The notes under the pieces are model-generated. The model ran no database searches, was not told the origin of the DNA, and saw only the letters and a list, made by a program, of their open reading frames with translations. The position numbers and the translations under genes are program-made. A stretch of 52,975 nucleotides of DNA from an uncultured Erysipelotrichaceae bacterium (lineage in GTDB: Bacteria; Bacillota_I; Bacilli_A; RFN20; CAG-449), in the NCBI GenBank assembly GCA_964456095.1, contig CAYVZF010000001.1, forward strand, positions 4,889-57,863. Direction: 5' to 3'. Shown piece by piece: positions 1 through 52,975 of the stretch (position 1 is the first letter of the stretch; each line of letters begins with the position of its first letter).

Positions 1-90
1 TGATTCATTAGAATTCACAACATTATTTCCACAAGAACTCATAATAATTAATGAAGATAATAATACAAAATACAATTTTTTATTTTTCAT
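1..90 (-). CDS. lipoprotein, N-terminal fragment (gene continues past the left edge)
   Basis: ATG at 88-90 on the minus strand, and the frame is open to position 1. The translation MKNKKLYFVLLSSLIIMSSCGNNVVNSNES is a signal peptide plus lipobox IMSSC. It is truncated, so it is absent from the ORF track. Confidence 0.45.
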   Translation of the reverse strand, partial: MKNKKLYFVLLSSLIIMSSCGNNVVNSNES

Positions 91-99
91 AATCATTAC

Positions 100-1812
100 C
101 TATTTTTTCAATGATGGAATATTATTATCATTCAAAGTCCAAGTATTAACAAAATCAAAAGATGTTAAGTTATTGTTATACCAAGCATCATCTAATGTAA
201 CTAATTTGCCAAATTTTGCATTTTTATGAATAGAATCAAATTCGATTTCAGTTTCGTTTACATACATTTTTGCATTATTTGTAAAATATGCATTAGTTAC
301 TTGTACTTTTGTTTCAATATCATTTTCTGTTGTATTTGATGTACTTCTATTACCAACAATTGGGCCAACATTAGTTCCAGTTTCAATGAATAAACTACCA
401 TTAAATAGAACATTATCAATTGTAGTATTATGATCAGCAACTTTTGAATTATATTGTTGGAAACCTACAATTCCACCAACATGACGATATCCTTTAATAA
501 TGCCTGTTGATACAGCATTTTTAATAGAGGCACTTCTATAATATCCTGCAATGCCACCAATATATTCTGCAACAACAGTAACATTAACTGTTTCATTGTT
601 GTTAATTACTTCAAATGTATTATTCTTACCTTCAATAATGCCATTAAATTCAACATCTTCGATTATAGATTGTTCAAAACTTGCATTAGATTTAGCATCA
701 ACTAATCCTGCAATACCGCCTAATCTACTATAACCTTTAATTGTCGTATTTTCATCGACAGAACAGTTCTTAATTGATGAACTTGTACCTGTATCTGAAT
801 ACAATCTACCTGTAATACCACCAACACGTCCACCAGAAATATTTAATGAAGCATTTTTAATATGACAGTTTTCAACTGTACCTTTAACATCTCCTGAAAG
901 TGTACCAACATAAATTCCAGAAGCATTATATCCATCTAAATTTGTACTAAAATCTTCTAATCTTGGTTTATCATTATATCCATTAGATATGATTGTAGCA
1001 TTACTAATTGTTAAATTTTTAACAACTGCACCAGTATTAATTTGTTGGAAAAGTCCTAAATTAGTATCGCTACTAGGATTATTAATATACATATTAGAAA
1101 TAGTATATCCATTTCCATCAAATATGCCATTTGTATTCAATGATAAAGGAATCCAAGAAGATAAGTTTTCTCCATATTTTGTACTCAAATCAATATCATT
1201 TTGAAGTTTATAACAACTAGTTTTAGACCAATCTAAATTATAAGCATCATATACTCCTAGACCAACATGTTCCAAGTCTTCAATACTATATACTTTAAAA
1301 GGATTTTCTACTGTTCCTTCTCCCATATCAATAGGATTTTTATATGTTGTTGCAGTTTTCTTTTGTATTACACTATATTGTTCATTATATTTAATTACAA
1401 AATAAGCATAATATGTTTTTCCTGCTTCTAGATTTGAAACGATCTCCTCTAATAAAGTTGTTTCAGAAACATTAGAGTGAATAAATCCTTCAGCGTTTAC
1501 AATATCATCAGGAGTAACATCATTCTCTTCATCAGAAATAACGTAATATATTTTTCCATTTAATCCATTTATCTCTGCTTTAACTTTTAATTCACCTTCA
1601 TTTTCAGTAGGAGTTAGAACTGCACTTTTAAACTTTAATTCAGCTTGTTCTTCACTACTATTTATATCAGATGATAAGTCTTCATTAGATTCAATTAAAG
1701 ACGAATCAAATGAATCAGATAAATCAGATGGATTTTCACCACCACAAGAAGATAAAATAAGTCCAACAGATAAAATGCTTAAACTTAATAATAATTTATT
1801 TTTTATTTTCAT
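100..1812 (-). CDS. surface lipoprotein with GLUG-type repeats (paralog 1)
   Basis: 570-aa ORF with GGAGGA just upstream of the ATG. Signal peptide plus lipobox LILSSC, then an acidic Ser-rich linker. Motif NPFKVYSIEDLEHV...YKLQNDIDLS...FDGNGYTISNMYIN is followed by repeated GLUG-like motifs (VGGITG, LGGIAGL, IGGIAGY, VGGIVGF). Paralog of 19092-20627. Confidence 0.7.
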   Translation of the reverse strand: MKIKNKLLLSLSILSVGLILSSCGGENPSDLSDSFDSSLIESNEDLSSDINSSEEQAELKFKSAVLTPTENEGELKVKAEINGLNGKIYYVISDEENDVTPDDIVNAEGFIHSNVSETTLLEEIVSNLEAGKTYYAYFVIKYNEQYSVIQKKTATTYKNPIDMGEGTVENPFKVYSIEDLEHVGLGVYDAYNLDWSKTSCYKLQNDIDLSTKYGENLSSWIPLSLNTNGIFDGNGYTISNMYINNPSSDTNLGLFQQINTGAVVKNLTISNATIISNGYNDKPRLEDFSTNLDGYNASGIYVGTLSGDVKGTVENCHIKNASLNISGGRVGGITGRLYSDTGTSSSIKNCSVDENTTIKGYSRLGGIAGLVDAKSNASFEQSIIEDVEFNGIIEGKNNTFEVINNNETVNVTVVAEYIGGIAGYYRSASIKNAVSTGIIKGYRHVGGIVGFQQYNSKVADHNTTIDNVLFNGSLFIETGTNVGPIVGNRSTSNTTENDIETKVQVTNAYFTNNAKMYVNETEIEFDSIHKNAKFGKLVTLDDAWYNNNLTSFDFVNTWTLNDNNIPSLKK

Positions 1813-1938
1813 ATTTTCCTCCGTGAGTAATTATTTAAAATTAACTCTTAAATACAATATGAAAAATTATAACTAAAAATATTTTGAAAATATGTTATAT
1901 CAACTACATTTTTTATTCATTTTCATATTATATTTCAA

Positions 1939-2715
1939 CTATTCTAACCAATATTGTTTTTTACTATAGCCTAATTCTCGAGAAATACTTAATGCGCATT
2001 CTCTAACAATTTCACCCATTCTTTCATCAGAATAGTTTTCATTTTTAATATCCGATAAAGAAATCGCCGCAATTGGCTTGTTGGTCGCGTCAAAAATAGG
2101 CGCAGCATAACAAGTTCTTAATACTTCATTTTCTTTATCATCAATCGCATACCCGTTCTTTCTTATTTGCTTAATTTGATTTAATAAAGATTCTTTATTT
2201 TTTACAGTATATTCTGTAAGATTTTGAAATACTATTTCATCTAACATATTGGATAATTGTTTTTCATCAATAAATGACATATAGCTTTTTCCAAGCGCGG
2301 TTGTATATGCCGAATGTTTTGTACCTATTTTACAAGTTGCTAATTTAGCATTTTTACCTGTATATTTATATATATAAACAATTTCAGAATTATCAAGTAA
2401 GCCAACAAATGCTGTCTTTTCATAAAAATCAGCGATTGGAGCCAAATATTTTTCCGCTAATTGGAAGAGTTCTTTATTTTGTGAATACTTAGAACCTAAT
2501 GTATAACAAGATAGTCCTAATACATATTTTTTTTCGTTATGACTACTTGTAGATAATAATTTTAATTCACATAATGATTTAACAATATCAAAAACACTAC
2601 TTTTCGGTAATTTTAAATGAGAAACTATTTCTGCTAAAGAGAATCCTTTGTCTCCAGATGTAGAAATATATTCTAAAATATCATATGTTCGTTTAATAGT
2701 ATTATTCATCTTCAA
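1939..2715 (-). CDS. IclR-family transcriptional regulator (KdgR-like by context)
   Basis: 258 aa. N-terminal winged HTH (FSLAEIVSHLKLPKSSVFDIVKSL) plus a C-terminal IclR-type effector domain. Sits inside a uronate catabolic locus. Confidence 0.85.
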   Translation of the reverse strand: MKMNNTIKRTYDILEYISTSGDKGFSLAEIVSHLKLPKSSVFDIVKSLCELKLLSTSSHNEKKYVLGLSCYTLGSKYSQNKELFQLAEKYLAPIADFYEKTAFVGLLDNSEIVYIYKYTGKNAKLATCKIGTKHSAYTTALGKSYMSFIDEKQLSNMLDEIVFQNLTEYTVKNKESLLNQIKQIRKNGYAIDDKENEVLRTCYAAPIFDATNKPIAAISLSDIKNENYSDERMGEIVRECALSISRELGYSKKQYWLE

Positions 2716-2772
2716 ACCTCCAACTCATATTTATTAAAAAGATTTTATTATATAAAATGGGTAAATTCAATG

Positions 2773-3819
2773 TCATTTTGTAAGATTAGTTAATAATACA
2801 TATTGTAAATCAACTAATATTTCATCTTTACTTAATATATAGATATCATTTAGTTTTAAATGATTAAACTTTGATTTCTCAAAAATAAGTGGTAATAATG
2901 TTGCTTCATCAAAATAAATAATTTGTTCATAATTCCAACTACTAGTTTTATTAACTAATTTTTCATATAGATAATCTTCAACATCCATAATATCTATTTC
3001 GATCATATCTTTATACCATTTATTTATTTCATAAAGATTATATCCATATTTACTACTAATAGAGGAAAAATCATATATTCCTTTAATAGCCATTAATGCA
3101 TAATTTTTAGACTTGGTCCTTTTTAATTCAAGTGGCATTTTACCTTCTATTATTTGTTTTTTTATTCTTAATTCTATCATCTGATAAACTAATGAATCCA
3201 CTTCTTTATTTAAGATATCAGATAAAACAATAAGACCAAAATCATAGAAAATACCATGATTATTTAAAGCATCCTTTTCTTCTAATGCTATTTTTGAATT
3301 AACATACCATTTATAAAACTTTTCTAACCATTTTTTTAATTTATCATAAAAGTCTTTTTCAATATAGTTAATATCATTTAATAATTTGAGCATATATAAT
3401 GCATAAGACATATTCGCGGTAAAATCAATTAATCCAATTCCCCTACCAAGATTTACTCCCTTAATCATTTGTCCATGATTCATATTAGGATTCATACCTG
3501 TTTTCTTATCAAGAAAATAATAAGTTATATTTTTTTTAATAATTTCATAATACTTCTTATCATCACTTAAATAATAAAGAATGCATTGATAATAAATCAT
3601 AAAGGCAAGTTCTCTTAGATTATTCTTATCATAATCATCACCTTCAGGATTTGATAAACCATCTTTTAAGATATAAGGAAGTCCATCATTAGTATTTAAA
3701 TTAGGCCAATAATATGTCGCCAAAGATACATAATCATTCTTATCTATACCATCTATATTATTTTTCTTATAAATAACACTTCTATTTTCATTCTCATACA
3801 AGAATAAATAATCATCCAT
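2773..3819 (-). CDS. cytoplasmic alginate-lyase-fold (PL5-like) polysaccharide lyase
   Basis: 348 aa from the first ATG, no signal peptide. YYWPN...DGLPYILKDGLSNPE, NNHGIFYD (Asn-His) and KSKNYALMAIKG (Tyr) resemble the alginate_lyase (alpha/alpha)-barrel signature. The frame stays open 48 codons upstream with no ATG/GTG/TTG, so the true start is uncertain. Confidence 0.65.
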   Translation of the reverse strand: MDDYLFLYENENRSVIYKKNNIDGIDKNDYVSLATYYWPNLNTNDGLPYILKDGLSNPEGDDYDKNNLRELAFMIYYQCILYYLSDDKKYYEIIKKNITYYFLDKKTGMNPNMNHGQMIKGVNLGRGIGLIDFTANMSYALYMLKLLNDINYIEKDFYDKLKKWLEKFYKWYVNSKIALEEKDALNNHGIFYDFGLIVLSDILNKEVDSLVYQMIELRIKKQIIEGKMPLELKRTKSKNYALMAIKGIYDFSSISSKYGYNLYEINKWYKDMIEIDIMDVEDYLYEKLVNKTSSWNYEQIIYFDEATLLPLIFEKSKFNHLKLNDIYILSKDEILVDLQYVLLTNLTK

Positions 3820-3941
3820 TGATTCTTGTAATATTTTTAAATCTTCTTTTGAAATATTATCTTTGATTTTTTTTAAATCTTTTAAATCATAAAGAATATA
3901 ATAATTAACTGGGTCTAGTTTAATAATATCAAAGCTATTTT

Positions 3942-4691
3942 TTATAATAAGTCTTGACCACCATTAATTTGAACAACTTCGCCAGTAATAAATGCTGCTT
4001 TATCGCTAACTAAGAATTCAATAACTGTTCCTACTTCTCTTGGATCGCCAAATCTTTTTAATAAAATATTATTCTTCCAAGATTCGAATAGTTGAGGATT
4101 ATTTTTCTTAGTTGCATCATGGAATGGAGTATCAATTGTACCAGGAGCAACAGCATTAACTCTAATTTTATATTCTGCTAAATCTTTTGCTAAAGCACGT
4201 GTAAATGTTACAATCGCACCTTTACTTGTTCCATACATTCCAGCACCTGGACCACCAGCATTCCAACCAGCATTTGATGAGAAATTAATAATAGATGGAT
4301 TTGTACTTTGTTTTAAATATGGAATGCATGCTCTTGACATAAAGAATGCGCTATCAAGATTTAAAGCTAATACCTTACGATAGAATTCAGTTGTCATAAC
4401 TTCAAAACGTGATCTTCCGCCTAATCCACCTGCACAGTTAACAAGAACATCGATTTGACCGAAATCTTGTGCTATCTTGTTAACATATTCATTTACTTCT
4501 TCTTCATTTGTTACATCGAAGTGATAATATTTAGCATCTGCATTCATGTTTTTTAATTCAGACATTATTGATTTAGATGCTTCATCATCAATGCCATTAA
4601 GAGCGATTGAATATCCGCTTTTTGCAAGTTCAATCGCGGTCGCGGAACCAATTCCACCTGTTCCACCTGTAATAATTGCGACTTTTTTCAT
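3942..4691 (-). CDS. SDR-family oxidoreductase (KduD / DEH-reductase-like)
   Basis: 249 aa. TGGTGGIGSA Rossmann motif, NCAG, a Ser...YGTSK catalytic triad and a PG motif. Located between the KdgF-like cupin and a lyase. Confidence 0.85.
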   Translation of the reverse strand: MKKVAIITGGTGGIGSATAIELAKSGYSIALNGIDDEASKSIMSELKNMNADAKYYHFDVTNEEEVNEYVNKIAQDFGQIDVLVNCAGGLGGRSRFEVMTTEFYRKVLALNLDSAFFMSRACIPYLKQSTNPSIINFSSNAGWNAGGPGAGMYGTSKGAIVTFTRALAKDLAEYKIRVNAVAPGTIDTPFHDATKKNNPQLFESWKNNILLKRFGDPREVGTVIEFLVSDKAAFITGEVVQINGGQDLL

Positions 4692-4703
4692 TTTACCTAC
4701 CTC

Positions 4704-5039
4704 CTACTTTATAAAGTCTTTTCTTTCTGGAGTAAAAATATCTAATAATTCTCCTTCTTCTAAACATACTGCCCCATGAATTACATCTGGTTCTTTGTAT
4801 GTTGAATCACCTGCTTGTAAAATCATTTTTTTACCACCAATATCAAATTCAAACTTTCCTGAAATAATATAAGTACATTGTTCATGAGGGTGTTTATGTA
4901 AATTACCCACTGCACCTTTTTTGAAATGAAGTCTACATACCATCAAATTATCATTATGTGCAAGAACTTTTCTTTTAACCCCTTCATCAGCAGGAGTAAA
5001 ATCGATATCTTTATCTAAAAAATAATTTTGTATTTCCAT
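4704..5039 (-). CDS. small cupin, KdgF-like (unsaturated uronate linearisation)
   Basis: 111 aa. Two cupin motifs are present: GNLHKHPHEQCTYIISG and GDSTYKEPDVIHG. Size and operon position match KdgF. Its start overlaps the upstream stop (TAATG). Confidence 0.55.
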   Translation of the reverse strand: MEIQNYFLDKDIDFTPADEGVKRKVLAHNDNLMVCRLHFKKGAVGNLHKHPHEQCTYIISGKFEFDIGGKKMILQAGDSTYKEPDVIHGAVCLEEGELLDIFTPERKDFIK

Positions 5040-6934
5040 TATTTCACCTCCTTGATTTTTAATTTGTATACAATTTTACTTCCTTTTTGACGAAGTAAAA
5101 TAGATGTCCTTTTTTCACTAACAGGATTATCCATCGTTTCTAAGATATATAAATCTTTATCTTTAATATCTACTTCAAATAAGAATTTCAATTTATCATT
5201 TTTTACTTCTAGATTAATTAATTCTTTTTCAGTTTCAACTTTATATGTCTTTAAAATATGTTGATATCCATTAGTTTTATATCCTAAATCAGCCTCTGAT
5301 AGTTTTTCATTAAGTGATAGAGAAAAACTTGATTCTATATGAAATATATAATCGAAATTTGATTCATTTTCTGATACAACTTCGAATGTATCTTCATAAA
5401 CATTATCGTTTATTTTTATTTCTCTAATATAATTAACTCCATCATAAACATCATGCGCTAAAGCTTTAATATGATTTGAACTATAACTTAAGCATTCTCC
5501 AGGTTTTGATGAAGGAATGTTTTTACCATCTTTAATAACAACATTATGCGCTAAAGAAGTACGATGCCATTCATCACATAATTTTGCTTTATACCCACAG
5601 TTAGATAAATCTCTACTAATCATTATGTTTTTATACATAACTTCAACATTAATCAAATCAGGATGTGAATGAGAAGGACCATTTAATCCATATTTAACAA
5701 ATACATTAAAATCTTTATCTCTTAATATTGCAAAATTAGATTTAGGAAAATTCTTCGTATTATTATTCACCTTAATATATGAATTGTAATCATAATCAGT
5801 ATTAAGAAGTAATCTTTCATATGCAATCTCATTATTAATATAATAAGGTTTTGATAAAGGAAGTGGAGTTCTTATTGAATCATTAGCTTCTATATTTTTT
5901 AATATATTCCCAATCTCACTATCTTCTCCAAAAACTTTACTAGCCATATGATAAATATAACTATATGTTTTTAAATTAATATTTGGCCATCCATCATTTG
6001 GATTAGGTAATGTATGATTTTCAAATGCATAATGATATGCGTTTATAAACATCTTTTTAACGATTTCTTTTTCTTTTTCTCCGAAATTATAATTATATAT
6101 TTCACTAAATACAATTAAAGGAGTAATACCTTCTAAAGTAAAGAAATTATAATGAATAGATCCTTCATACCAGAAACCATCTTCTGTTACACCTTCATTT
6201 ATTTGTCGCCTTATATTATAAGGGCCATTAAATACATAATCTATTATCTCTTTTTTATTAAAGAATAATCCAACGAGTCCTAATGCACAATTATTCCAAC
6301 AACGAATATTATGAATTTGATCTATTTGAGGCTTAAATAATTTATACATTTCTTTAAACATCATTTCATATAATTCATCTAAGTATTCTTTAGATAAATC
6401 ATCTTTAATAATTTCAAGCGCTTGAATCATTCTAATACATATAATTGATTCATTTAATCCTTGTGGTAAAATTCTTCCACATCCCCATTTCATTTCTTCA
6501 TAAGATGAGAATTCTAATCCTTCTTTATTATGAAGAACAAAAGATTTATAATTTTTTGCATAAAATGAAATAATATTTTTAGTTATATCTAAATATTTTT
6601 TTTCTTTATTATATGCGTATATTCCCGCGGATTTCCATGCCGTTAATATTGCTTGATTCCTATAAAAATAAACCCATACTCCATCATATAAACTAGAAGA
6701 ATAAACTTTACCACATACTTCACATTTATGCTCGTGTGGTTTATGAATATCAAATATTAATCTTCCACCATCATAATCGCAAAAGTAATTATGTCCCCAA
6801 TTACTAACTACAGATGGATCATCTTTAAATTCATTATAAAAATCATTAACTTCTTTTATCATAACATTAATCGCGGTTTTATATTTTGGATTAGCATTAA
6901 TTGAATTAATATAATTTTTATTCAAGTATTGCAT
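5039..6934 (-). CDS. heparinase II/III-family (oligo)uronate lyase, cytoplasmic
   Basis: 631 aa, no signal peptide. The C-terminal GPSHSHPDLINVEV...SLAHNVV heparinase II/III-type motif follows an alpha-helical N-terminal half. Confidence 0.7.
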   Translation of the reverse strand: MQYLNKNYINSINANPKYKTAINVMIKEVNDFYNEFKDDPSVVSNWGHNYFCDYDGGRLIFDIHKPHEHKCEVCGKVYSSSLYDGVWVYFYRNQAILTAWKSAGIYAYNKEKKYLDITKNIISFYAKNYKSFVLHNKEGLEFSSYEEMKWGCGRILPQGLNESIICIRMIQALEIIKDDLSKEYLDELYEMMFKEMYKLFKPQIDQIHNIRCWNNCALGLVGLFFNKKEIIDYVFNGPYNIRRQINEGVTEDGFWYEGSIHYNFFTLEGITPLIVFSEIYNYNFGEKEKEIVKKMFINAYHYAFENHTLPNPNDGWPNINLKTYSYIYHMASKVFGEDSEIGNILKNIEANDSIRTPLPLSKPYYINNEIAYERLLLNTDYDYNSYIKVNNNTKNFPKSNFAILRDKDFNVFVKYGLNGPSHSHPDLINVEVMYKNIMISRDLSNCGYKAKLCDEWHRTSLAHNVVIKDGKNIPSSKPGECLSYSSNHIKALAHDVYDGVNYIREIKINDNVYEDTFEVVSENESNFDYIFHIESSFSLSLNEKLSEADLGYKTNGYQHILKTYKVETEKELINLEVKNDKLKFLFEVDIKDKDLYILETMDNPVSEKRTSILLRQKGSKIVYKLKIKEVK

Positions 6935-8978
6935 CTATATCTCCTTTCTTAATTGAACTTTTATGAGGTAGTTCAATTATTAATTTATTTTTATATTTAA
7001 CATAACTACCATTAATAAGCGTTATTTCAATTTTTCCATTACCACATTTTTTTATGTATAATAAATCACCATCATATGAAAAGTTAAAAGCATCTTTTAA
7101 TAAAATAAACGCATTATCATTTATCTTAATATAATCTTTAAAGTATGATATATTTTCATCTTTTCGTGCGAACAATTCTATTAGTTCATATTCTTTTGTT
7201 TCTTTTTTATTTTCTACAATAAATGTATGTAATTTAGTATAACAATAATTATTAGGTTCTTGAGTCGTCATTATGCTTTTCACTTCATTTACTTCTTTTT
7301 TTATAATGAATTCATCATTTGAAAATAAATAATAATTTAATGAATTAAATATACCTTTAACTATATGCTTATCATTATTAATAGAAACAATCTCATTATC
7401 TAAATTTAATACACTTTGATATATATGATTATTTTTACTTTTAAATTTATCTATAAAAACGATATATCTTAAATCGTTTGTAAAAACTGTTCTACTAACT
7501 TCTTTCATTTTAAATTTCAAAGGATATATTTTATAATTATTAGCTTTAAAACATGTGATATCATCTTTATTAAAGAAATATTCTATTCTTCCACGATAAT
7601 TTGATATGTTATAATTTTTATTCTTTTGAATTCTTTTTTTAACACTTTCTAAATAGATATCATTTTTATTATCTACATCAGAATATTTATTATCTACCAA
7701 AAGAACATTATGATGATGAGGCATTATATTACGATTATATCCATCATCTATAACTAAATAATCTTTCCCATATGTTAATATATATGACAAATTATCAGGA
7801 TGATGATGAGATAAAGAAAGAATCCATTTTTTATTATTTTTATAATATTCTGTTCCTACTTTCCATTGCTTTCTTCCACCCGGACAACCACATTTAAATG
7901 AGAAAACCATTGAATCGCTAGAAAATCCATCACGAATTGTAATTAATCCTAAATCTTTAAAATATTTGACCTTTTTTAATCTCTCAAATTTCTTTTCTTT
8001 TATTTCCGGATTATACCAAAGTAAGTTTAACCAAGCTTCTTTTAAAATTCCTGGTTTTATTTTACTTTGATATTGTTCTTCATATAGATGATTATTAAAA
8101 ATTAAATTGCCTAATTTTTGTGCATAACCATTATTATATTCATTTGCAATTTTATAATATAGACTAGATGAGTTACAGCTATAACGGTCATGACAATCGC
8201 CAAAATTTAATTGTTTATGCATTTCACTAGAGCTTTGATATAATCTATAATCAAATGTATTTTGTAAAAATCTTGATTTTGAAAATAAATCTATTCCTTC
8301 TTGATCTCTTAACAAATCAGCATACAAGAATAACCAATAAACACCATACCTCCAATAAGTTACACCTTCATAATCAGAGCCATCATCAGGTAAATAAGAA
8401 AATACTTTTTCAAAATTTTCTTTCGCAATATCAATATACTCTTTTACTTCAGGATAATTATCTTTTAAAACATATCCAGTCATAGCTAAACCTGTATAAT
8501 TAATCCAGTTGTGATTTTGAAAATAATGAGATGGCCATGATTCTTCATGCTCATTAATATAATTTCTCATTATTATTGATTGATAAAGAAGCTTATTTTC
8601 AATCATTTTTCTATCATTTTCAGATAAGAATTCTTTCAAATAATTATAAGATAATGATAATCCAAATAAAATCCATGATGCACTCAAATCAACATTTACT
8701 AAATGTGCATTACCCCAATAAGGAAAAGCACATATATTTTTTATAAATCTTAATGCTTCATCTAAATATTTCTTTTCTTTAGTTAATAAATAAGTTAATG
8801 ATAAATTTAAAATAATTTGAGATAAATATGTAGTACTTTCTTTAGGAGGTTCATTAAAATTAGGTATATTAAAATATCTATTAGATTCTTCGACTAATCG
8901 AAAGAAATGTTCTTTTTTTTCAGAACATATTTCTTTTTTTAATGTTTCTAAATCAGGAATTAAAATATATTTACTCAT
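6918..8978 (-). CDS. heparinase II/III-family polysaccharide lyase, cytoplasmic
   Basis: 686 aa, no signal peptide. Motifs FQNHNWINYTG (Asn-His), VTYWRYG, SLSHHHPDNLSY and HHHNVLLVD. Confidence 0.7.
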   Translation of the reverse strand: MSKYILIPDLETLKKEICSEKKEHFFRLVEESNRYFNIPNFNEPPKESTTYLSQIILNLSLTYLLTKEKKYLDEALRFIKNICAFPYWGNAHLVNVDLSASWILFGLSLSYNYLKEFLSENDRKMIENKLLYQSIIMRNYINEHEESWPSHYFQNHNWINYTGLAMTGYVLKDNYPEVKEYIDIAKENFEKVFSYLPDDGSDYEGVTYWRYGVYWLFLYADLLRDQEGIDLFSKSRFLQNTFDYRLYQSSSEMHKQLNFGDCHDRYSCNSSSLYYKIANEYNNGYAQKLGNLIFNNHLYEEQYQSKIKPGILKEAWLNLLWYNPEIKEKKFERLKKVKYFKDLGLITIRDGFSSDSMVFSFKCGCPGGRKQWKVGTEYYKNNKKWILSLSHHHPDNLSYILTYGKDYLVIDDGYNRNIMPHHHNVLLVDNKYSDVDNKNDIYLESVKKRIQKNKNYNISNYRGRIEYFFNKDDITCFKANNYKIYPLKFKMKEVSRTVFTNDLRYIVFIDKFKSKNNHIYQSVLNLDNEIVSINNDKHIVKGIFNSLNYYLFSNDEFIIKKEVNEVKSIMTTQEPNNYCYTKLHTFIVENKKETKEYELIELFARKDENISYFKDYIKINDNAFILLKDAFNFSYDGDLLYIKKCGNGKIEITLINGSYVKYKNKLIIELPHKSSIKKGDIDAILE

Positions 8979-9491
8979 CTAATCACTCCTTCCTATTTTT
9001 TTAAATAACAATGCTAATTTACTTGATATAAAAGATATCAAAGAATAATATGCAGTAAAGAAAATACTATATAAAATTGGTTCACCACCAAGTTGTGATA
9101 TTTTTAATACATCAACTAGTACATAATTAATTAATTGATATGTAAGAAAAACAAGAATTGTAATAAAAACACACTTTATAAATTCTATAAGGTTATAAAT
9201 TACTCCTTGAAAGATAGAACGTTCATTATATTTTTTATTTACAAATAATCCATTTCTTTGTACATCAAACATTTTATAAATTATAGGATTAAATATAAAT
9301 AAATGTCCCGCGGCTGTAACAAGCGATAAAATAAAGATTAAATCTAACGGATCATCATTTTGCCCTAAACTTGTTCCCCATCCAACAAAGAAATAAATAA
9401 GTCCTACAAACCAAAATCGAATAAATGCAATTTTTACATTATCATTTATTTTTGATAAGAATGGTCTTTCATCGTTCTTGTTTTCTTTCAT
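8979..9491 (-). CDS. unassigned integral membrane protein (about 4 TM)
   Basis: 170-aa ORF tightly packed in the operon, with hydrophobic segments (FIRFWFVGLIYFFVGWG, LIFILSLVTAAGHLFIF and others). I recognise no family motif. Confidence 0.5.
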   Translation of the reverse strand: MKENKNDERPFLSKINDNVKIAFIRFWFVGLIYFFVGWGTSLGQNDDPLDLIFILSLVTAAGHLFIFNPIIYKMFDVQRNGLFVNKKYNERSIFQGVIYNLIEFIKCVFITILVFLTYQLINYVLVDVLKISQLGGEPILYSIFFTAYYSLISFISSKLALLFKKIGRSD

Positions 9492-9493
9492 TT

Positions 9494-9928
9494 TTATTTT
9501 CCTTTAATTACTTTTCTTTCTTTAAAATACGATACGGTTGTTAATATTAATCCAGTTAAATAAAATACAATTACACAAATTGATAATACAATTCCCGGAA
9601 TCACTTTATCTAATTCAATACCTGGTTGATTATTAACTGAATAAAAGTAAATATAAAGAAGCCATACACCAAAAGCTATATCTAAAATTATAAAGAAAGA
9701 ACAAAATAATAATTTTTTTATAGTAACTTCTTTTAATCTTAACGCGTTAAATAAACATACAAATCCAATCAAAATAAACATAAACATTACTAGTCCACAT
9801 ATTTGATCGGTTAAAGCGGAGATAGCTTTAATTTGAATACTAGAAAGAATAAGATGTATAATCGCGGTTAATGAAATTAAATATAAAGCTAATTTCTTCG
9901 GATTTTTTAAACTTTTTAAAAATTTCAT
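9494..9928 (-). CDS. unassigned integral membrane protein (about 4 TM)
   Basis: 144-aa ORF lying 2-3 nt from both neighbours. It has four long hydrophobic stretches and no recognisable motif. Confidence 0.5.
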   Translation of the reverse strand: MKFLKSLKNPKKLALYLISLTAIIHLILSSIQIKAISALTDQICGLVMFMFILIGFVCLFNALRLKEVTIKKLLFCSFFIILDIAFGVWLLYIYFYSVNNQPGIELDKVIPGIVLSICVIVFYLTGLILTTVSYFKERKVIKGK

Positions 9929-9931
9929 ATC

Positions 9932-11017
9932 TTACTCCTCAATAATTCTTTTTGTAGTTTCAATATCGAAAAAATGTACTTTTTCCATATTAAATTCGAC
10001 GTTTAATACTTTTTTATTTAAATCATTATCACTACTTATTCTCGCTAATAATGTTTGTGATTTTAATGCGAGTTCAATGTAATATTCATCTCCTAAAAAT
10101 TCTTTATGTTCTACATTTAATGATAATGAATCATCTTTATTCGATAGTATTATGTTTTCAGGTCGTACGCCTAAAATAACTTCTTTATTTTGATAAGTTT
10201 CAAGTTTAGATAAATCTTTATCATCAATTCTAATTTTATAATTATCAAACAAGAAATATTTATCACTTACTATACCCTTAATAAAATTAATGTTTGGTAT
10301 TCCAATAAATCCCGCGACAAACATATTAGATGGATAATTATATAAATCAAAAGGTGTTGCGATTTGTTGAATATGTCCTTCGTTCATAACGACAATGCGA
10401 TCCGCCATTGTCATAGCTTCAGTTTGATCATGAGTAACATATATAGTTGTAGTCTTTAATTCTTTTTGAAGACTAACAATCTCACTTCTTGTTTTCTCTC
10501 TTAATTTAGCGTCCAAATTAGATAATGGTTCATCCATCAAAAATACTTTTGGATCACGTACTACAGTTCTTCCTAATGCAACACGTTGTTTTTGTCCACC
10601 TGATAAATTTTCAGGCATGCGGTTTAAATAATCTGATAAATCAAATCTTTCTGCAGTTTCTTTAACAATCTTATGAATAACATTTTTTTGTTCATGTCGT
10701 AATTTTAAAGAAATACCCATATTATCATATACAGACATATTGTAATATAAAGCATAGTTTTGGAATACCATTGCAATATCTCTATCTACAGGTGCCAATT
10801 GATTAACCCTTTCGCCATCAATAAATAAATCTCCTGAAGATATTTCTTCTAGTCCAGAAATCATTCTTAATATTGTAGATTTACCACATCCAGAAGGACC
10901 AACTAAAACAACAAATTCACCATCATGAATATCAATATTTGCGTCATAAACAGCATGAAATCCATTAGGATATATTTTATTTATATTTTTTAATTTTACT
11001 TCCGCCACAATAATCAC
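9932..11017 (-). CDS. sugar ABC transporter ATP-binding protein (MsmX/MalK/UgpC type)
   Basis: Walker A GPSGCGKST, signature LSGGQKQR, Walker B VFLMDEPLS and H-loop YVTHD. It has a C-terminal MalK-like regulatory domain. Confidence 0.9.
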   Translation of the reverse strand: MIIVAEVKLKNINKIYPNGFHAVYDANIDIHDGEFVVLVGPSGCGKSTILRMISGLEEISSGDLFIDGERVNQLAPVDRDIAMVFQNYALYYNMSVYDNMGISLKLRHEQKNVIHKIVKETAERFDLSDYLNRMPENLSGGQKQRVALGRTVVRDPKVFLMDEPLSNLDAKLREKTRSEIVSLQKELKTTTIYVTHDQTEAMTMADRIVVMNEGHIQQIATPFDLYNYPSNMFVAGFIGIPNINFIKGIVSDKYFLFDNYKIRIDDKDLSKLETYQNKEVILGVRPENIILSNKDDSLSLNVEHKEFLGDEYYIELALKSQTLLARISSDNDLNKKVLNVEFNMEKVHFFDIETTKRIIEE

Positions 11018-11914
11018 CTACTTTGACATTTGCTTAAATGAAATTTTGTTTTCTTCAATATATTCTTCTTTTCTTTTGATCTTAATATAGGAAGATACAC
11101 CTATAAATATTGATACAATAAAGCAATATATATTAGTTCCATAAATAATAATTCTATCACTCGTTATTGCTTCATTTAATGGGACTTGCATTACATATTT
11201 GATAACAAATAATATTCTTATTAATGAATAAATACCAAATATTATAATTAAATAACAAAATAATTTTTTATAATTTTTAATTTTAATCGCGCTTGTAAAT
11301 AAGAATAATAGAATTGCAATATTTACAATAATGAATATTCCAATCCAAAAATTTCTTTCCATTATTTTTAACATATAAACTATGTATAATCCATCAAAAA
11401 GTATAGTAGATAGACATAACCAATATGATAAAATATTTGCTCTATAGAATGACAAATCCGTTTCTCTTTGGATTTTTTCTTCTTTATTTAATTCATTCCA
11501 TTCTTTTAAATTTTGTAATCTTCTAATTTTCGCTCTATAATTTGCATTACTTTTTTTGTACTTATAAATCAATTTATTTTTATATTCATTAAATTCATTT
11601 ATTATTTCTTGTTTTTTATCCTTACTAAATTTTTTGCCATTAATTTTTAAATCAATTACGTTTTCAGTCTCATTTAAATTTGAATCTTTATAAATAACTA
11701 TATTATCTATTTCGACATTTTGTTTTTTTGCCTTTACATTTTCTTTATATTGCATTCTAATTTTATTTATTTTTTTTCTTATTTTTAAAGGCAACCTTAT
11801 ATCAGGTTCTTCTAATATAGTAAGATTCTCAATTATTTTTTCATTTATTTTATTTTTTTCTATTAATAAATTTATTTTTTCAATTTTAGAAGGAATGTTT
11901 TTATCATTAATCAT
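11018..11914 (-). CDS. unassigned membrane protein with a Lys/Asn/Glu-rich N-terminal coiled-coil-like half
   Basis: 298 aa. Residues 1-155 or so are charged and low-complexity. The C-terminal half has about 4 TM segments. It abuts the ATPase gene with no gap. Confidence 0.5.
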   Translation of the reverse strand: MINDKNIPSKIEKINLLIEKNKINEKIIENLTILEEPDIRLPLKIRKKINKIRMQYKENVKAKKQNVEIDNIVIYKDSNLNETENVIDLKINGKKFSKDKKQEIINEFNEYKNKLIYKYKKSNANYRAKIRRLQNLKEWNELNKEEKIQRETDLSFYRANILSYWLCLSTILFDGLYIVYMLKIMERNFWIGIFIIVNIAILLFLFTSAIKIKNYKKLFCYLIIIFGIYSLIRILFVIKYVMQVPLNEAITSDRIIIYGTNIYCFIVSIFIGVSSYIKIKRKEEYIEENKISFKQMSK

Positions 11915-12464
11915 TTATAACACCCTCCTTCTTTAATTTTAAATATTTAAAATGATTAAATACTAAAATACTTATAAACAATAAAAAGGTTATTATAGCC
12001 ACTACATTTACTACATATCCAATATTAAATGTTTCAAATCTCATTTGATAATTTACCATATCCGGATCTTCTAAATATAAATAACTAAAATCCACTCCCT
12101 TATATTCATTTGACAATCCATTAAGACGGAATATTGAGAATATAGATGAACCAGTTAATATCACGATAATACTTCCTATTACAATTAATGCGAAACGATC
12201 ACATACTTTTTTATTTATCTCGAGAACATATATTAAAATAATAGAAATCAAACCGACTAAAGAAAAATAAAAAATAATACGATTAAACACTTGCATATCA
12301 TCATGAAACAATTTAATTCCTTCATTTAAAGGTAAAATTAATCCAAAAAGATTTGAATATTGTGTCATAAAAGATATTGAAAATATAAATTCTGTAATCA
12401 CTACAAACAAATAAATAAAAAACATTATCTTTTGCAATTTAAAACTTTTTCTTAATGTTTGCAT
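11907..12464 (-). CDS. unassigned integral membrane protein (about 5 TM)
   Basis: 185-aa ORF overlapping the next gene by 8 nt. Hydrophobic throughout. Confidence 0.5.
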   Translation of the reverse strand: MQTLRKSFKLQKIMFFIYLFVVITEFIFSISFMTQYSNLFGLILPLNEGIKLFHDDMQVFNRIIFYFSLVGLISIILIYVLEINKKVCDRFALIVIGSIIVILTGSSIFSIFRLNGLSNEYKGVDFSYLYLEDPDMVNYQMRFETFNIGYVVNVVAIITFLLFISILVFNHFKYLKLKKEGVIND

Positions 12465-12527
12465 CTAAATAACCTCCTTTATCGTTGAAATTCTTAAGGG
12501 AATCACTTCCCTTAAGAATATTAATTT

Positions 12528-14612
12528 TTATTGATTTTGTAATAATTGCATAGTTTGATATGCAGCTTGATATGTTCTTACATATGCATCTAAATCAGCA
12601 TCTTTAAACACTTTCAAATAACTATCATAATTTGATGGAATTTCAACACCTGTTGGAGCTCCTCCAGCTGTTTTAAATCTTATTGTATTAAATATGATTT
12701 CGAAAAGGCCATCTGTATTCATACCTGTATTTTGAATAGTTTCATTTTGTCTTTCAGTTAATGAGAATACTGGTGGTACTAATTTATAAAAATTAGGATT
12801 TGTTCCTTCAATACCATCTCCAGCATATGTTGGAATATTAGTTGTTGATTCTTGTAATAATTTCCACGCTGCAAAGCCACGTTCTGATGTGTATTGATAT
12901 TCAAAACCGATTTCTTTTGAATATCCAATTGGCATTAATGATCCAATCCAGTTACGTAAGAATGTAGAAAGGTCTCCATTTGCAACTTCATTCGCAGTTG
13001 TTGTAACCCAATCAACATATTTTGGATATACTTTTCCATCAGGTCCATTAAATTCACTATTTTCATCAATCATTTCAGGTATACCATAGTTTTGTACTTT
13101 AGCGCCTTCTTCACTGAAGAAATAGTCAAATAAAGTTACCGCTCTTAACTTAACTTCAGAAGATGATTGTGCTGAGATTGCCCATCCATCAGATTTAATA
13201 ACACGTGAGTTATCAATATAATATTGCCATACTCCGTTTACTCTTGAAACAGGAGGTAAAACACCTACTACATCATCATTTAAACCATCCGCGGTTGTTG
13301 AAGCAGTAAAATCAAATGTCATAAATCCATATTTTCCATTTTCTGCTGTGTCACTACCATATAATTGAGTACGGAAATTTGATTTATTAGTTGAATCATA
13401 AATATCTTCATAAATTAAGCCTTCTGCATGAATTTGAGATAAATATGTTAATAAGTTGTAAAAGTTTTCTTGAGTATATGTATATTGAATTTGTCCATCT
13501 GCATCTATATACCATCTTGAACCATAAGAGTCAGAGCCATGAACTTTAATACCATCAAAATATGTTCCAAGTCTTAATAATTCCTCACGATAACTTCCTT
13601 GTCTAGTAAAATACGGATATACTTCTTTAGCTTTACCGTCAGTTAAATATGTTGGGTTTGCTTTAATAGTTCTAAATAATGCAACTAATTCATCAATATC
13701 ATATGCTGCTTTTGCGCCAATATATAATTCACTTGGATTATCATAATCATAATTAGTTTTAATATAATTTTTTAAGCAATTAGCAAGTGAAGCACCATCT
13801 TTTTTAGATAACTCATTCATTAATGTAATAATATTTTGATTTGTTTTTTTATTAATTTGAACACCTTCTTTAGGAGTAACAGTTCCACCATTACTACCTG
13901 TACGAGCATTATCATTAATCCAGAAACCTTCATAATGTGTTGAAATAGTTACATTAGTATCATAACTAGCATTAGTTGAATCTAATAATTTTTTAACCCA
14001 TGATTCACGAACATGATATGTACGCGCGAATTCGCCGATTTCCGCGATATATGGAATATAATAAATATTTCCATCATATGCTGTGATAGCTGTTTTAACA
14101 TTAGGATTTTCATTTAAGAATTTAGAAAAGTTTGGCATTAATCCATCATTTATATATTTACTTAAATTTTCAAATTTTCCTTGTGTACCATAACTCATTA
14201 ATTTTTCAGCAACGTTATTACCACCATAAATATCCGCATTTGTAAATCCTGTCGCGGCAGAAGTAGTAATCATATCTTTGGCTTTTTGATCTTGAGTAGT
14301 TAAGTCTTCAAAATTAGCATTTATTTGATTTGCAACATAACGCCACATAGGTTTTAAACTTCCTTGACTAATAATTGTTTTTCCATCAGGAAGTGTAATT
14401 GGGCTTGATTGTTGATATGTCATCGTTTGAGAACGATTACCATAAGCCAAATTAAATCTTAAGTTAACAGATTTTGATAAATCATCTGAAATATTAGTGC
14501 TACTTGAATTATTACTTGTAGCATCATTAGAAGAGGTATTACTTCCTCCACCACAAGCAAATAAACCTAAACACGCACTAAATGTAAGAATAGTTTTAAT
14601 TATTTTTTTCAT
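12528..14612 (-). CDS. ABC transporter extracellular solute-binding lipoprotein (large LplA-like family 1)
   Basis: 694 aa. Lipobox GLFAC followed by GGGS and a Ser/Asn-rich linker. AGGAGG RBS. Located directly downstream of two permease genes. Confidence 0.8.
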   Translation of the reverse strand: MKKIIKTILTFSACLGLFACGGGSNTSSNDATSNNSSSTNISDDLSKSVNLRFNLAYGNRSQTMTYQQSSPITLPDGKTIISQGSLKPMWRYVANQINANFEDLTTQDQKAKDMITTSAATGFTNADIYGGNNVAEKLMSYGTQGKFENLSKYINDGLMPNFSKFLNENPNVKTAITAYDGNIYYIPYIAEIGEFARTYHVRESWVKKLLDSTNASYDTNVTISTHYEGFWINDNARTGSNGGTVTPKEGVQINKKTNQNIITLMNELSKKDGASLANCLKNYIKTNYDYDNPSELYIGAKAAYDIDELVALFRTIKANPTYLTDGKAKEVYPYFTRQGSYREELLRLGTYFDGIKVHGSDSYGSRWYIDADGQIQYTYTQENFYNLLTYLSQIHAEGLIYEDIYDSTNKSNFRTQLYGSDTAENGKYGFMTFDFTASTTADGLNDDVVGVLPPVSRVNGVWQYYIDNSRVIKSDGWAISAQSSSEVKLRAVTLFDYFFSEEGAKVQNYGIPEMIDENSEFNGPDGKVYPKYVDWVTTTANEVANGDLSTFLRNWIGSLMPIGYSKEIGFEYQYTSERGFAAWKLLQESTTNIPTYAGDGIEGTNPNFYKLVPPVFSLTERQNETIQNTGMNTDGLFEIIFNTIRFKTAGGAPTGVEIPSNYDSYLKVFKDADLDAYVRTYQAAYQTMQLLQNQ

Positions 14613-14630
14613 TTTACTTTTCCTCCTTTT

Positions 14631-15506
14631 TTAACCTTTAACTCCACCTAGATTAGCGCCTCTTGTAAAATATTTTTGTATATAAGGATAAATAACTAAT
14701 ACGGGTATAATTGAGCATATTATAATTGCGTATATCAAACTATCCGCAGCATATGATAGTTGAGCAATTGATGCTGATTCATCATAAAGTTTTTGATAGT
14801 TTTCAATTAATATTCTTAAATAAACTTGTAACGGTTGTTGTGTAGAATCTTTTAATAGCATTCTTGACCAATAATAACCATTCCATCTAGAAATCGCATA
14901 GAATAATGTAACTGTAGCAATTGATGCTTTTGACATAGGAATATAGATATTTAAAAATACTTGAAATTCATTTGAGCCATCGATTCTAGCAGCTTCTTCT
15001 ATTTCTTTTGGAACAGAAGAGAATGCATTTCTTAATAGAATAATATTATAAGCTTGAACACCAAATGCAATAACCATTCCCCACTTATTATCAACACCTA
15101 ATTCTACATAGTTAAGATATAAAGGAATCATACCTGCACTAAACCACATAGTAAATACTAAAAGGAAGTTCCACATTCTTTTACCTAATAATTTATCTTT
15201 AGATAAAACATATGCTCCCGTTAAAGAAATAAACATACTCCAAGCAGTACCAAATATTGTATAAAATAATGTATTTGTATAAGAAATCCAGAAACCTTTA
15301 TCTAATAAAACTGTTTTATATGCCTCAATAGTCAAATCTTTTGGAAAAAATACTATCGAGCCTGATTCATAAGCAATTTTACCACTTATAGAAACACTAA
15401 AAGCGTATAAAATTGGATACAAACACAAAATTGCAAATATCGTTACAAAAAAATACGAGAATATTCTAAATATAATTTCACTTTTACTTGATCTTTCCAT
15501 AAACAC
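14631..15506 (-). CDS. sugar ABC transporter permease (LplC-like)
   Basis: 291 aa, 6 TM. EAA loop EEAARIDGSNEFQVFLNIYIPMSKA. Confidence 0.85.
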   Translation of the reverse strand: MFMERSSKSEIIFRIFSYFFVTIFAILCLYPILYAFSVSISGKIAYESGSIVFFPKDLTIEAYKTVLLDKGFWISYTNTLFYTIFGTAWSMFISLTGAYVLSKDKLLGKRMWNFLLVFTMWFSAGMIPLYLNYVELGVDNKWGMVIAFGVQAYNIILLRNAFSSVPKEIEEAARIDGSNEFQVFLNIYIPMSKASIATVTLFYAISRWNGYYWSRMLLKDSTQQPLQVYLRILIENYQKLYDESASIAQLSYAADSLIYAIIICSIIPVLVIYPYIQKYFTRGANLGGVKG

Positions 15507-16472
15507 CTACCATAAAGAAGTTTTTGATACTTGTCTACTAATTTTGTTTGCACTTACAACAAGTAAGAATCCAATAACAGAATTAAATATACCGACTGCA
15601 GAACCTAAACCAAAATTACCTGTAGAAATACCTAGTCTTTGTTCGAATGTAGATAACACATCCGCGGTTATGTACGTATTTGGTTGATATAAAAGCAATA
15701 CTCTTTCATATCCTACAGACAGCATTCTACCTATACGCATAATAATCATAATAATTAATGTTGGTGCCATACCTGGAATAGTTACATAACGTATTTCTTG
15801 CCATTTATTACCACCATCAACTTTTAATGCTTCATACATTACAGGAGAAATACTCATAATCGCTGCAAAATAAACGATAGAATTATATCCTGTTTCTTTC
15901 CAAATACCTGTAATAATATACATCGGTCTAAAATAATTTGCGGACTCAATTATCTTAGTACCTTCTGGAACAATATTTAAATTATAAAGAAGTTGAGCGA
16001 CTAAACCTGTAGAGTTTGTACCTTTATAAACTAAAGTAATTACAATACCAGTAATAGTAACTTCTGATAAAAAGTGAGGTAAATAAGTGATTGTTTGAGC
16101 TATTTTTCTAAAACCCTCACTTCTTATTTCACTAAATAACAAAGCTAGGAAAATAGGGATCGGGAATCCAAACACAAGACCATATAAGCTAATTACAAAT
16201 GTGTTTCTAAAAGCTCCCCAGAATGCTGTTTTATTGACTCCATTAATAATATTTAAGAAGTTCGTTAATCCTAAAAAATCACTATTATATATACCTTTAA
16301 TAGAATCAAATCTTTCAAATGCAACGATTAATCCACCCATAGGCTTATAAGCAAATAAAGCAAACCATACAACAATTGGGATTAATAAAACATAAAGTTG
16401 CCATTCTTTAATTACTTCTTTAATTATTTTTTTACCTTTCGGCTTCCTCATTTCAATATTATCCATTTTCAC
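15507..16472 (-). CDS. sugar ABC transporter permease (LplB-like)
   Basis: 321 aa, 6 TM. EAA loop YEALKVDGGNKWQEIRYVTIPGMAP. Confidence 0.85.
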   Translation of the reverse strand: MKMDNIEMRKPKGKKIIKEVIKEWQLYVLLIPIVVWFALFAYKPMGGLIVAFERFDSIKGIYNSDFLGLTNFLNIINGVNKTAFWGAFRNTFVISLYGLVFGFPIPIFLALLFSEIRSEGFRKIAQTITYLPHFLSEVTITGIVITLVYKGTNSTGLVAQLLYNLNIVPEGTKIIESANYFRPMYIITGIWKETGYNSIVYFAAIMSISPVMYEALKVDGGNKWQEIRYVTIPGMAPTLIIMIIMRIGRMLSVGYERVLLLYQPNTYITADVLSTFEQRLGISTGNFGLGSAVGIFNSVIGFLLVVSANKISRQVSKTSLW

Positions 16473-17023
16473 ACCCCCTTTTCATCATTAATATAAACAT
16501 CCATATCAGTTACTATTGAGTTTTTAACTTTCGATAAAATATATAAGACAATATAGCTTAAAACAAATGTAAATATGTTAGAAACTAAATATCCTCCAAT
16601 CGCGGTAAAATCATGATTTATTATTAATAAAACTAGCGCTTTACCAACACTGAGCGAAATCATACATAGTAGAGAATAAAGCAATAAAGAATATGGTGAT
16701 TTTATTATCACATTTCTACTTCGATTCTTTTTTATAAATAATTCAAATATGACAATAGGAACAACCGCGAAAGCATTTGCAATCACATAATAAAGCGTTC
16801 CATTTAAATAACCTATATTATCTAAAAATATTAAAGGTATGCCAGAAACAATAAACGGAATTATTCCTTTAATACCCCATCTTAAAGAAGAGATTAGAAA
16901 AAGCAATAAAGAAAAGCTTAAATAAAATCCGCTATCAAGTCTTTTAAAAAAGAATGACGATAAGAATTCACAAATAATAGACAAGATAGAAAAAATATAG
17001 ATATCAAGCTTTTTAAATTGCAT
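16469..17023 (-). CDS. unassigned integral membrane protein, first gene of the transporter operon
   Basis: 184 aa, 5-6 TM. AAAGGAGA RBS. Overlaps the permease gene by 4 nt. Confidence 0.5.
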   Translation of the reverse strand: MQFKKLDIYIFSILSIICEFLSSFFFKRLDSGFYLSFSLLLFLISSLRWGIKGIIPFIVSGIPLIFLDNIGYLNGTLYYVIANAFAVVPIVIFELFIKKNRSRNVIIKSPYSLLLYSLLCMISLSVGKALVLLIINHDFTAIGGYLVSNIFTFVLSYIVLYILSKVKNSIVTDMDVYINDEKGV

Positions 17024-17035
17024 AAATCTCCTTTG

Positions 17036-17060
17036 GTTCGAATATACGAACCGCGTTCGT
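17036..17060 (-). promoter_or_regulatory. palindromic operator GTTCGAATATACGAAC plus a third GTTCG half-site
   Basis: Imperfect 16-bp inverted repeat at 17036-17051, with GTTCG again at 17055-17059. It lies between the predicted promoter and the RBS. A near-identical element is at 24002-24026. Confidence 0.55.
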
Positions 17061-17074
17061 ATTTTTGTACTTTT

Positions 17075-17103
17075 ATTATACCATTCCTCTATAAATACTT
17101 CAA
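17075..17103 (-). promoter_or_regulatory. sigma-70-type promoter of the transporter operon
   Basis: On the minus strand: TTGAAG (17098-17103), a 17-nt spacer, then TGgTATAAT (extended -10, TATAAT at 17075-17080). Confidence 0.6.
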
Positions 17104-17110
17104 TATTGTA

Positions 17111-19090
17111 TTAGAAATTAGTTCCTGTATTCTCTTTTGTTTTTATCACAATATTTGATGCTCCATAATCTTGATATTTATATATTCCATTTTCTTCAGT
17201 AAGTTCAGGAATTATATTAGAAAACCACGATGGAGTTACAACATTTTTAAATACACTTAATGAATCTAAATAATTCAAAGCATAGAAATGATTATTAATA
17301 AACTCAGGATTTATTGGTTCTTTATCATATCTAATCGCAGCATAATCAGACGATACTACTAAGTTATTATTAAATGTTACATCTTTACACGCAACCGCAT
17401 ATTTACCACCAATTAAAAAGCTTTGTCTACTATTAACAATAGTATTATTTTTTATCAAAATATTAAATGGTGTCCATTGTAAATTCATTACAGTTGTTTC
17501 ACCATGTTCATTTACACCAGAATGAATTACAATTCCCGCACGTGTATTAGATGAAGTATTAACATCTTGAATATAATTATTTCTAATTACATGTCCAGCA
17601 TCATACATTCTAATTCCACCAGCATCTGTTATTTTATTACAGAAGAATGAATTACCTTCAATTAAATTATTTTTTCCATGTCTACATGTAACTAAACCAA
17701 TGCATGAATAAAATGTATTATTTCTTACAATTGTTCTTCCCGCTTTAATAGATATAATTTCAATTTCACCATTAATGTTTTCAAAAAGATTATCTTCAAC
17801 TATTATATTAGAATCAGATTGTGAATAAGTCGATGTTCCAATTCTAATAGTTTCATATCCATTTGCTCCACCAGCTTCTTTATAATTCAAAAATTGATTC
17901 TTGTGAATATAATGATTTTGTGAAGACATATCATTTCTCCAAACAGTAAGTAAAGACCCTCCTGTTGTTTTTCCATCAAAAATGTTTCTATCAATTTCAT
18001 GATATCTACCTGTTAATGATAACCATTTATAATCATTGCCAACTAATTCATAATTTTTGATTATATTATTAGTAAATCTTAAATGATTTCCATTTAATGC
18101 AACAACACCTGTATCTTTTGAAGGATATCCATCTACAAAATTAAAGTTTGCAATGATAACATAATCCGCGATAACATCTATTCTCGATTCTCCACACAAT
18201 TTTACATTTCCCGGATTTTTAGCAAATATAAATATTGGATTTGTCTCAGTTCCAGAAGTTAAAATATTAAAAACAACATCTCTATATATACCATCTTCTA
18301 AAATAATTGCATCTCCTGGTTTAATTTCATTAATCGCAGAAACTATTTCAACTAAAGAAGAAACGTATATTTTATTTAAAATTCGTGGATCATTTTCATT
18401 TATGTATTCATAATCATCACTTTTAATTGAATCAACAACTACTTCAAAAGATTTTGTTAATGATACATCACCTAGTGAGAATGTACCTGTTAATGAAACA
18501 GTTTTTTCTTCTTTAGATCTATATACGTTACCATCTAAATCAATAATTGAAGAATCAGAGGTTTCCCAAGAGATATATACACCATTAATATTTGTTACAC
18601 GTGGTAAAACAATAATGTCTCTATTTATTTTTTCATCTGGCCAAAGAATAAAATCATTCATCGCCTCAACTACTTTTGGTTCTATAGTTCCTTCTATTTT
18701 TTTAACAACTACATCGTATTCTCTTTTTTCTCTTGTGCTACCTAAAACAGCAATCGCGGTTAATGTAATAGGAATATCTTTTTCAATACTTCTAGTTACA
18801 TGTCCATCAGAATTAATTACTTTAGGATCACTACTTTTCCAAGTAATAACTCCTTCTTCTGAAATTTTCTTTGGAAGATAAATATTTGAAACAATTGACT
18901 CAGGATTTTCAATTACAAAATCATCCATGAACTCTTTAACTATTTCATAATTTGTTTGAGGTCTTGTATCTACTTCTGAAGAAATATCATTTTGTGAATA
19001 TAAACTACCGCTATTTTCAGAATTATTATTACAACCACATAATGTAATTAATGAAGCAAGAATAAAAACTGATAAAATTCTTTTTTTCAT
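17111..19090 (-). CDS. PL6-family polysaccharide lyase lipoprotein (alginate lyase / chondroitinase B fold)
   Basis: Lipobox ITLCGC. Two Ig-like repeats (ITWKSSDPKVINSDGHVTR and ISWETSDSSIIDLDGNVYR). The parallel beta-helix carries GYETIRIGTS...GEIEIISIKAGRTIVRNNTF...LVTCRHGKNNLIEGNSF, matching the PL6 Ca-site and Lys/Arg motif. Start placed at ATG 19088-19090 (MKKRILSVF, RBS AAGGAGGAAG) rather than the ORF-track start at 19117. Confidence 0.75.
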   Translation of the reverse strand: MKKRILSVFILASLITLCGCNNNSENSGSLYSQNDISSEVDTRPQTNYEIVKEFMDDFVIENPESIVSNIYLPKKISEEGVITWKSSDPKVINSDGHVTRSIEKDIPITLTAIAVLGSTREKREYDVVVKKIEGTIEPKVVEAMNDFILWPDEKINRDIIVLPRVTNINGVYISWETSDSSIIDLDGNVYRSKEEKTVSLTGTFSLGDVSLTKSFEVVVDSIKSDDYEYINENDPRILNKIYVSSLVEIVSAINEIKPGDAIILEDGIYRDVVFNILTSGTETNPIFIFAKNPGNVKLCGESRIDVIADYVIIANFNFVDGYPSKDTGVVALNGNHLRFTNNIIKNYELVGNDYKWLSLTGRYHEIDRNIFDGKTTGGSLLTVWRNDMSSQNHYIHKNQFLNYKEAGGANGYETIRIGTSTYSQSDSNIIVEDNLFENINGEIEIISIKAGRTIVRNNTFYSCIGLVTCRHGKNNLIEGNSFFCNKITDAGGIRMYDAGHVIRNNYIQDVNTSSNTRAGIVIHSGVNEHGETTVMNLQWTPFNILIKNNTIVNSRQSFLIGGKYAVACKDVTFNNNLVVSSDYAAIRYDKEPINPEFINNHFYALNYLDSLSVFKNVVTPSWFSNIIPELTEENGIYKYQDYGASNIVIKTKENTGTNF

Positions 19091-19091
19091 T

Positions 19092-20627
19092 TTAATCTTC
19101 CTCCTTGCCTGAATCATAATCTTTAGAAATCATAAGTGTAGGTCTTATTGCGTCTTCTTGTAATTCCCATGCATAACGGAAATCAAATTCCATTGTATTT
19201 TTTAACCATTCTTCATCACTTAATTTATCTAATGTTATTTCACTAGCAAAAGAATTACTGTTTATTTTGCTTGCTTTAACTTCGACATCTAAATAATAAA
19301 GGTTTTTAACATTAACACCGCTATTAGAAGAAGATTTATTACCAATAACAGAGCCACTACTATTTGTTGCATCTTCACTTGTTGCACTAACAAGCATTTT
19401 ATAAACAAATGAATTATTTATGTTTGGTATAACAGGTGAATCTTTACGATGTTGTGAAAAGCCTATAAGCCCTCCAACACCTTCAACTCCTGTTACAGTT
19501 CCCATTGAATAACAAGATTCTATATTCATACAACGTGCATATCCAATAATACCACCAACATATTTTTCACCTACAACATTAGCTTTTGAATAGCATTGAC
19601 TTATTTCAATAGGTGCTTTTGAACTTGTTGGAGAATCACACGATCCAAGAATTCCTCCTGCGTTTTGTCCTTTTCCAGATACATATAAATCTGTAAATAT
19701 TTTAGATGCCATTCCTGATTCATATATTTCACCAATTGCGCCACCAACCTTATTCGCGGTCGATACAATTTCACCACCAACAACATTACAATTAGAAACT
19801 AAACCTTTACAATATCCAACAACCGCGCCACATCTTTGCATAGAGGTTTTAATACTAACATTTTCTAAATTTAAATTAGTAATAATTCCATCCGCGCTTA
19901 ATTGAGCAAATAATCCAGTCGATTCAGATTTAGAATCAATATATAAATTTGAAATTGTATGTCCATTACCATTAAAACTACCATTAAACGCCTTAGTCGA
20001 ACCAGATTGCATACCAATCGGTGTCCAAGATAACTTTCCTTCGCCGTACTTTTCAGATAAATCTATATCATTTTGTAATTCATAATATGCAGATAAATCT
20101 TCTTTTTCTAAAGCAACATTTTCCAAATCCTTGATTGTATAAACTTTGTAAGGATTATCCATTGTGCCATCGCCTTTATTTTGAACAGATTCCTCATCGT
20201 TTGTTATTACATCAGTTTTATATATATCACTATATGAGCCATTTAATTCTAATACACAATAACAATCTATTTTAGTTGAAATAGGTAATGAATCTACAGT
20301 TGTATAAATTAAATTAACACCTGATCCATAACTTAAAACAGCTGATTTATCATATGTTCCTTCTTTTAATTCTTCTTCAGTTGGTGATTCAGAATTATAA
20401 TTTAATAGAAGATAATAAATATTTGCATCAGAATCTAATGATTCAATAAATATATCCACTGCGCCTTGTAAAACAGATGATTCAGATATAGCTATATTTT
20501 TATATCTCAATTTAGTTTCTGTTCTATCTTGTGAACTAACATAATCACTACTAGATAAGCTAGAATCATTTGTATTGCACGAAAATAACAATAATAAACT
20601 AATTGGTACAATTAATCTTTTTTTCAC
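19092..20627 (-). CDS. surface lipoprotein with GLUG-type repeats (paralog 2)
   Basis: GTG start at 20625-20627 with an AAGGAG RBS. Lipobox LLFSC. NPYKVYTIKDLENV...YELQNDIDLS...FNGSFNGNGHTISNLYID, then VGGAIGE, AGGILGS, VGGIIGY and VGGLIGF. Confidence 0.7.
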   Translation of the reverse strand: MKKRLIVPISLLLLFSCNTNDSSLSSSDYVSSQDRTETKLRYKNIAISESSVLQGAVDIFIESLDSDANIYYLLLNYNSESPTEEELKEGTYDKSAVLSYGSGVNLIYTTVDSLPISTKIDCYCVLELNGSYSDIYKTDVITNDEESVQNKGDGTMDNPYKVYTIKDLENVALEKEDLSAYYELQNDIDLSEKYGEGKLSWTPIGMQSGSTKAFNGSFNGNGHTISNLYIDSKSESTGLFAQLSADGIITNLNLENVSIKTSMQRCGAVVGYCKGLVSNCNVVGGEIVSTANKVGGAIGEIYESGMASKIFTDLYVSGKGQNAGGILGSCDSPTSSKAPIEISQCYSKANVVGEKYVGGIIGYARCMNIESCYSMGTVTGVEGVGGLIGFSQHRKDSPVIPNINNSFVYKMLVSATSEDATNSSGSVIGNKSSSNSGVNVKNLYYLDVEVKASKINSNSFASEITLDKLSDEEWLKNTMEFDFRYAWELQEDAIRPTLMISKDYDSGKEED

Positions 20628-20647
20628 GAATTTAACTCCTTGCTTTA

Positions 20648-22462
20648 CTAATCAACAACTGTAGATGAAAAATTAATATTACTAAAAGTTGCATATACTG
20701 ATCCAACAGTAAATAAACCAACATATACATATTTATTATCAACTTCTGTTAATGATAAATCAGTATCAAAACTCTCTCCTAGAACATAATCACTCATTGT
20801 TGATAACTTATAATAAGTCATAATTGATGTATCATTTTTAACAATCTTTAAATCAATAGTATCTCCTGCTTTAGGTTCAATTGAGTTTTTAGCTGTTTTA
20901 GATTTAGATATTTCAGTAGTATTATCTCTATGCCATGCATGATATGTATATGGTGTATCTTTAAATGGAAGTCCAAACCATCCTGTCGCGGCATAGTTTG
21001 ACGCTAATCCATCAACATATTTATCAATATACATGTCATCACGAACCATCAATCCAATCGCACTTGCATTTAGTTTTGTATTATTATCATTAATAGAATC
21101 TATTTTTGCAGTTGCTTCTAAAGTAAATGTTGCATTTTTATCAACTTGTTTAAAATACATTACAAATGAATCAGCACTTTGATTTAATTTTGTTGGATTA
21201 TTACCATTTTCACCTAATGTAACTGTTCCATCTGCATTTTCTAAAATAGTATAATCATTGATATTAAAATTAGCTTTTGTATTTACTTTACCAAATGCAG
21301 AACCTTGCCATCCATTTGTTGTATTCCATTTTTTTGACCAAGAACCTTCTCCAGGAGAAGCAAATTCTTCTTCAACATAATTTGGATTAGGTATTAAATA
21401 CTCTTCTTTTGTAGGTTCTACAATATTATCTTTTACATATGTTCCTAATTTATTATCAGAATATTGAAGAGTTTTAGCCATCATATATCCAATCATTTGA
21501 GCACCGTAAGCATTAACATGTGTAGCGTCATAATCATTTTTTGCCGGTTGACCATACCAATTTTTAGCTTCTTCAGGTGTTAGTTTTCTTAATGCATTTC
21601 CTGTTAAGTTAGTAGTATCAATTAAGGTCAATCCTTCTTCTAAAGCTAAATCACGAATAGTTTGAGCATAATTACCAGCATAAAAAGTTGCATCCTCACT
21701 CATATTATGCATATATTTACTAGTAATATCATAATTACCTTTTGAATCATATCTAGCTATTGGTGTTCCTAAAATTGGTGTAGCACCAGCTTCTAAAGCT
21801 ACTTTAATAAAATTATTATATAAATAATATTTAAATGAACCTTCAGTATCTTTACTACCATCTGCTAAAGTACCAACATCAGTCTTCTTTTCGTCATTAT
21901 GTCCAAAAGTAATAATAACATAATCGCCTTCTTTGATATTATCTTTAAATGTATTGTAATTCTTAATCGATTTTTCTAATACCGCGAAGCTTTTTGATGA
22001 AGATCCACCAACACCTAAATTAACAACATTACAAGATTCATCAAAATAATCACCTATCGTTTTACCAAATCCTTGTATTTGATAATAATAACTTGTATTT
22101 GATTTAGTAAAATCATACGATGCGCATGTTGAATCACCAATCATATATAAAGTAGTTGAATCTTTTTGTTCATTAGAAGATTCTTCTTTTGAAGATGTTT
22201 CTTCACTAGAAGAACTTTCCAAAGATGACATATCAGAAGATTCACCTACACTTATAGCAGATGATTCAATAGAGTTACTAATAGAACTACTGATTTCATT
22301 TTCACTAGAACTTTCTAATTCAGAACTGCTAACTTCACTACTAGAAGAAATATCTTCTGATTTACTATTAGACAACGAATCAATATCAGAGCTATTTACT
22401 TCACCACCACACGAAAACAATAATATGCTTGCAAGTGGCAATATTTTTAAAATTTTTTTCAT
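20648..22462 (-). CDS. SGNH/GDSL acetylesterase lipoprotein with a C-terminal ConA-like module
   Basis: Lipobox LLFSC, then a Ser/Glu-rich linker of about 90 aa. SGNH blocks are present: MIGDSTCA (I), GVGGSS (II), FGHNDE (III) and DATHVN (V). The C-terminal ~230 aa share GLMVRDD, NYAATGWFGLPFKD and YVGLF...FSNINF with the protein at 22630-23973. Confidence 0.75.
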   Translation of the reverse strand: MKKILKILPLASILLFSCGGEVNSSDIDSLSNSKSEDISSSSEVSSSELESSSENEISSSISNSIESSAISVGESSDMSSLESSSSEETSSKEESSNEQKDSTTLYMIGDSTCASYDFTKSNTSYYYQIQGFGKTIGDYFDESCNVVNLGVGGSSSKSFAVLEKSIKNYNTFKDNIKEGDYVIITFGHNDEKKTDVGTLADGSKDTEGSFKYYLYNNFIKVALEAGATPILGTPIARYDSKGNYDITSKYMHNMSEDATFYAGNYAQTIRDLALEEGLTLIDTTNLTGNALRKLTPEEAKNWYGQPAKNDYDATHVNAYGAQMIGYMMAKTLQYSDNKLGTYVKDNIVEPTKEEYLIPNPNYVEEEFASPGEGSWSKKWNTTNGWQGSAFGKVNTKANFNINDYTILENADGTVTLGENGNNPTKLNQSADSFVMYFKQVDKNATFTLEATAKIDSINDNNTKLNASAIGLMVRDDMYIDKYVDGLASNYAATGWFGLPFKDTPYTYHAWHRDNTTEISKSKTAKNSIEPKAGDTIDLKIVKNDTSIMTYYKLSTMSDYVLGESFDTDLSLTEVDNKYVYVGLFTVGSVYATFSNINFSSTVVD

Positions 22463-22476
22463 TTATTTTCTCCTAT

Positions 22477-22605
22477 TTATTCCCAGTCATTCCAATTAAA
22501 GTCATTATAATCCATTTCTTTAAATGATTTTGTTAATGAAATAGTAAGAATGTCTTCTAAATTAATATTTTCAATTTTTAATTCTGGTTTATTGTATTTT
22601 TTCAT
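22477..22605 (-). CDS. 42-aa small protein (not in ORF track)
   Basis: ATG at 22603-22605 is preceded by AAGGAGA with an 8-nt spacer. TAA at 22477-22479. Translation: MKKYNKPELKIENINLEDILTISLTKSFKEMDYNDFNWNDWE. It fills the only gap between two operon genes. Confidence 0.55.
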   Translation of the reverse strand: MKKYNKPELKIENINLEDILTISLTKSFKEMDYNDFNWNDWE

Positions 22606-22629
22606 ATTAATCAATTCTCCTTAGTAGCT

Positions 22630-23973
22630 CTATAAAACAGCAGTTTCAACTTTAAATACTTTAAAATTAGTATCTTCTGGTATTCCTTTAATTATTACTC
22701 CAAAGAAATACCATCCTTCATCAGCCTCTATTACCGACTCACCATTATTAATACTAGTCATTAATCCTGTTGTTTCTAATTTTGCATACTTATTTGCACC
22801 ATCAATTTGTGCATAAATAGTAAATTCAAGAGCTCTATATTGTTCTATAAAAGATGCAAATTCTTCATCAGTTGAACCAACATATACTTTACCAATAAAA
22901 CGTATTAAATCATGTGTATCACCTAGTTGATATCCTACGTATGAACTAGCGCCAGCTTCTTCTTTAACTTCATCTTTGACTATTTTAAATGAAATATCTT
23001 TAAATGTAACCTTCATAGGTCCTGACAAGAATAAACCAACATATAAATTTTTGCTAGTAAAACTAGTCATTGTATAGCTATAAGACAAACTATAAGTTTT
23101 TTCTTCACCATCAGAAACATAATTATAAACATATTTCATAGAATATTTATTACCATTTTTAGACATACTTAATTTAACATTTTCAAGAATTTCATTAGTA
23201 TCATCCGGATTATTGGTTATATTACCATCTTCATCTTTTTCAACATCAAAATCAGCAGGAATGAAATCCGATGTTTTTTTCTTTCTATTCGCATCAGTAT
23301 ATAATCCATCACGAACCCATGCAATACCAGTAGTATTATCTTTATAAGGGAAGCCAAAATTACCTAATGCAAGATAATTGGATCTATAACTGTTGTATGT
23401 TTTAGTACCATCACTACTAGTCCCAACCATATAATCAGCATCTTGGTAAGGATAATATATATTACTTCCTGTTTTTTTTGAAGATGTCGTTGCTTCAGCT
23501 TCTAAACAAATATCATCTCTAACCATTAACCCAGTTGCAAAATTAGAAATTGCGGATGTTTGAGAACTTGCCAAATTTTCAAAATAGCAATCATTAACAG
23601 TCATTGTTGCAGTTAATTCAAAAGAATCCGAAGCATTAATCTCTTGATAATAATATAAAAGTGATTCAGAATTTGAAACTAATTTAGGAAAATTATTATT
23701 ATCTACATTATCACCAACTTTCAATTCAACACCATTTGTATTCTCATCAACATTAAAAGCAAAATTTGTACTATTACTTTGGAACCTACCAAACATTCTA
23801 CTGTTCCATTCATTAGAAATAATTGAAGTATCTAACTTTGCTTGTTTATTTATATCATCAAAATTATAAATTGTTTCGTCACCATCGAATATTCTTTTAT
23901 CATTATAATTAATACCGATTCCTATACAAAACGCTAAAAAGCCTACAAAAAGGCAAATATTTCTTTTTTTCAT
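22630..23973 (-). CDS. membrane-anchored/secreted ConA-like (LamG-type) module protein, putative glycan binding
   Basis: Start placed at ATG 23971-23973 (MKKRNICLFVGFLAFCIG, RBS GGGAGG) rather than the GTG at 23994. It shares the GLMVRDD / NYLALGNFGFPYKD / YVGLF...FKDISF module with the esterase. It has an extra C-terminal domain of about 110 aa. Confidence 0.6.
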   Translation of the reverse strand: MKKRNICLFVGFLAFCIGIGINYNDKRIFDGDETIYNFDDINKQAKLDTSIISNEWNSRMFGRFQSNSTNFAFNVDENTNGVELKVGDNVDNNNFPKLVSNSESLLYYYQEINASDSFELTATMTVNDCYFENLASSQTSAISNFATGLMVRDDICLEAEATTSSKKTGSNIYYPYQDADYMVGTSSDGTKTYNSYRSNYLALGNFGFPYKDNTTGIAWVRDGLYTDANRKKKTSDFIPADFDVEKDEDGNITNNPDDTNEILENVKLSMSKNGNKYSMKYVYNYVSDGEEKTYSLSYSYTMTSFTSKNLYVGLFLSGPMKVTFKDISFKIVKDEVKEEAGASSYVGYQLGDTHDLIRFIGKVYVGSTDEEFASFIEQYRALEFTIYAQIDGANKYAKLETTGLMTSINNGESVIEADEGWYFFGVIIKGIPEDTNFKVFKVETAVL

Positions 23974-24001
23974 TAAAACCTCCCATGTAAACACTCACTT
24001 T

Positions 24002-24026
24002 GTTCGCATATACGAACGACGTTCAT
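24002..24026 (-). promoter_or_regulatory. second copy of the palindromic operator (GTTCGCATATACGAAC plus GTTCA)
   Basis: 24002-24017 is an inverted repeat, with a third half-site at 24021-24025. Orientation and position (between promoter and RBS) match 17036-17060. Confidence 0.55.
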
Positions 24027-24038
24027 GTTTACAATTAA

Positions 24039-24067
24039 ATGTTAGCGCTTCCAATAAAATTAGTCAA
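24039..24067 (-). promoter_or_regulatory. sigma-70-type promoter of the surface-enzyme operon
   Basis: On the minus strand: TTGACT (24062-24067), a 17-nt spacer, then TAACAT (24039-24044). Confidence 0.45.
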
Positions 24068-24162
24068 CAAAATAACTAATTATTTTTTCACATTATCAGC
24101 TTTAATTAAATTTAACTTATTGTTTTTTAAAATATTTATTTCAATGTTTTTCTTATTAATTA

Positions 24163-24275
24163 TTTAGAAGAATAATTAATTTTTTCTTGTTAAAAAACAA
24201 TTAAAACCCGCTAAACATTCGCGTTTTTCTTATTTTATAAAAAAAACATTTTAAAGGAAAATGTGGTATTTTTTT
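24163..24275. repeat. diverged copy of the ~122-bp intergenic repeat
   Basis: agaagaataatt...cgctaaacattcgcgtttttct...aaaggaaaatgtggtattttttt aligns by eye with the repeats at 24413 and 26496. The GGAAAATGTGGTATTTTTT end is identical. Confidence 0.45.
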
Positions 24276-24412
24276 ATTTAATATTTTATTTTAATCTATT
24301 ATCATCATATTAGTTTTTCATAATTAAAAACTATTCTTTTATTAATTATTTTATTTCATTATCTTTTTATATTTATAACGAAATATTTTAATTCGTTTTC
24401 TACTTATAATTT

Positions 24413-24535
24413 ATTCTTTTTTTGGAAGAATAATGGATGTTTTTAAATCAATAATTTATAAAAAAAGCCTAAATATCCGTATTTTCTAATATTTTATTAA
24501 ATTTATAATTTTAGGGAAAATGTGGTATTTTTTTT
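24413..24535. repeat. ~122-bp direct repeat, left copy
   Basis: attcttttttttggaagaataatggatgtttttaaatcaataatttat...gggaaaatgtggtatttttt. It is more than 90% identical by eye to 26496-26617. Confidence 0.8.
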
Positions 24536-24654
24536 GCAAAAAAAAGCAATTGATCCATTATATTCTAGTACCGATAACGAAATTATAACGAAATATATTT
24601 GAATTATTTCGCAACTTGATGATATATTATAAATGTAATCACGTGGAGGAAAAA

Positions 24655-26472
24655 ATGACTTATATTACTTGTCAAGAAGCATCTAATAGATATGGCGTTT
24701 CACTAAGAAGAATTCAACAATTATGTAAAACAAATAAAATAAGAGGTGCAAAAAAAGAAGGGAAATCTTGGATGATTCCTGATGATTTTAATTATTCATC
24801 AACTCATCAAAAAAAGAAAAAACCTTTACCTATCGGCATCTCTGATTTTAAAAAAGCAACATCAGAATACTATTATGTTGATAAAACATTATTAATTCGT
24901 GATTTTTTAGATAGTAAACCTCAAGTATCATTATTTACAAGACCACGACGCTTTGGCAAAACTTTAACAATGGATATGCTTAGAGTTTTTTTTGAAAAAA
25001 CAAATGAAGATACATCAATCTATTTTAAAGATAAATTCATTTGGTCATGTGGAATAAAATACACTTTACATCAAGGACAATACCCAGTCATATTTTTAAC
25101 TTTTAAAGATATCAAATGCAAGAATTGGGAAGAAACCTATAATAAAATATGTAAATTAATAGCATTAGAATTTTTACGTCATAACGAACTTGAAACAAGT
25201 TCAAAACTAAATGAATATGAAAAAGAACAATATATTAATTTATCTAGGAATAACGCTACAGAAGTCGATTATCAAATGGCTTTACAAATTCTTTCCTTGC
25301 TACTTTATAAACATTATGGTAAAGACTGTATAATTATTATCGATGAATATGATATACCTATTGAACAAGGTTATGTATCTGGTTTCTATGACAAAACTAT
25401 TGATTTTATGAGAAACTTCTTTTCAGGTGGTCTAAAAGATAATACGTATTTAGCATTCGGCTTTTTAACAGGCATTTTAAAGGTTGCAAAAGAAAGTATT
25501 TTCAGTGGATTAAATAATTTAAAAATAAATTCTATTCTTGACGAAAATTATAGTGAGTATTTTGGCTTTACAAAAGAAGAAGTTATTAAAATGCTAGAAT
25601 ACTATGATGTTAAAAATAAATACCAAGAAATATGTTCGTGGTATGATGGATATATTTTTGGGAATACAGAAATATTTAATCCGTGGTCAGTAATTAATTA
25701 TATTTCTAACAATTGTTTCCCAAAAGCATTTTGGTTTTCTACAGGTAGCAACGATATTATTGGAGAAATAATATCAACATCATCAGATGAAACAATTATT
25801 AATCTACAAAAACTATTAATAGGAGAAAAAATAACAACATATATTGATACAAATGTTATTTATCCGGAAGTTATTACTAGTGCGCACAGCATTTATAGTT
25901 TTTTATTAGTTGCGGGTTATTTGAAAATAGACAAAACTTATCCTCAAGACGATGGAAACTATATGTGCGATGTAACTATTCCAAACAAAGAAATTAAATT
26001 TGTTTATGAAAAAGAAGTACTTAAAAAAACAGGAAAAACAAATATTGCTATTTTAATTCAACAAGCTATATTTCAAAAAGATATAAATAAACTTCAAAAT
26101 CTTTTAGAGCAATTTATGATTGAATCAATTTCTTATCATGATGGTTCAAATGAAAGTTTTTATCATGGAATGATGTTAGGATTATGTGCAATTTTAAGTA
26201 ATAAATATCACGTAAGATCTAATCAAGAATCAGGAGATGGTCGTTTTGACATACAGTTATATCCAGAAAACAAAAGTAATCCTGGTTTTATATTTGAATT
26301 AAAAAAAGCAAAAAATATTAAAGAATTAAAATCTCTAGCAAATATTGCTCTTAATCAAATAGAAACAAACCATTATGATGCACAAATGAAAAAAGATGGA
26401 GTTAATGAAACAATTAAAATCGGTATAGCATTTCATGGAAAACATGTGTCAATAAAAAGTATAAAAGGTTAA
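24655..26472 (+). CDS. HTH - AAA-ATPase - PD-(D/E)xK nuclease-fold protein (AAA_35/PDDEXK_9-type family)
   Basis: Start placed at ATG 24655 (RBS GGAGGA at 24645-24650) rather than the TTG at 24616. The N-terminal excisionase/MerR-like HTH is ITCQEASNRYGVSLRRIQQLCKTNKIRGAKKEGKSWMIP. P-loop RPRRFGKTLTMDM, Walker B IIIDEYD, and C-terminal ESGDGRFDIQLY...GFIFELKKAK. Confidence 0.75.
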   Translation: MTYITCQEASNRYGVSLRRIQQLCKTNKIRGAKKEGKSWMIPDDFNYSSTHQKKKKPLPIGISDFKKATSEYYYVDKTLLIRDFLDSKPQVSLFTRPRRFGKTLTMDMLRVFFEKTNEDTSIYFKDKFIWSCGIKYTLHQGQYPVIFLTFKDIKCKNWEETYNKICKLIALEFLRHNELETSSKLNEYEKEQYINLSRNNATEVDYQMALQILSLLLYKHYGKDCIIIIDEYDIPIEQGYVSGFYDKTIDFMRNFFSGGLKDNTYLAFGFLTGILKVAKESIFSGLNNLKINSILDENYSEYFGFTKEEVIKMLEYYDVKNKYQEICSWYDGYIFGNTEIFNPWSVINYISNNCFPKAFWFSTGSNDIIGEIISTSSDETIINLQKLLIGEKITTYIDTNVIYPEVITSAHSIYSFLLVAGYLKIDKTYPQDDGNYMCDVTIPNKEIKFVYEKEVLKKTGKTNIAILIQQAIFQKDINKLQNLLEQFMIESISYHDGSNESFYHGMMLGLCAILSNKYHVRSNQESGDGRFDIQLYPENKSNPGFIFELKKAKNIKELKSLANIALNQIETNHYDAQMKKDGVNETIKIGIAFHGKHVSIKSIKG

Positions 26473-26495
26473 TTGCTATATTATTGCAAATAAGA

Positions 26496-26617
26496 ATTCA
26501 TTTTTTTGGAAGAATAATGGATGTTTTTAAATCAATAATTTATTAAAAAAGCCTAAATACTCGTATTTTCTAATATTTTATTAAATATATATTTTTAGGG
26601 AAAATGTGGTATTTTTT
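26496..26617. repeat. ~122-bp direct repeat, right copy
   Basis: Starts 24 nt after the stop of the AAA-ATPase gene. See 24413-24535. Confidence 0.8.
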
Positions 26618-26680
26618 ACCAAAAAAAGAAAATATAAAATTATAAATTGCGCAATAAAAAATTAAAACATAATTAAAACA

Positions 26681-26707
26681 TTGACAAAAGATACAATTTT
26701 GTATAAT
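26681..26707 (+). promoter_or_regulatory. sigma-70-type promoter
   Basis: TTGACA (26681-26686), a 15-nt spacer ending in TG, then TATAAT (26702-26707). Confidence 0.5.
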
Positions 26708-26763
26708 TTATTTTAGATAGGAAAAAGAATTATTTTAATACCTATTAAAAAGTAGTGGTGAAA

Positions 26764-27309
26764 ATGAAAAAACAAAACAAAAAGAAAATATATGTTGTCG
26801 TTACTCAAACAGGAACAATATTATCGAGAATATTAAAATGTATCACTCATAACAAATACAATCACGCTTCAATCGCACTAGATGAAAATCTTAATGAAAT
26901 GTATTCATTTGGTAGAAAGCAAGCTTATAATCCTTTTTGGGGTGGATTTGTTAGAGAATCGCCAAAGTTCGGCACTTTCAAAAGATTTAAAAAAACAATT
27001 TCTAAAATTATAGAATTTGAAATAGATGAAGAAAAATATAATTATATAAAAGAAAAATTACATAGTATGAATGAAAACAACAGCCAATACCATTACAATT
27101 ATAAAGGCTTATTTGTTGCATGGTTTGGAAAAAAACTAACAAGGAAAAACTATTATTATTGTTCTGAATTTGTAAGAGAAATCGTTTTAGATGGTGATGT
27201 TGTACCAGATGATTTCTTTGGTAATATCACTCAACCAATTGATTTTTTAAAAATTCCAAATTCTAAAATCATTTATACAGGAATTTTAAAAGATTTTGCT
27301 AAATGTTAA
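26764..27309 (+). CDS. YiiX/YaeF-like permuted papain-fold (NlpC/P60 superfamily) hydrolase
   Basis: 181 aa from ATG 26764 (the ORF track starts at GTG 26755). His-before-Cys arrangement: KYNHASIAL ... YYYCSEFVREI, resembling the C92 family signature SHVGI ... YCSELV. Confidence 0.45.
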   Translation: MKKQNKKKIYVVVTQTGTILSRILKCITHNKYNHASIALDENLNEMYSFGRKQAYNPFWGGFVRESPKFGTFKRFKKTISKIIEFEIDEEKYNYIKEKLHSMNENNSQYHYNYKGLFVAWFGKKLTRKNYYYCSEFVREIVLDGDVVPDDFFGNITQPIDFLKIPNSKIIYTGILKDFAKC

Positions 27310-27354
27310 AAAAATCATATTTTGTAGAAGACTCTACTTAATATGATTTTTTTA

Positions 27355-29556
27355 TTAATATACTATTTTAATCGCCGCAATAGACATTCCTTTACTTGAG
27401 CTACATACATAATATGAGCCAGCATCTAAAGATGTTTTTAGTTCAGTTTGTTTTGTAATCGGATCAAATGAATATTCACTAGAACCTTTAATAACTATCG
27501 TTCTTTCATCAGAAGTATTATTACTTTTTGCATAAATATATACTTTCGCAGACTTAGTTAAAGTAAATTTAATTGAACGACTACTTTCATTTCCTGCACC
27601 ACCTAAATCAACTACTTGCGTATAAGATGAGTCAAATGATTTAAAACTATCATCTTCTTTAATACTAATTGTTTTCTCGCTTGTCGCAGTTATTTCAAAA
27701 ATACCATGTTTTATATTTGAACTAATTTCACTTTCAACTTGTAAATCCGCGGCATTAAATAAAATCGTATCACCAACATTACTAGTTTCGCTATTTTTGC
27801 TTTCTGATGAAATATATTCACTATAATTTTCACTACTATTTATCGAGCTATTTAATTCATTATCATCTTTTGATGTGCTAACTGATAAAGGACTATTTTT
27901 ACATATGCCAGCATATTTTACGCAGTCAATTTTAGCTTGTTCTGCAGAAGTAAGGTAAGTAACATCTGTTACTTTATTAACTGAATCATAATAGAAATAT
28001 GATGAATCTGTATCAAATTTTGTATTAAATGAATTTGAGTTTGAAACATTTTTTGTTCTATCAGTTACTTCTGTACCATTGTTGGTCCCAGAACAATATT
28101 TAAATTTATTATTAAATGACTTAACAACTGCATTAGATTGAGTAACTATTGGATTGGAAGTACTTTCAAAATAATTATATTCAGAAAGAACATATGCGTT
28201 TGCTCTTATCGACATCGCGGTACCTGATATTTTATAATAGTAATTATTATACATATGCATATTTGCTTGTCTACCTAAAGGTAAACGAGATTTACAACCA
28301 TTATAATAATTATGATGGAAAGTTATTTTATTTGATAATTGAGAATCTCCTCCACCAACAAGACCTGTTTTATGACAATTATTATAATTATTATATGAAA
28401 TAGTAACATTTGAACATTGTTTCATATCTGTTGCACCATCACCATTTCCTTTATCTTGTTCAGGAGTTCTATCTAAATAATTTTTACCAGCATTAAATAC
28501 ATTGTTATGAATCCAAATATATTGGGTACCTTGTGTATCGCTGCTTTTATCAAATGATGATCCTTCAATCGCACATGCATCTTCTGGATAATCAGTAAAT
28601 GTTAAGTTTCTTACTTCAACATATTTACTATTTTTAATTGACATACCCCATTGGAATATTTCTGCATCTTCTCCTACACCTTCAATAGTAAGACCACCAG
28701 TTGAATTAGAGAAAAAACACATATTCCAATAAGAATTATCACCATCATCTTTATTAGATAAATTATTTATATCAGTAATACCTAATGCATCATCTCTAGT
28801 ATATGTCTTTTTATCTTGATCATAGCTTCTAGTAGAAATTCTACCTATTATTCTAATAATTAATGTTTTTGATTTAACACCATTTAAAATATTAACTATT
28901 CCTGTCTTACCATTATATGTAACTGTATTTTTTGTTTTGTCAGTTACATAAATAATATCTGCATTAGATTTAGGTGTACCATCATTGTTATATGCTCCAA
29001 CACCTTTAGAATTATTAAAGTGTGCATATCCAGATCTATCATAACTTGCAACACTAACATTATGCATTTCTATAACGCTATTTGAGGACGTTGTTACTTT
29101 AACATCATATAATCCCGATGCTATACCTAAAATATCAAATCTAGCTGTTTTATTATCTGAAGATAAATTTCTTACAAGTTCTTTATCAATACTTATATAT
29201 TTAGACGTTCCTACTAATTTATAAGATACTGTTGCCTTACTTGCATTTGAATCAAGCCATTCACCATATATACCTTCTGCAACTGTACCATATTTAGTAA
29301 ACGCTTTATCAACACTAACTTTATTTTCTGATGAAACAATAGAAGATTCACTTGATGAGATTAATTCATCACTACTAATATCAGATTCCATTTCAGATGA
29401 GATAACATTTTCATCACTATTTGTACTATTAATAACACTATTTTCACTTTCTACACTATCAGCATAAGAAGACAGATTATCATTACTAGAAACCGTAATA
29501 TCGCATCCAATTAGCATAAAAGTCATAGCAATTAAACATAAATTTCTCTTTTTCAT
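27355..29556 (-). CDS. PL1-family pectate lyase lipoprotein with an extra C-terminal module
   Basis: Start placed at ATG 29554-29556 (MKKRNLCLIAMTFMLIGC lipobox) rather than the TTG at 29571. Ser-rich linker. Matches the PL1 signature (Ca-binding Asp residues and the catalytic Arg region): GDGATDMKQCSNVTISYNNYNNCHKTGLVGGGD...ITFHHNYYNGCKSRLPLGRQANMHMYNNYY. The last ~130 aa are an unassigned beta-rich module. Confidence 0.75.
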   Translation of the reverse strand: MKKRNLCLIAMTFMLIGCDITVSSNDNLSSYADSVESENSVINSTNSDENVISSEMESDISSDELISSSESSIVSSENKVSVDKAFTKYGTVAEGIYGEWLDSNASKATVSYKLVGTSKYISIDKELVRNLSSDNKTARFDILGIASGLYDVKVTTSSNSVIEMHNVSVASYDRSGYAHFNNSKGVGAYNNDGTPKSNADIIYVTDKTKNTVTYNGKTGIVNILNGVKSKTLIIRIIGRISTRSYDQDKKTYTRDDALGITDINNLSNKDDGDNSYWNMCFFSNSTGGLTIEGVGEDAEIFQWGMSIKNSKYVEVRNLTFTDYPEDACAIEGSSFDKSSDTQGTQYIWIHNNVFNAGKNYLDRTPEQDKGNGDGATDMKQCSNVTISYNNYNNCHKTGLVGGGDSQLSNKITFHHNYYNGCKSRLPLGRQANMHMYNNYYYKISGTAMSIRANAYVLSEYNYFESTSNPIVTQSNAVVKSFNNKFKYCSGTNNGTEVTDRTKNVSNSNSFNTKFDTDSSYFYYDSVNKVTDVTYLTSAEQAKIDCVKYAGICKNSPLSVSTSKDDNELNSSINSSENYSEYISSESKNSETSNVGDTILFNAADLQVESEISSNIKHGIFEITATSEKTISIKEDDSFKSFDSSYTQVVDLGGAGNESSRSIKFTLTKSAKVYIYAKSNNTSDERTIVIKGSSEYSFDPITKQTELKTSLDAGSYYVCSSSKGMSIAAIKIVY

Positions 29557-29665
29557 TTTAAAAAACCTCAATAAAAATTATACTATATATGATGTTATTA
29601 AACCAAATAAATCTTATTTATTTAATAACTATTTGTTTTAATAAATACATTGGAGGATTAATACT

Positions 29666-30877
29666 ATGAGCATTAAAAATAAATTTATCAAATATATTAA
29701 AATTGACACAATGAGCGATGAAAAGTCTTCATCATTTCCATCAACAGAATCTCAACTAGAATTTGGAAAAACATTAGTACAAGAATTACATAGTTATGGA
29801 ATAAATAATGCATATCAAGATGAATATGGCTACATATATGCAAGAATTGAAGGAGATAATTCTCTACCAAAAATAGGACTAATCGCTCACATGGATACTT
29901 CACCATCTTTAAAAGGTGGTAATTATGATGCAAGAATTATTAAAAATTATAAAGGGGAAAGAATCGATTTAAATAATAATTACTTTTTAGATACAAATAA
30001 ATTCCCATCATTAAAAAAACATATTGGACACGATTTAATTGTTACCGATGGTGATCATCTTTTAGGTGGTGACGATAAAGCAGGAGTAGCTATAATAATG
30101 GAATTATTAGAATTTTATATAAATAACCCTTCTATAAAGCACGCTCCTATCAGAATATGCTTTACTCCAGATGAAGAAATTGGTCAAGGTGCAAAATATT
30201 TTAGCACAACAAAAATGGATGCTGATATTGCATACACTTTAGATGGTTCTTCATATAATGATGTAAATTATGAAAACTTTAATGCAGCATCTGCTAAAAT
30301 AACAATAAATGGTGTTGGTGTCCATCCAGGAAGTGCCAAAGGAATAATGGTAAATGCATTATCTTTAGCATGTGAATTTAACTTTTTACTTCCAAAAGAT
30401 GAAGTACCCGAAAAAACAGAAGGGTATGAAGGTTTTTATCACTTAACAGATTTAAATGGTGATACAGAAAAAGCGGTTTTAGAATACATTTTACGTGATC
30501 ATGATATAGATAAATTAGATTTAAAAATAAAGAAAATTAAAGCAATCGCAGATGAAATACAAGAAAAATATCCAACATCTAAAGTCATAGTAGATATTAA
30601 AAATAGTTATAAAAACATGAAAACTTATTTTGATAAAGATAATAAAGCTGTAGAATTAATTAAAAATGCATACTTATCTCTAAATATTGAGCCTGTATTT
30701 ACTCCTATAAGAGGTGGAACTGATGGAGCAACAATAACATTTATGGGACTTCCTTGTCCTAACATTGGCGTAGGCGATTATAACTGTCATGGAAGATTTG
30801 AATATGTTTCTATAAATGAAATGGAAGAAGTATTTATGATAGTAAGAAATCTATTAGAAAATAAAGATTTGTATTAA
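29666..30877 (+). CDS. pepT: peptidase T (M20B tripeptidase)
   Basis: 403 aa. Motifs HMDTSP, GGDDKAG, TPDEEIGQGA and GGTDG. Confidence 0.9.
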   Translation: MSIKNKFIKYIKIDTMSDEKSSSFPSTESQLEFGKTLVQELHSYGINNAYQDEYGYIYARIEGDNSLPKIGLIAHMDTSPSLKGGNYDARIIKNYKGERIDLNNNYFLDTNKFPSLKKHIGHDLIVTDGDHLLGGDDKAGVAIIMELLEFYINNPSIKHAPIRICFTPDEEIGQGAKYFSTTKMDADIAYTLDGSSYNDVNYENFNAASAKITINGVGVHPGSAKGIMVNALSLACEFNFLLPKDEVPEKTEGYEGFYHLTDLNGDTEKAVLEYILRDHDIDKLDLKIKKIKAIADEIQEKYPTSKVIVDIKNSYKNMKTYFDKDNKAVELIKNAYLSLNIEPVFTPIRGGTDGATITFMGLPCPNIGVGDYNCHGRFEYVSINEMEEVFMIVRNLLENKDLY

Positions 30878-30880
30878 AAA

Positions 30881-31237
30881 TTAAATAATACTAGATTCTC
30901 CATTATTATTTACAGTTATTATTTTTGAGCCGTTTTCATCTTCTATAATAAGATGAACTGGTTTGTTATATAAATCGTAATAGTGATATGCGTAATTAAT
31001 ATAATATTCATTATTATGTGGATTTTTAAACATTATCATTAAATATATTGTATTGTTTTCCTCATGCCAAATTGATTCTTCAATTTCATCACTTAAATAC
31101 ATTGATGTTTCTTTTACATATAAGGAATTATTATTTGATTTATCGAAAACACTAATCCCAACAAAAGCGATTGTACATAATATAAAAATAAAACCAAACG
31201 CTGCGATAGATCCTATTATTTTTTTTAAAAATGACAT
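30881..31237 (-). CDS. hypothetical N-terminally membrane-anchored protein
   Basis: 118-aa ORF with one N-terminal TM segment (IIGSIAAFGFIFILCTIAFVGISVF). No recognisable motif. Confidence 0.4.
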   Translation of the reverse strand: MSFLKKIIGSIAAFGFIFILCTIAFVGISVFDKSNNNSLYVKETSMYLSDEIEESIWHEENNTIYLMIMFKNPHNNEYYINYAYHYYDLYNKPVHLIIEDENGSKIITVNNNGESSII

Positions 31238-31260
31238 ACTTTACCTCCAATAGTAGTATG

Positions 31261-31713
31261 TCATTTTCTTTTATTTTTAAAATAATTTGTTAATACTTTT
31301 GAGCATTCTTCTTCATTAATACCACCTATAATTATAGGATGATGGTTTAAATTCTTTTGTTCAAAAAGATTAAAAGAGGAACCAAGTGCACCACCTTTTT
31401 TATCATACGCACCAAAAACTACTTTTTTAATTCTTGATTGTAAAATTGCTCCCGCACACATAGGGCATGGTTCAAGAGTAACATACATTTCAATATTTTC
31501 TAATCTCCATGATTCTAATTTTTTACAAGCTTTATTTATCGCAAGTATTTCTGCATGCGCTAAAGCGGAATGTTTTGATTCTCTTAAATTATGTGTCTTT
31601 GCTATAACAACATCATTTAAAACAAGTACACAACCAACTGGTACTTCGTCTTTCTTTTCTGCTTTTTTTGCTTCTAATAAAGCTAATTTAATATACTTTT
31701 CATCTTTATTCAT
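31261..31713 (-). CDS. tadA: tRNA-specific adenosine deaminase
   Basis: 150 aa. Zinc deaminase motifs HAEILAI and PCPMCAGA. Confidence 0.9.
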   Translation of the reverse strand: MNKDEKYIKLALLEAKKAEKKDEVPVGCVLVLNDVVIAKTHNLRESKHSALAHAEILAINKACKKLESWRLENIEMYVTLEPCPMCAGAILQSRIKKVVFGAYDKKGGALGSSFNLFEQKNLNHHPIIIGGINEEECSKVLTNYFKNKRK

Positions 31714-31721
31714 AATAATAT

Positions 31722-31804
31722 AAAAACCACCTCACACCTAGAGATAAGCTTAAGGCTGCTATCTTCCGATCCTGACCTGGTTCACCTCTCTAAATCGAGA
31801 TGGC
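31722..31804 (-). ncRNA. ffs: small (4.5S-type) signal recognition particle RNA
   Basis: The minus-strand sequence GCCATCTCGATTTAGAGAGGTGAACCAGGTCAGGATCGGAAGATAGCAGCCTTAAGCTTATCTCTAGGTGTGAGGTGGTTTTT contains the conserved domain IV core CCAGGUCAGG..CGGAAG..AGCAGCC. The 5' and 3' ends pair (CCATCTC/GAGGTGG, TAGAGA/TCTCTA). Confidence 0.8.
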
Positions 31805-31810
31805 TTTTTT

Positions 31811-31837
31811 ATTATACATTATTTTATTTTTTTTCAA
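31811..31837 (-). promoter_or_regulatory. promoter of the SRP RNA
   Basis: On the minus strand: TTGAAA (31832-31837), a 15-nt spacer ending in TG, then TATAAT (31811-31816). A G at 31804 lies 7 nt downstream. Confidence 0.55.
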
Positions 31838-31841
31838 TATA

Positions 31842-31875
31842 AAAAGTTGTTATTTTGTATAATTTAACAACTTTT
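31842..31875 (-). terminator. intrinsic terminator after serS (hairpin is symmetric, possibly bidirectional)
   Basis: AAAAGTTGTTA / TAACAACTTTT is an 11-bp stem flanked by T-runs on both strands. It lies about 27 nt downstream of the serS stop. Confidence 0.6.
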
Positions 31876-31901
31876 TTTCTTAATCAGCTTAATTATCTAA
31901 T

Positions 31902-33185
31902 TTATTTTTTTATAGGTCTAATTACTTCTAGTCCACCCATAAATGGTCTTAATACTTCTGGAATAACTACACTTCCATCTTCTTGTTGATATTGTTCAAC
32001 AATAGCAGGAAAAATTCTACTTGTTGCTAAGCCTGAAGCATTTAATGTATGAACAAATTTTGTCTTTTTAGTTTCTTTGTCTCTATAACGAATCATACCT
32101 CTTCTTGCTTGATAATCTCTACCATTTGAAGCTGAAGATACTTCTTTATAAATACCCATTGACGGAATCCATACTTCAATATCATATGTTCTTGCCATTG
32201 AATGAGAGCAATCTCCCGCGGCTAATTTAGATAATTGATAATGAAGTCCTAATTTTTGAACTAATGATTCAGCTTTATTTACTAATTCTTCAAATGCTTT
32301 ATCACTACCTTCTTCAGTAGTATATTGAACCATTTCAACTTTATTAAATTGATATCCTCTTACCATACCTCTTTCTTCTGTTCTATAACTACCTGCTTCA
32401 CATCTATAGCAAGGTGTATAAGCAAAATACTTTTTAGGTAATTCATCTTCTGAAAGAATTTCATTTCTATGTAAATTTACAAGCGCGGTTTCTGCGGTTG
32501 GAAGCATAAATTTACGAGGTTCTTCGCCTTTTAACCAGAAAACATCTTTTTCAAATTTTGGAAATTGTCCCGCAGTTAAACCAGATTCATAATTTAATAG
32601 ATGTGGTGGTAAAATAAATGTATATCCATCACGTAAATGTTCTTGAATAAAGAAATTTAAAATAGCCCATTCAAGTTGAGCTCCTAGTCCTGTATAACAC
32701 CAAGTTCCCCTACCAGAAATTTTAGCTCCTCTTTCATAATCAATAAGACCTAATGATTCACATAATTCAACGTGATCTTTAGGTTTAAAATTAAATACAG
32801 GTTTTTCTTTATATACTTTAATTACTTTATTATTTTCTTTTCCTCCACCTAATAAATCATCATCTGGCATATTAGGTAAAGCCATAACAAAATCATTAAT
32901 TTCTTGTTCAATTGTTTTTAATTCAGCTTCTGCTTCGGCATTTTCTTTAGATATTTCTTTTACACGCGTAAAAATTGCATTAACATCTCCACCTTCTTTT
33001 TTCACAGTAGGAACTGATTTTGATAATTTATTTGCTTCTGCTTTTCCTCCTTCAACTTTTTGGATTAATTCTAATCTTCTATCCATTTTTTCTAATACAG
33101 GAGCAAAATCAACATCCCATCCTTTTTTTAATAATGAATCATGTACTCTTTTTGTTTCATTTCTAATTAAGTTTAAATCAATCAT
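31902..33185 (-). CDS. serS: seryl-tRNA synthetase
   Basis: 427 aa. N-terminal coiled-coil arm and class II core (FAYTPCYRCEAGS, NASGLATSR). Confidence 0.95.
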   Translation of the reverse strand: MIDLNLIRNETKRVHDSLLKKGWDVDFAPVLEKMDRRLELIQKVEGGKAEANKLSKSVPTVKKEGGDVNAIFTRVKEISKENAEAEAELKTIEQEINDFVMALPNMPDDDLLGGGKENNKVIKVYKEKPVFNFKPKDHVELCESLGLIDYERGAKISGRGTWCYTGLGAQLEWAILNFFIQEHLRDGYTFILPPHLLNYESGLTAGQFPKFEKDVFWLKGEEPRKFMLPTAETALVNLHRNEILSEDELPKKYFAYTPCYRCEAGSYRTEERGMVRGYQFNKVEMVQYTTEEGSDKAFEELVNKAESLVQKLGLHYQLSKLAAGDCSHSMARTYDIEVWIPSMGIYKEVSSASNGRDYQARRGMIRYRDKETKKTKFVHTLNASGLATSRIFPAIVEQYQQEDGSVVIPEVLRPFMGGLEVIRPIKK

Positions 33186-33202
33186 ATTCTCTTCCTTTCA
33201 AT

Positions 33203-33385
33203 AAAAAACGCCCTAAATTAATAGGACGGAAGTGACGTATTCCGCGGTGCCACCTATTTTGTGTTTGTTTAAACACCACCTTATTTTACTTTAACGCAGC
33301 AAACGAAAGGTTTCCCTTTATCTTCAAGGGTTGATTTCTATAAAAATAAATATTGATTTGCACCATCCATCAACTCTCTAAAAAA
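33203..33385 (-). promoter_or_regulatory. T-box leader (tRNA-sensing riboswitch) controlling serS
   Basis: On the minus strand, the AGAGAG / GGTGCAA stem I elements lie at about 33350-33379. The T-box sequence AGGTGGCACCGCGG is at 33242-33255. The terminator CGTCCTA-loop-TAGGGCG plus T6 is at 33203-33229, immediately upstream of the serS RBS. Confidence 0.8.
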
Positions 33386-33488
33386 TATTTAAATATACTT
33401 ATCCCTATCACTAGATTACTTGTATTCTATGAAAAACTAATTATTTTTTCAATAATCAATTAACTAAATTATTAAACACATATCATAT

Positions 33489-33522
33489 AAATATCGCCCA
33501 AAATATTTTTTGAGCGATATTT
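33489..33522 (-). terminator. intrinsic terminator after gyrA
   Basis: A long hairpin AATATCGCTCAAAA / TTTTGGGCGATATT (one G-U pair) lies 12 nt downstream of the gyrA stop and is followed by a T-rich tract. Confidence 0.6.
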
Positions 33523-33533
33523 ATTAATATTTT

Positions 33534-36107
33534 TTATTTATTTTCTTCGTTATTTATTACTTCTTCTAATGCTTCTTCTTCCTCTTCGACATGAGAAACT
33601 ACCGCAAAAGACGCAACCGCTTCTTTATCATTTATACGAATTATTTTAACACCTTGAGTATTTCTACCAGTGCGTGCTACTTGACTTAATGATGTTCTAA
33701 TAATTACACCTCCACGTGTTATTACTAAAATATCTTCATCGCCATTAACAGCTTTTGTTGCAATTAACTTACCAGTTTTTTCTGTAGCGTTAATTGTGTA
33801 TACTCCTTTTGCACCTCTACTTGTTAATCTATAATCTTCTCCAAGAGTCATTTTACCATAACCATGTTCTGTTATAGATAAAACATATTTACCTTCAAGA
33901 GATGTAGTAATTGATACAGCATTTTCATTATCTTTTAATGATATTCCTCTTACACCAGTCGCACTACGTCCCATTATACGTACATCGCTTTCTTTAAAGC
34001 AAACTTGTTTTCCATTATCTGCAGCTATACAAATTAAAGCATCGCCATTAGTCTTTTTAACACCTATTAAAAAATCATCGTCTCTTAAAACTATTGCTTT
34101 TTTACCATTTTGTCTTATAGACTCAAATTCTAATATAGATGTTCTTTTAACTGTACCATCTTTAGTAGCAAAGAATAGATAATTATTTTCTTTATATTCA
34201 TCAACAGGGATAATAGCTAATACTTTTTCACCTTTTTCTAAATTTATTAAATTTTGAATAGGTGTTCCTTTACCAGTTCTAGCAAATTCAGGTATTTGAT
34301 ATCCTCTTAATCTATATACTTTTCCTAAATCAGAAAAGAATAATAAATCAATATGTGTTGATGTATTTAAAACAAGATCAACAAAATCATCATCGTGTGT
34401 TTTCATACCAGTGATACCACGACCACCTCTATTTTGTGTCTTAAATGTATTTGATGTAACTCTTTTAATATAACCATTTCTTGTTAGTGTAACAACTATA
34501 TCTTCTACTGGAATTAAATCTTCATCATCAATTGATGCGTCAGCCATAGAAATGTTTGTTCTTCTATCATCACCATATTTTGTTTTTACTTCTTCTAATT
34601 CATTTATAACAATTTCAACAACATGACTATGGTCTGATAAAATAGAACGATAATATTCGATATTACTTCTTAAAACAGAAGCTTCTTTTTCAATCTTTTC
34701 TTTTTCTAATCCAACAAGTCTAGATAAAGTCATATCAAGTATCGCTTTTGCTTGAATATCATCTATTTGGAATGTTTCTATTAATCTATTTCTTGCTTCT
34801 TCATTAGTTTTTGAAGCACGAATAATTGATACAGCTAAATCTATTTTATCAATTGCAGTTAATAATCCTTCAAGTATATGTAGCCTATCTGAATCTTTCT
34901 TTAAATCAAATCTTGTTCTTCTTTCTACAACTTCACATTGGAATTCAACATATTTTCTTAATACTTCATTTATTGGAAGAATTCTTGGTTCTCCATCTAC
35001 AAGAGATAGCATTATAATTCCATATGAAACTTGCAATTGAGTATTTTTAAATAATTTATTTAATATAACTTCTGCAACACAATCTTTTCTAATTTCAATA
35101 ACTACTCTAATACCTTTTTTATTAGATTCATCTCTAACCGCGGTTATTCCATCTATTACTTTTTCTCTTGCTAATCTACCAATATCTTCGCACATTTTTG
35201 CTTTATTAACTTGATATGGTATTTCAGAAACAATAATCCTTTTCTTGCCATTAGACATTTCTTCTATTTCTGTTTTAGAACGTAAAATAATAGATCCTTG
35301 TCCTGTTTCATATGCTTGTCTTATTCCTGATTTGCCTAATATAATACCACCTGTTGGAAAATCAGGACCGAATAAATAATTATCCATAATTTCTGTCGGC
35401 GTTAATTCAGGGTTTCTTGCTATTGCTTGACAAGCATTTATTGCTTCTACAAGATTATGAGGTGGTACATTAGTTGCCATACCTACCGCAATACCTGAAG
35501 AACCATTTACTAAGAAATTAGGAAATCTAGAAGGAAGAACAACTGGTTCTTGTTCAAGTCCATCATAGTTATCCATAAAATCAACTGTATCTTTGTTAAT
35601 ATCTCTAACCATTTCAGAAGCAATTTTTGACATTCTTGCTTCTGTATATCTCATTGCCGCAGCTCCATCACCATCGATAGAGCCAAAGTTACCATGTCCA
35701 TCTACTAACGTATAACGAATTGAGAAAGGTTGAGCAAGTCTAACAAGCGCACCATAAATTGCTGCATCACCATGAGGGTGATATTTACCCATAACATCAC
35801 CAACAATACGAGCACATTTTTTAAATGGTTTATCATGTTGACTACCACCTTCATTCATACCAAATACGATTCTTCTATGAACTGGTTTTAATCCATCTCT
35901 AACATCTGGAAGCGCACGAGATACAATTACAGACATAGCATATGCTAAGAATGAATCTTTAATTTCTTGAACCATATCTTGTTCAGTTAATTGAGGAACA
36001 ATTCCTGATTCAATTTCTTCAATTTCAGAATTTTCTTCGTCGTTTATTTCTTCATCTAATTCATCTAATTCTTCATTAAATTCTAATTCGTCAGCCATTT
36101 CTTGCAC
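33534..36107 (-). CDS. gyrA: DNA gyrase subunit A
   Basis: 857 aa. Active-site region [10 protein letters not shown] and C-terminal beta-pinwheel repeats. Confidence 0.97.
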
Positions 36108-36113
36108 CTCCTA

Positions 36114-38126
36114 TTAAATATCTAAGTTCTTAACGAACTTTGCATTTTCCCTAATAAAATCTTTTCTTGGTTCAACTCTTTCGCCCATTAATTCATCAAA
36201 TATTTGATCAGCTTCAATCGCGTCAGACATTTTTACTCTTATCATTTTTCTTTGTTCAGGATCCATTGTTGTTTCCCATAATTGTTCTGCATCCATTTCA
36301 CCAAGACCTTTATAACGTTGTATTTTTAATCTAGATGCAATTTGAGGTCCTAATTTTTTCTTTAAAGCTTCAAGTTGTTCATCATTATAACAGTAATAAT
36401 CTCTGTTACCTCTACTTGCTTTATAAAGTGGTGGTTGAGCTATATAAACAAATCCATTTTCAATGAGTGGTCTCATATATCGATAGAAGAATGTTAATAA
36501 CAAAATTCTAATATGTGATCCATCAACATCAGCATCGGTCATAATTACTACTTTATGATAACGGATCTTTGTAATATCAAAATGTTCACCATTTTTTTCA
36601 TATCCACCGCCGATAGCAATAATCATATTACCGATTTCAGCGTTTTCAAATACTCTTTTCATTTGAGCCTTTTCAACGTTTAATATTTTACCCCTCAATG
36701 GTAAAATCGCTTGTGTTTCTCTATCTCTACCATTTTTTGCAGAACCACCTGCTGAATCTCCCTCAACAATGTAAAGTTCACATTTTGTTGGATCTGTAGA
36801 AGCACAGTCCGCTAATTTACCAGGCAAAGAAGTAAGTTCTAATCCAGAGCCTTTTCTAACTGTTTCACGTGCCTTTTTAGCGGCAAGTCTTGCATTTGAA
36901 GCTAAATTAATTTTATTCATAATTAATTTTGCTACATTTGGATTTTCTTGTAAGAATCTATCTAATTGACTAGAGAATACACTCGATACGATTTTTCTAA
37001 CTTCTGAATTACCTAACTTACCTTTTGTTTGTCCTTCATATTGAGGATTAGGGTGTTTAATAGATATAATCGCAGTTATTCCTTCAAGAGTATCATCTTG
37101 TGTATAATTATCATCATTTTCTTTTAAAAATTTATTATTTTTAGCATATGCATTAAGAACTCTTGTTAAAGCCATACGGAATCCTTCTTCATGAGTTCCT
37201 CCATCTGCAGTACGAATATTATTACAGAATGAATAAATATTCGCGGTATATGTATCGTTATATTGTAAAGCTATTTCAACAACAACATCTTGTTCTTTAC
37301 CTTCACAATAAATTACCTCTTCACTCATAGCAATTTTATTTTTATTAAGATATTGAACATATTCTTTAACTCCACCTTTATAGCAGAATTCATCTTTAGA
37401 GCCAGGTAAAACACCTTCTTGAACACTCATAACTTTTCTATGGTCTTCAGTAATAATTCTAACACCTTTATTTAAGAAAGCCATTTGGCGAATTCTATCT
37501 CTAATAGTATTATAGTTAAAAGTTACTGTATCTTGGAATATAGTTGGATCTGGTTGAAAAGTAACGATTGTTCCTGTTGTATCAGTATCACCTATTCTTT
37601 TTAATGGTATAGCGACATTTCCACCATTTTCAAATCTTATTACGTGGATACCACCTTCTTTATGAACTTCAACTTCTACCCATGTTGATAACGCATTAAC
37701 AACAGATGCACCAACGCCATGAAGTCCACCAGATACTTTGTATCCTCCACCTTCACCAAATTTACCACCTGCGTGAAGAACTGTATATACTGTTTCAACC
37801 GCACTTTTACCTGTTTTTTCTACAACACCAACTGGAATACCACGTCCATTATCTTTTACAGTACATGAACCATCTTCATTAATAATTACGTGTATTGTAT
37901 CACAATAACCCGCCAAAGCTTCATCAATCGCGTTATCAACAATTTCCCATACACAATGATGAAGACCATCAAATGATGTAGTACCAATATACATACCAGG
38001 TCTTTTTCTAACAGCTTCTAATCCTTCAAGTACTTGAATATTCTTTTCAGTATATTCAGCATCAGCTTTTTCTTCTTCAGGAATTAGATTTTGCGTTTCT
38101 TTTTCTAAAACTTCTTTTTCATCCAT
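36114..38126 (-). CDS. gyrB: DNA gyrase subunit B
   Basis: 670 aa. GHKL ATPase EIVDNAIDE, Toprim [11 protein letters not shown], and [12 protein letters not shown]. Confidence 0.97.
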
Positions 38127-39208
38127 TTTTCGTTCCTCCTAATAGAATGATTCGAAACAATAAATTCAGTGTCAACATCTATTGTTGCAGGGATTTCTGT
38201 TCCAGTAATGAAAGACTGTGAATAGTCTTTCAAAACACTTCCTAATAATCTTTGATGATTTTCATCAAGTTCAGATAAAACATCATCTAGTAATAAAATT
38301 GGTTCTTCTAAAAATTTTTCTTTAATCAAATCCGCTAAAGCGATTTTTAAAATTAAAGTTGCTATTCTATTTTGCCCTTGTGAACCAGTAAGAGCTATAT
38401 TAGTTCCTTTATAAAAAAATTCTACGTCTTCATGATGTATACCTTTAGAAGTGTTTTTTCTAGATAAATCAGTAGAATAACTTTCTTCTAATTGTTGAAG
38501 AATATTTTTTATACATTTTTCTTTATTTACATCATAAGGAACTGTACTTAAATAAGATAAATTTACTTCAGTATTATTAATATTAAATTTCTCATATAGT
38601 TTTTTTATAGAGTTATTTAATTCATTAATAAACTTATATCTCATTTTTATAATTTCAAATTCTAAAGGCGCTAATTGTTCATCAATAACCTTTAATAAAG
38701 TGAAATCAACATCTTGTTTTAATAAAGAATTTCTTTCTTTAATTAATTTTTTATATATACTTATACAAGATAAATAAGCAGGAGATAACATAGAAAGAGA
38801 ACTATCAATAAACTTTCTTCTTCTTACAGAACTTTCTTTATAGAAACTAACATCTTTAGGAGAAAAAGTTATTACATATACATTCCCTGACATTTCTGAT
38901 AATCTTTTAATTTCATTATTATTAATTAAAATCTTTTTTCCTTGTTCAGAAATAACAATTTCTATTTCTAAATTATTTTTTCTTTCGATAATAGAATTAA
39001 TTTTTGAAAATTTTTTATTTATTCTTACACATTCTTTTTCATTAGAAGTAACAAACGACTTTCCAAGTGACAATAAAGATATTGCTTCCAGAATATTGGT
39101 TTTTCCTTCACCATTTAATCCTGATAAAAAATTAATTCCTTTATCAAAACAAATATTTAATTCTTCATAATTTCTGAAATTTTTTAATTTTAGTAATTTT
39201 ATAAACAT
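38105..39208 (-). CDS. recF: DNA replication and repair protein RecF
   Basis: 367 aa. Walker [15 protein letters not shown], signature-like SQGQNR and Walker B LLLDDV. Confidence 0.9.
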
Positions 39209-39211
39209 AAA

Positions 39212-39421
39212 CTACTCAATTATAAATTCACGATTATCAATTTTAACAATATCACCAGGTCTTATTTTTCTACCTCTTCTTTTATCAATCTCATTGTTAA
39301 TTAAAATATTAACATCTGTCGAAAGAAAATACTTTGCTTCTCCACCTGTAGAAATGAAATCAGCAAGTTTTAAAAATTGACCAAGAGTGATATATTCAGT
39401 TGTAATTTTAATTTTTTCCAT
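39212..39421 (-). CDS. yaaA: S4-domain RNA-binding protein YaaA
   Basis: 69 aa. The S4-like sequence ITLGQFLKLADFISTGGEAK...NNEIDKRRGRKIRPGD sits in the canonical position upstream of recF. Confidence 0.8.
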   Translation of the reverse strand: MEKIKITTEYITLGQFLKLADFISTGGEAKYFLSTDVNILINNEIDKRRGRKIRPGDIVKIDNREFIIE

Positions 39422-39454
39422 ATACTCTCCATGTCAAAAAAATTGACTAATCTA

Positions 39455-39483
39455 ATTTTAGCATAGAAGTTAAAAAAATTCAA
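39455..39483 (-). promoter_or_regulatory. sigma-70-type promoter of yaaA-recF-gyrBA
   Basis: On the minus strand: TTGAAT (39478-39483), a 17-nt spacer, then TAAAAT (39455-39460). A GGAGAG RBS precedes the yaaA ATG. Confidence 0.5.
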
Positions 39484-39696
39484 ATATTTATATAACTTTA
39501 GTTATATAAGAATCAAAATTTTATTAACCAAAATTATTATTAAAATAGCGTATAAAATAAAGTTGATTTATTGAAATTCAAGAAATATTAGATAATTATT
39601 ATTATGTAGTTATTAAATTATTAGAAAATCTTTTATATGCAAAAACAAAATAGTATTTTATATACTAATTAGCATCATCATAAAAACATTGTTTTT

Positions 39697-42600
39697 CTAT
39701 AATTTTTCATAAAATTCAATAACACTTTTTGAAACTTTTAAACTATCTTTATCTAATTTATTATACAGATATAAATTTTTAACATCTGTTATTCTTGATA
39801 AAGCAACATAAATTTGTCCACTCTCCCATCCACATGGATCTAAATTAGCTCTTTCAAAAGTTTGTCCTTGACTTTTATGAATAGTAATTGCATACGCAAG
39901 TTTTACAGGAATTTGTATAATTACACCTATTTTATTTTGAGTTATTGTTCCATTTTCATTTAAAATCGGTTCATCAACATATGTAAACGGGTTTTCATAT
40001 ATTCTTACAATTTCATTTTGTTTATCAATAAATACATCGATGTAATTATTACCACATGTAACAACAGTTCCTAAACTACCATTTTGATATCTTAAATTAC
40101 TATCATTACAAAGCATCATTACTCTACATCCTGGTTTTAGAATAATTGTATCTTCTATGTTTAAATTATTAGAAATAATTGTATCTTTATCATACTTTGC
40201 TTTATAAATATGCTCTCTAGTTATTAAATTTGTAATATTTTTTAAGTTAATATTGTTAACTGTATTATTTTTCGCGTGAATTTCAATAGCATTTTCAAGT
40301 GGTATTTTAGAACAATTATTATTAATATAATCTATTGAATCTTCTATATTAATACCTTTTCTAGCATTATTTAATGCATTAATGAATTCAATATTATTTT
40401 GTCTACATATGTCTTTTAATATAATTTTATTAAAATTAAATTCTTCCCATTTATTTGATTCAAAAGCAAATCCATCTACAAAATTTGAAAAAATCTTTTT
40501 TAGAATACTTTTTTCTGCTTCCGTCATAACAGGTGGTAATTGAAAGAAATCTCCACAGACAATGACTTGTATTGGTTTATTCCTTTCATTTTGACATGCT
40601 TCAATCACTCTCATTATGTAATGAAATATATCTATTCTACACATTGATATTTCATCAATAATTATTGTATCGAAATTTATTATCGTACCCTTATTAATTG
40701 GAAATTTTAACGATATAATACTTGGAATGATAGGTATATTAAAAGCTTTGTGGATAGTAATACCTCTATCATAATTTGCCGCGGCAATACCTGTTGGAGC
40801 GCATATTAAATATGTTTTATTAGTCTTTTTTAAATAATCAATATATTTATTAATCAAAAATGTTTTACCTGTACCAGCTTCTCCAGTTAAAAATACATTT
40901 TGTCCACTTGTTAATATATCAAAATATTTTTTCTTTTCTTCGTTTAATCCTTCAGAGATTTTATTAACTATTTCATTATCTTCAATTATTTTTATATTTT
41001 CAAAATATTGATTGATATTTATACATAATTTTTCAAATTCTTTAACAAATGATGAATTATTTTTGTGTCTTCCTGATAAAATAAACAAATTCTTTTTTGC
41101 TCTTGTAAAAGCGACATATGACAAACGTCTTTCACTTTCATCTAAAGTATCATCGGAAGAAATAAGCTCATAATCAAAAATAATTATATTGTCTGCTTCA
41201 AGACCTTTTGATCCATGTGCAGTCATTAAATGAACACATTCTTCATTATTCCTATCACTTTCAGTTAAAAAATCTAAAACGGCTGACCCTAAAAAATCAT
41301 GAATAGAGTATGTAGAATTTAATTGTTCTTCATCAATGATGTTTTCTATAAATGTAGATAATCTTTTTATTTCACTATTATCTTCAAATTCTTCATCTTT
41401 AAAACAATTTCTTTCTAGTATTTTATATTCACTAATTACAATTTGAATAATCTCTGATACTTTTTTTGATTTTGATAAAATTACTTTTTTTATTATTTCA
41501 TTTGCTGATATAAAACTCTCAATCTTTTTATTATTATGACTTTTAAGAAATTCAATTGGATCAATATTCACATTTAGATATTTTTCAATTTCTTTTTCGT
41601 TTATACCTAAACTTTCTATATTGTTAATGTTATACAAAGTAAACATATTTTGATTAATTGCAAAAGTTAAATAATTAACTATCAAATTAACATTTTCAGT
41701 TATATTTGTTTTTTTACTTGAAGAACTTCTTGAATCAACAAAAGGAATATTGTTTTTGTTCAGTTCTTTTTTTAAATTAGAAAAACAATAATTATTTCTT
41801 GCTATAACAAAAATATCTTTGTAATCAAATTTTAAATTATTATGTAAATGTTCTATTATTCTACAAATATTATAATACTGTTCATTTTTATTAAAAAAAC
41901 TATGATAAACAACATTATCACCTTCGATATTACTGAAACCAACAGATTTTTTTTGTTCAATTCTATTTTTATTATTTTTTATTAATTCATTTGATAAATT
42001 TATTATCCTATTCGTAGACCTATAATTTGTATTCATTATTATTGTTTTTAATTTTGGAAAATCTTTTTCTAAATCTTTAAGCAATATTTTCGGATTTGCA
42101 CCAATGAATTCATATATTGATTGATCAGGATCTCCAACAACAAATAAATTTTTATGATAAGAAGATAGAATTTTCATTATTTCATATGTTTCTGGAGTAG
42201 TGTCTTGAAATTCATCTACCATAACATATTTAAATTTTTTTTGTTCTTGAATTCTAATACTTTCATAATTATTTAATATATATAATGCTCCAAAAATTAG
42301 ATCATCAAAAAATAAAGCATTATTATTTCTGCATATTTCTAATATCTCATCTGCCCATTTATAACCTCTACCAAATGAAAACCGATCTATTTTACCAAAT
42401 ACATATTCAATATATGATTTATTACGATGCTTTAAATTTGAAATAATTTTTTTTAAATCACTTGCTTTATCAAGACTTTTCTTATTGTTTTTTTTAGATA
42501 TTTTTTCTAATAAAATACTTTCAGCATTATCATCAAATATTGTATATTCTTTATTTACTTTAGCATTTATTTTATCAATATTTTCATGTAAAAACTTATT

Positions 42601-42873
42601 ACAATATGAATGTATTGTAGATATATAACGGAAATCATTATTGCTATTTACTAGTTTAATAATTCTTTTTTTCATTTCATTTGCGGCTTTATTTGTATAT
42701 GTAATGCATAGAATATTATCACTTGATATATTTACATTTTCCAATAAATATGCATATCTATACGTTAAAGTCCTTGTTTTACCACTTCCAGGTGAAGCGA
42801 TGACTCGTATATAATGATCGCTTGCTAAAACAGCTTCTTTTTGCTCATTATTTAATTTTGTTAAATCAATCAT
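39697..42873 (-). CDS. dual helicase: N-terminal UvrD/Rep-type SF1A fused to C-terminal Pif1/RecD-type SF1B
   Basis: 1058 aa. N-terminal half: ASPGSGKTRT, YTNKAANEM, VMVDEFQDT, VVGDPDQSIYEF, NYRS, LMTAHGSKGLEADNIIIF and VAFTRAKKNLFIL. C-terminal half, starting at about aa 660: LTGEAGTGKTF, CAPTGIAAAN, IIIDEISM, VCGDFFQLPPV, GCRVMMLCND, AITIHKSQGQTF and YVALSRI. GGAAGGAAAG RBS. Confidence 0.8.
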   Translation of the reverse strand: MIDLTKLNNEQKEAVLASDHYIRVIASPGSGKTRTLTYRYAYLLENVNISSDNILCITYTNKAANEMKKRIIKLVNSNNDFRYISTIHSYCNKFLHENIDKINAKVNKEYTIFDDNAESILLEKISKKNNKKSLDKASDLKKIISNLKHRNKSYIEYVFGKIDRFSFGRGYKWADEILEICRNNNALFFDDLIFGALYILNNYESIRIQEQKKFKYVMVDEFQDTTPETYEIMKILSSYHKNLFVVGDPDQSIYEFIGANPKILLKDLEKDFPKLKTIIMNTNYRSTNRIINLSNELIKNNKNRIEQKKSVGFSNIEGDNVVYHSFFNKNEQYYNICRIIEHLHNNLKFDYKDIFVIARNNYCFSNLKKELNKNNIPFVDSRSSSSKKTNITENVNLIVNYLTFAINQNMFTLYNINNIESLGINEKEIEKYLNVNIDPIEFLKSHNNKKIESFISANEIIKKVILSKSKKVSEIIQIVISEYKILERNCFKDEEFEDNSEIKRLSTFIENIIDEEQLNSTYSIHDFLGSAVLDFLTESDRNNEECVHLMTAHGSKGLEADNIIIFDYELISSDDTLDESERRLSYVAFTRAKKNLFILSGRHKNNSSFVKEFEKLCININQYFENIKIIEDNEIVNKISEGLNEEKKKYFDILTSGQNVFLTGEAGTGKTFLINKYIDYLKKTNKTYLICAPTGIAAANYDRGITIHKAFNIPIIPSIISLKFPINKGTIINFDTIIIDEISMCRIDIFHYIMRVIEACQNERNKPIQVIVCGDFFQLPPVMTEAEKSILKKIFSNFVDGFAFESNKWEEFNFNKIILKDICRQNNIEFINALNNARKGINIEDSIDYINNNCSKIPLENAIEIHAKNNTVNNINLKNITNLITREHIYKAKYDKDTIISNNLNIEDTIILKPGCRVMMLCNDSNLRYQNGSLGTVVTCGNNYIDVFIDKQNEIVRIYENPFTYVDEPILNENGTITQNKIGVIIQIPVKLAYAITIHKSQGQTFERANLDPCGWESGQIYVALSRITDVKNLYLYNKLDKDSLKVSKSVIEFYEKL

Positions 42874-42900
42874 TAAAACTTTCCTTCCATGTTTTTAATA

Positions 42901-42936
42901 ATAAAAAAAGGATAAAACTATATAAGTAATACCCTT
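42901..42936 (-). terminator. intrinsic terminator after dnaN
   Basis: On the minus strand, AAGGGTA - 14-nt loop - TATCCTT (7-bp stem with one G-U pair) is followed by T7. It lies between the dnaN stop and the helicase RBS. Confidence 0.5.
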
Positions 42937-42947
42937 AATAACATTTA

Positions 42948-44069
42948 TCAATAATAAGAACGAACAGGAGTAACTATTTGAACGATATCATTAGAATTAG
43001 GAGATGTTACTCTAAAAGCAGACATTTCACCTGCAAAAGATAATATAACATCATCACATTGACATGCTTTAATAGCGTCTGTAACATAATTAACATTAAA
43101 TGAAATATCAAATCTATTTCCAGCATAACGGAAATCATTAATCTTTTCATTTGCAGAACCGATTTGATCGGATTTTGATGATATTTCAATTTCATTTTCT
43201 GTTAATGATAATTTAACAATATTTTCTCTTTCAATAGCTAGTAATGAAACACGTGATATCGCAGAAATAAATTTTTCTGAACTTATTTGTAAAACATATG
43301 GATATGAATCAGGAATCATTCTACTTGTTTTAGGGAAATCACCATTAACTAATCTAGAATAAATTTTAGTATTTTGATATGTAAAGACAATTTTTCTTTC
43401 AGAAATTGTCATAGATACATCTCCATCTTCAACTAATTTAGCAACTTCAACCATTGTTTTAGTAGGAATATTAGCTTCAAAATTATGTGGTTCATTTGTT
43501 TGATATATTTTTTTAGATAATCTAAATGAATCAGTTGCAACAAATTCCATTGAGCAATCATTAGCTTTAACATTTATTGCAGTTAATACAGGTCTAACTT
43601 CTTTTGTTGATGCAGCAAAAGCAGTTTGAGAAACGATTTTTTTGAAATCATTTGAATTAAAAGTAACTGTATCACCAGAAATCTCTAAATCTAAATCAGG
43701 ATAATCTTCAACTCTCATAGAATTTAATTTAAAATCAGATTTTTCATCACTAATTTTACATAATACAGAATCAATTATTTCAATTGTTACATAACTACCT
43801 TCTAATTTTCTTATAATTTCTAACAAGAATTTAGATGATATTAATGTAGCGCCTTTTTCATATGAAGAAATAATATATTTATCATCTTCTTTAATAGGAA
43901 TTATTGAAACTATTGTTAAATCATTATTAGAACCTGTTATAGATAATGATTCATCATTCATTTCAAATTTATAATTTAAATATGCTGGAGTAGGTGATTT
44001 TTGTCCTATTGCAATACCTACAATATTTAAGACTTTTAATAAACGAAGTCTATCGATAGTAATTTTCAT
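42948..44069 (-). CDS. dnaN: DNA polymerase III beta sliding clamp
   Basis: 373 aa. Three-domain clamp-like sequence, immediately downstream of dnaA. Confidence 0.92.
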   Translation of the reverse strand: MKITIDRLRLLKVLNIVGIAIGQKSPTPAYLNYKFEMNDESLSITGSNNDLTIVSIIPIKEDDKYIISSYEKGATLISSKFLLEIIRKLEGSYVTIEIIDSVLCKISDEKSDFKLNSMRVEDYPDLDLEISGDTVTFNSNDFKKIVSQTAFAASTKEVRPVLTAINVKANDCSMEFVATDSFRLSKKIYQTNEPHNFEANIPTKTMVEVAKLVEDGDVSMTISERKIVFTYQNTKIYSRLVNGDFPKTSRMIPDSYPYVLQISSEKFISAISRVSLLAIERENIVKLSLTENEIEISSKSDQIGSANEKINDFRYAGNRFDISFNVNYVTDAIKACQCDDVILSFAGEMSAFRVTSPNSNDIVQIVTPVRSYY

Positions 44070-44114
44070 AAATATTAATCTCCTTTTAATATATTTTATA
44101 ATAATAATAAGGGC

Positions 44115-44132
44115 TGTGGAAATTGTGGAAAA
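44115..44132. other. oriC part: two tandem DnaA boxes between dnaA and dnaN
   Basis: TGTGGAAAT (44115-44123) and TGTGGAAAA (44124-44132). These are close variants of TGTGGATAA, the complement of TTATCCACA. Confidence 0.6.
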
Positions 44133-44201
44133 CTTATTTTTTTCTTAAAAATTTCACTACATAAATCATACCATAAAAAGTGAAAAAACTACATATATTT
44201 T

Positions 44202-45587
44202 CTACTTTTTTAGCATTTTCTTAATGCTAGAAATAGCACTCATTAATTGTACATCAGTTTTCAACTCTGTTTCCACTTTTATTACCGATGATATAACAGT
44301 GCTGTGATCTCTTCCACCAAATAATGAACCAATTTTTTGATATGGAGTATTTAATAATTCTCTACATAAATACATTGCTATTCTTCTTGCTAGAGCAATT
44401 TGAGAAGTTCTAACTTTGGATGTAATTTGAGAATCTGTCATATTATAATAATCTGCAACTGTTGAAATAATATGTGATTCAGTTAATTCTTGATGTTTTT
44501 TTGTTTTTAAAATAGATGAAACAGATTCTTTTACAGTTTCTAAATCAATTCTATCTAAATGTTTCATATTAATTGTATGAAATATAACTCTATTTAAAGC
44601 ACCTTCGAGTTCACGAACATTTTTTGAAAAATTTTGTGTTAAAAATAATAAACCATCGTAAGTAAAATTATTTATATTTAATTGATTAGCAATAATTTTC
44701 TTTTCTAATATTTTCATTAATGTTTCAGTATCAGGAGAATGCATTTGAACTGATAATCCCATATTAAATCTTGAAACTAATCTATCCTCTAATCCTTGTA
44801 AATCATTTGGATGTCTATCTGAAGTTAGTACTATTTGTTTTCCTGAATTTATTAATTGATTGAATATTGTAAAGAACATTTCACCTGTTGATTTTTTATC
44901 TTTTAATGATTGAATATCATCAATTAATAGTAAATCAATTGTTTTAAAATAATCTTTTAAACTGTCTGTATTTTGATCACCACGGACATATTTAACAAAT
45001 TCATCAATAAAATCATCTGTTGATATATATAATACTTTTTTTGTCGGATTCTTTTCTTGATAATAATTACCAATAGCGTGTAATAAGTGAGTTTTACCAA
45101 GTCCAGGTTTTGAATAAACAAAAAGTGGATTATAAGAATATCCTGGATTTGTAACCACAAGTAAAGCTGCTTGTATAGCTTCTTTATTACATTCACCAGA
45201 AACAAAATTATCAAAATTATATTTAGGATTTAACATACAATGTGCGAAAAAAGAATACTTTTTTGCTTCTTTTTTCTCCAATACTATTTGACTTTGATTA
45301 TATGAATTTTTTTCAGATTCAGTAATAAATTTTAATTCATAATTTGATTCTGTAACTTCATCAATCGCGTTTTTTAATAGTATATATCCAGTTTGATTTT
45401 TTTGTTCTAGAAATGATTTACTCATTATAGAATTAACAACTATTATAAAAGTATTATTATCAATTGAATACAATGAAGTATCTGCGAAGAATGAATCATA
45501 GAAATGTTGATCGTTAATTAATTTTTCTTTAATTCTTTCTAAAACTTGATTCCAAATTTGTTTTTGTTGTGTTAACGAACTTACCAT
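44202..45587 (-). CDS. dnaA: chromosomal replication initiator DnaA
   Basis: 461 aa. AAA+ P-loop GLGKTHLLHAIGN, Walker B LLIDDIQ and the C-terminal DNA-binding signature GGRDHSTV. Confidence 0.97.
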   Translation of the reverse strand: MVSSLTQQKQIWNQVLERIKEKLINDQHFYDSFFADTSLYSIDNNTFIIVVNSIMSKSFLEQKNQTGYILLKNAIDEVTESNYELKFITESEKNSYNQSQIVLEKKEAKKYSFFAHCMLNPKYNFDNFVSGECNKEAIQAALLVVTNPGYSYNPLFVYSKPGLGKTHLLHAIGNYYQEKNPTKKVLYISTDDFIDEFVKYVRGDQNTDSLKDYFKTIDLLLIDDIQSLKDKKSTGEMFFTIFNQLINSGKQIVLTSDRHPNDLQGLEDRLVSRFNMGLSVQMHSPDTETLMKILEKKIIANQLNINNFTYDGLLFLTQNFSKNVRELEGALNRVIFHTINMKHLDRIDLETVKESVSSILKTKKHQELTESHIISTVADYYNMTDSQITSKVRTSQIALARRIAMYLCRELLNTPYQKIGSLFGGRDHSTVISSVIKVETELKTDVQLMSAISSIKKMLKK

Positions 45588-45644
45588 GATTAATACTCCT
45601 TTATATAGTCATATTTCTGACACGAGATTATTCTAGCATATTAT

Positions 45645-45808
45645 TGTGGAAAAAAATAATCTAATATTTCAAAAAAATAAGTTTTCCACAATGACATATT
45701 GTAATAAATAACTAAATGTAGGGCGTTTTCGAAGTTTTCCACAATTTTAAAATGTTGAAATATAGTGGATAACTATGTGGATAAAATTGTTGTGGATTTC
45801 GTGGAAAA
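45645..45808. other. oriC part: DnaA-box cluster upstream of dnaA
   Basis: Eight boxes read by eye. They are TGTGGAAAA (45645), TTTTCCACA (45682 and 45735), AGTGGATAA (45764), the perfect TGTGGATAA (45776), TGTGGATTT (45791) and CGTGGAAAA (45800). AT-rich DNA follows up to the rpmH promoter, and coding strand switches here. Confidence 0.8.
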
Positions 45809-46007
45809 TTAACAACAATTTAATATTTTTTAAACATTAAGTATTGCGCAAATTTAGCCATTTTTTTAATTTTATCAACACAAAAAAAGCACGTTTCAAC
45901 ATATTGTTTAAAAAAATTTATTATTGTCGAAAAAAATAGAAATTTTTATGTAATTAACTAGGTTAAATTCTCTTATAACAAAAATTTCCATCTTTACACT
46001 TTATTTC

Positions 46008-46036
46008 TTGACTAGATGATAAATTATATATATAAT
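46008..46036 (+). promoter_or_regulatory. consensus sigma-70-type promoter of rpmH
   Basis: TTGACT (46008-46013), a 17-nt spacer, then TATAAT (46031-46036). GGAGGTG RBS at 46061-46067. Confidence 0.7.
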
Positions 46037-46075
46037 TTTCACGTATGTTGTATCAAAATCGGAGGTGTATTTTAA

Positions 46076-46210
46076 ATGAAAAGAACGTATCAACCAAGCA
46101 AAAGAAAACATCAAAATGTTTGTGGCTTTAGAGCTCGTATGTCTACACCTAATGGACGTAAAGTTTTAGCTAGAAGACGTTTAAAAGGAAGAAAAACTCT
46201 TTCTGCTTAA
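46076..46210 (+). CDS. rpmH: 50S ribosomal protein L34
   Basis: 44 aa: [44 protein letters not shown]. Too short for the ORF track. Confidence 0.95.
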
Positions 46211-46221
46211 GAAATGTTACT

Positions 46222-46252
46222 AACACTAGTGTCCATGACCCTAGTGTTTTTT
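46222..46252 (+). terminator. hairpin/attenuating terminator between rpmH and rnpA
   Basis: AACACTAG - 11-nt loop - CTAGTGTT followed by TTTT. Confidence 0.55.
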
Positions 46253-46270
46253 AAAAAACGGAGGTTTTAA

Positions 46271-46621
46271 ATGAAGGTAGAACTTCGAGTTAAGACAAAA
46301 CAAGAATTTCAAAAAGTAATTAAAGGATCGAAAGTTATAAATTCGACATATGTCCTATATTTTATAAAAAACGAATTCGATCATCCTCGATTTGGAATAT
46401 CAGCTTCAAAAAAACTCGGAAATGCGGTTATCCGTTCCACTGTAAGAAGAAGAGTTAGAGGAATACTACAAATGCTGATAAAAGAAAATGATTTTGCTAA
46501 TTTGGATTATGTTATTATTGTTAGAAAACCATTTTTAGAAAAAGAATTTTCAAATAATAAAAACGAGTTAAATACTTTGTTTCAACTCGCATGGAGGAAA
46601 ATGAATGAAAAAAATAATTAA
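46271..46621 (+). CDS. rnpA: ribonuclease P protein component
   Basis: 116 aa. The RNR-type motif RFGISASKKLGNAVIRSTVRRRVR is present. Canonical position after rpmH. Confidence 0.92.
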   Translation: MKVELRVKTKQEFQKVIKGSKVINSTYVLYFIKNEFDHPRFGISASKKLGNAVIRSTVRRRVRGILQMLIKENDFANLDYVIIVRKPFLEKEFSNNKNELNTLFQLAWRKMNEKNN

Positions 46622-48110
46622 ATATTTTTCTTTAGCATTTGCTCTTTTTGCTTTAGCAGGCTGTACTAAGAGTTTCTGTTCAACATCTGATAAAGCTAAT
46701 ATGCTACTATATTATTCTAGTAAGCAAGAAGAAAATGTTTTAAAAAATATTGAAGAAAAAGGAATTATTTGCCCATCTGATAATTTCAATGGTTATATCG
46801 AATATAAGGTATATGAAACCGCAACTACTAAATATAGTGATTATTTTGAAGGTGAAAGCAATAAACCAACCTTTGGTGATAAAAAACTATCAGAATATAG
46901 TGTAGAAGAATTGATAAATGCTAAAGGTAAAAATGCTGATAACGAAAATATTAGTTTTAATGAATCATCGTATTATGCAAATATCAAATTTTCAGGATAT
47001 AAACAAACAGATGGTAATGCAACAGCGGAGTTATGGTATAACTTCGAAGAATGGACAAAAGAAATTAGAAATGAAGTTCATAAAAATGATAGTTATCAAA
47101 CTAATGTTGTAGTAAATAATGAAGTAAGAAATGTTACGATTACAATTAGCGATTTACCAACAAATGTATTTATTAGTGAATATAAAACTCAAATGAATAG
47201 CTTGATTGCTTCTACAAATGCATGTATCACTCCTTCTGAAGGATTATATGATGGTATCTATTATGAAGCAAAATCATGGGGCGATGCATTTAATCTTGGT
47301 ATAATTGAAGGACTTCTTGAATATCCAATAGCGTGGATGATTCATAGTTTCTATAATTTATTTAATATGGGAGCTTGGGGATCAATTTTATCAATTTTGA
47401 TAGTTACTGTTATTGTTAGATTATTCTTACTTGCTATCTCATTTAAGTCATCAATTGCTCAAACTAGAATGCAAGAATTACAACCTGAATTGAATGCTCT
47501 TCAAGCAAAATATCCAAATTCGAATACTGATGAATATCAAAAGAGAATGCTTGCACAAGCTCAAGCAGATCTATACAAAAAATATAAGATCAATCCTTTC
47601 TCATCATTAATTGTTATGATATTCCAATTCCCTATCTTTATCGCAGTTTGGGGTGCTATGTCTGGCTCTGCAATTTTAAGAGTTGATACATTATTCGCTA
47701 ATGGTGGTGATTTATGGGCATTAAAGCTTAGCGAAGGTATGAATACGGTTATGTTTAATTTCTCAAATGGAATTCATGTTAATATTACCGCGATTATTCT
47801 ATTTGTATTAATGTCTGCTGCTCAAATTCTTTCTGCTAAGTTACCTATGTGGATTCAAAAGAAAGAACAAAAAAATAGTGTTAAATTAGGAAAGAATCCT
47901 GCTCAAGATCAAACAAATAAACAAATGAATATGGTAAGTAATGTTATGATGATTATGATTATATTCATGGGTTTCACTCTTCCAGTAGGTATGGCAATAT
48001 ATTGGTTTATTTCTGCGATTATCTCATTAGCTCAATCATTAATTATTAGAGCAATAAGTAAATCAAATAGATCAAAATCGCAATATGCAAAATATAAAAC
48101 TAAGAAGTAA
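46605..48110 (+). CDS. yidC: YidC/Oxa1-family membrane insertase lipoprotein with a long N-terminal extracytoplasmic domain
   Basis: 501 aa. Lipobox LFALAGC. The insertase core runs from about aa 250 (LLAISFKSSIAQTRMQELQPELNALQAKY ... GMAIYWFISAIISLAQSLII) and ends in a basic tail. Confidence 0.88.
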   Translation: MKKIIKYFSLAFALFALAGCTKSFCSTSDKANMLLYYSSKQEENVLKNIEEKGIICPSDNFNGYIEYKVYETATTKYSDYFEGESNKPTFGDKKLSEYSVEELINAKGKNADNENISFNESSYYANIKFSGYKQTDGNATAELWYNFEEWTKEIRNEVHKNDSYQTNVVVNNEVRNVTITISDLPTNVFISEYKTQMNSLIASTNACITPSEGLYDGIYYEAKSWGDAFNLGIIEGLLEYPIAWMIHSFYNLFNMGAWGSILSILIVTVIVRLFLLAISFKSSIAQTRMQELQPELNALQAKYPNSNTDEYQKRMLAQAQADLYKKYKINPFSSLIVMIFQFPIFIAVWGAMSGSAILRVDTLFANGGDLWALKLSEGMNTVMFNFSNGIHVNITAIILFVLMSAAQILSAKLPMWIQKKEQKNSVKLGKNPAQDQTNKQMNMVSNVMMIMIIFMGFTLPVGMAIYWFISAIISLAQSLIIRAISKSNRSKSQYAKYKTKK

Positions 48111-48122
48111 GGAGAAAAAGGT

Positions 48123-48707
48123 ATGCTTTATAGTGGTAATAATTTAGAAGAAGTATTAAAAATTGCTTCTGAAGCAGAATACACACCTGTTGAAGAATTA
48201 ACATATTATGTTGTTGGACAAGATGATAATCATATTGATATAGAAGTATATACAATCGTTGACGTTATTGAGTTTGCTAGAAATTATGTTATAGATGGTA
48301 TTAATGCATTAGGATTTGATGCAAGAGTCAATCCAACATTAAAAGATGATATTATTAATTTAAAAATTGAAAGTGACAGAAATCCAATTATTATTGGAAA
48401 AAATGGAAGAAGTCTTCAAGCACTCAACGAATTAGTAAGATTAGCGGTTAGTAATAAATTTCATAAACGTTATAGAATTTTATTAAATGTTTCTGATTAT
48501 AAGGAAGAAAAATATGCTAAAATCACTTCTATTGCAAAAAGAATTGCTCACGAAGTTCAAAAAAGTAAAGTTGATGCAATTTTAGATCCAATGCCTGCTG
48601 ATGAAAGAAGAGCAATCCATAATGCTCTAGCGGGAATGCCTCATATTAAAACAGAATCATCAGGATTTGGAAAAGAAAGACAAATTAATATTATTTACGT
48701 TGAATAA
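48123..48707 (+). CDS. khpB: Jag/KhpB RNA-binding protein (KH + R3H)
   Basis: 194 aa. KH-like IIGKNGRSLQALNELV and R3H-like PADERRAIHNAL. Canonical position after yidC. Confidence 0.85.
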   Translation: MLYSGNNLEEVLKIASEAEYTPVEELTYYVVGQDDNHIDIEVYTIVDVIEFARNYVIDGINALGFDARVNPTLKDDIINLKIESDRNPIIIGKNGRSLQALNELVRLAVSNKFHKRYRILLNVSDYKEEKYAKITSIAKRIAHEVQKSKVDAILDPMPADERRAIHNALAGMPHIKTESSGFGKERQINIIYVE

Positions 48708-48715
48708 GTAAAAAA

Positions 48716-48759
48716 ACAAGAAGACAAATTAGCAAAATCAATGCAATGTCTTCTTTTTT
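48716..48759 (+). terminator. putative terminator after jag
   Basis: AAGAAGACA - 20-nt loop - TGTCTTCTT followed by TTTT. The large loop lowers confidence. Confidence 0.45.
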
Positions 48760-48802
48760 ATTAACTATAATATTAAAATTAAGTAGAAAGATAGGAATAT
48801 AT

Positions 48803-50113
48803 ATGGAAACGATTGTTAGCTTAATTACTCCTCCTATGAAAGGAGCTATCGCGGTTATTAGAATGTCAGGTGATAGAACATTTGATATTATTTCATCATG
48901 CTTTTCAAAAGTAATTAATTTTGAAAAAAGAAATGTAACATTTGGAACATTTCTTGACGAAGATAAAAACGAAATTGATGATATTGTATTAACTATTTAT
49001 GTAGGACCTAAATCATATACTGGTGAAGATGTTGTTGAAATATCATGTCATGGATCGATGTTAATTGCTTCAAAAATAATTGAAACACTTATTTCTAAAG
49101 GTGCTCGTTTAGCTGAAAGAGGAGAATTTACATCAAGAGCATATTACAACAACAAAATAGATTTAGTTCAAGCTGAATCAGTATTAAGTCTTATTGATTC
49201 AAAAACTGATGAACAAAGAAAGTTAAGTTTATATGCGTTAAAAGGTAAAGCATCAAAAACATTATATCCAGTAAAGAATGCTCTAGCGGATATTTTATCA
49301 AATATAGAAGTTAATATAGATTATCCAGAATATAATGATATTGAAGAAATAACAAGAAATGACATTGATGTAAAGGTTAAAGAAATAATTAATGAATTAG
49401 ATAAATTAATAGAGCAAGCAACAAACGCAAATTATATTTTAGATGGAGTTAATGTTGCATTAATTGGTAAACCAAATGTTGGAAAATCATCATTATTAAA
49501 TGCATTACTTAATGAAAATAAAGCGATTGTTACAGATATACCTGGTACTACAAGAGATATAGTAGAAGGAGATATTAATTTAGATGGATTACTTTTACAT
49601 ATTTTTGATACAGCAGGAATAAGAAAATCAGAAGATAAAATTGAAAGTATTGGAATTGAAAAATCGAAAGAAATGATTGAAAAAGCTGATTTAATTATAT
49701 ATATAAAAGATTCTACAAACGATGAATATGATAAAGAATTAGAAGAGATTATTAATAATAAAATGCATATAGTCGTTTATAATAAAAAAGATTTAATTAA
49801 TGATTATGATGACGATAAAATATATATTTCTGCATATAATAATGATATTTCTAATTTAAAAGATAAAATCAAAGATATATATATGAAAGAAAAAAGTATA
49901 AAACCATCTTTATGTTCTGAAAGAGAATTAGGATTATTAAAAGAAGCAAGAAAAGATTTACTATTTGCGTTAGAACAAGAAGAATATCAACCATTAGACA
50001 TTTTATCAGTATATCTTAAATCTGGATATGATTCTTTAAAACGTATATTAGGAGAAGAAGTAAATCCTGATTTGGAAAAAGAAATCTTTTCAAGATTTTG
50101 TGTGGGTAAATAG
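48803..50113 (+). CDS. mnmE: tRNA modification GTPase MnmE
   Basis: Start placed at ATG 48803 (METIVSLITPPMKGAIAVIRMSG, the typical MnmE N-terminus). The ORF-track start at 48746 lies inside the upstream terminator hairpin. G1 motif GKPNVGKSS, G3 motif DTAGIR and C-terminal FCVGK. Confidence 0.92.
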   Translation: METIVSLITPPMKGAIAVIRMSGDRTFDIISSCFSKVINFEKRNVTFGTFLDEDKNEIDDIVLTIYVGPKSYTGEDVVEISCHGSMLIASKIIETLISKGARLAERGEFTSRAYYNNKIDLVQAESVLSLIDSKTDEQRKLSLYALKGKASKTLYPVKNALADILSNIEVNIDYPEYNDIEEITRNDIDVKVKEIINELDKLIEQATNANYILDGVNVALIGKPNVGKSSLLNALLNENKAIVTDIPGTTRDIVEGDINLDGLLLHIFDTAGIRKSEDKIESIGIEKSKEMIEKADLIIYIKDSTNDEYDKELEEIINNKMHIVVYNKKDLINDYDDDKIYISAYNNDISNLKDKIKDIYMKEKSIKPSLCSERELGLLKEARKDLLFALEQEEYQPLDILSVYLKSGYDSLKRILGEEVNPDLEKEIFSRFCVGK

Positions 50114-50114
50114 T

Positions 50115-50894
50115 ATGATATTTGATACACATTGTCATTTATTTGACGAACAATTTAAAGATGATTTAGATGAAACTATCAAACGTGCTAGAAATAATAA
50201 CATTACAAAAATGCTTGTTTTAGGTGATAACATTAAAACAAGTTTAGAAAGTATAGATATTGCAAATAAGTATGAAGGTGTTTATAGCGCGGCTGGAGTA
50301 TTTCCATGTGAATGTTATGATTTAAAATTAGATGAAACTATTGAATGTATTAAAAATATAGTTAAAAATAACAAAAAGGTTAAAGCGATTGGAGAAATAG
50401 GTTTAGATTATTATTGGGAAAAAGATAATGAAAAAAGAAACAAACAAAAAGAATTTTTTATTTCCCAACTTCTTTTAGCAAACCAATTGAATCTTCCAGT
50501 TGCGATACATGCAAGGGATAGTATAGAAGATGTTTATAATATATTAAAAAAATACTTTCCTAAAAAAGGTGTTATAATGCATTGCTTTTCGTCTTCTAAA
50601 GAAATGATGAAAAGATTTGTTGATTTAGGTTGTTATATATCATTAGGTGGTCCAGTTACTTTTAAAAATTCTATTACGCCAAAAGAAATTGCATGTAATG
50701 TTCCACTTAATAGACTTCTTATTGAGACAGATTCTCCTTATCTTGCTCCTAATCCATTTAGAGGTAAAAGAAATGAACCATCATATGTTAAATATGTTTT
50801 ATTAGAAATAAGTAAATTGAGAAACATGAATGTTAATGAATTAGAAGAAATCATATTTAATAATTCTTGTCAAATCTTAGGTATAGAAAAATGA
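50115..50894 (+). CDS. tatD: TatD-family metal-dependent DNase/hydrolase
   Basis: Start placed at ATG 50115 (MIFDTHCHL). Motifs GEIGLDY, HARD, HCFS and ETDSPYL. Ends with a TGA stop. Confidence 0.9.
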   Translation: MIFDTHCHLFDEQFKDDLDETIKRARNNNITKMLVLGDNIKTSLESIDIANKYEGVYSAAGVFPCECYDLKLDETIECIKNIVKNNKKVKAIGEIGLDYYWEKDNEKRNKQKEFFISQLLLANQLNLPVAIHARDSIEDVYNILKKYFPKKGVIMHCFSSSKEMMKRFVDLGCYISLGGPVTFKNSITPKEIACNVPLNRLLIETDSPYLAPNPFRGKRNEPSYVKYVLLEISKLRNMNVNELEEIIFNNSCQILGIEK

Positions 50895-51430
50895 AACCAG
50901 TTATAGTTGTTGAAGGTACAAGTGATGTAAATAAATTACAAAATTTAATAGATGCTGATTTTGTTATTACAAATGGTTCTGCTGTTTCACGTGAAACAAT
51001 TAATTATCTAAAAGAATTATCAAAAAATAGAAAAATAATTTTGCTTTTAGATCCAGATTATCCTGGTATGAGAATAAGAGGAATTTTACAAAAAGAAATA
51101 CCTAATGCATTAAATGCATACGTAAAAAAAGAATTATCTGTTAAAGGAAAAAAACTTGGAGTATGTGAATGTGATAGCAATGAAATTTTAAGAGCGTTAA
51201 ATGAAGTATTTACTTGGGATAATAAAAAAATAATAAATAAAAAAGAATTAACAATTAATGATATCTATAGATTATCGTTATCTGGAAGTGTTGATTCTTT
51301 TGATAGAAGAGAATATCTTTCAAGTAGAATTCCTATTGGAAAAGTAAATGGAAAGACATTATTAAAAAGATTAAATCAATTAGGTATATCTTATAATGAT
51401 TTAGAAAAAATAATGGAGGATTATAAATGA
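50891..51430 (+). CDS. rnmV: ribonuclease M5 (Toprim)
   Basis: Start placed at ATG 50891, an ATGA overlap with tatD. Motifs VVEGTSD and LLDPDYPG. Confidence 0.88.
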   Translation: MKPVIVVEGTSDVNKLQNLIDADFVITNGSAVSRETINYLKELSKNRKIILLLDPDYPGMRIRGILQKEIPNALNAYVKKELSVKGKKLGVCECDSNEILRALNEVFTWDNKKIINKKELTINDIYRLSLSGSVDSFDRREYLSSRIPIGKVNGKTLLKRLNQLGISYNDLEKIMEDYK

Positions 51431-52248
51431 TAGCTAGCAAAGGTTATATTCAAAAAGTGATGGAAAATGAAGAATTATTTCCTAAGAAAAAATATTCTCA
51501 AAATTTTTTAATAAATAGTGAAACAGTATCACAAATAGTGGATCTTATTGAATATGAAAATGGTGATAGAGTAATAGAAATTGGACCAGGACTTGGAGCT
51601 TTAACTGAAGAAATAATTAATAGGTCGTATGAGGTTGATGTTTATGAAATTGATGAAAGAATGTGTAAACATCTTATTAAGACATTTTCAACATATGATA
51701 TTTTTAAATTACATGAAGGTGATTTTTTATTGCAAAACATTAATTATGATTCAAATGTGAGAGTTGTCTCTAATTTACCATATTCACTTACAACACCAAT
51801 GATTGAAAAAGTATTATTAGATATTTCAAATCTTAAACAATTTGTTTTTATGGTACAAAAGGAAGTAATAGGAAGACTTAATGCAAAAATAAAAACAAAA
51901 GAATATGGACCTTTAAGTATATTTATTTCATATATTGGTGAATTAAAAAAAGAAATTACTGTACATAAATCATATTTTTTTCCTATTCCTAATGTAGACT
52001 CAACCGTTTTTTCTATAAAAATTAATGATAAAAGAGATGTAAAATACGATAAAGAATTCTACTTATTTTTGAAAAAGTGTTTCGCTATGAGAAGAAAAAC
52101 ATTAGTTAATAATCTTTTAAAGTATTATCAAAAAGATTATATTATTGAAATACTTAATAAGACTAATTTACCGATTAATATTAGACCCGAAGAAATAACT
52201 TTAAAAGATTATTTAAAACTATTTAATAATATAAAAGGAAATATTTAG
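51427..52248 (+). CDS. rsmA: 16S rRNA (adenine1518/1519-N6) dimethyltransferase
   Basis: 273 aa. Motifs SQNFL, EIGPGLGALT and SNLPYS. ATGA overlap with rnmV. Confidence 0.92.
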   Translation: MIASKGYIQKVMENEELFPKKKYSQNFLINSETVSQIVDLIEYENGDRVIEIGPGLGALTEEIINRSYEVDVYEIDERMCKHLIKTFSTYDIFKLHEGDFLLQNINYDSNVRVVSNLPYSLTTPMIEKVLLDISNLKQFVFMVQKEVIGRLNAKIKTKEYGPLSIFISYIGELKKEITVHKSYFFPIPNVDSTVFSIKINDKRDVKYDKEFYLFLKKCFAMRRKTLVNNLLKYYQKDYIIEILNKTNLPINIRPEEITLKDYLKLFNNIKGNI

Positions 52249-52250
52249 AA

Positions 52251-52975
52251 ATGAAAAGAATTTTGAAAGTAATATCTACTATATTTTTATTATTAGGTAC
52301 TTCTTCTTGCCATAGAGTCATGGGTAATCAAATGGATTTTGAAATATGCGATTATGAGATTTTTGGAGAAACGATAGAAGTTTTAAAACAAAATGGCAGA
52401 AAAATTATTGTAAACTGCAGTAATAATACATATTATTACGATAATAATTATGATGATATAAAAGCAACAGAATTACAAAGTAGAATAGTGGTTTATGGTG
52501 GAAATGCACCAAGATATGGTTTTTATTTTGAAGATGATTATAAAGGTATTGAAAAATACTTACTTAATTATGATGAATTAAATTCTAAAACATCTGTAAT
52601 ATATACTGAAGGATATTTATTTGATAACTATGTATATGGAATATGTAATGTATATTATGATACTGTTGGATACTTATCTGGCGGTGGAAATTATGCAGAA
52701 GAAGAAATAGCGTATTCTATATATTATAAATATGATAATAAATTAGATGAAATAACAACTATTTATAAAGTGAAAGAAAAGATGATTGTCGCTTTTTCTA
52801 ATAATAAGATTATTTATTGGGAAAATAAAGCTTTATATAGTTACGATATATCATTAGATACTTCTAATTATTTATGTAATGATTTGTCTTATTGTTCGGG
52901 AATTAGACATCAATCAGTAGGAACAATATTTTTTAATAAAGATTTTGCTTTATTTAATTTTATAGAAGGTAAAAG
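52251..52975 (+). CDS. lipoprotein, unknown function (3' end beyond the window)
   Basis: ATG at 52251, and the frame is open to the window end (241 codons). The N-terminus MKRILKVISTIFLLLGTSSCHR is a signal peptide plus lipobox. Absent from the ORF track because no stop lies in the window. Confidence 0.6.
   Translation, partial: MKRILKVISTIFLLLGTSSCHRVMGNQMDFEICDYEIFGETIEVLKQNGRKIIVNCSNNTYYYDNNYDDIKATELQSRIVVYGGNAPRYGFYFEDDYKGIEKYLLNYDELNSKTSVIYTEGYLFDNYVYGICNVYYDTVGYLSGGGNYAEEEIAYSIYYKYDNKLDEITTIYKVKEKMIVAFSNNKIIYWENKALYSYDISLDTSNYLCNDLSYCSGIRHQSVGTIFFNKDFALFNFIEGK

Follow-up and report, generated by a model that had tools for sequence, protein, structure and literature searches.

RecBCD, which acts against linear phage DNA, pairs two helicase motors of opposite polarity: RecB, an SF1A motor moving 3'-5', and RecD, an SF1B motor moving 5'-3', start from a DNA end and run the same way, each on one of the two complementary strands. 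More generally, UvrD/PcrA-type SF1A motors move 3'-5' and Pif1-type SF1B motors move 5'-3'; to our knowledge, the RecBCD type of pairing is the only well-understood logic for combining the two, and we know of no characterised defence system made only of helicase domains. A UvrD-type ATPase, GajB, is used in defence by the Gabija system. In the ARG-centric systems, which are predicted anti-ADP-ribosylation conflict systems, helicases are named only as an occasional add-on, and the published template has a calcineurin-like phosphatase together with REase-fold effectors that are tied to helicases (Iyer et al. 2022, PMC9503650).

In the 53-kb stretch of DNA analysed here (the window), one polypeptide contains two complete helicases, the first of UvrD/PcrA type and the second of Pif1 type. 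Its ORF runs from an ATG to a single stop at its end, with the SF1A core, the linker and the SF1B core in this order (Table 1). An earlier note on this DNA, made from the letters, had read two full SF1 motif sets in one ORF, a linker of about 40 aa between the motors, and no nuclease, primase or relaxase domain. Pfam, solved structures and a fold search in which PcrA/UvrD and Bacteroides Pif1 are separate top matches all agree with the two motif sets; the linker spans residues 601-642; and scans with Pfam and NCBIfam found none of these three domains in the 1058-aa protein. Of the profiles that the note had proposed, UvrD-helicase, UvrD_C, PIF1 and AAA_30 match and set the domain boundaries. 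The worry that the ORF might be two genes or a frameshift artefact proved unfounded: the frame runs on without a break in 11 independent clusters, which differ in sample and assembler, and residues 585-665 contain no Met. In the viral structure library, no protein covers both halves. The AlphaFold model of the full chain has a pTM of 0.47, and its inter-domain geometry is unreliable.

Table 1. Features of the dual-helicase locus (window coordinates)
Feature	Coordinates	Strand	Basis or remark
Dual helicase ORF, UvrD/PcrA-type + Pif1-type	39697..42873	(-)	1058 aa; full-length homologues aligned
SF1A UvrD/PcrA-like core, residues 1-600	41074..42873	(-)	Pfam, PcrA 1pjr alignment, fold match
Walker A of motor 1, residues 26-33, ASPGSGKT	42775..42798	(-)	invariant in family alignment
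A7 homopolymer	41461..41467	(-)	-1 frameshift there gives split allele of same species
Linker, residues 601-642	40948..41073	(-)	variable, no internal Met
SF1B Pif1 core, residues 643-1058 and stop	39697..40947	(-)	Pfam PIF1, Pif1 structures, fold match
Walker A of motor 2, residues 664-671, GEAGTGKT	40861..40884	(-)	invariant in family alignment
dnaN, flank	42948..44069	(-)	84% identical to sister lineage
Intrinsic terminator of dnaN	42901..42936	(-)	7-bp stem, inner 3-bp helix, -9.2 kcal/mol, then U7
Ribosome-binding site GGAAGGAAAG	42879..42888	(-)	5 nt upstream of ATG
Inserted segment, approximate	39525..42890	(-)	~3.4 kb: RBS, gene, ~170 bp 3' tail; boundaries imprecise
Palindrome TTATATAACTAAAGTTATATAA upstream of yaaA	39488..39509	(-)	kept in sister lineage; ancestral, outside insert
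Promoter-like site for yaaA: TTGAAT, 17 nt, TG-n-TAAAAT	39455..39483	(-)	consensus match only; ancestral spacer part
yaaA, S4-like, 69 aa, flank	39212..39421	(-)	window annotation

The N half belongs to the SF1A superfamily, as motifs I-VI are present (Walker A ASPGSGKT, DEFQDT, VGDPDQSIYEFIGA, NYRS, HGSKGLE and YVAFTRAK) and both Pfam families score above their gathering cut-offs: UvrD-helicase at residues 7-270 (E 1.3e-68, 232 bits against 23) and UvrD_C at residues 279-599 (E 2e-33, 116.6 bits against 25.6). It aligns with PcrA (1pjr) over residues 9-621 of 724 (E 4e-65) and has in common with PcrA, UvrD and Rep all SF1A motifs and the four-subdomain fold. However, it differs from them by scores far under the equivalog cut-offs (297 bits against 911 for the PcrA model TIGR01073 of NCBIfam) and by its fusion to a second helicase; the C-terminal tail of PcrA (~622-724, ~100 aa) is missing, and the Pif1 half stands there instead. 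Motif III reads YEFIGA, whereas PcrA, UvrD and Rep have Y(R/G/S)WRGA (YRWRGA in the UvrD/PcrA consensus), and thus the coupling of motor 1 may be atypical.

The C half carries GEAGTGKT, APTGIAAAN, DEISM, CGDFFQLPPV, RQ, TIHKSQGQT and YVALSRI. Its earlier description as a Pif1/RecD-type motor holds for Pif1 but not for RecD: solved structures of bacterial Pif1 match the C half over its entire length (E 5e-50), against E 4e-5 for RecD2, and the RecD and RecD2 equivalogs of NCBIfam reach 77 and 101 bits against cut-offs of 310 and 500. Pfam PIF1 covers residues 643-828 (E 6e-30, 104.9 bits, cut-off 25.9), with AAA_30 matching as well, and the Pif1 signature region of motifs II-III (D-x-F...IQV..GDFFQLPPV) aligns without the 'FGG' segment of 8bns. 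As in the Bacteroides, Sulfurihydrogenibium, Deferribacter and Thermus structures, all SF1B motifs and GDFFQLPPV are there, and identity to Bacteroides Pif1 is ~32% in the fold-search alignments. Known bacterial Pif1 proteins stand alone or carry WYL, HRDC/HTH or similar modules, whereas this one follows a UvrD-type helicase.

Purifying selection acts on both halves, while the linker evolves almost neutrally (dN/dS 0.165 for the N half, 0.189 for the C half and about 0.75 for the linker). Every motif of both motors is invariant across 11 homologous clusters at about 50-60% identity, and the two halves are equally conserved (62% vs 63%); pairwise identity falls to 35% in the linker, which is likely a flexible tether. 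In the same species there is also an allele that is split at the A7 tract into P0124 (478 aa) and P0123 (509 aa), which argues for the dual helicase being dispensable.

The pairing of a UvrD-like SF1A motor with an SF1B motor of presumably opposite polarity makes the protein RecBCD-like by analogy. RecBCD, however, is built of separate subunits held by RecC, with the RecB nuclease and Chi recognition, whereas the dual helicase is one chain with neither nuclease nor scaffold, and its second motor is of the Pif1 clade instead of RecD, as the NCBIfam RecD score shows. It has no PD-(D/E)XK domain, the AddA and RecB models matching the motor region only, and its flanks are dnaN and yaaA, with no RecC or AddB in the window annotation. 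Both helicase families also occur in one chain in P0159 (1349 aa) and P0295 (1419 aa, Spirochaetota, named 'UvrD-helicase domain-containing protein'), uncharacterised singletons that are not homologous to the dual helicase as a whole; there the same Pif1 clade comes first, in reverse order, and is fused to UvrD and a C-terminal PD-(D/E)XK nuclease. This single-chain RecBCD/AddA-like layout argues for a pairing of the two motors. GajB is the best PADLOC match to the N half (PDLC00114, 253 bits, profile positions 3-629 of 635), but it is without the Pif1 domain that the dual helicase has, and GajA, the OLD-family ATPase/TOPRIM nuclease of Gabija, is absent both beside the gene and in the relatives' loci; the match reflects general UvrD similarity.

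Candidates from PADLOC and from conjugation were rejected. A PDC-S68 protein should match the profile of ~1200-1270 positions over its full length, and only positions 688-936 of 1273 match the Pif1 half (79.6 bits), the C-terminus of the profile matching a PD-(D/E)XK-like protein instead; P0178, P0159 and P0240 are not members either. As to the relaxase-helicases TraI/TraA, TraA_Ti covers residues 639-1037 only, with 66 bits against 590, and no relaxase Pfam family matches.

In a set of 1.84 billion representatives, the architecture makes up a single cluster at 50% identity. The earlier note had conceded that it might prove a common, already characterised family; it is very rare, and no earlier description of a UvrD-Pif1 fusion, a single-chain bipolar SF1A/SF1B protein or PDC-S68 was found in the searchable literature. 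The rarity may explain why it escaped description. Among the matches listed for GTDB species representatives there are only standalone PcrA/UvrD proteins at 34% identity or less, and no record in 50,697 phage records, 72,556 plasmids and IMG/VR covers at least 80% of the protein. In JGI metagenome contigs, the back-translated family-specific invariant peptide NILCITYTNKAA gave 0 matches and a profile-guided scan gave only generic PcrA-like ones.

The gene lies between dnaN and yaaA, as first read, and the ORF positions agree. Nothing stands between these two genes in the sister lineage (L087-L089, L091) or the outgroup (L117-L119), where they are 164-195 bp apart; GyrB of the sister lineage is 95% identical, RecF 65% and YidC 62%. 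Comparison of these loci indicates that the gene is a lineage-specific insertion between an ancestral dnaN terminator, homologous to that of the empty-site sister lineage, and an ancestral yaaA promoter. No integrase, transposase or target-site duplication was found at the insertion, and its flanking repeats do not go beyond the 8-mers that AT-rich DNA yields by chance; its exact boundaries cannot be set because the divergence from the empty-site lineages is too large. There is no compositional anomaly (GC3 is 0.106, the same as in the flanking genes), and thus, with the large core-gene divergence, horizontal transfer and relocation within the clade look alike. The gene had been called insulated. 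Its two presumed insulators exist, although a simple scan for terminators missed the hairpin at 42901-42936, but the empty-site sister has them as well; since the terminator and the yaaA promoter and palindrome are ancestral, the new gene was not insulated by design. Nor is the 275-bp spacer AT-only, as had been claimed: it is 84% A+T, with 44 G/C bases. Only about 25 nt lie between the ribosome-binding site and the U-run of the terminator, too few for a separate promoter, and transcription is probably by read-through from dnaA-dnaN. The position beside dnaN appears to be incidental, and for annotation the lesson is that even a striking place at the origin can be so.

Whether the gene always sits next to dnaN, as the earlier note had asked, can be answered from its relatives: the nine other loci of the family all lie away from dnaN. 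Those that are better resolved sit among defence or conflict genes, including ADP-ribosylglycohydrolase/Macro/Nudix/PD-(D/E)XK modules, an association drawn from few short metagenomic contigs of which only L001 and L002 are large. L001 has Upx-like, PDC-S69-like nuclease, GIY-YIG, ARH and Cas9 genes. In L002, ARH and Macro precede the helicase, which is followed by an AbiU-like gene, PDC-M33ABC in complete form (445/180/182 bits) and a Dcm methylase; in L003, the helicase opens an unbroken one-strand run with AAA, DUF2130 and Macro, in which no gap exceeds 25 nt. L004 has Metallophos, DUF2130, ARH, Macro and NUDIX before the helicase and CAT after it, and in L092 the helicase stands between AAA and IceA. 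The contexts of L093, L111 and L112 are uninformative. PHROGs gave no phage signal for unannotated neighbours except an AAA ATPase. In the window, which is part of the genome only, there is no second PcrA and no nuclease or other effector beside the helicase gene.

We lean towards a rare accessory dual-motor helicase from the defence/conflict gene pool of low-GC gut Bacilli, and not origin or replisome equipment. The earlier note had offered two readings. The reading as a self-contained helicase, accessory or of defence type, that came to this locus fits the lineage-specific insertion and the relatives in defence/ADP-ribose conflict loci; a bipolar translocase at origin forks does not fit the empty site in sister and outgroup, the lack of any relative near dnaN, the failed PcrA cut-off and the frameshifted allele. 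A defence function is suggested by association, and the motor polarities and their bipolar cooperation are assumed from family membership. We propose the following: a gene that arrived alone between the dnaN terminator and the yaaA promoter would supply two SF1 motors, predicted to be catalytically competent, on a fast-evolving tether of ~40 aa. The motors, of opposite polarity, would each bind one of the two complementary strands at a duplex end or fork and move the same way along the DNA, like RecB plus RecD, and the outcome would be fast, processive, nuclease-free unwinding and protein stripping. The targets may be DNA that is foreign or aberrant, for example the ends of linear phage or plasmid DNA, or intermediates that are stalled or of the rolling-circle kind; a nuclease, where needed, could act in trans, for example from the PD-(D/E)XK/DUF2130 genes adjoining the relatives. 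A bolder and rather doubtful version is that the single-chain bipolar helicase works alone as a nuclease-free anti-phage or anti-plasmid system, in which it might run down invading ends or replication intermediates by unwinding, protein stripping or ATP draining. If true, this would add a new type of defence made of a single gene, and would offer a minimal model of RecBCD-style dual-motor translocation. The cooperation of opposite-polarity SF1 motors is understood mainly from the multi-subunit RecBCD, and a compact single-chain UvrD-Pif1 protein with both motors under selection would be a tractable minimal system for motor coordination. As its family is associated with defence islands and ADP-ribose conflict modules, the protein is also a new candidate for a part in the conflict between phages and bacteria.

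It is less probable still that the gene encodes an orphaned helicase from a conflict or repair module centred on ADP-ribose, whose partner genes would lie at other places in the genome. Together with ARH, Macro, Nudix and a PD-(D/E)XK nuclease, it would clear or bypass ADP-ribosylated DNA or proteins, or serve as an effector arm. ARH, Macro, NUDIX or DUF2130 occur in 5/9 of the relatives' loci, in varying order, with module orthology across loci (58-85%) comparable to that of the helicases, and L003 has its contiguous one-strand run; DUF2130 is listed in the PD-(D/E)XK superfamily. The relatives' loci combine an ADP-ribosylglycohydrolase, Macro, Nudix, a calcineurin-like phosphatase, a PD-(D/E)XK protein and the dual helicase, and L004 fits the published ARG-centric template (PMC9503650), although the relatives' Nudix is a bare 126-aa domain and not a Nudix-HTH regulator. 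The ARG-centric set, an ADP_ribosyl_GH core with a Nudix/WYL regulator or a phosphatase, is present in L002 and L004 and in part in L001, L003 and L113, and absent from the window. Against such a role, none of these genes is in the window, where the helicase is intact and alone, and the module is missing at L092, L093, L111 and L112; the published systems come from other phyla and do not specify this helicase, and the co-occurrence could be synteny inherited among related genomes instead of a functional link.

A housekeeping role, in which an accessory replicative helicase substitutes for or supplements PcrA by removing nucleoprotein blocks from the two template strands of a fork, is improbable. 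The gene adjoins dnaA-dnaN in the same orientation and is probably co-transcribed with them by terminator read-through, its N half is closest to PcrA, and the insertion appears to be retained across samples of the same species, as clusters of homologues have contigs of identical length; eukaryotic Pif1/Rrm3 are accessory fork helicases (PMC3113762). The empty sites, the relatives' locations away from dnaN, the PcrA score and missing tail, and the frameshifted allele of the same species speak against it, and the extreme rarity is unlike what a core function predicts.

Equally improbable is remnant cargo of a decayed ICE, plasmid or phage, a replication or transfer helicase with no current host role and heading to pseudogenisation: the insertion without partner genes, the frameshift in the A7 tract and the small unannotated ORFs and AAA ATPase around the helicases of L003, L092 and L093 would suit it, but integrase, relaxase, Rep protein and flanking repeats are all absent, the phage, plasmid and IMG/VR records hold no full-length match, the neighbours do not resemble PHROGs, and the window ORF is intact, with purifying selection acting on each half.

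The fusion helicase is a single chain with two complete, co-conserved SF1 motors, one of the UvrD family and one of the Pif1 family. Profile searches find both in tandem, as the earlier note had read from the motifs, and detect no nuclease, primase or relaxase family in the protein, which agrees with the absences recorded there. Geobacillus PcrA matches the N half over PcrA residues 9-621 of 724 (E 4e-65); thus, the full helicase core is present and the C-terminal ~100 residues of PcrA are absent. Over its whole length, the C half aligns with bacterial Pif1 helicases of known structure (8bns and 5ftb/5fhd, the latter over chain residues 6-397 of 433; all E ~5e-50), whereas the RecD2 structure reaches E 4e-5 at best; of the original label "Pif1/RecD-type", Pif1 therefore stands and RecD does not. 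In the structure prediction proposed as a check, an AlphaFold2 model from the family alignment (pLDDT 70, pTM 0.47) has PcrA/UvrD and, separately, Bacteroides Pif1 as its top matches. At the domain level, the protein belongs to the SF1A UvrD-like superfamily and the Pif1 family; it would work like PcrA/UvrD and bacterial Pif1 fused, and its conceptual likeness is to RecB plus RecD. Membership of named systems was rejected for PcrA (297 vs 911 bits, PcrA tail missing), RecD or RecD2 (scores below cut-offs), RecBCD/AddAB (no nuclease, no scaffold subunit), Gabija (no GajA), the PADLOC candidate system PDC-S68 (partial match only) and relaxase-helicases (no relaxase domain).

Assembly error does not explain the fusion, since the same unbroken architecture occurs in 11 clusters from different samples and assemblers (48-100% identity), every motif of both helicase sets is invariant across them, and residues 585-665 contain no Met from which Pif1 could be made on its own. 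This also settles the worry about a missed stop or two adjacent genes. Purifying selection acts on both motors, and the linker between them behaves as a fast-evolving tether (dN/dS from the closest pair, the relatives on L003 and L093; dS 0.25-0.34). Motif III of motor 1 reads YEFIGA where PcrA has YRWRGA (W259 to F, R260 to I), and all 11 family members share this F-I replacement of the W-R conserved in PcrA/UvrD/Rep. As W259 and R260 of PcrA link ATP hydrolysis to DNA, the tuning of motor 1 may differ, and its DNA coupling may be altered.

The architecture is extremely rare and uncharacterised. When 1.84 billion 50%-identity representatives were searched exhaustively with HMMER, one full-length cluster (representative P0006) came back, together with P0152, a fragment from a more distantly related fusion; the other top matches were Pif1 alone (about 40-50% identical to the C half) or PcrA-like proteins alone (33-40% identical to the N half). 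A protein with both halves scoring moderately would rank within the top 150, and the best 150 matches hold only two more with both families: P0159 (1349 aa; Pif1, UvrD, PD-(D/E)XK) and P0223 (765 aa; Pif1 and UvrD), apparently partial as its UvrD match ends near the C-terminus. No full-length match was found in 50,697 phage records, 72,556 plasmids, IMG/VR or JGI metagenome contigs, or among the matches listed from the GTDB representative scan, and the searchable literature holds no description of a UvrD-Pif1 single chain. P0159 has one analogue, P0295 (1419 aa, Spirochaetota), which also has a Cas4-like match. Both carry the reverse order, Pif1, UvrD, then PD-(D/E)XK nuclease, in one chain; by domain layout, this is a one-polypeptide RecBCD/AddA-like design, and it too seems uncharacterised and very rare. 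Other fusion partners of the same Pif1 clade are a Schlafen-type helicase (P0178), HRDC/HTH modules, DUF3857/transglutaminase, primase/MCM and exonuclease/WYL; Pif1 behaves as a generic motor joined to varied modules, as the literature proposed. In P0178 (1068 aa), a Schlafen group-3/DUF2075-type helicase (263-620) precedes Pif1 (655-1067), and the N part has weak AbiO/Nhi-like PADLOC matches.

Relatives of the fusion helicase are embedded in defence and conflict neighbourhoods. Neighbours recur between loci with identities of 58-68% for ADP-ribosylglycohydrolase (ARH), 85% for DUF2130, 50% for AAA and 85% for NUDIX, and the helicases of those loci are 57-72% identical to one another. The neighbours being orthologous, the family travels in a shared, rearranging accessory neighbourhood of bacteria of 25-29% GC. 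On contig L003, the helicase appears to share an operon with the AAA, DUF2130 and Macro genes; the order of the ARH, Macro, NUDIX, calcineurin-like phosphatase and DUF2130 genes varies by locus. The relatives' set of ARH, Macro, Nudix, calcineurin-like phosphatase, REase-fold protein and helicase matches the "ARG-centric" conflict systems predicted by Iyer and colleagues to counter viral ADP-ribosylation (PMC9503650), which these neighbourhoods resemble, here in low-GC Bacilli. PHROGs gave no phage character to the unannotated neighbours.

Features of the fusion gene, its window and its relatives' loci (window positions unless residues or a contig are named)
Feature	Position	Strand	Details
Fusion helicase ORF	39697-42873	minus	1058 aa, one uninterrupted frame
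UvrD-helicase domain	residues 7-270		profile search, E 1.3e-68
UvrD_C domain	residues 279-599		profile search, E 2e-33
PIF1 domain	residues 643-828		profile search, E 6e-30
AAA_30 domain	residues 648-784		profile search
N core			mean pairwise identity 62%; dN/dS 0.165
Linker	residues 601-642		mean pairwise identity 35%; dN/dS 0.75
Pif1 half			mean pairwise identity 63%; dN/dS 0.189
Motif III, UvrD-type half	42097-42138 (residues 246-259)		VGDPDQSIYEFIGA
A7 run, inside fusion gene	41461-41467		site of -1 frameshift in split allele
dnaA	44202-45587	minus	
dnaN	42948-44069	minus	
dnaN terminator	42901-42936		hairpin plus U7, -9.2 kcal/mol
22-bp palindrome	39488-39509; L088 ~8610-8632		TTATATAACTAAAGTTATATAA, just upstream of yaaA promoter-like site
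recF/gyrB overlap	38105-38126		22 nt
T-box leader	33219-33420	minus	upstream of serS, 123 bits
Small SRP RNA gene	31714-31809	minus	58 bits
618-aa protein	24616-26472	plus	AAA-ATPase_like N-terminal, PDDEXK_9 nuclease C-terminal domain
Glycan-degradation locus	100-23994; 27355-29571	mostly minus	
L001 (27.9 kb)	stretch with recurring neighbours 14340-15140		Upx-like protein, PDC-S69-like PD-(D/E)XK protein, GIY-YIG, ARH, Cas9
L002 (14 kb)	stretch with recurring neighbours 461-6049		ARH, Macro, then helicase, then AbiU-like, complete PDC-M33A/B/C candidate system (445/180/182 bits), Dcm methylase
L003	stretch with recurring neighbours 5811-11604	one strand	helicase, then AAA ATPase, DUF2130, Macro; contiguous
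L004	stretch with recurring neighbours 767-10001		calcineurin-like phosphatase, LRR, DUF2130, ARH, Macro, NUDIX, then helicase, then CAT
L092			AAA ATPase, then helicase, then IceA-type endonuclease
L113	stretch with recurring neighbours 1038-4585		NUDIX, then helicase
L093, L111, L112			uninformative

UvrD/PcrA-type motors move 3'-5' and Pif1-type motors 5'-3'. To our knowledge, the only well-understood reason to pair motors of such opposite polarity is RecBCD logic, in which the two motors run in one direction, each on its own strand of a duplex end or fork. We therefore favour, somewhat above an even chance, a RecBCD-like helicase with two motors and no nuclease, drawn from the accessory defence gene pool; the existence of the reverse-order chains P0159 and P0295 supports this logic. 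Motors 1 and 2 would engage the two strands at a duplex end or fork and travel together in one direction, the target would be foreign or aberrant DNA, and nucleases would be supplied in trans where present, such as DUF2130 in the relatives, a family listed under the PD-(D/E)XK superfamily (PMC3424549). We have moderate confidence in the conflict or defence role, and low to moderate confidence in the bipolar mechanism. A demonstration of bipolar unwinding or of autonomous defence would make the fusion helicase substantially more important. An unlikely reading is that it is the orphaned helicase arm of an ADP-ribose-centred module.

The window is an origin region: dnaA, dnaN, the fusion gene, yaaA, recF, gyrB and gyrA follow in this order on the minus strand, with rnpA and yidC running divergently on the plus strand, and cumulative GC skew is lowest at about 45-46 kb. 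The DNA comes from an uncultured, low-GC member of Bacilli, its closest named GyrB relatives (75-77% identity) being MAGs labelled Bacilli or Erysipelotrichaceae bacterium. In the sister lineage (identity to the window 95% for GyrB, 84% for DnaN, 79% for DnaA and 65% for RecF), four independent contigs read dnaN-195 bp-yaaA with no intervening gene, and the outgroup (GyrB 79%) reads dnaN-164 bp-yaaA. The empty site is thus ancestral, and the fusion gene is a lineage-specific insertion whose origin context is incidental. None of the nine other distinct loci of the family lies near dnaN; the gene does not always adjoin dnaN, and the idea of a translocase acting on origin forks is not supported. 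The other suggestion, a defence helicase that landed here, holds for the insertion and the relatives' surroundings, while its defence role is inferred. We are highly confident of the architecture, insertion and accessory status. A housekeeping fork-clearing helicase or PcrA substitute would suit the full PcrA-like core and the origin position, and with the site empty in sister lineage and outgroup we consider it improbable.

The dnaN terminator is homologous to that of the sister lineage (-10.7 kcal/mol), and the palindrome TTATATAACTAAAGTTATATAA and promoter-like site before yaaA are common to both. The gene therefore landed between a pre-existing terminator and promoter; the insulation described earlier is real in its elements and older than the gene, and the 275-bp spacer, said to be AT-only, measures 84% A+T. 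Only about 25 nt separate the terminator U-run from the RBS, so the fusion gene is probably transcribed by read-through from dnaA-dnaN. The palindrome is kept despite heavy intergenic divergence and may be an operator or other regulatory site for yaaA-recF-gyrB. No integrase was found, repeats at the flanks do not exceed chance, and the gene is not anomalous in composition (GC3 0.106, equal to that of the genes on either side). In another assembly of the same species, the gene is split into P0124 (478 aa) and P0123 (509 aa) on two contigs, which agrees with the gene being dispensable or, possibly, with assembly error; the A7 frameshift could be pseudogenisation, phase variation or assembly error. 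Decaying mobile-element cargo would fit such a split, and with both motors under purifying selection it is just as improbable as a housekeeping role.

Elsewhere in the window, RecF (367 aa) overlaps the gyrB start and the sister-lineage RecF (359 aa) stops 2 nt before gyrB, which indicates a short C-terminal extension in the window lineage. The T-box leader and small SRP RNA are ordinary and support the Bacillota assignment. Past serS/tadA, window 26755-31237 differs from sister contig L088 (17710-22013): L088 has a 187-aa and 738-aa pair plus chromate transporters, and the window has an M20 peptidase and an unrelated 738-aa pectate-lyase-like protein, with no similarity between the two 738-aa proteins despite equal length. 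The large glycan-degradation locus encodes alginate lyase, heparinase II/III-like, chondroitinase B-like and pectate-lyase-like enzymes and a GDSL esterase, with two ABC permeases, a MalK-type ATPase, an IclR regulator and an SDR; several of its large ORFs (570, 686, 694, 511 and 454 aa) have no Pfam match. Coding strand and GC skew flip in a short stretch at ~24-27 kb around the gene for the 618-aa AAA-ATPase_like/PDDEXK_9 protein.
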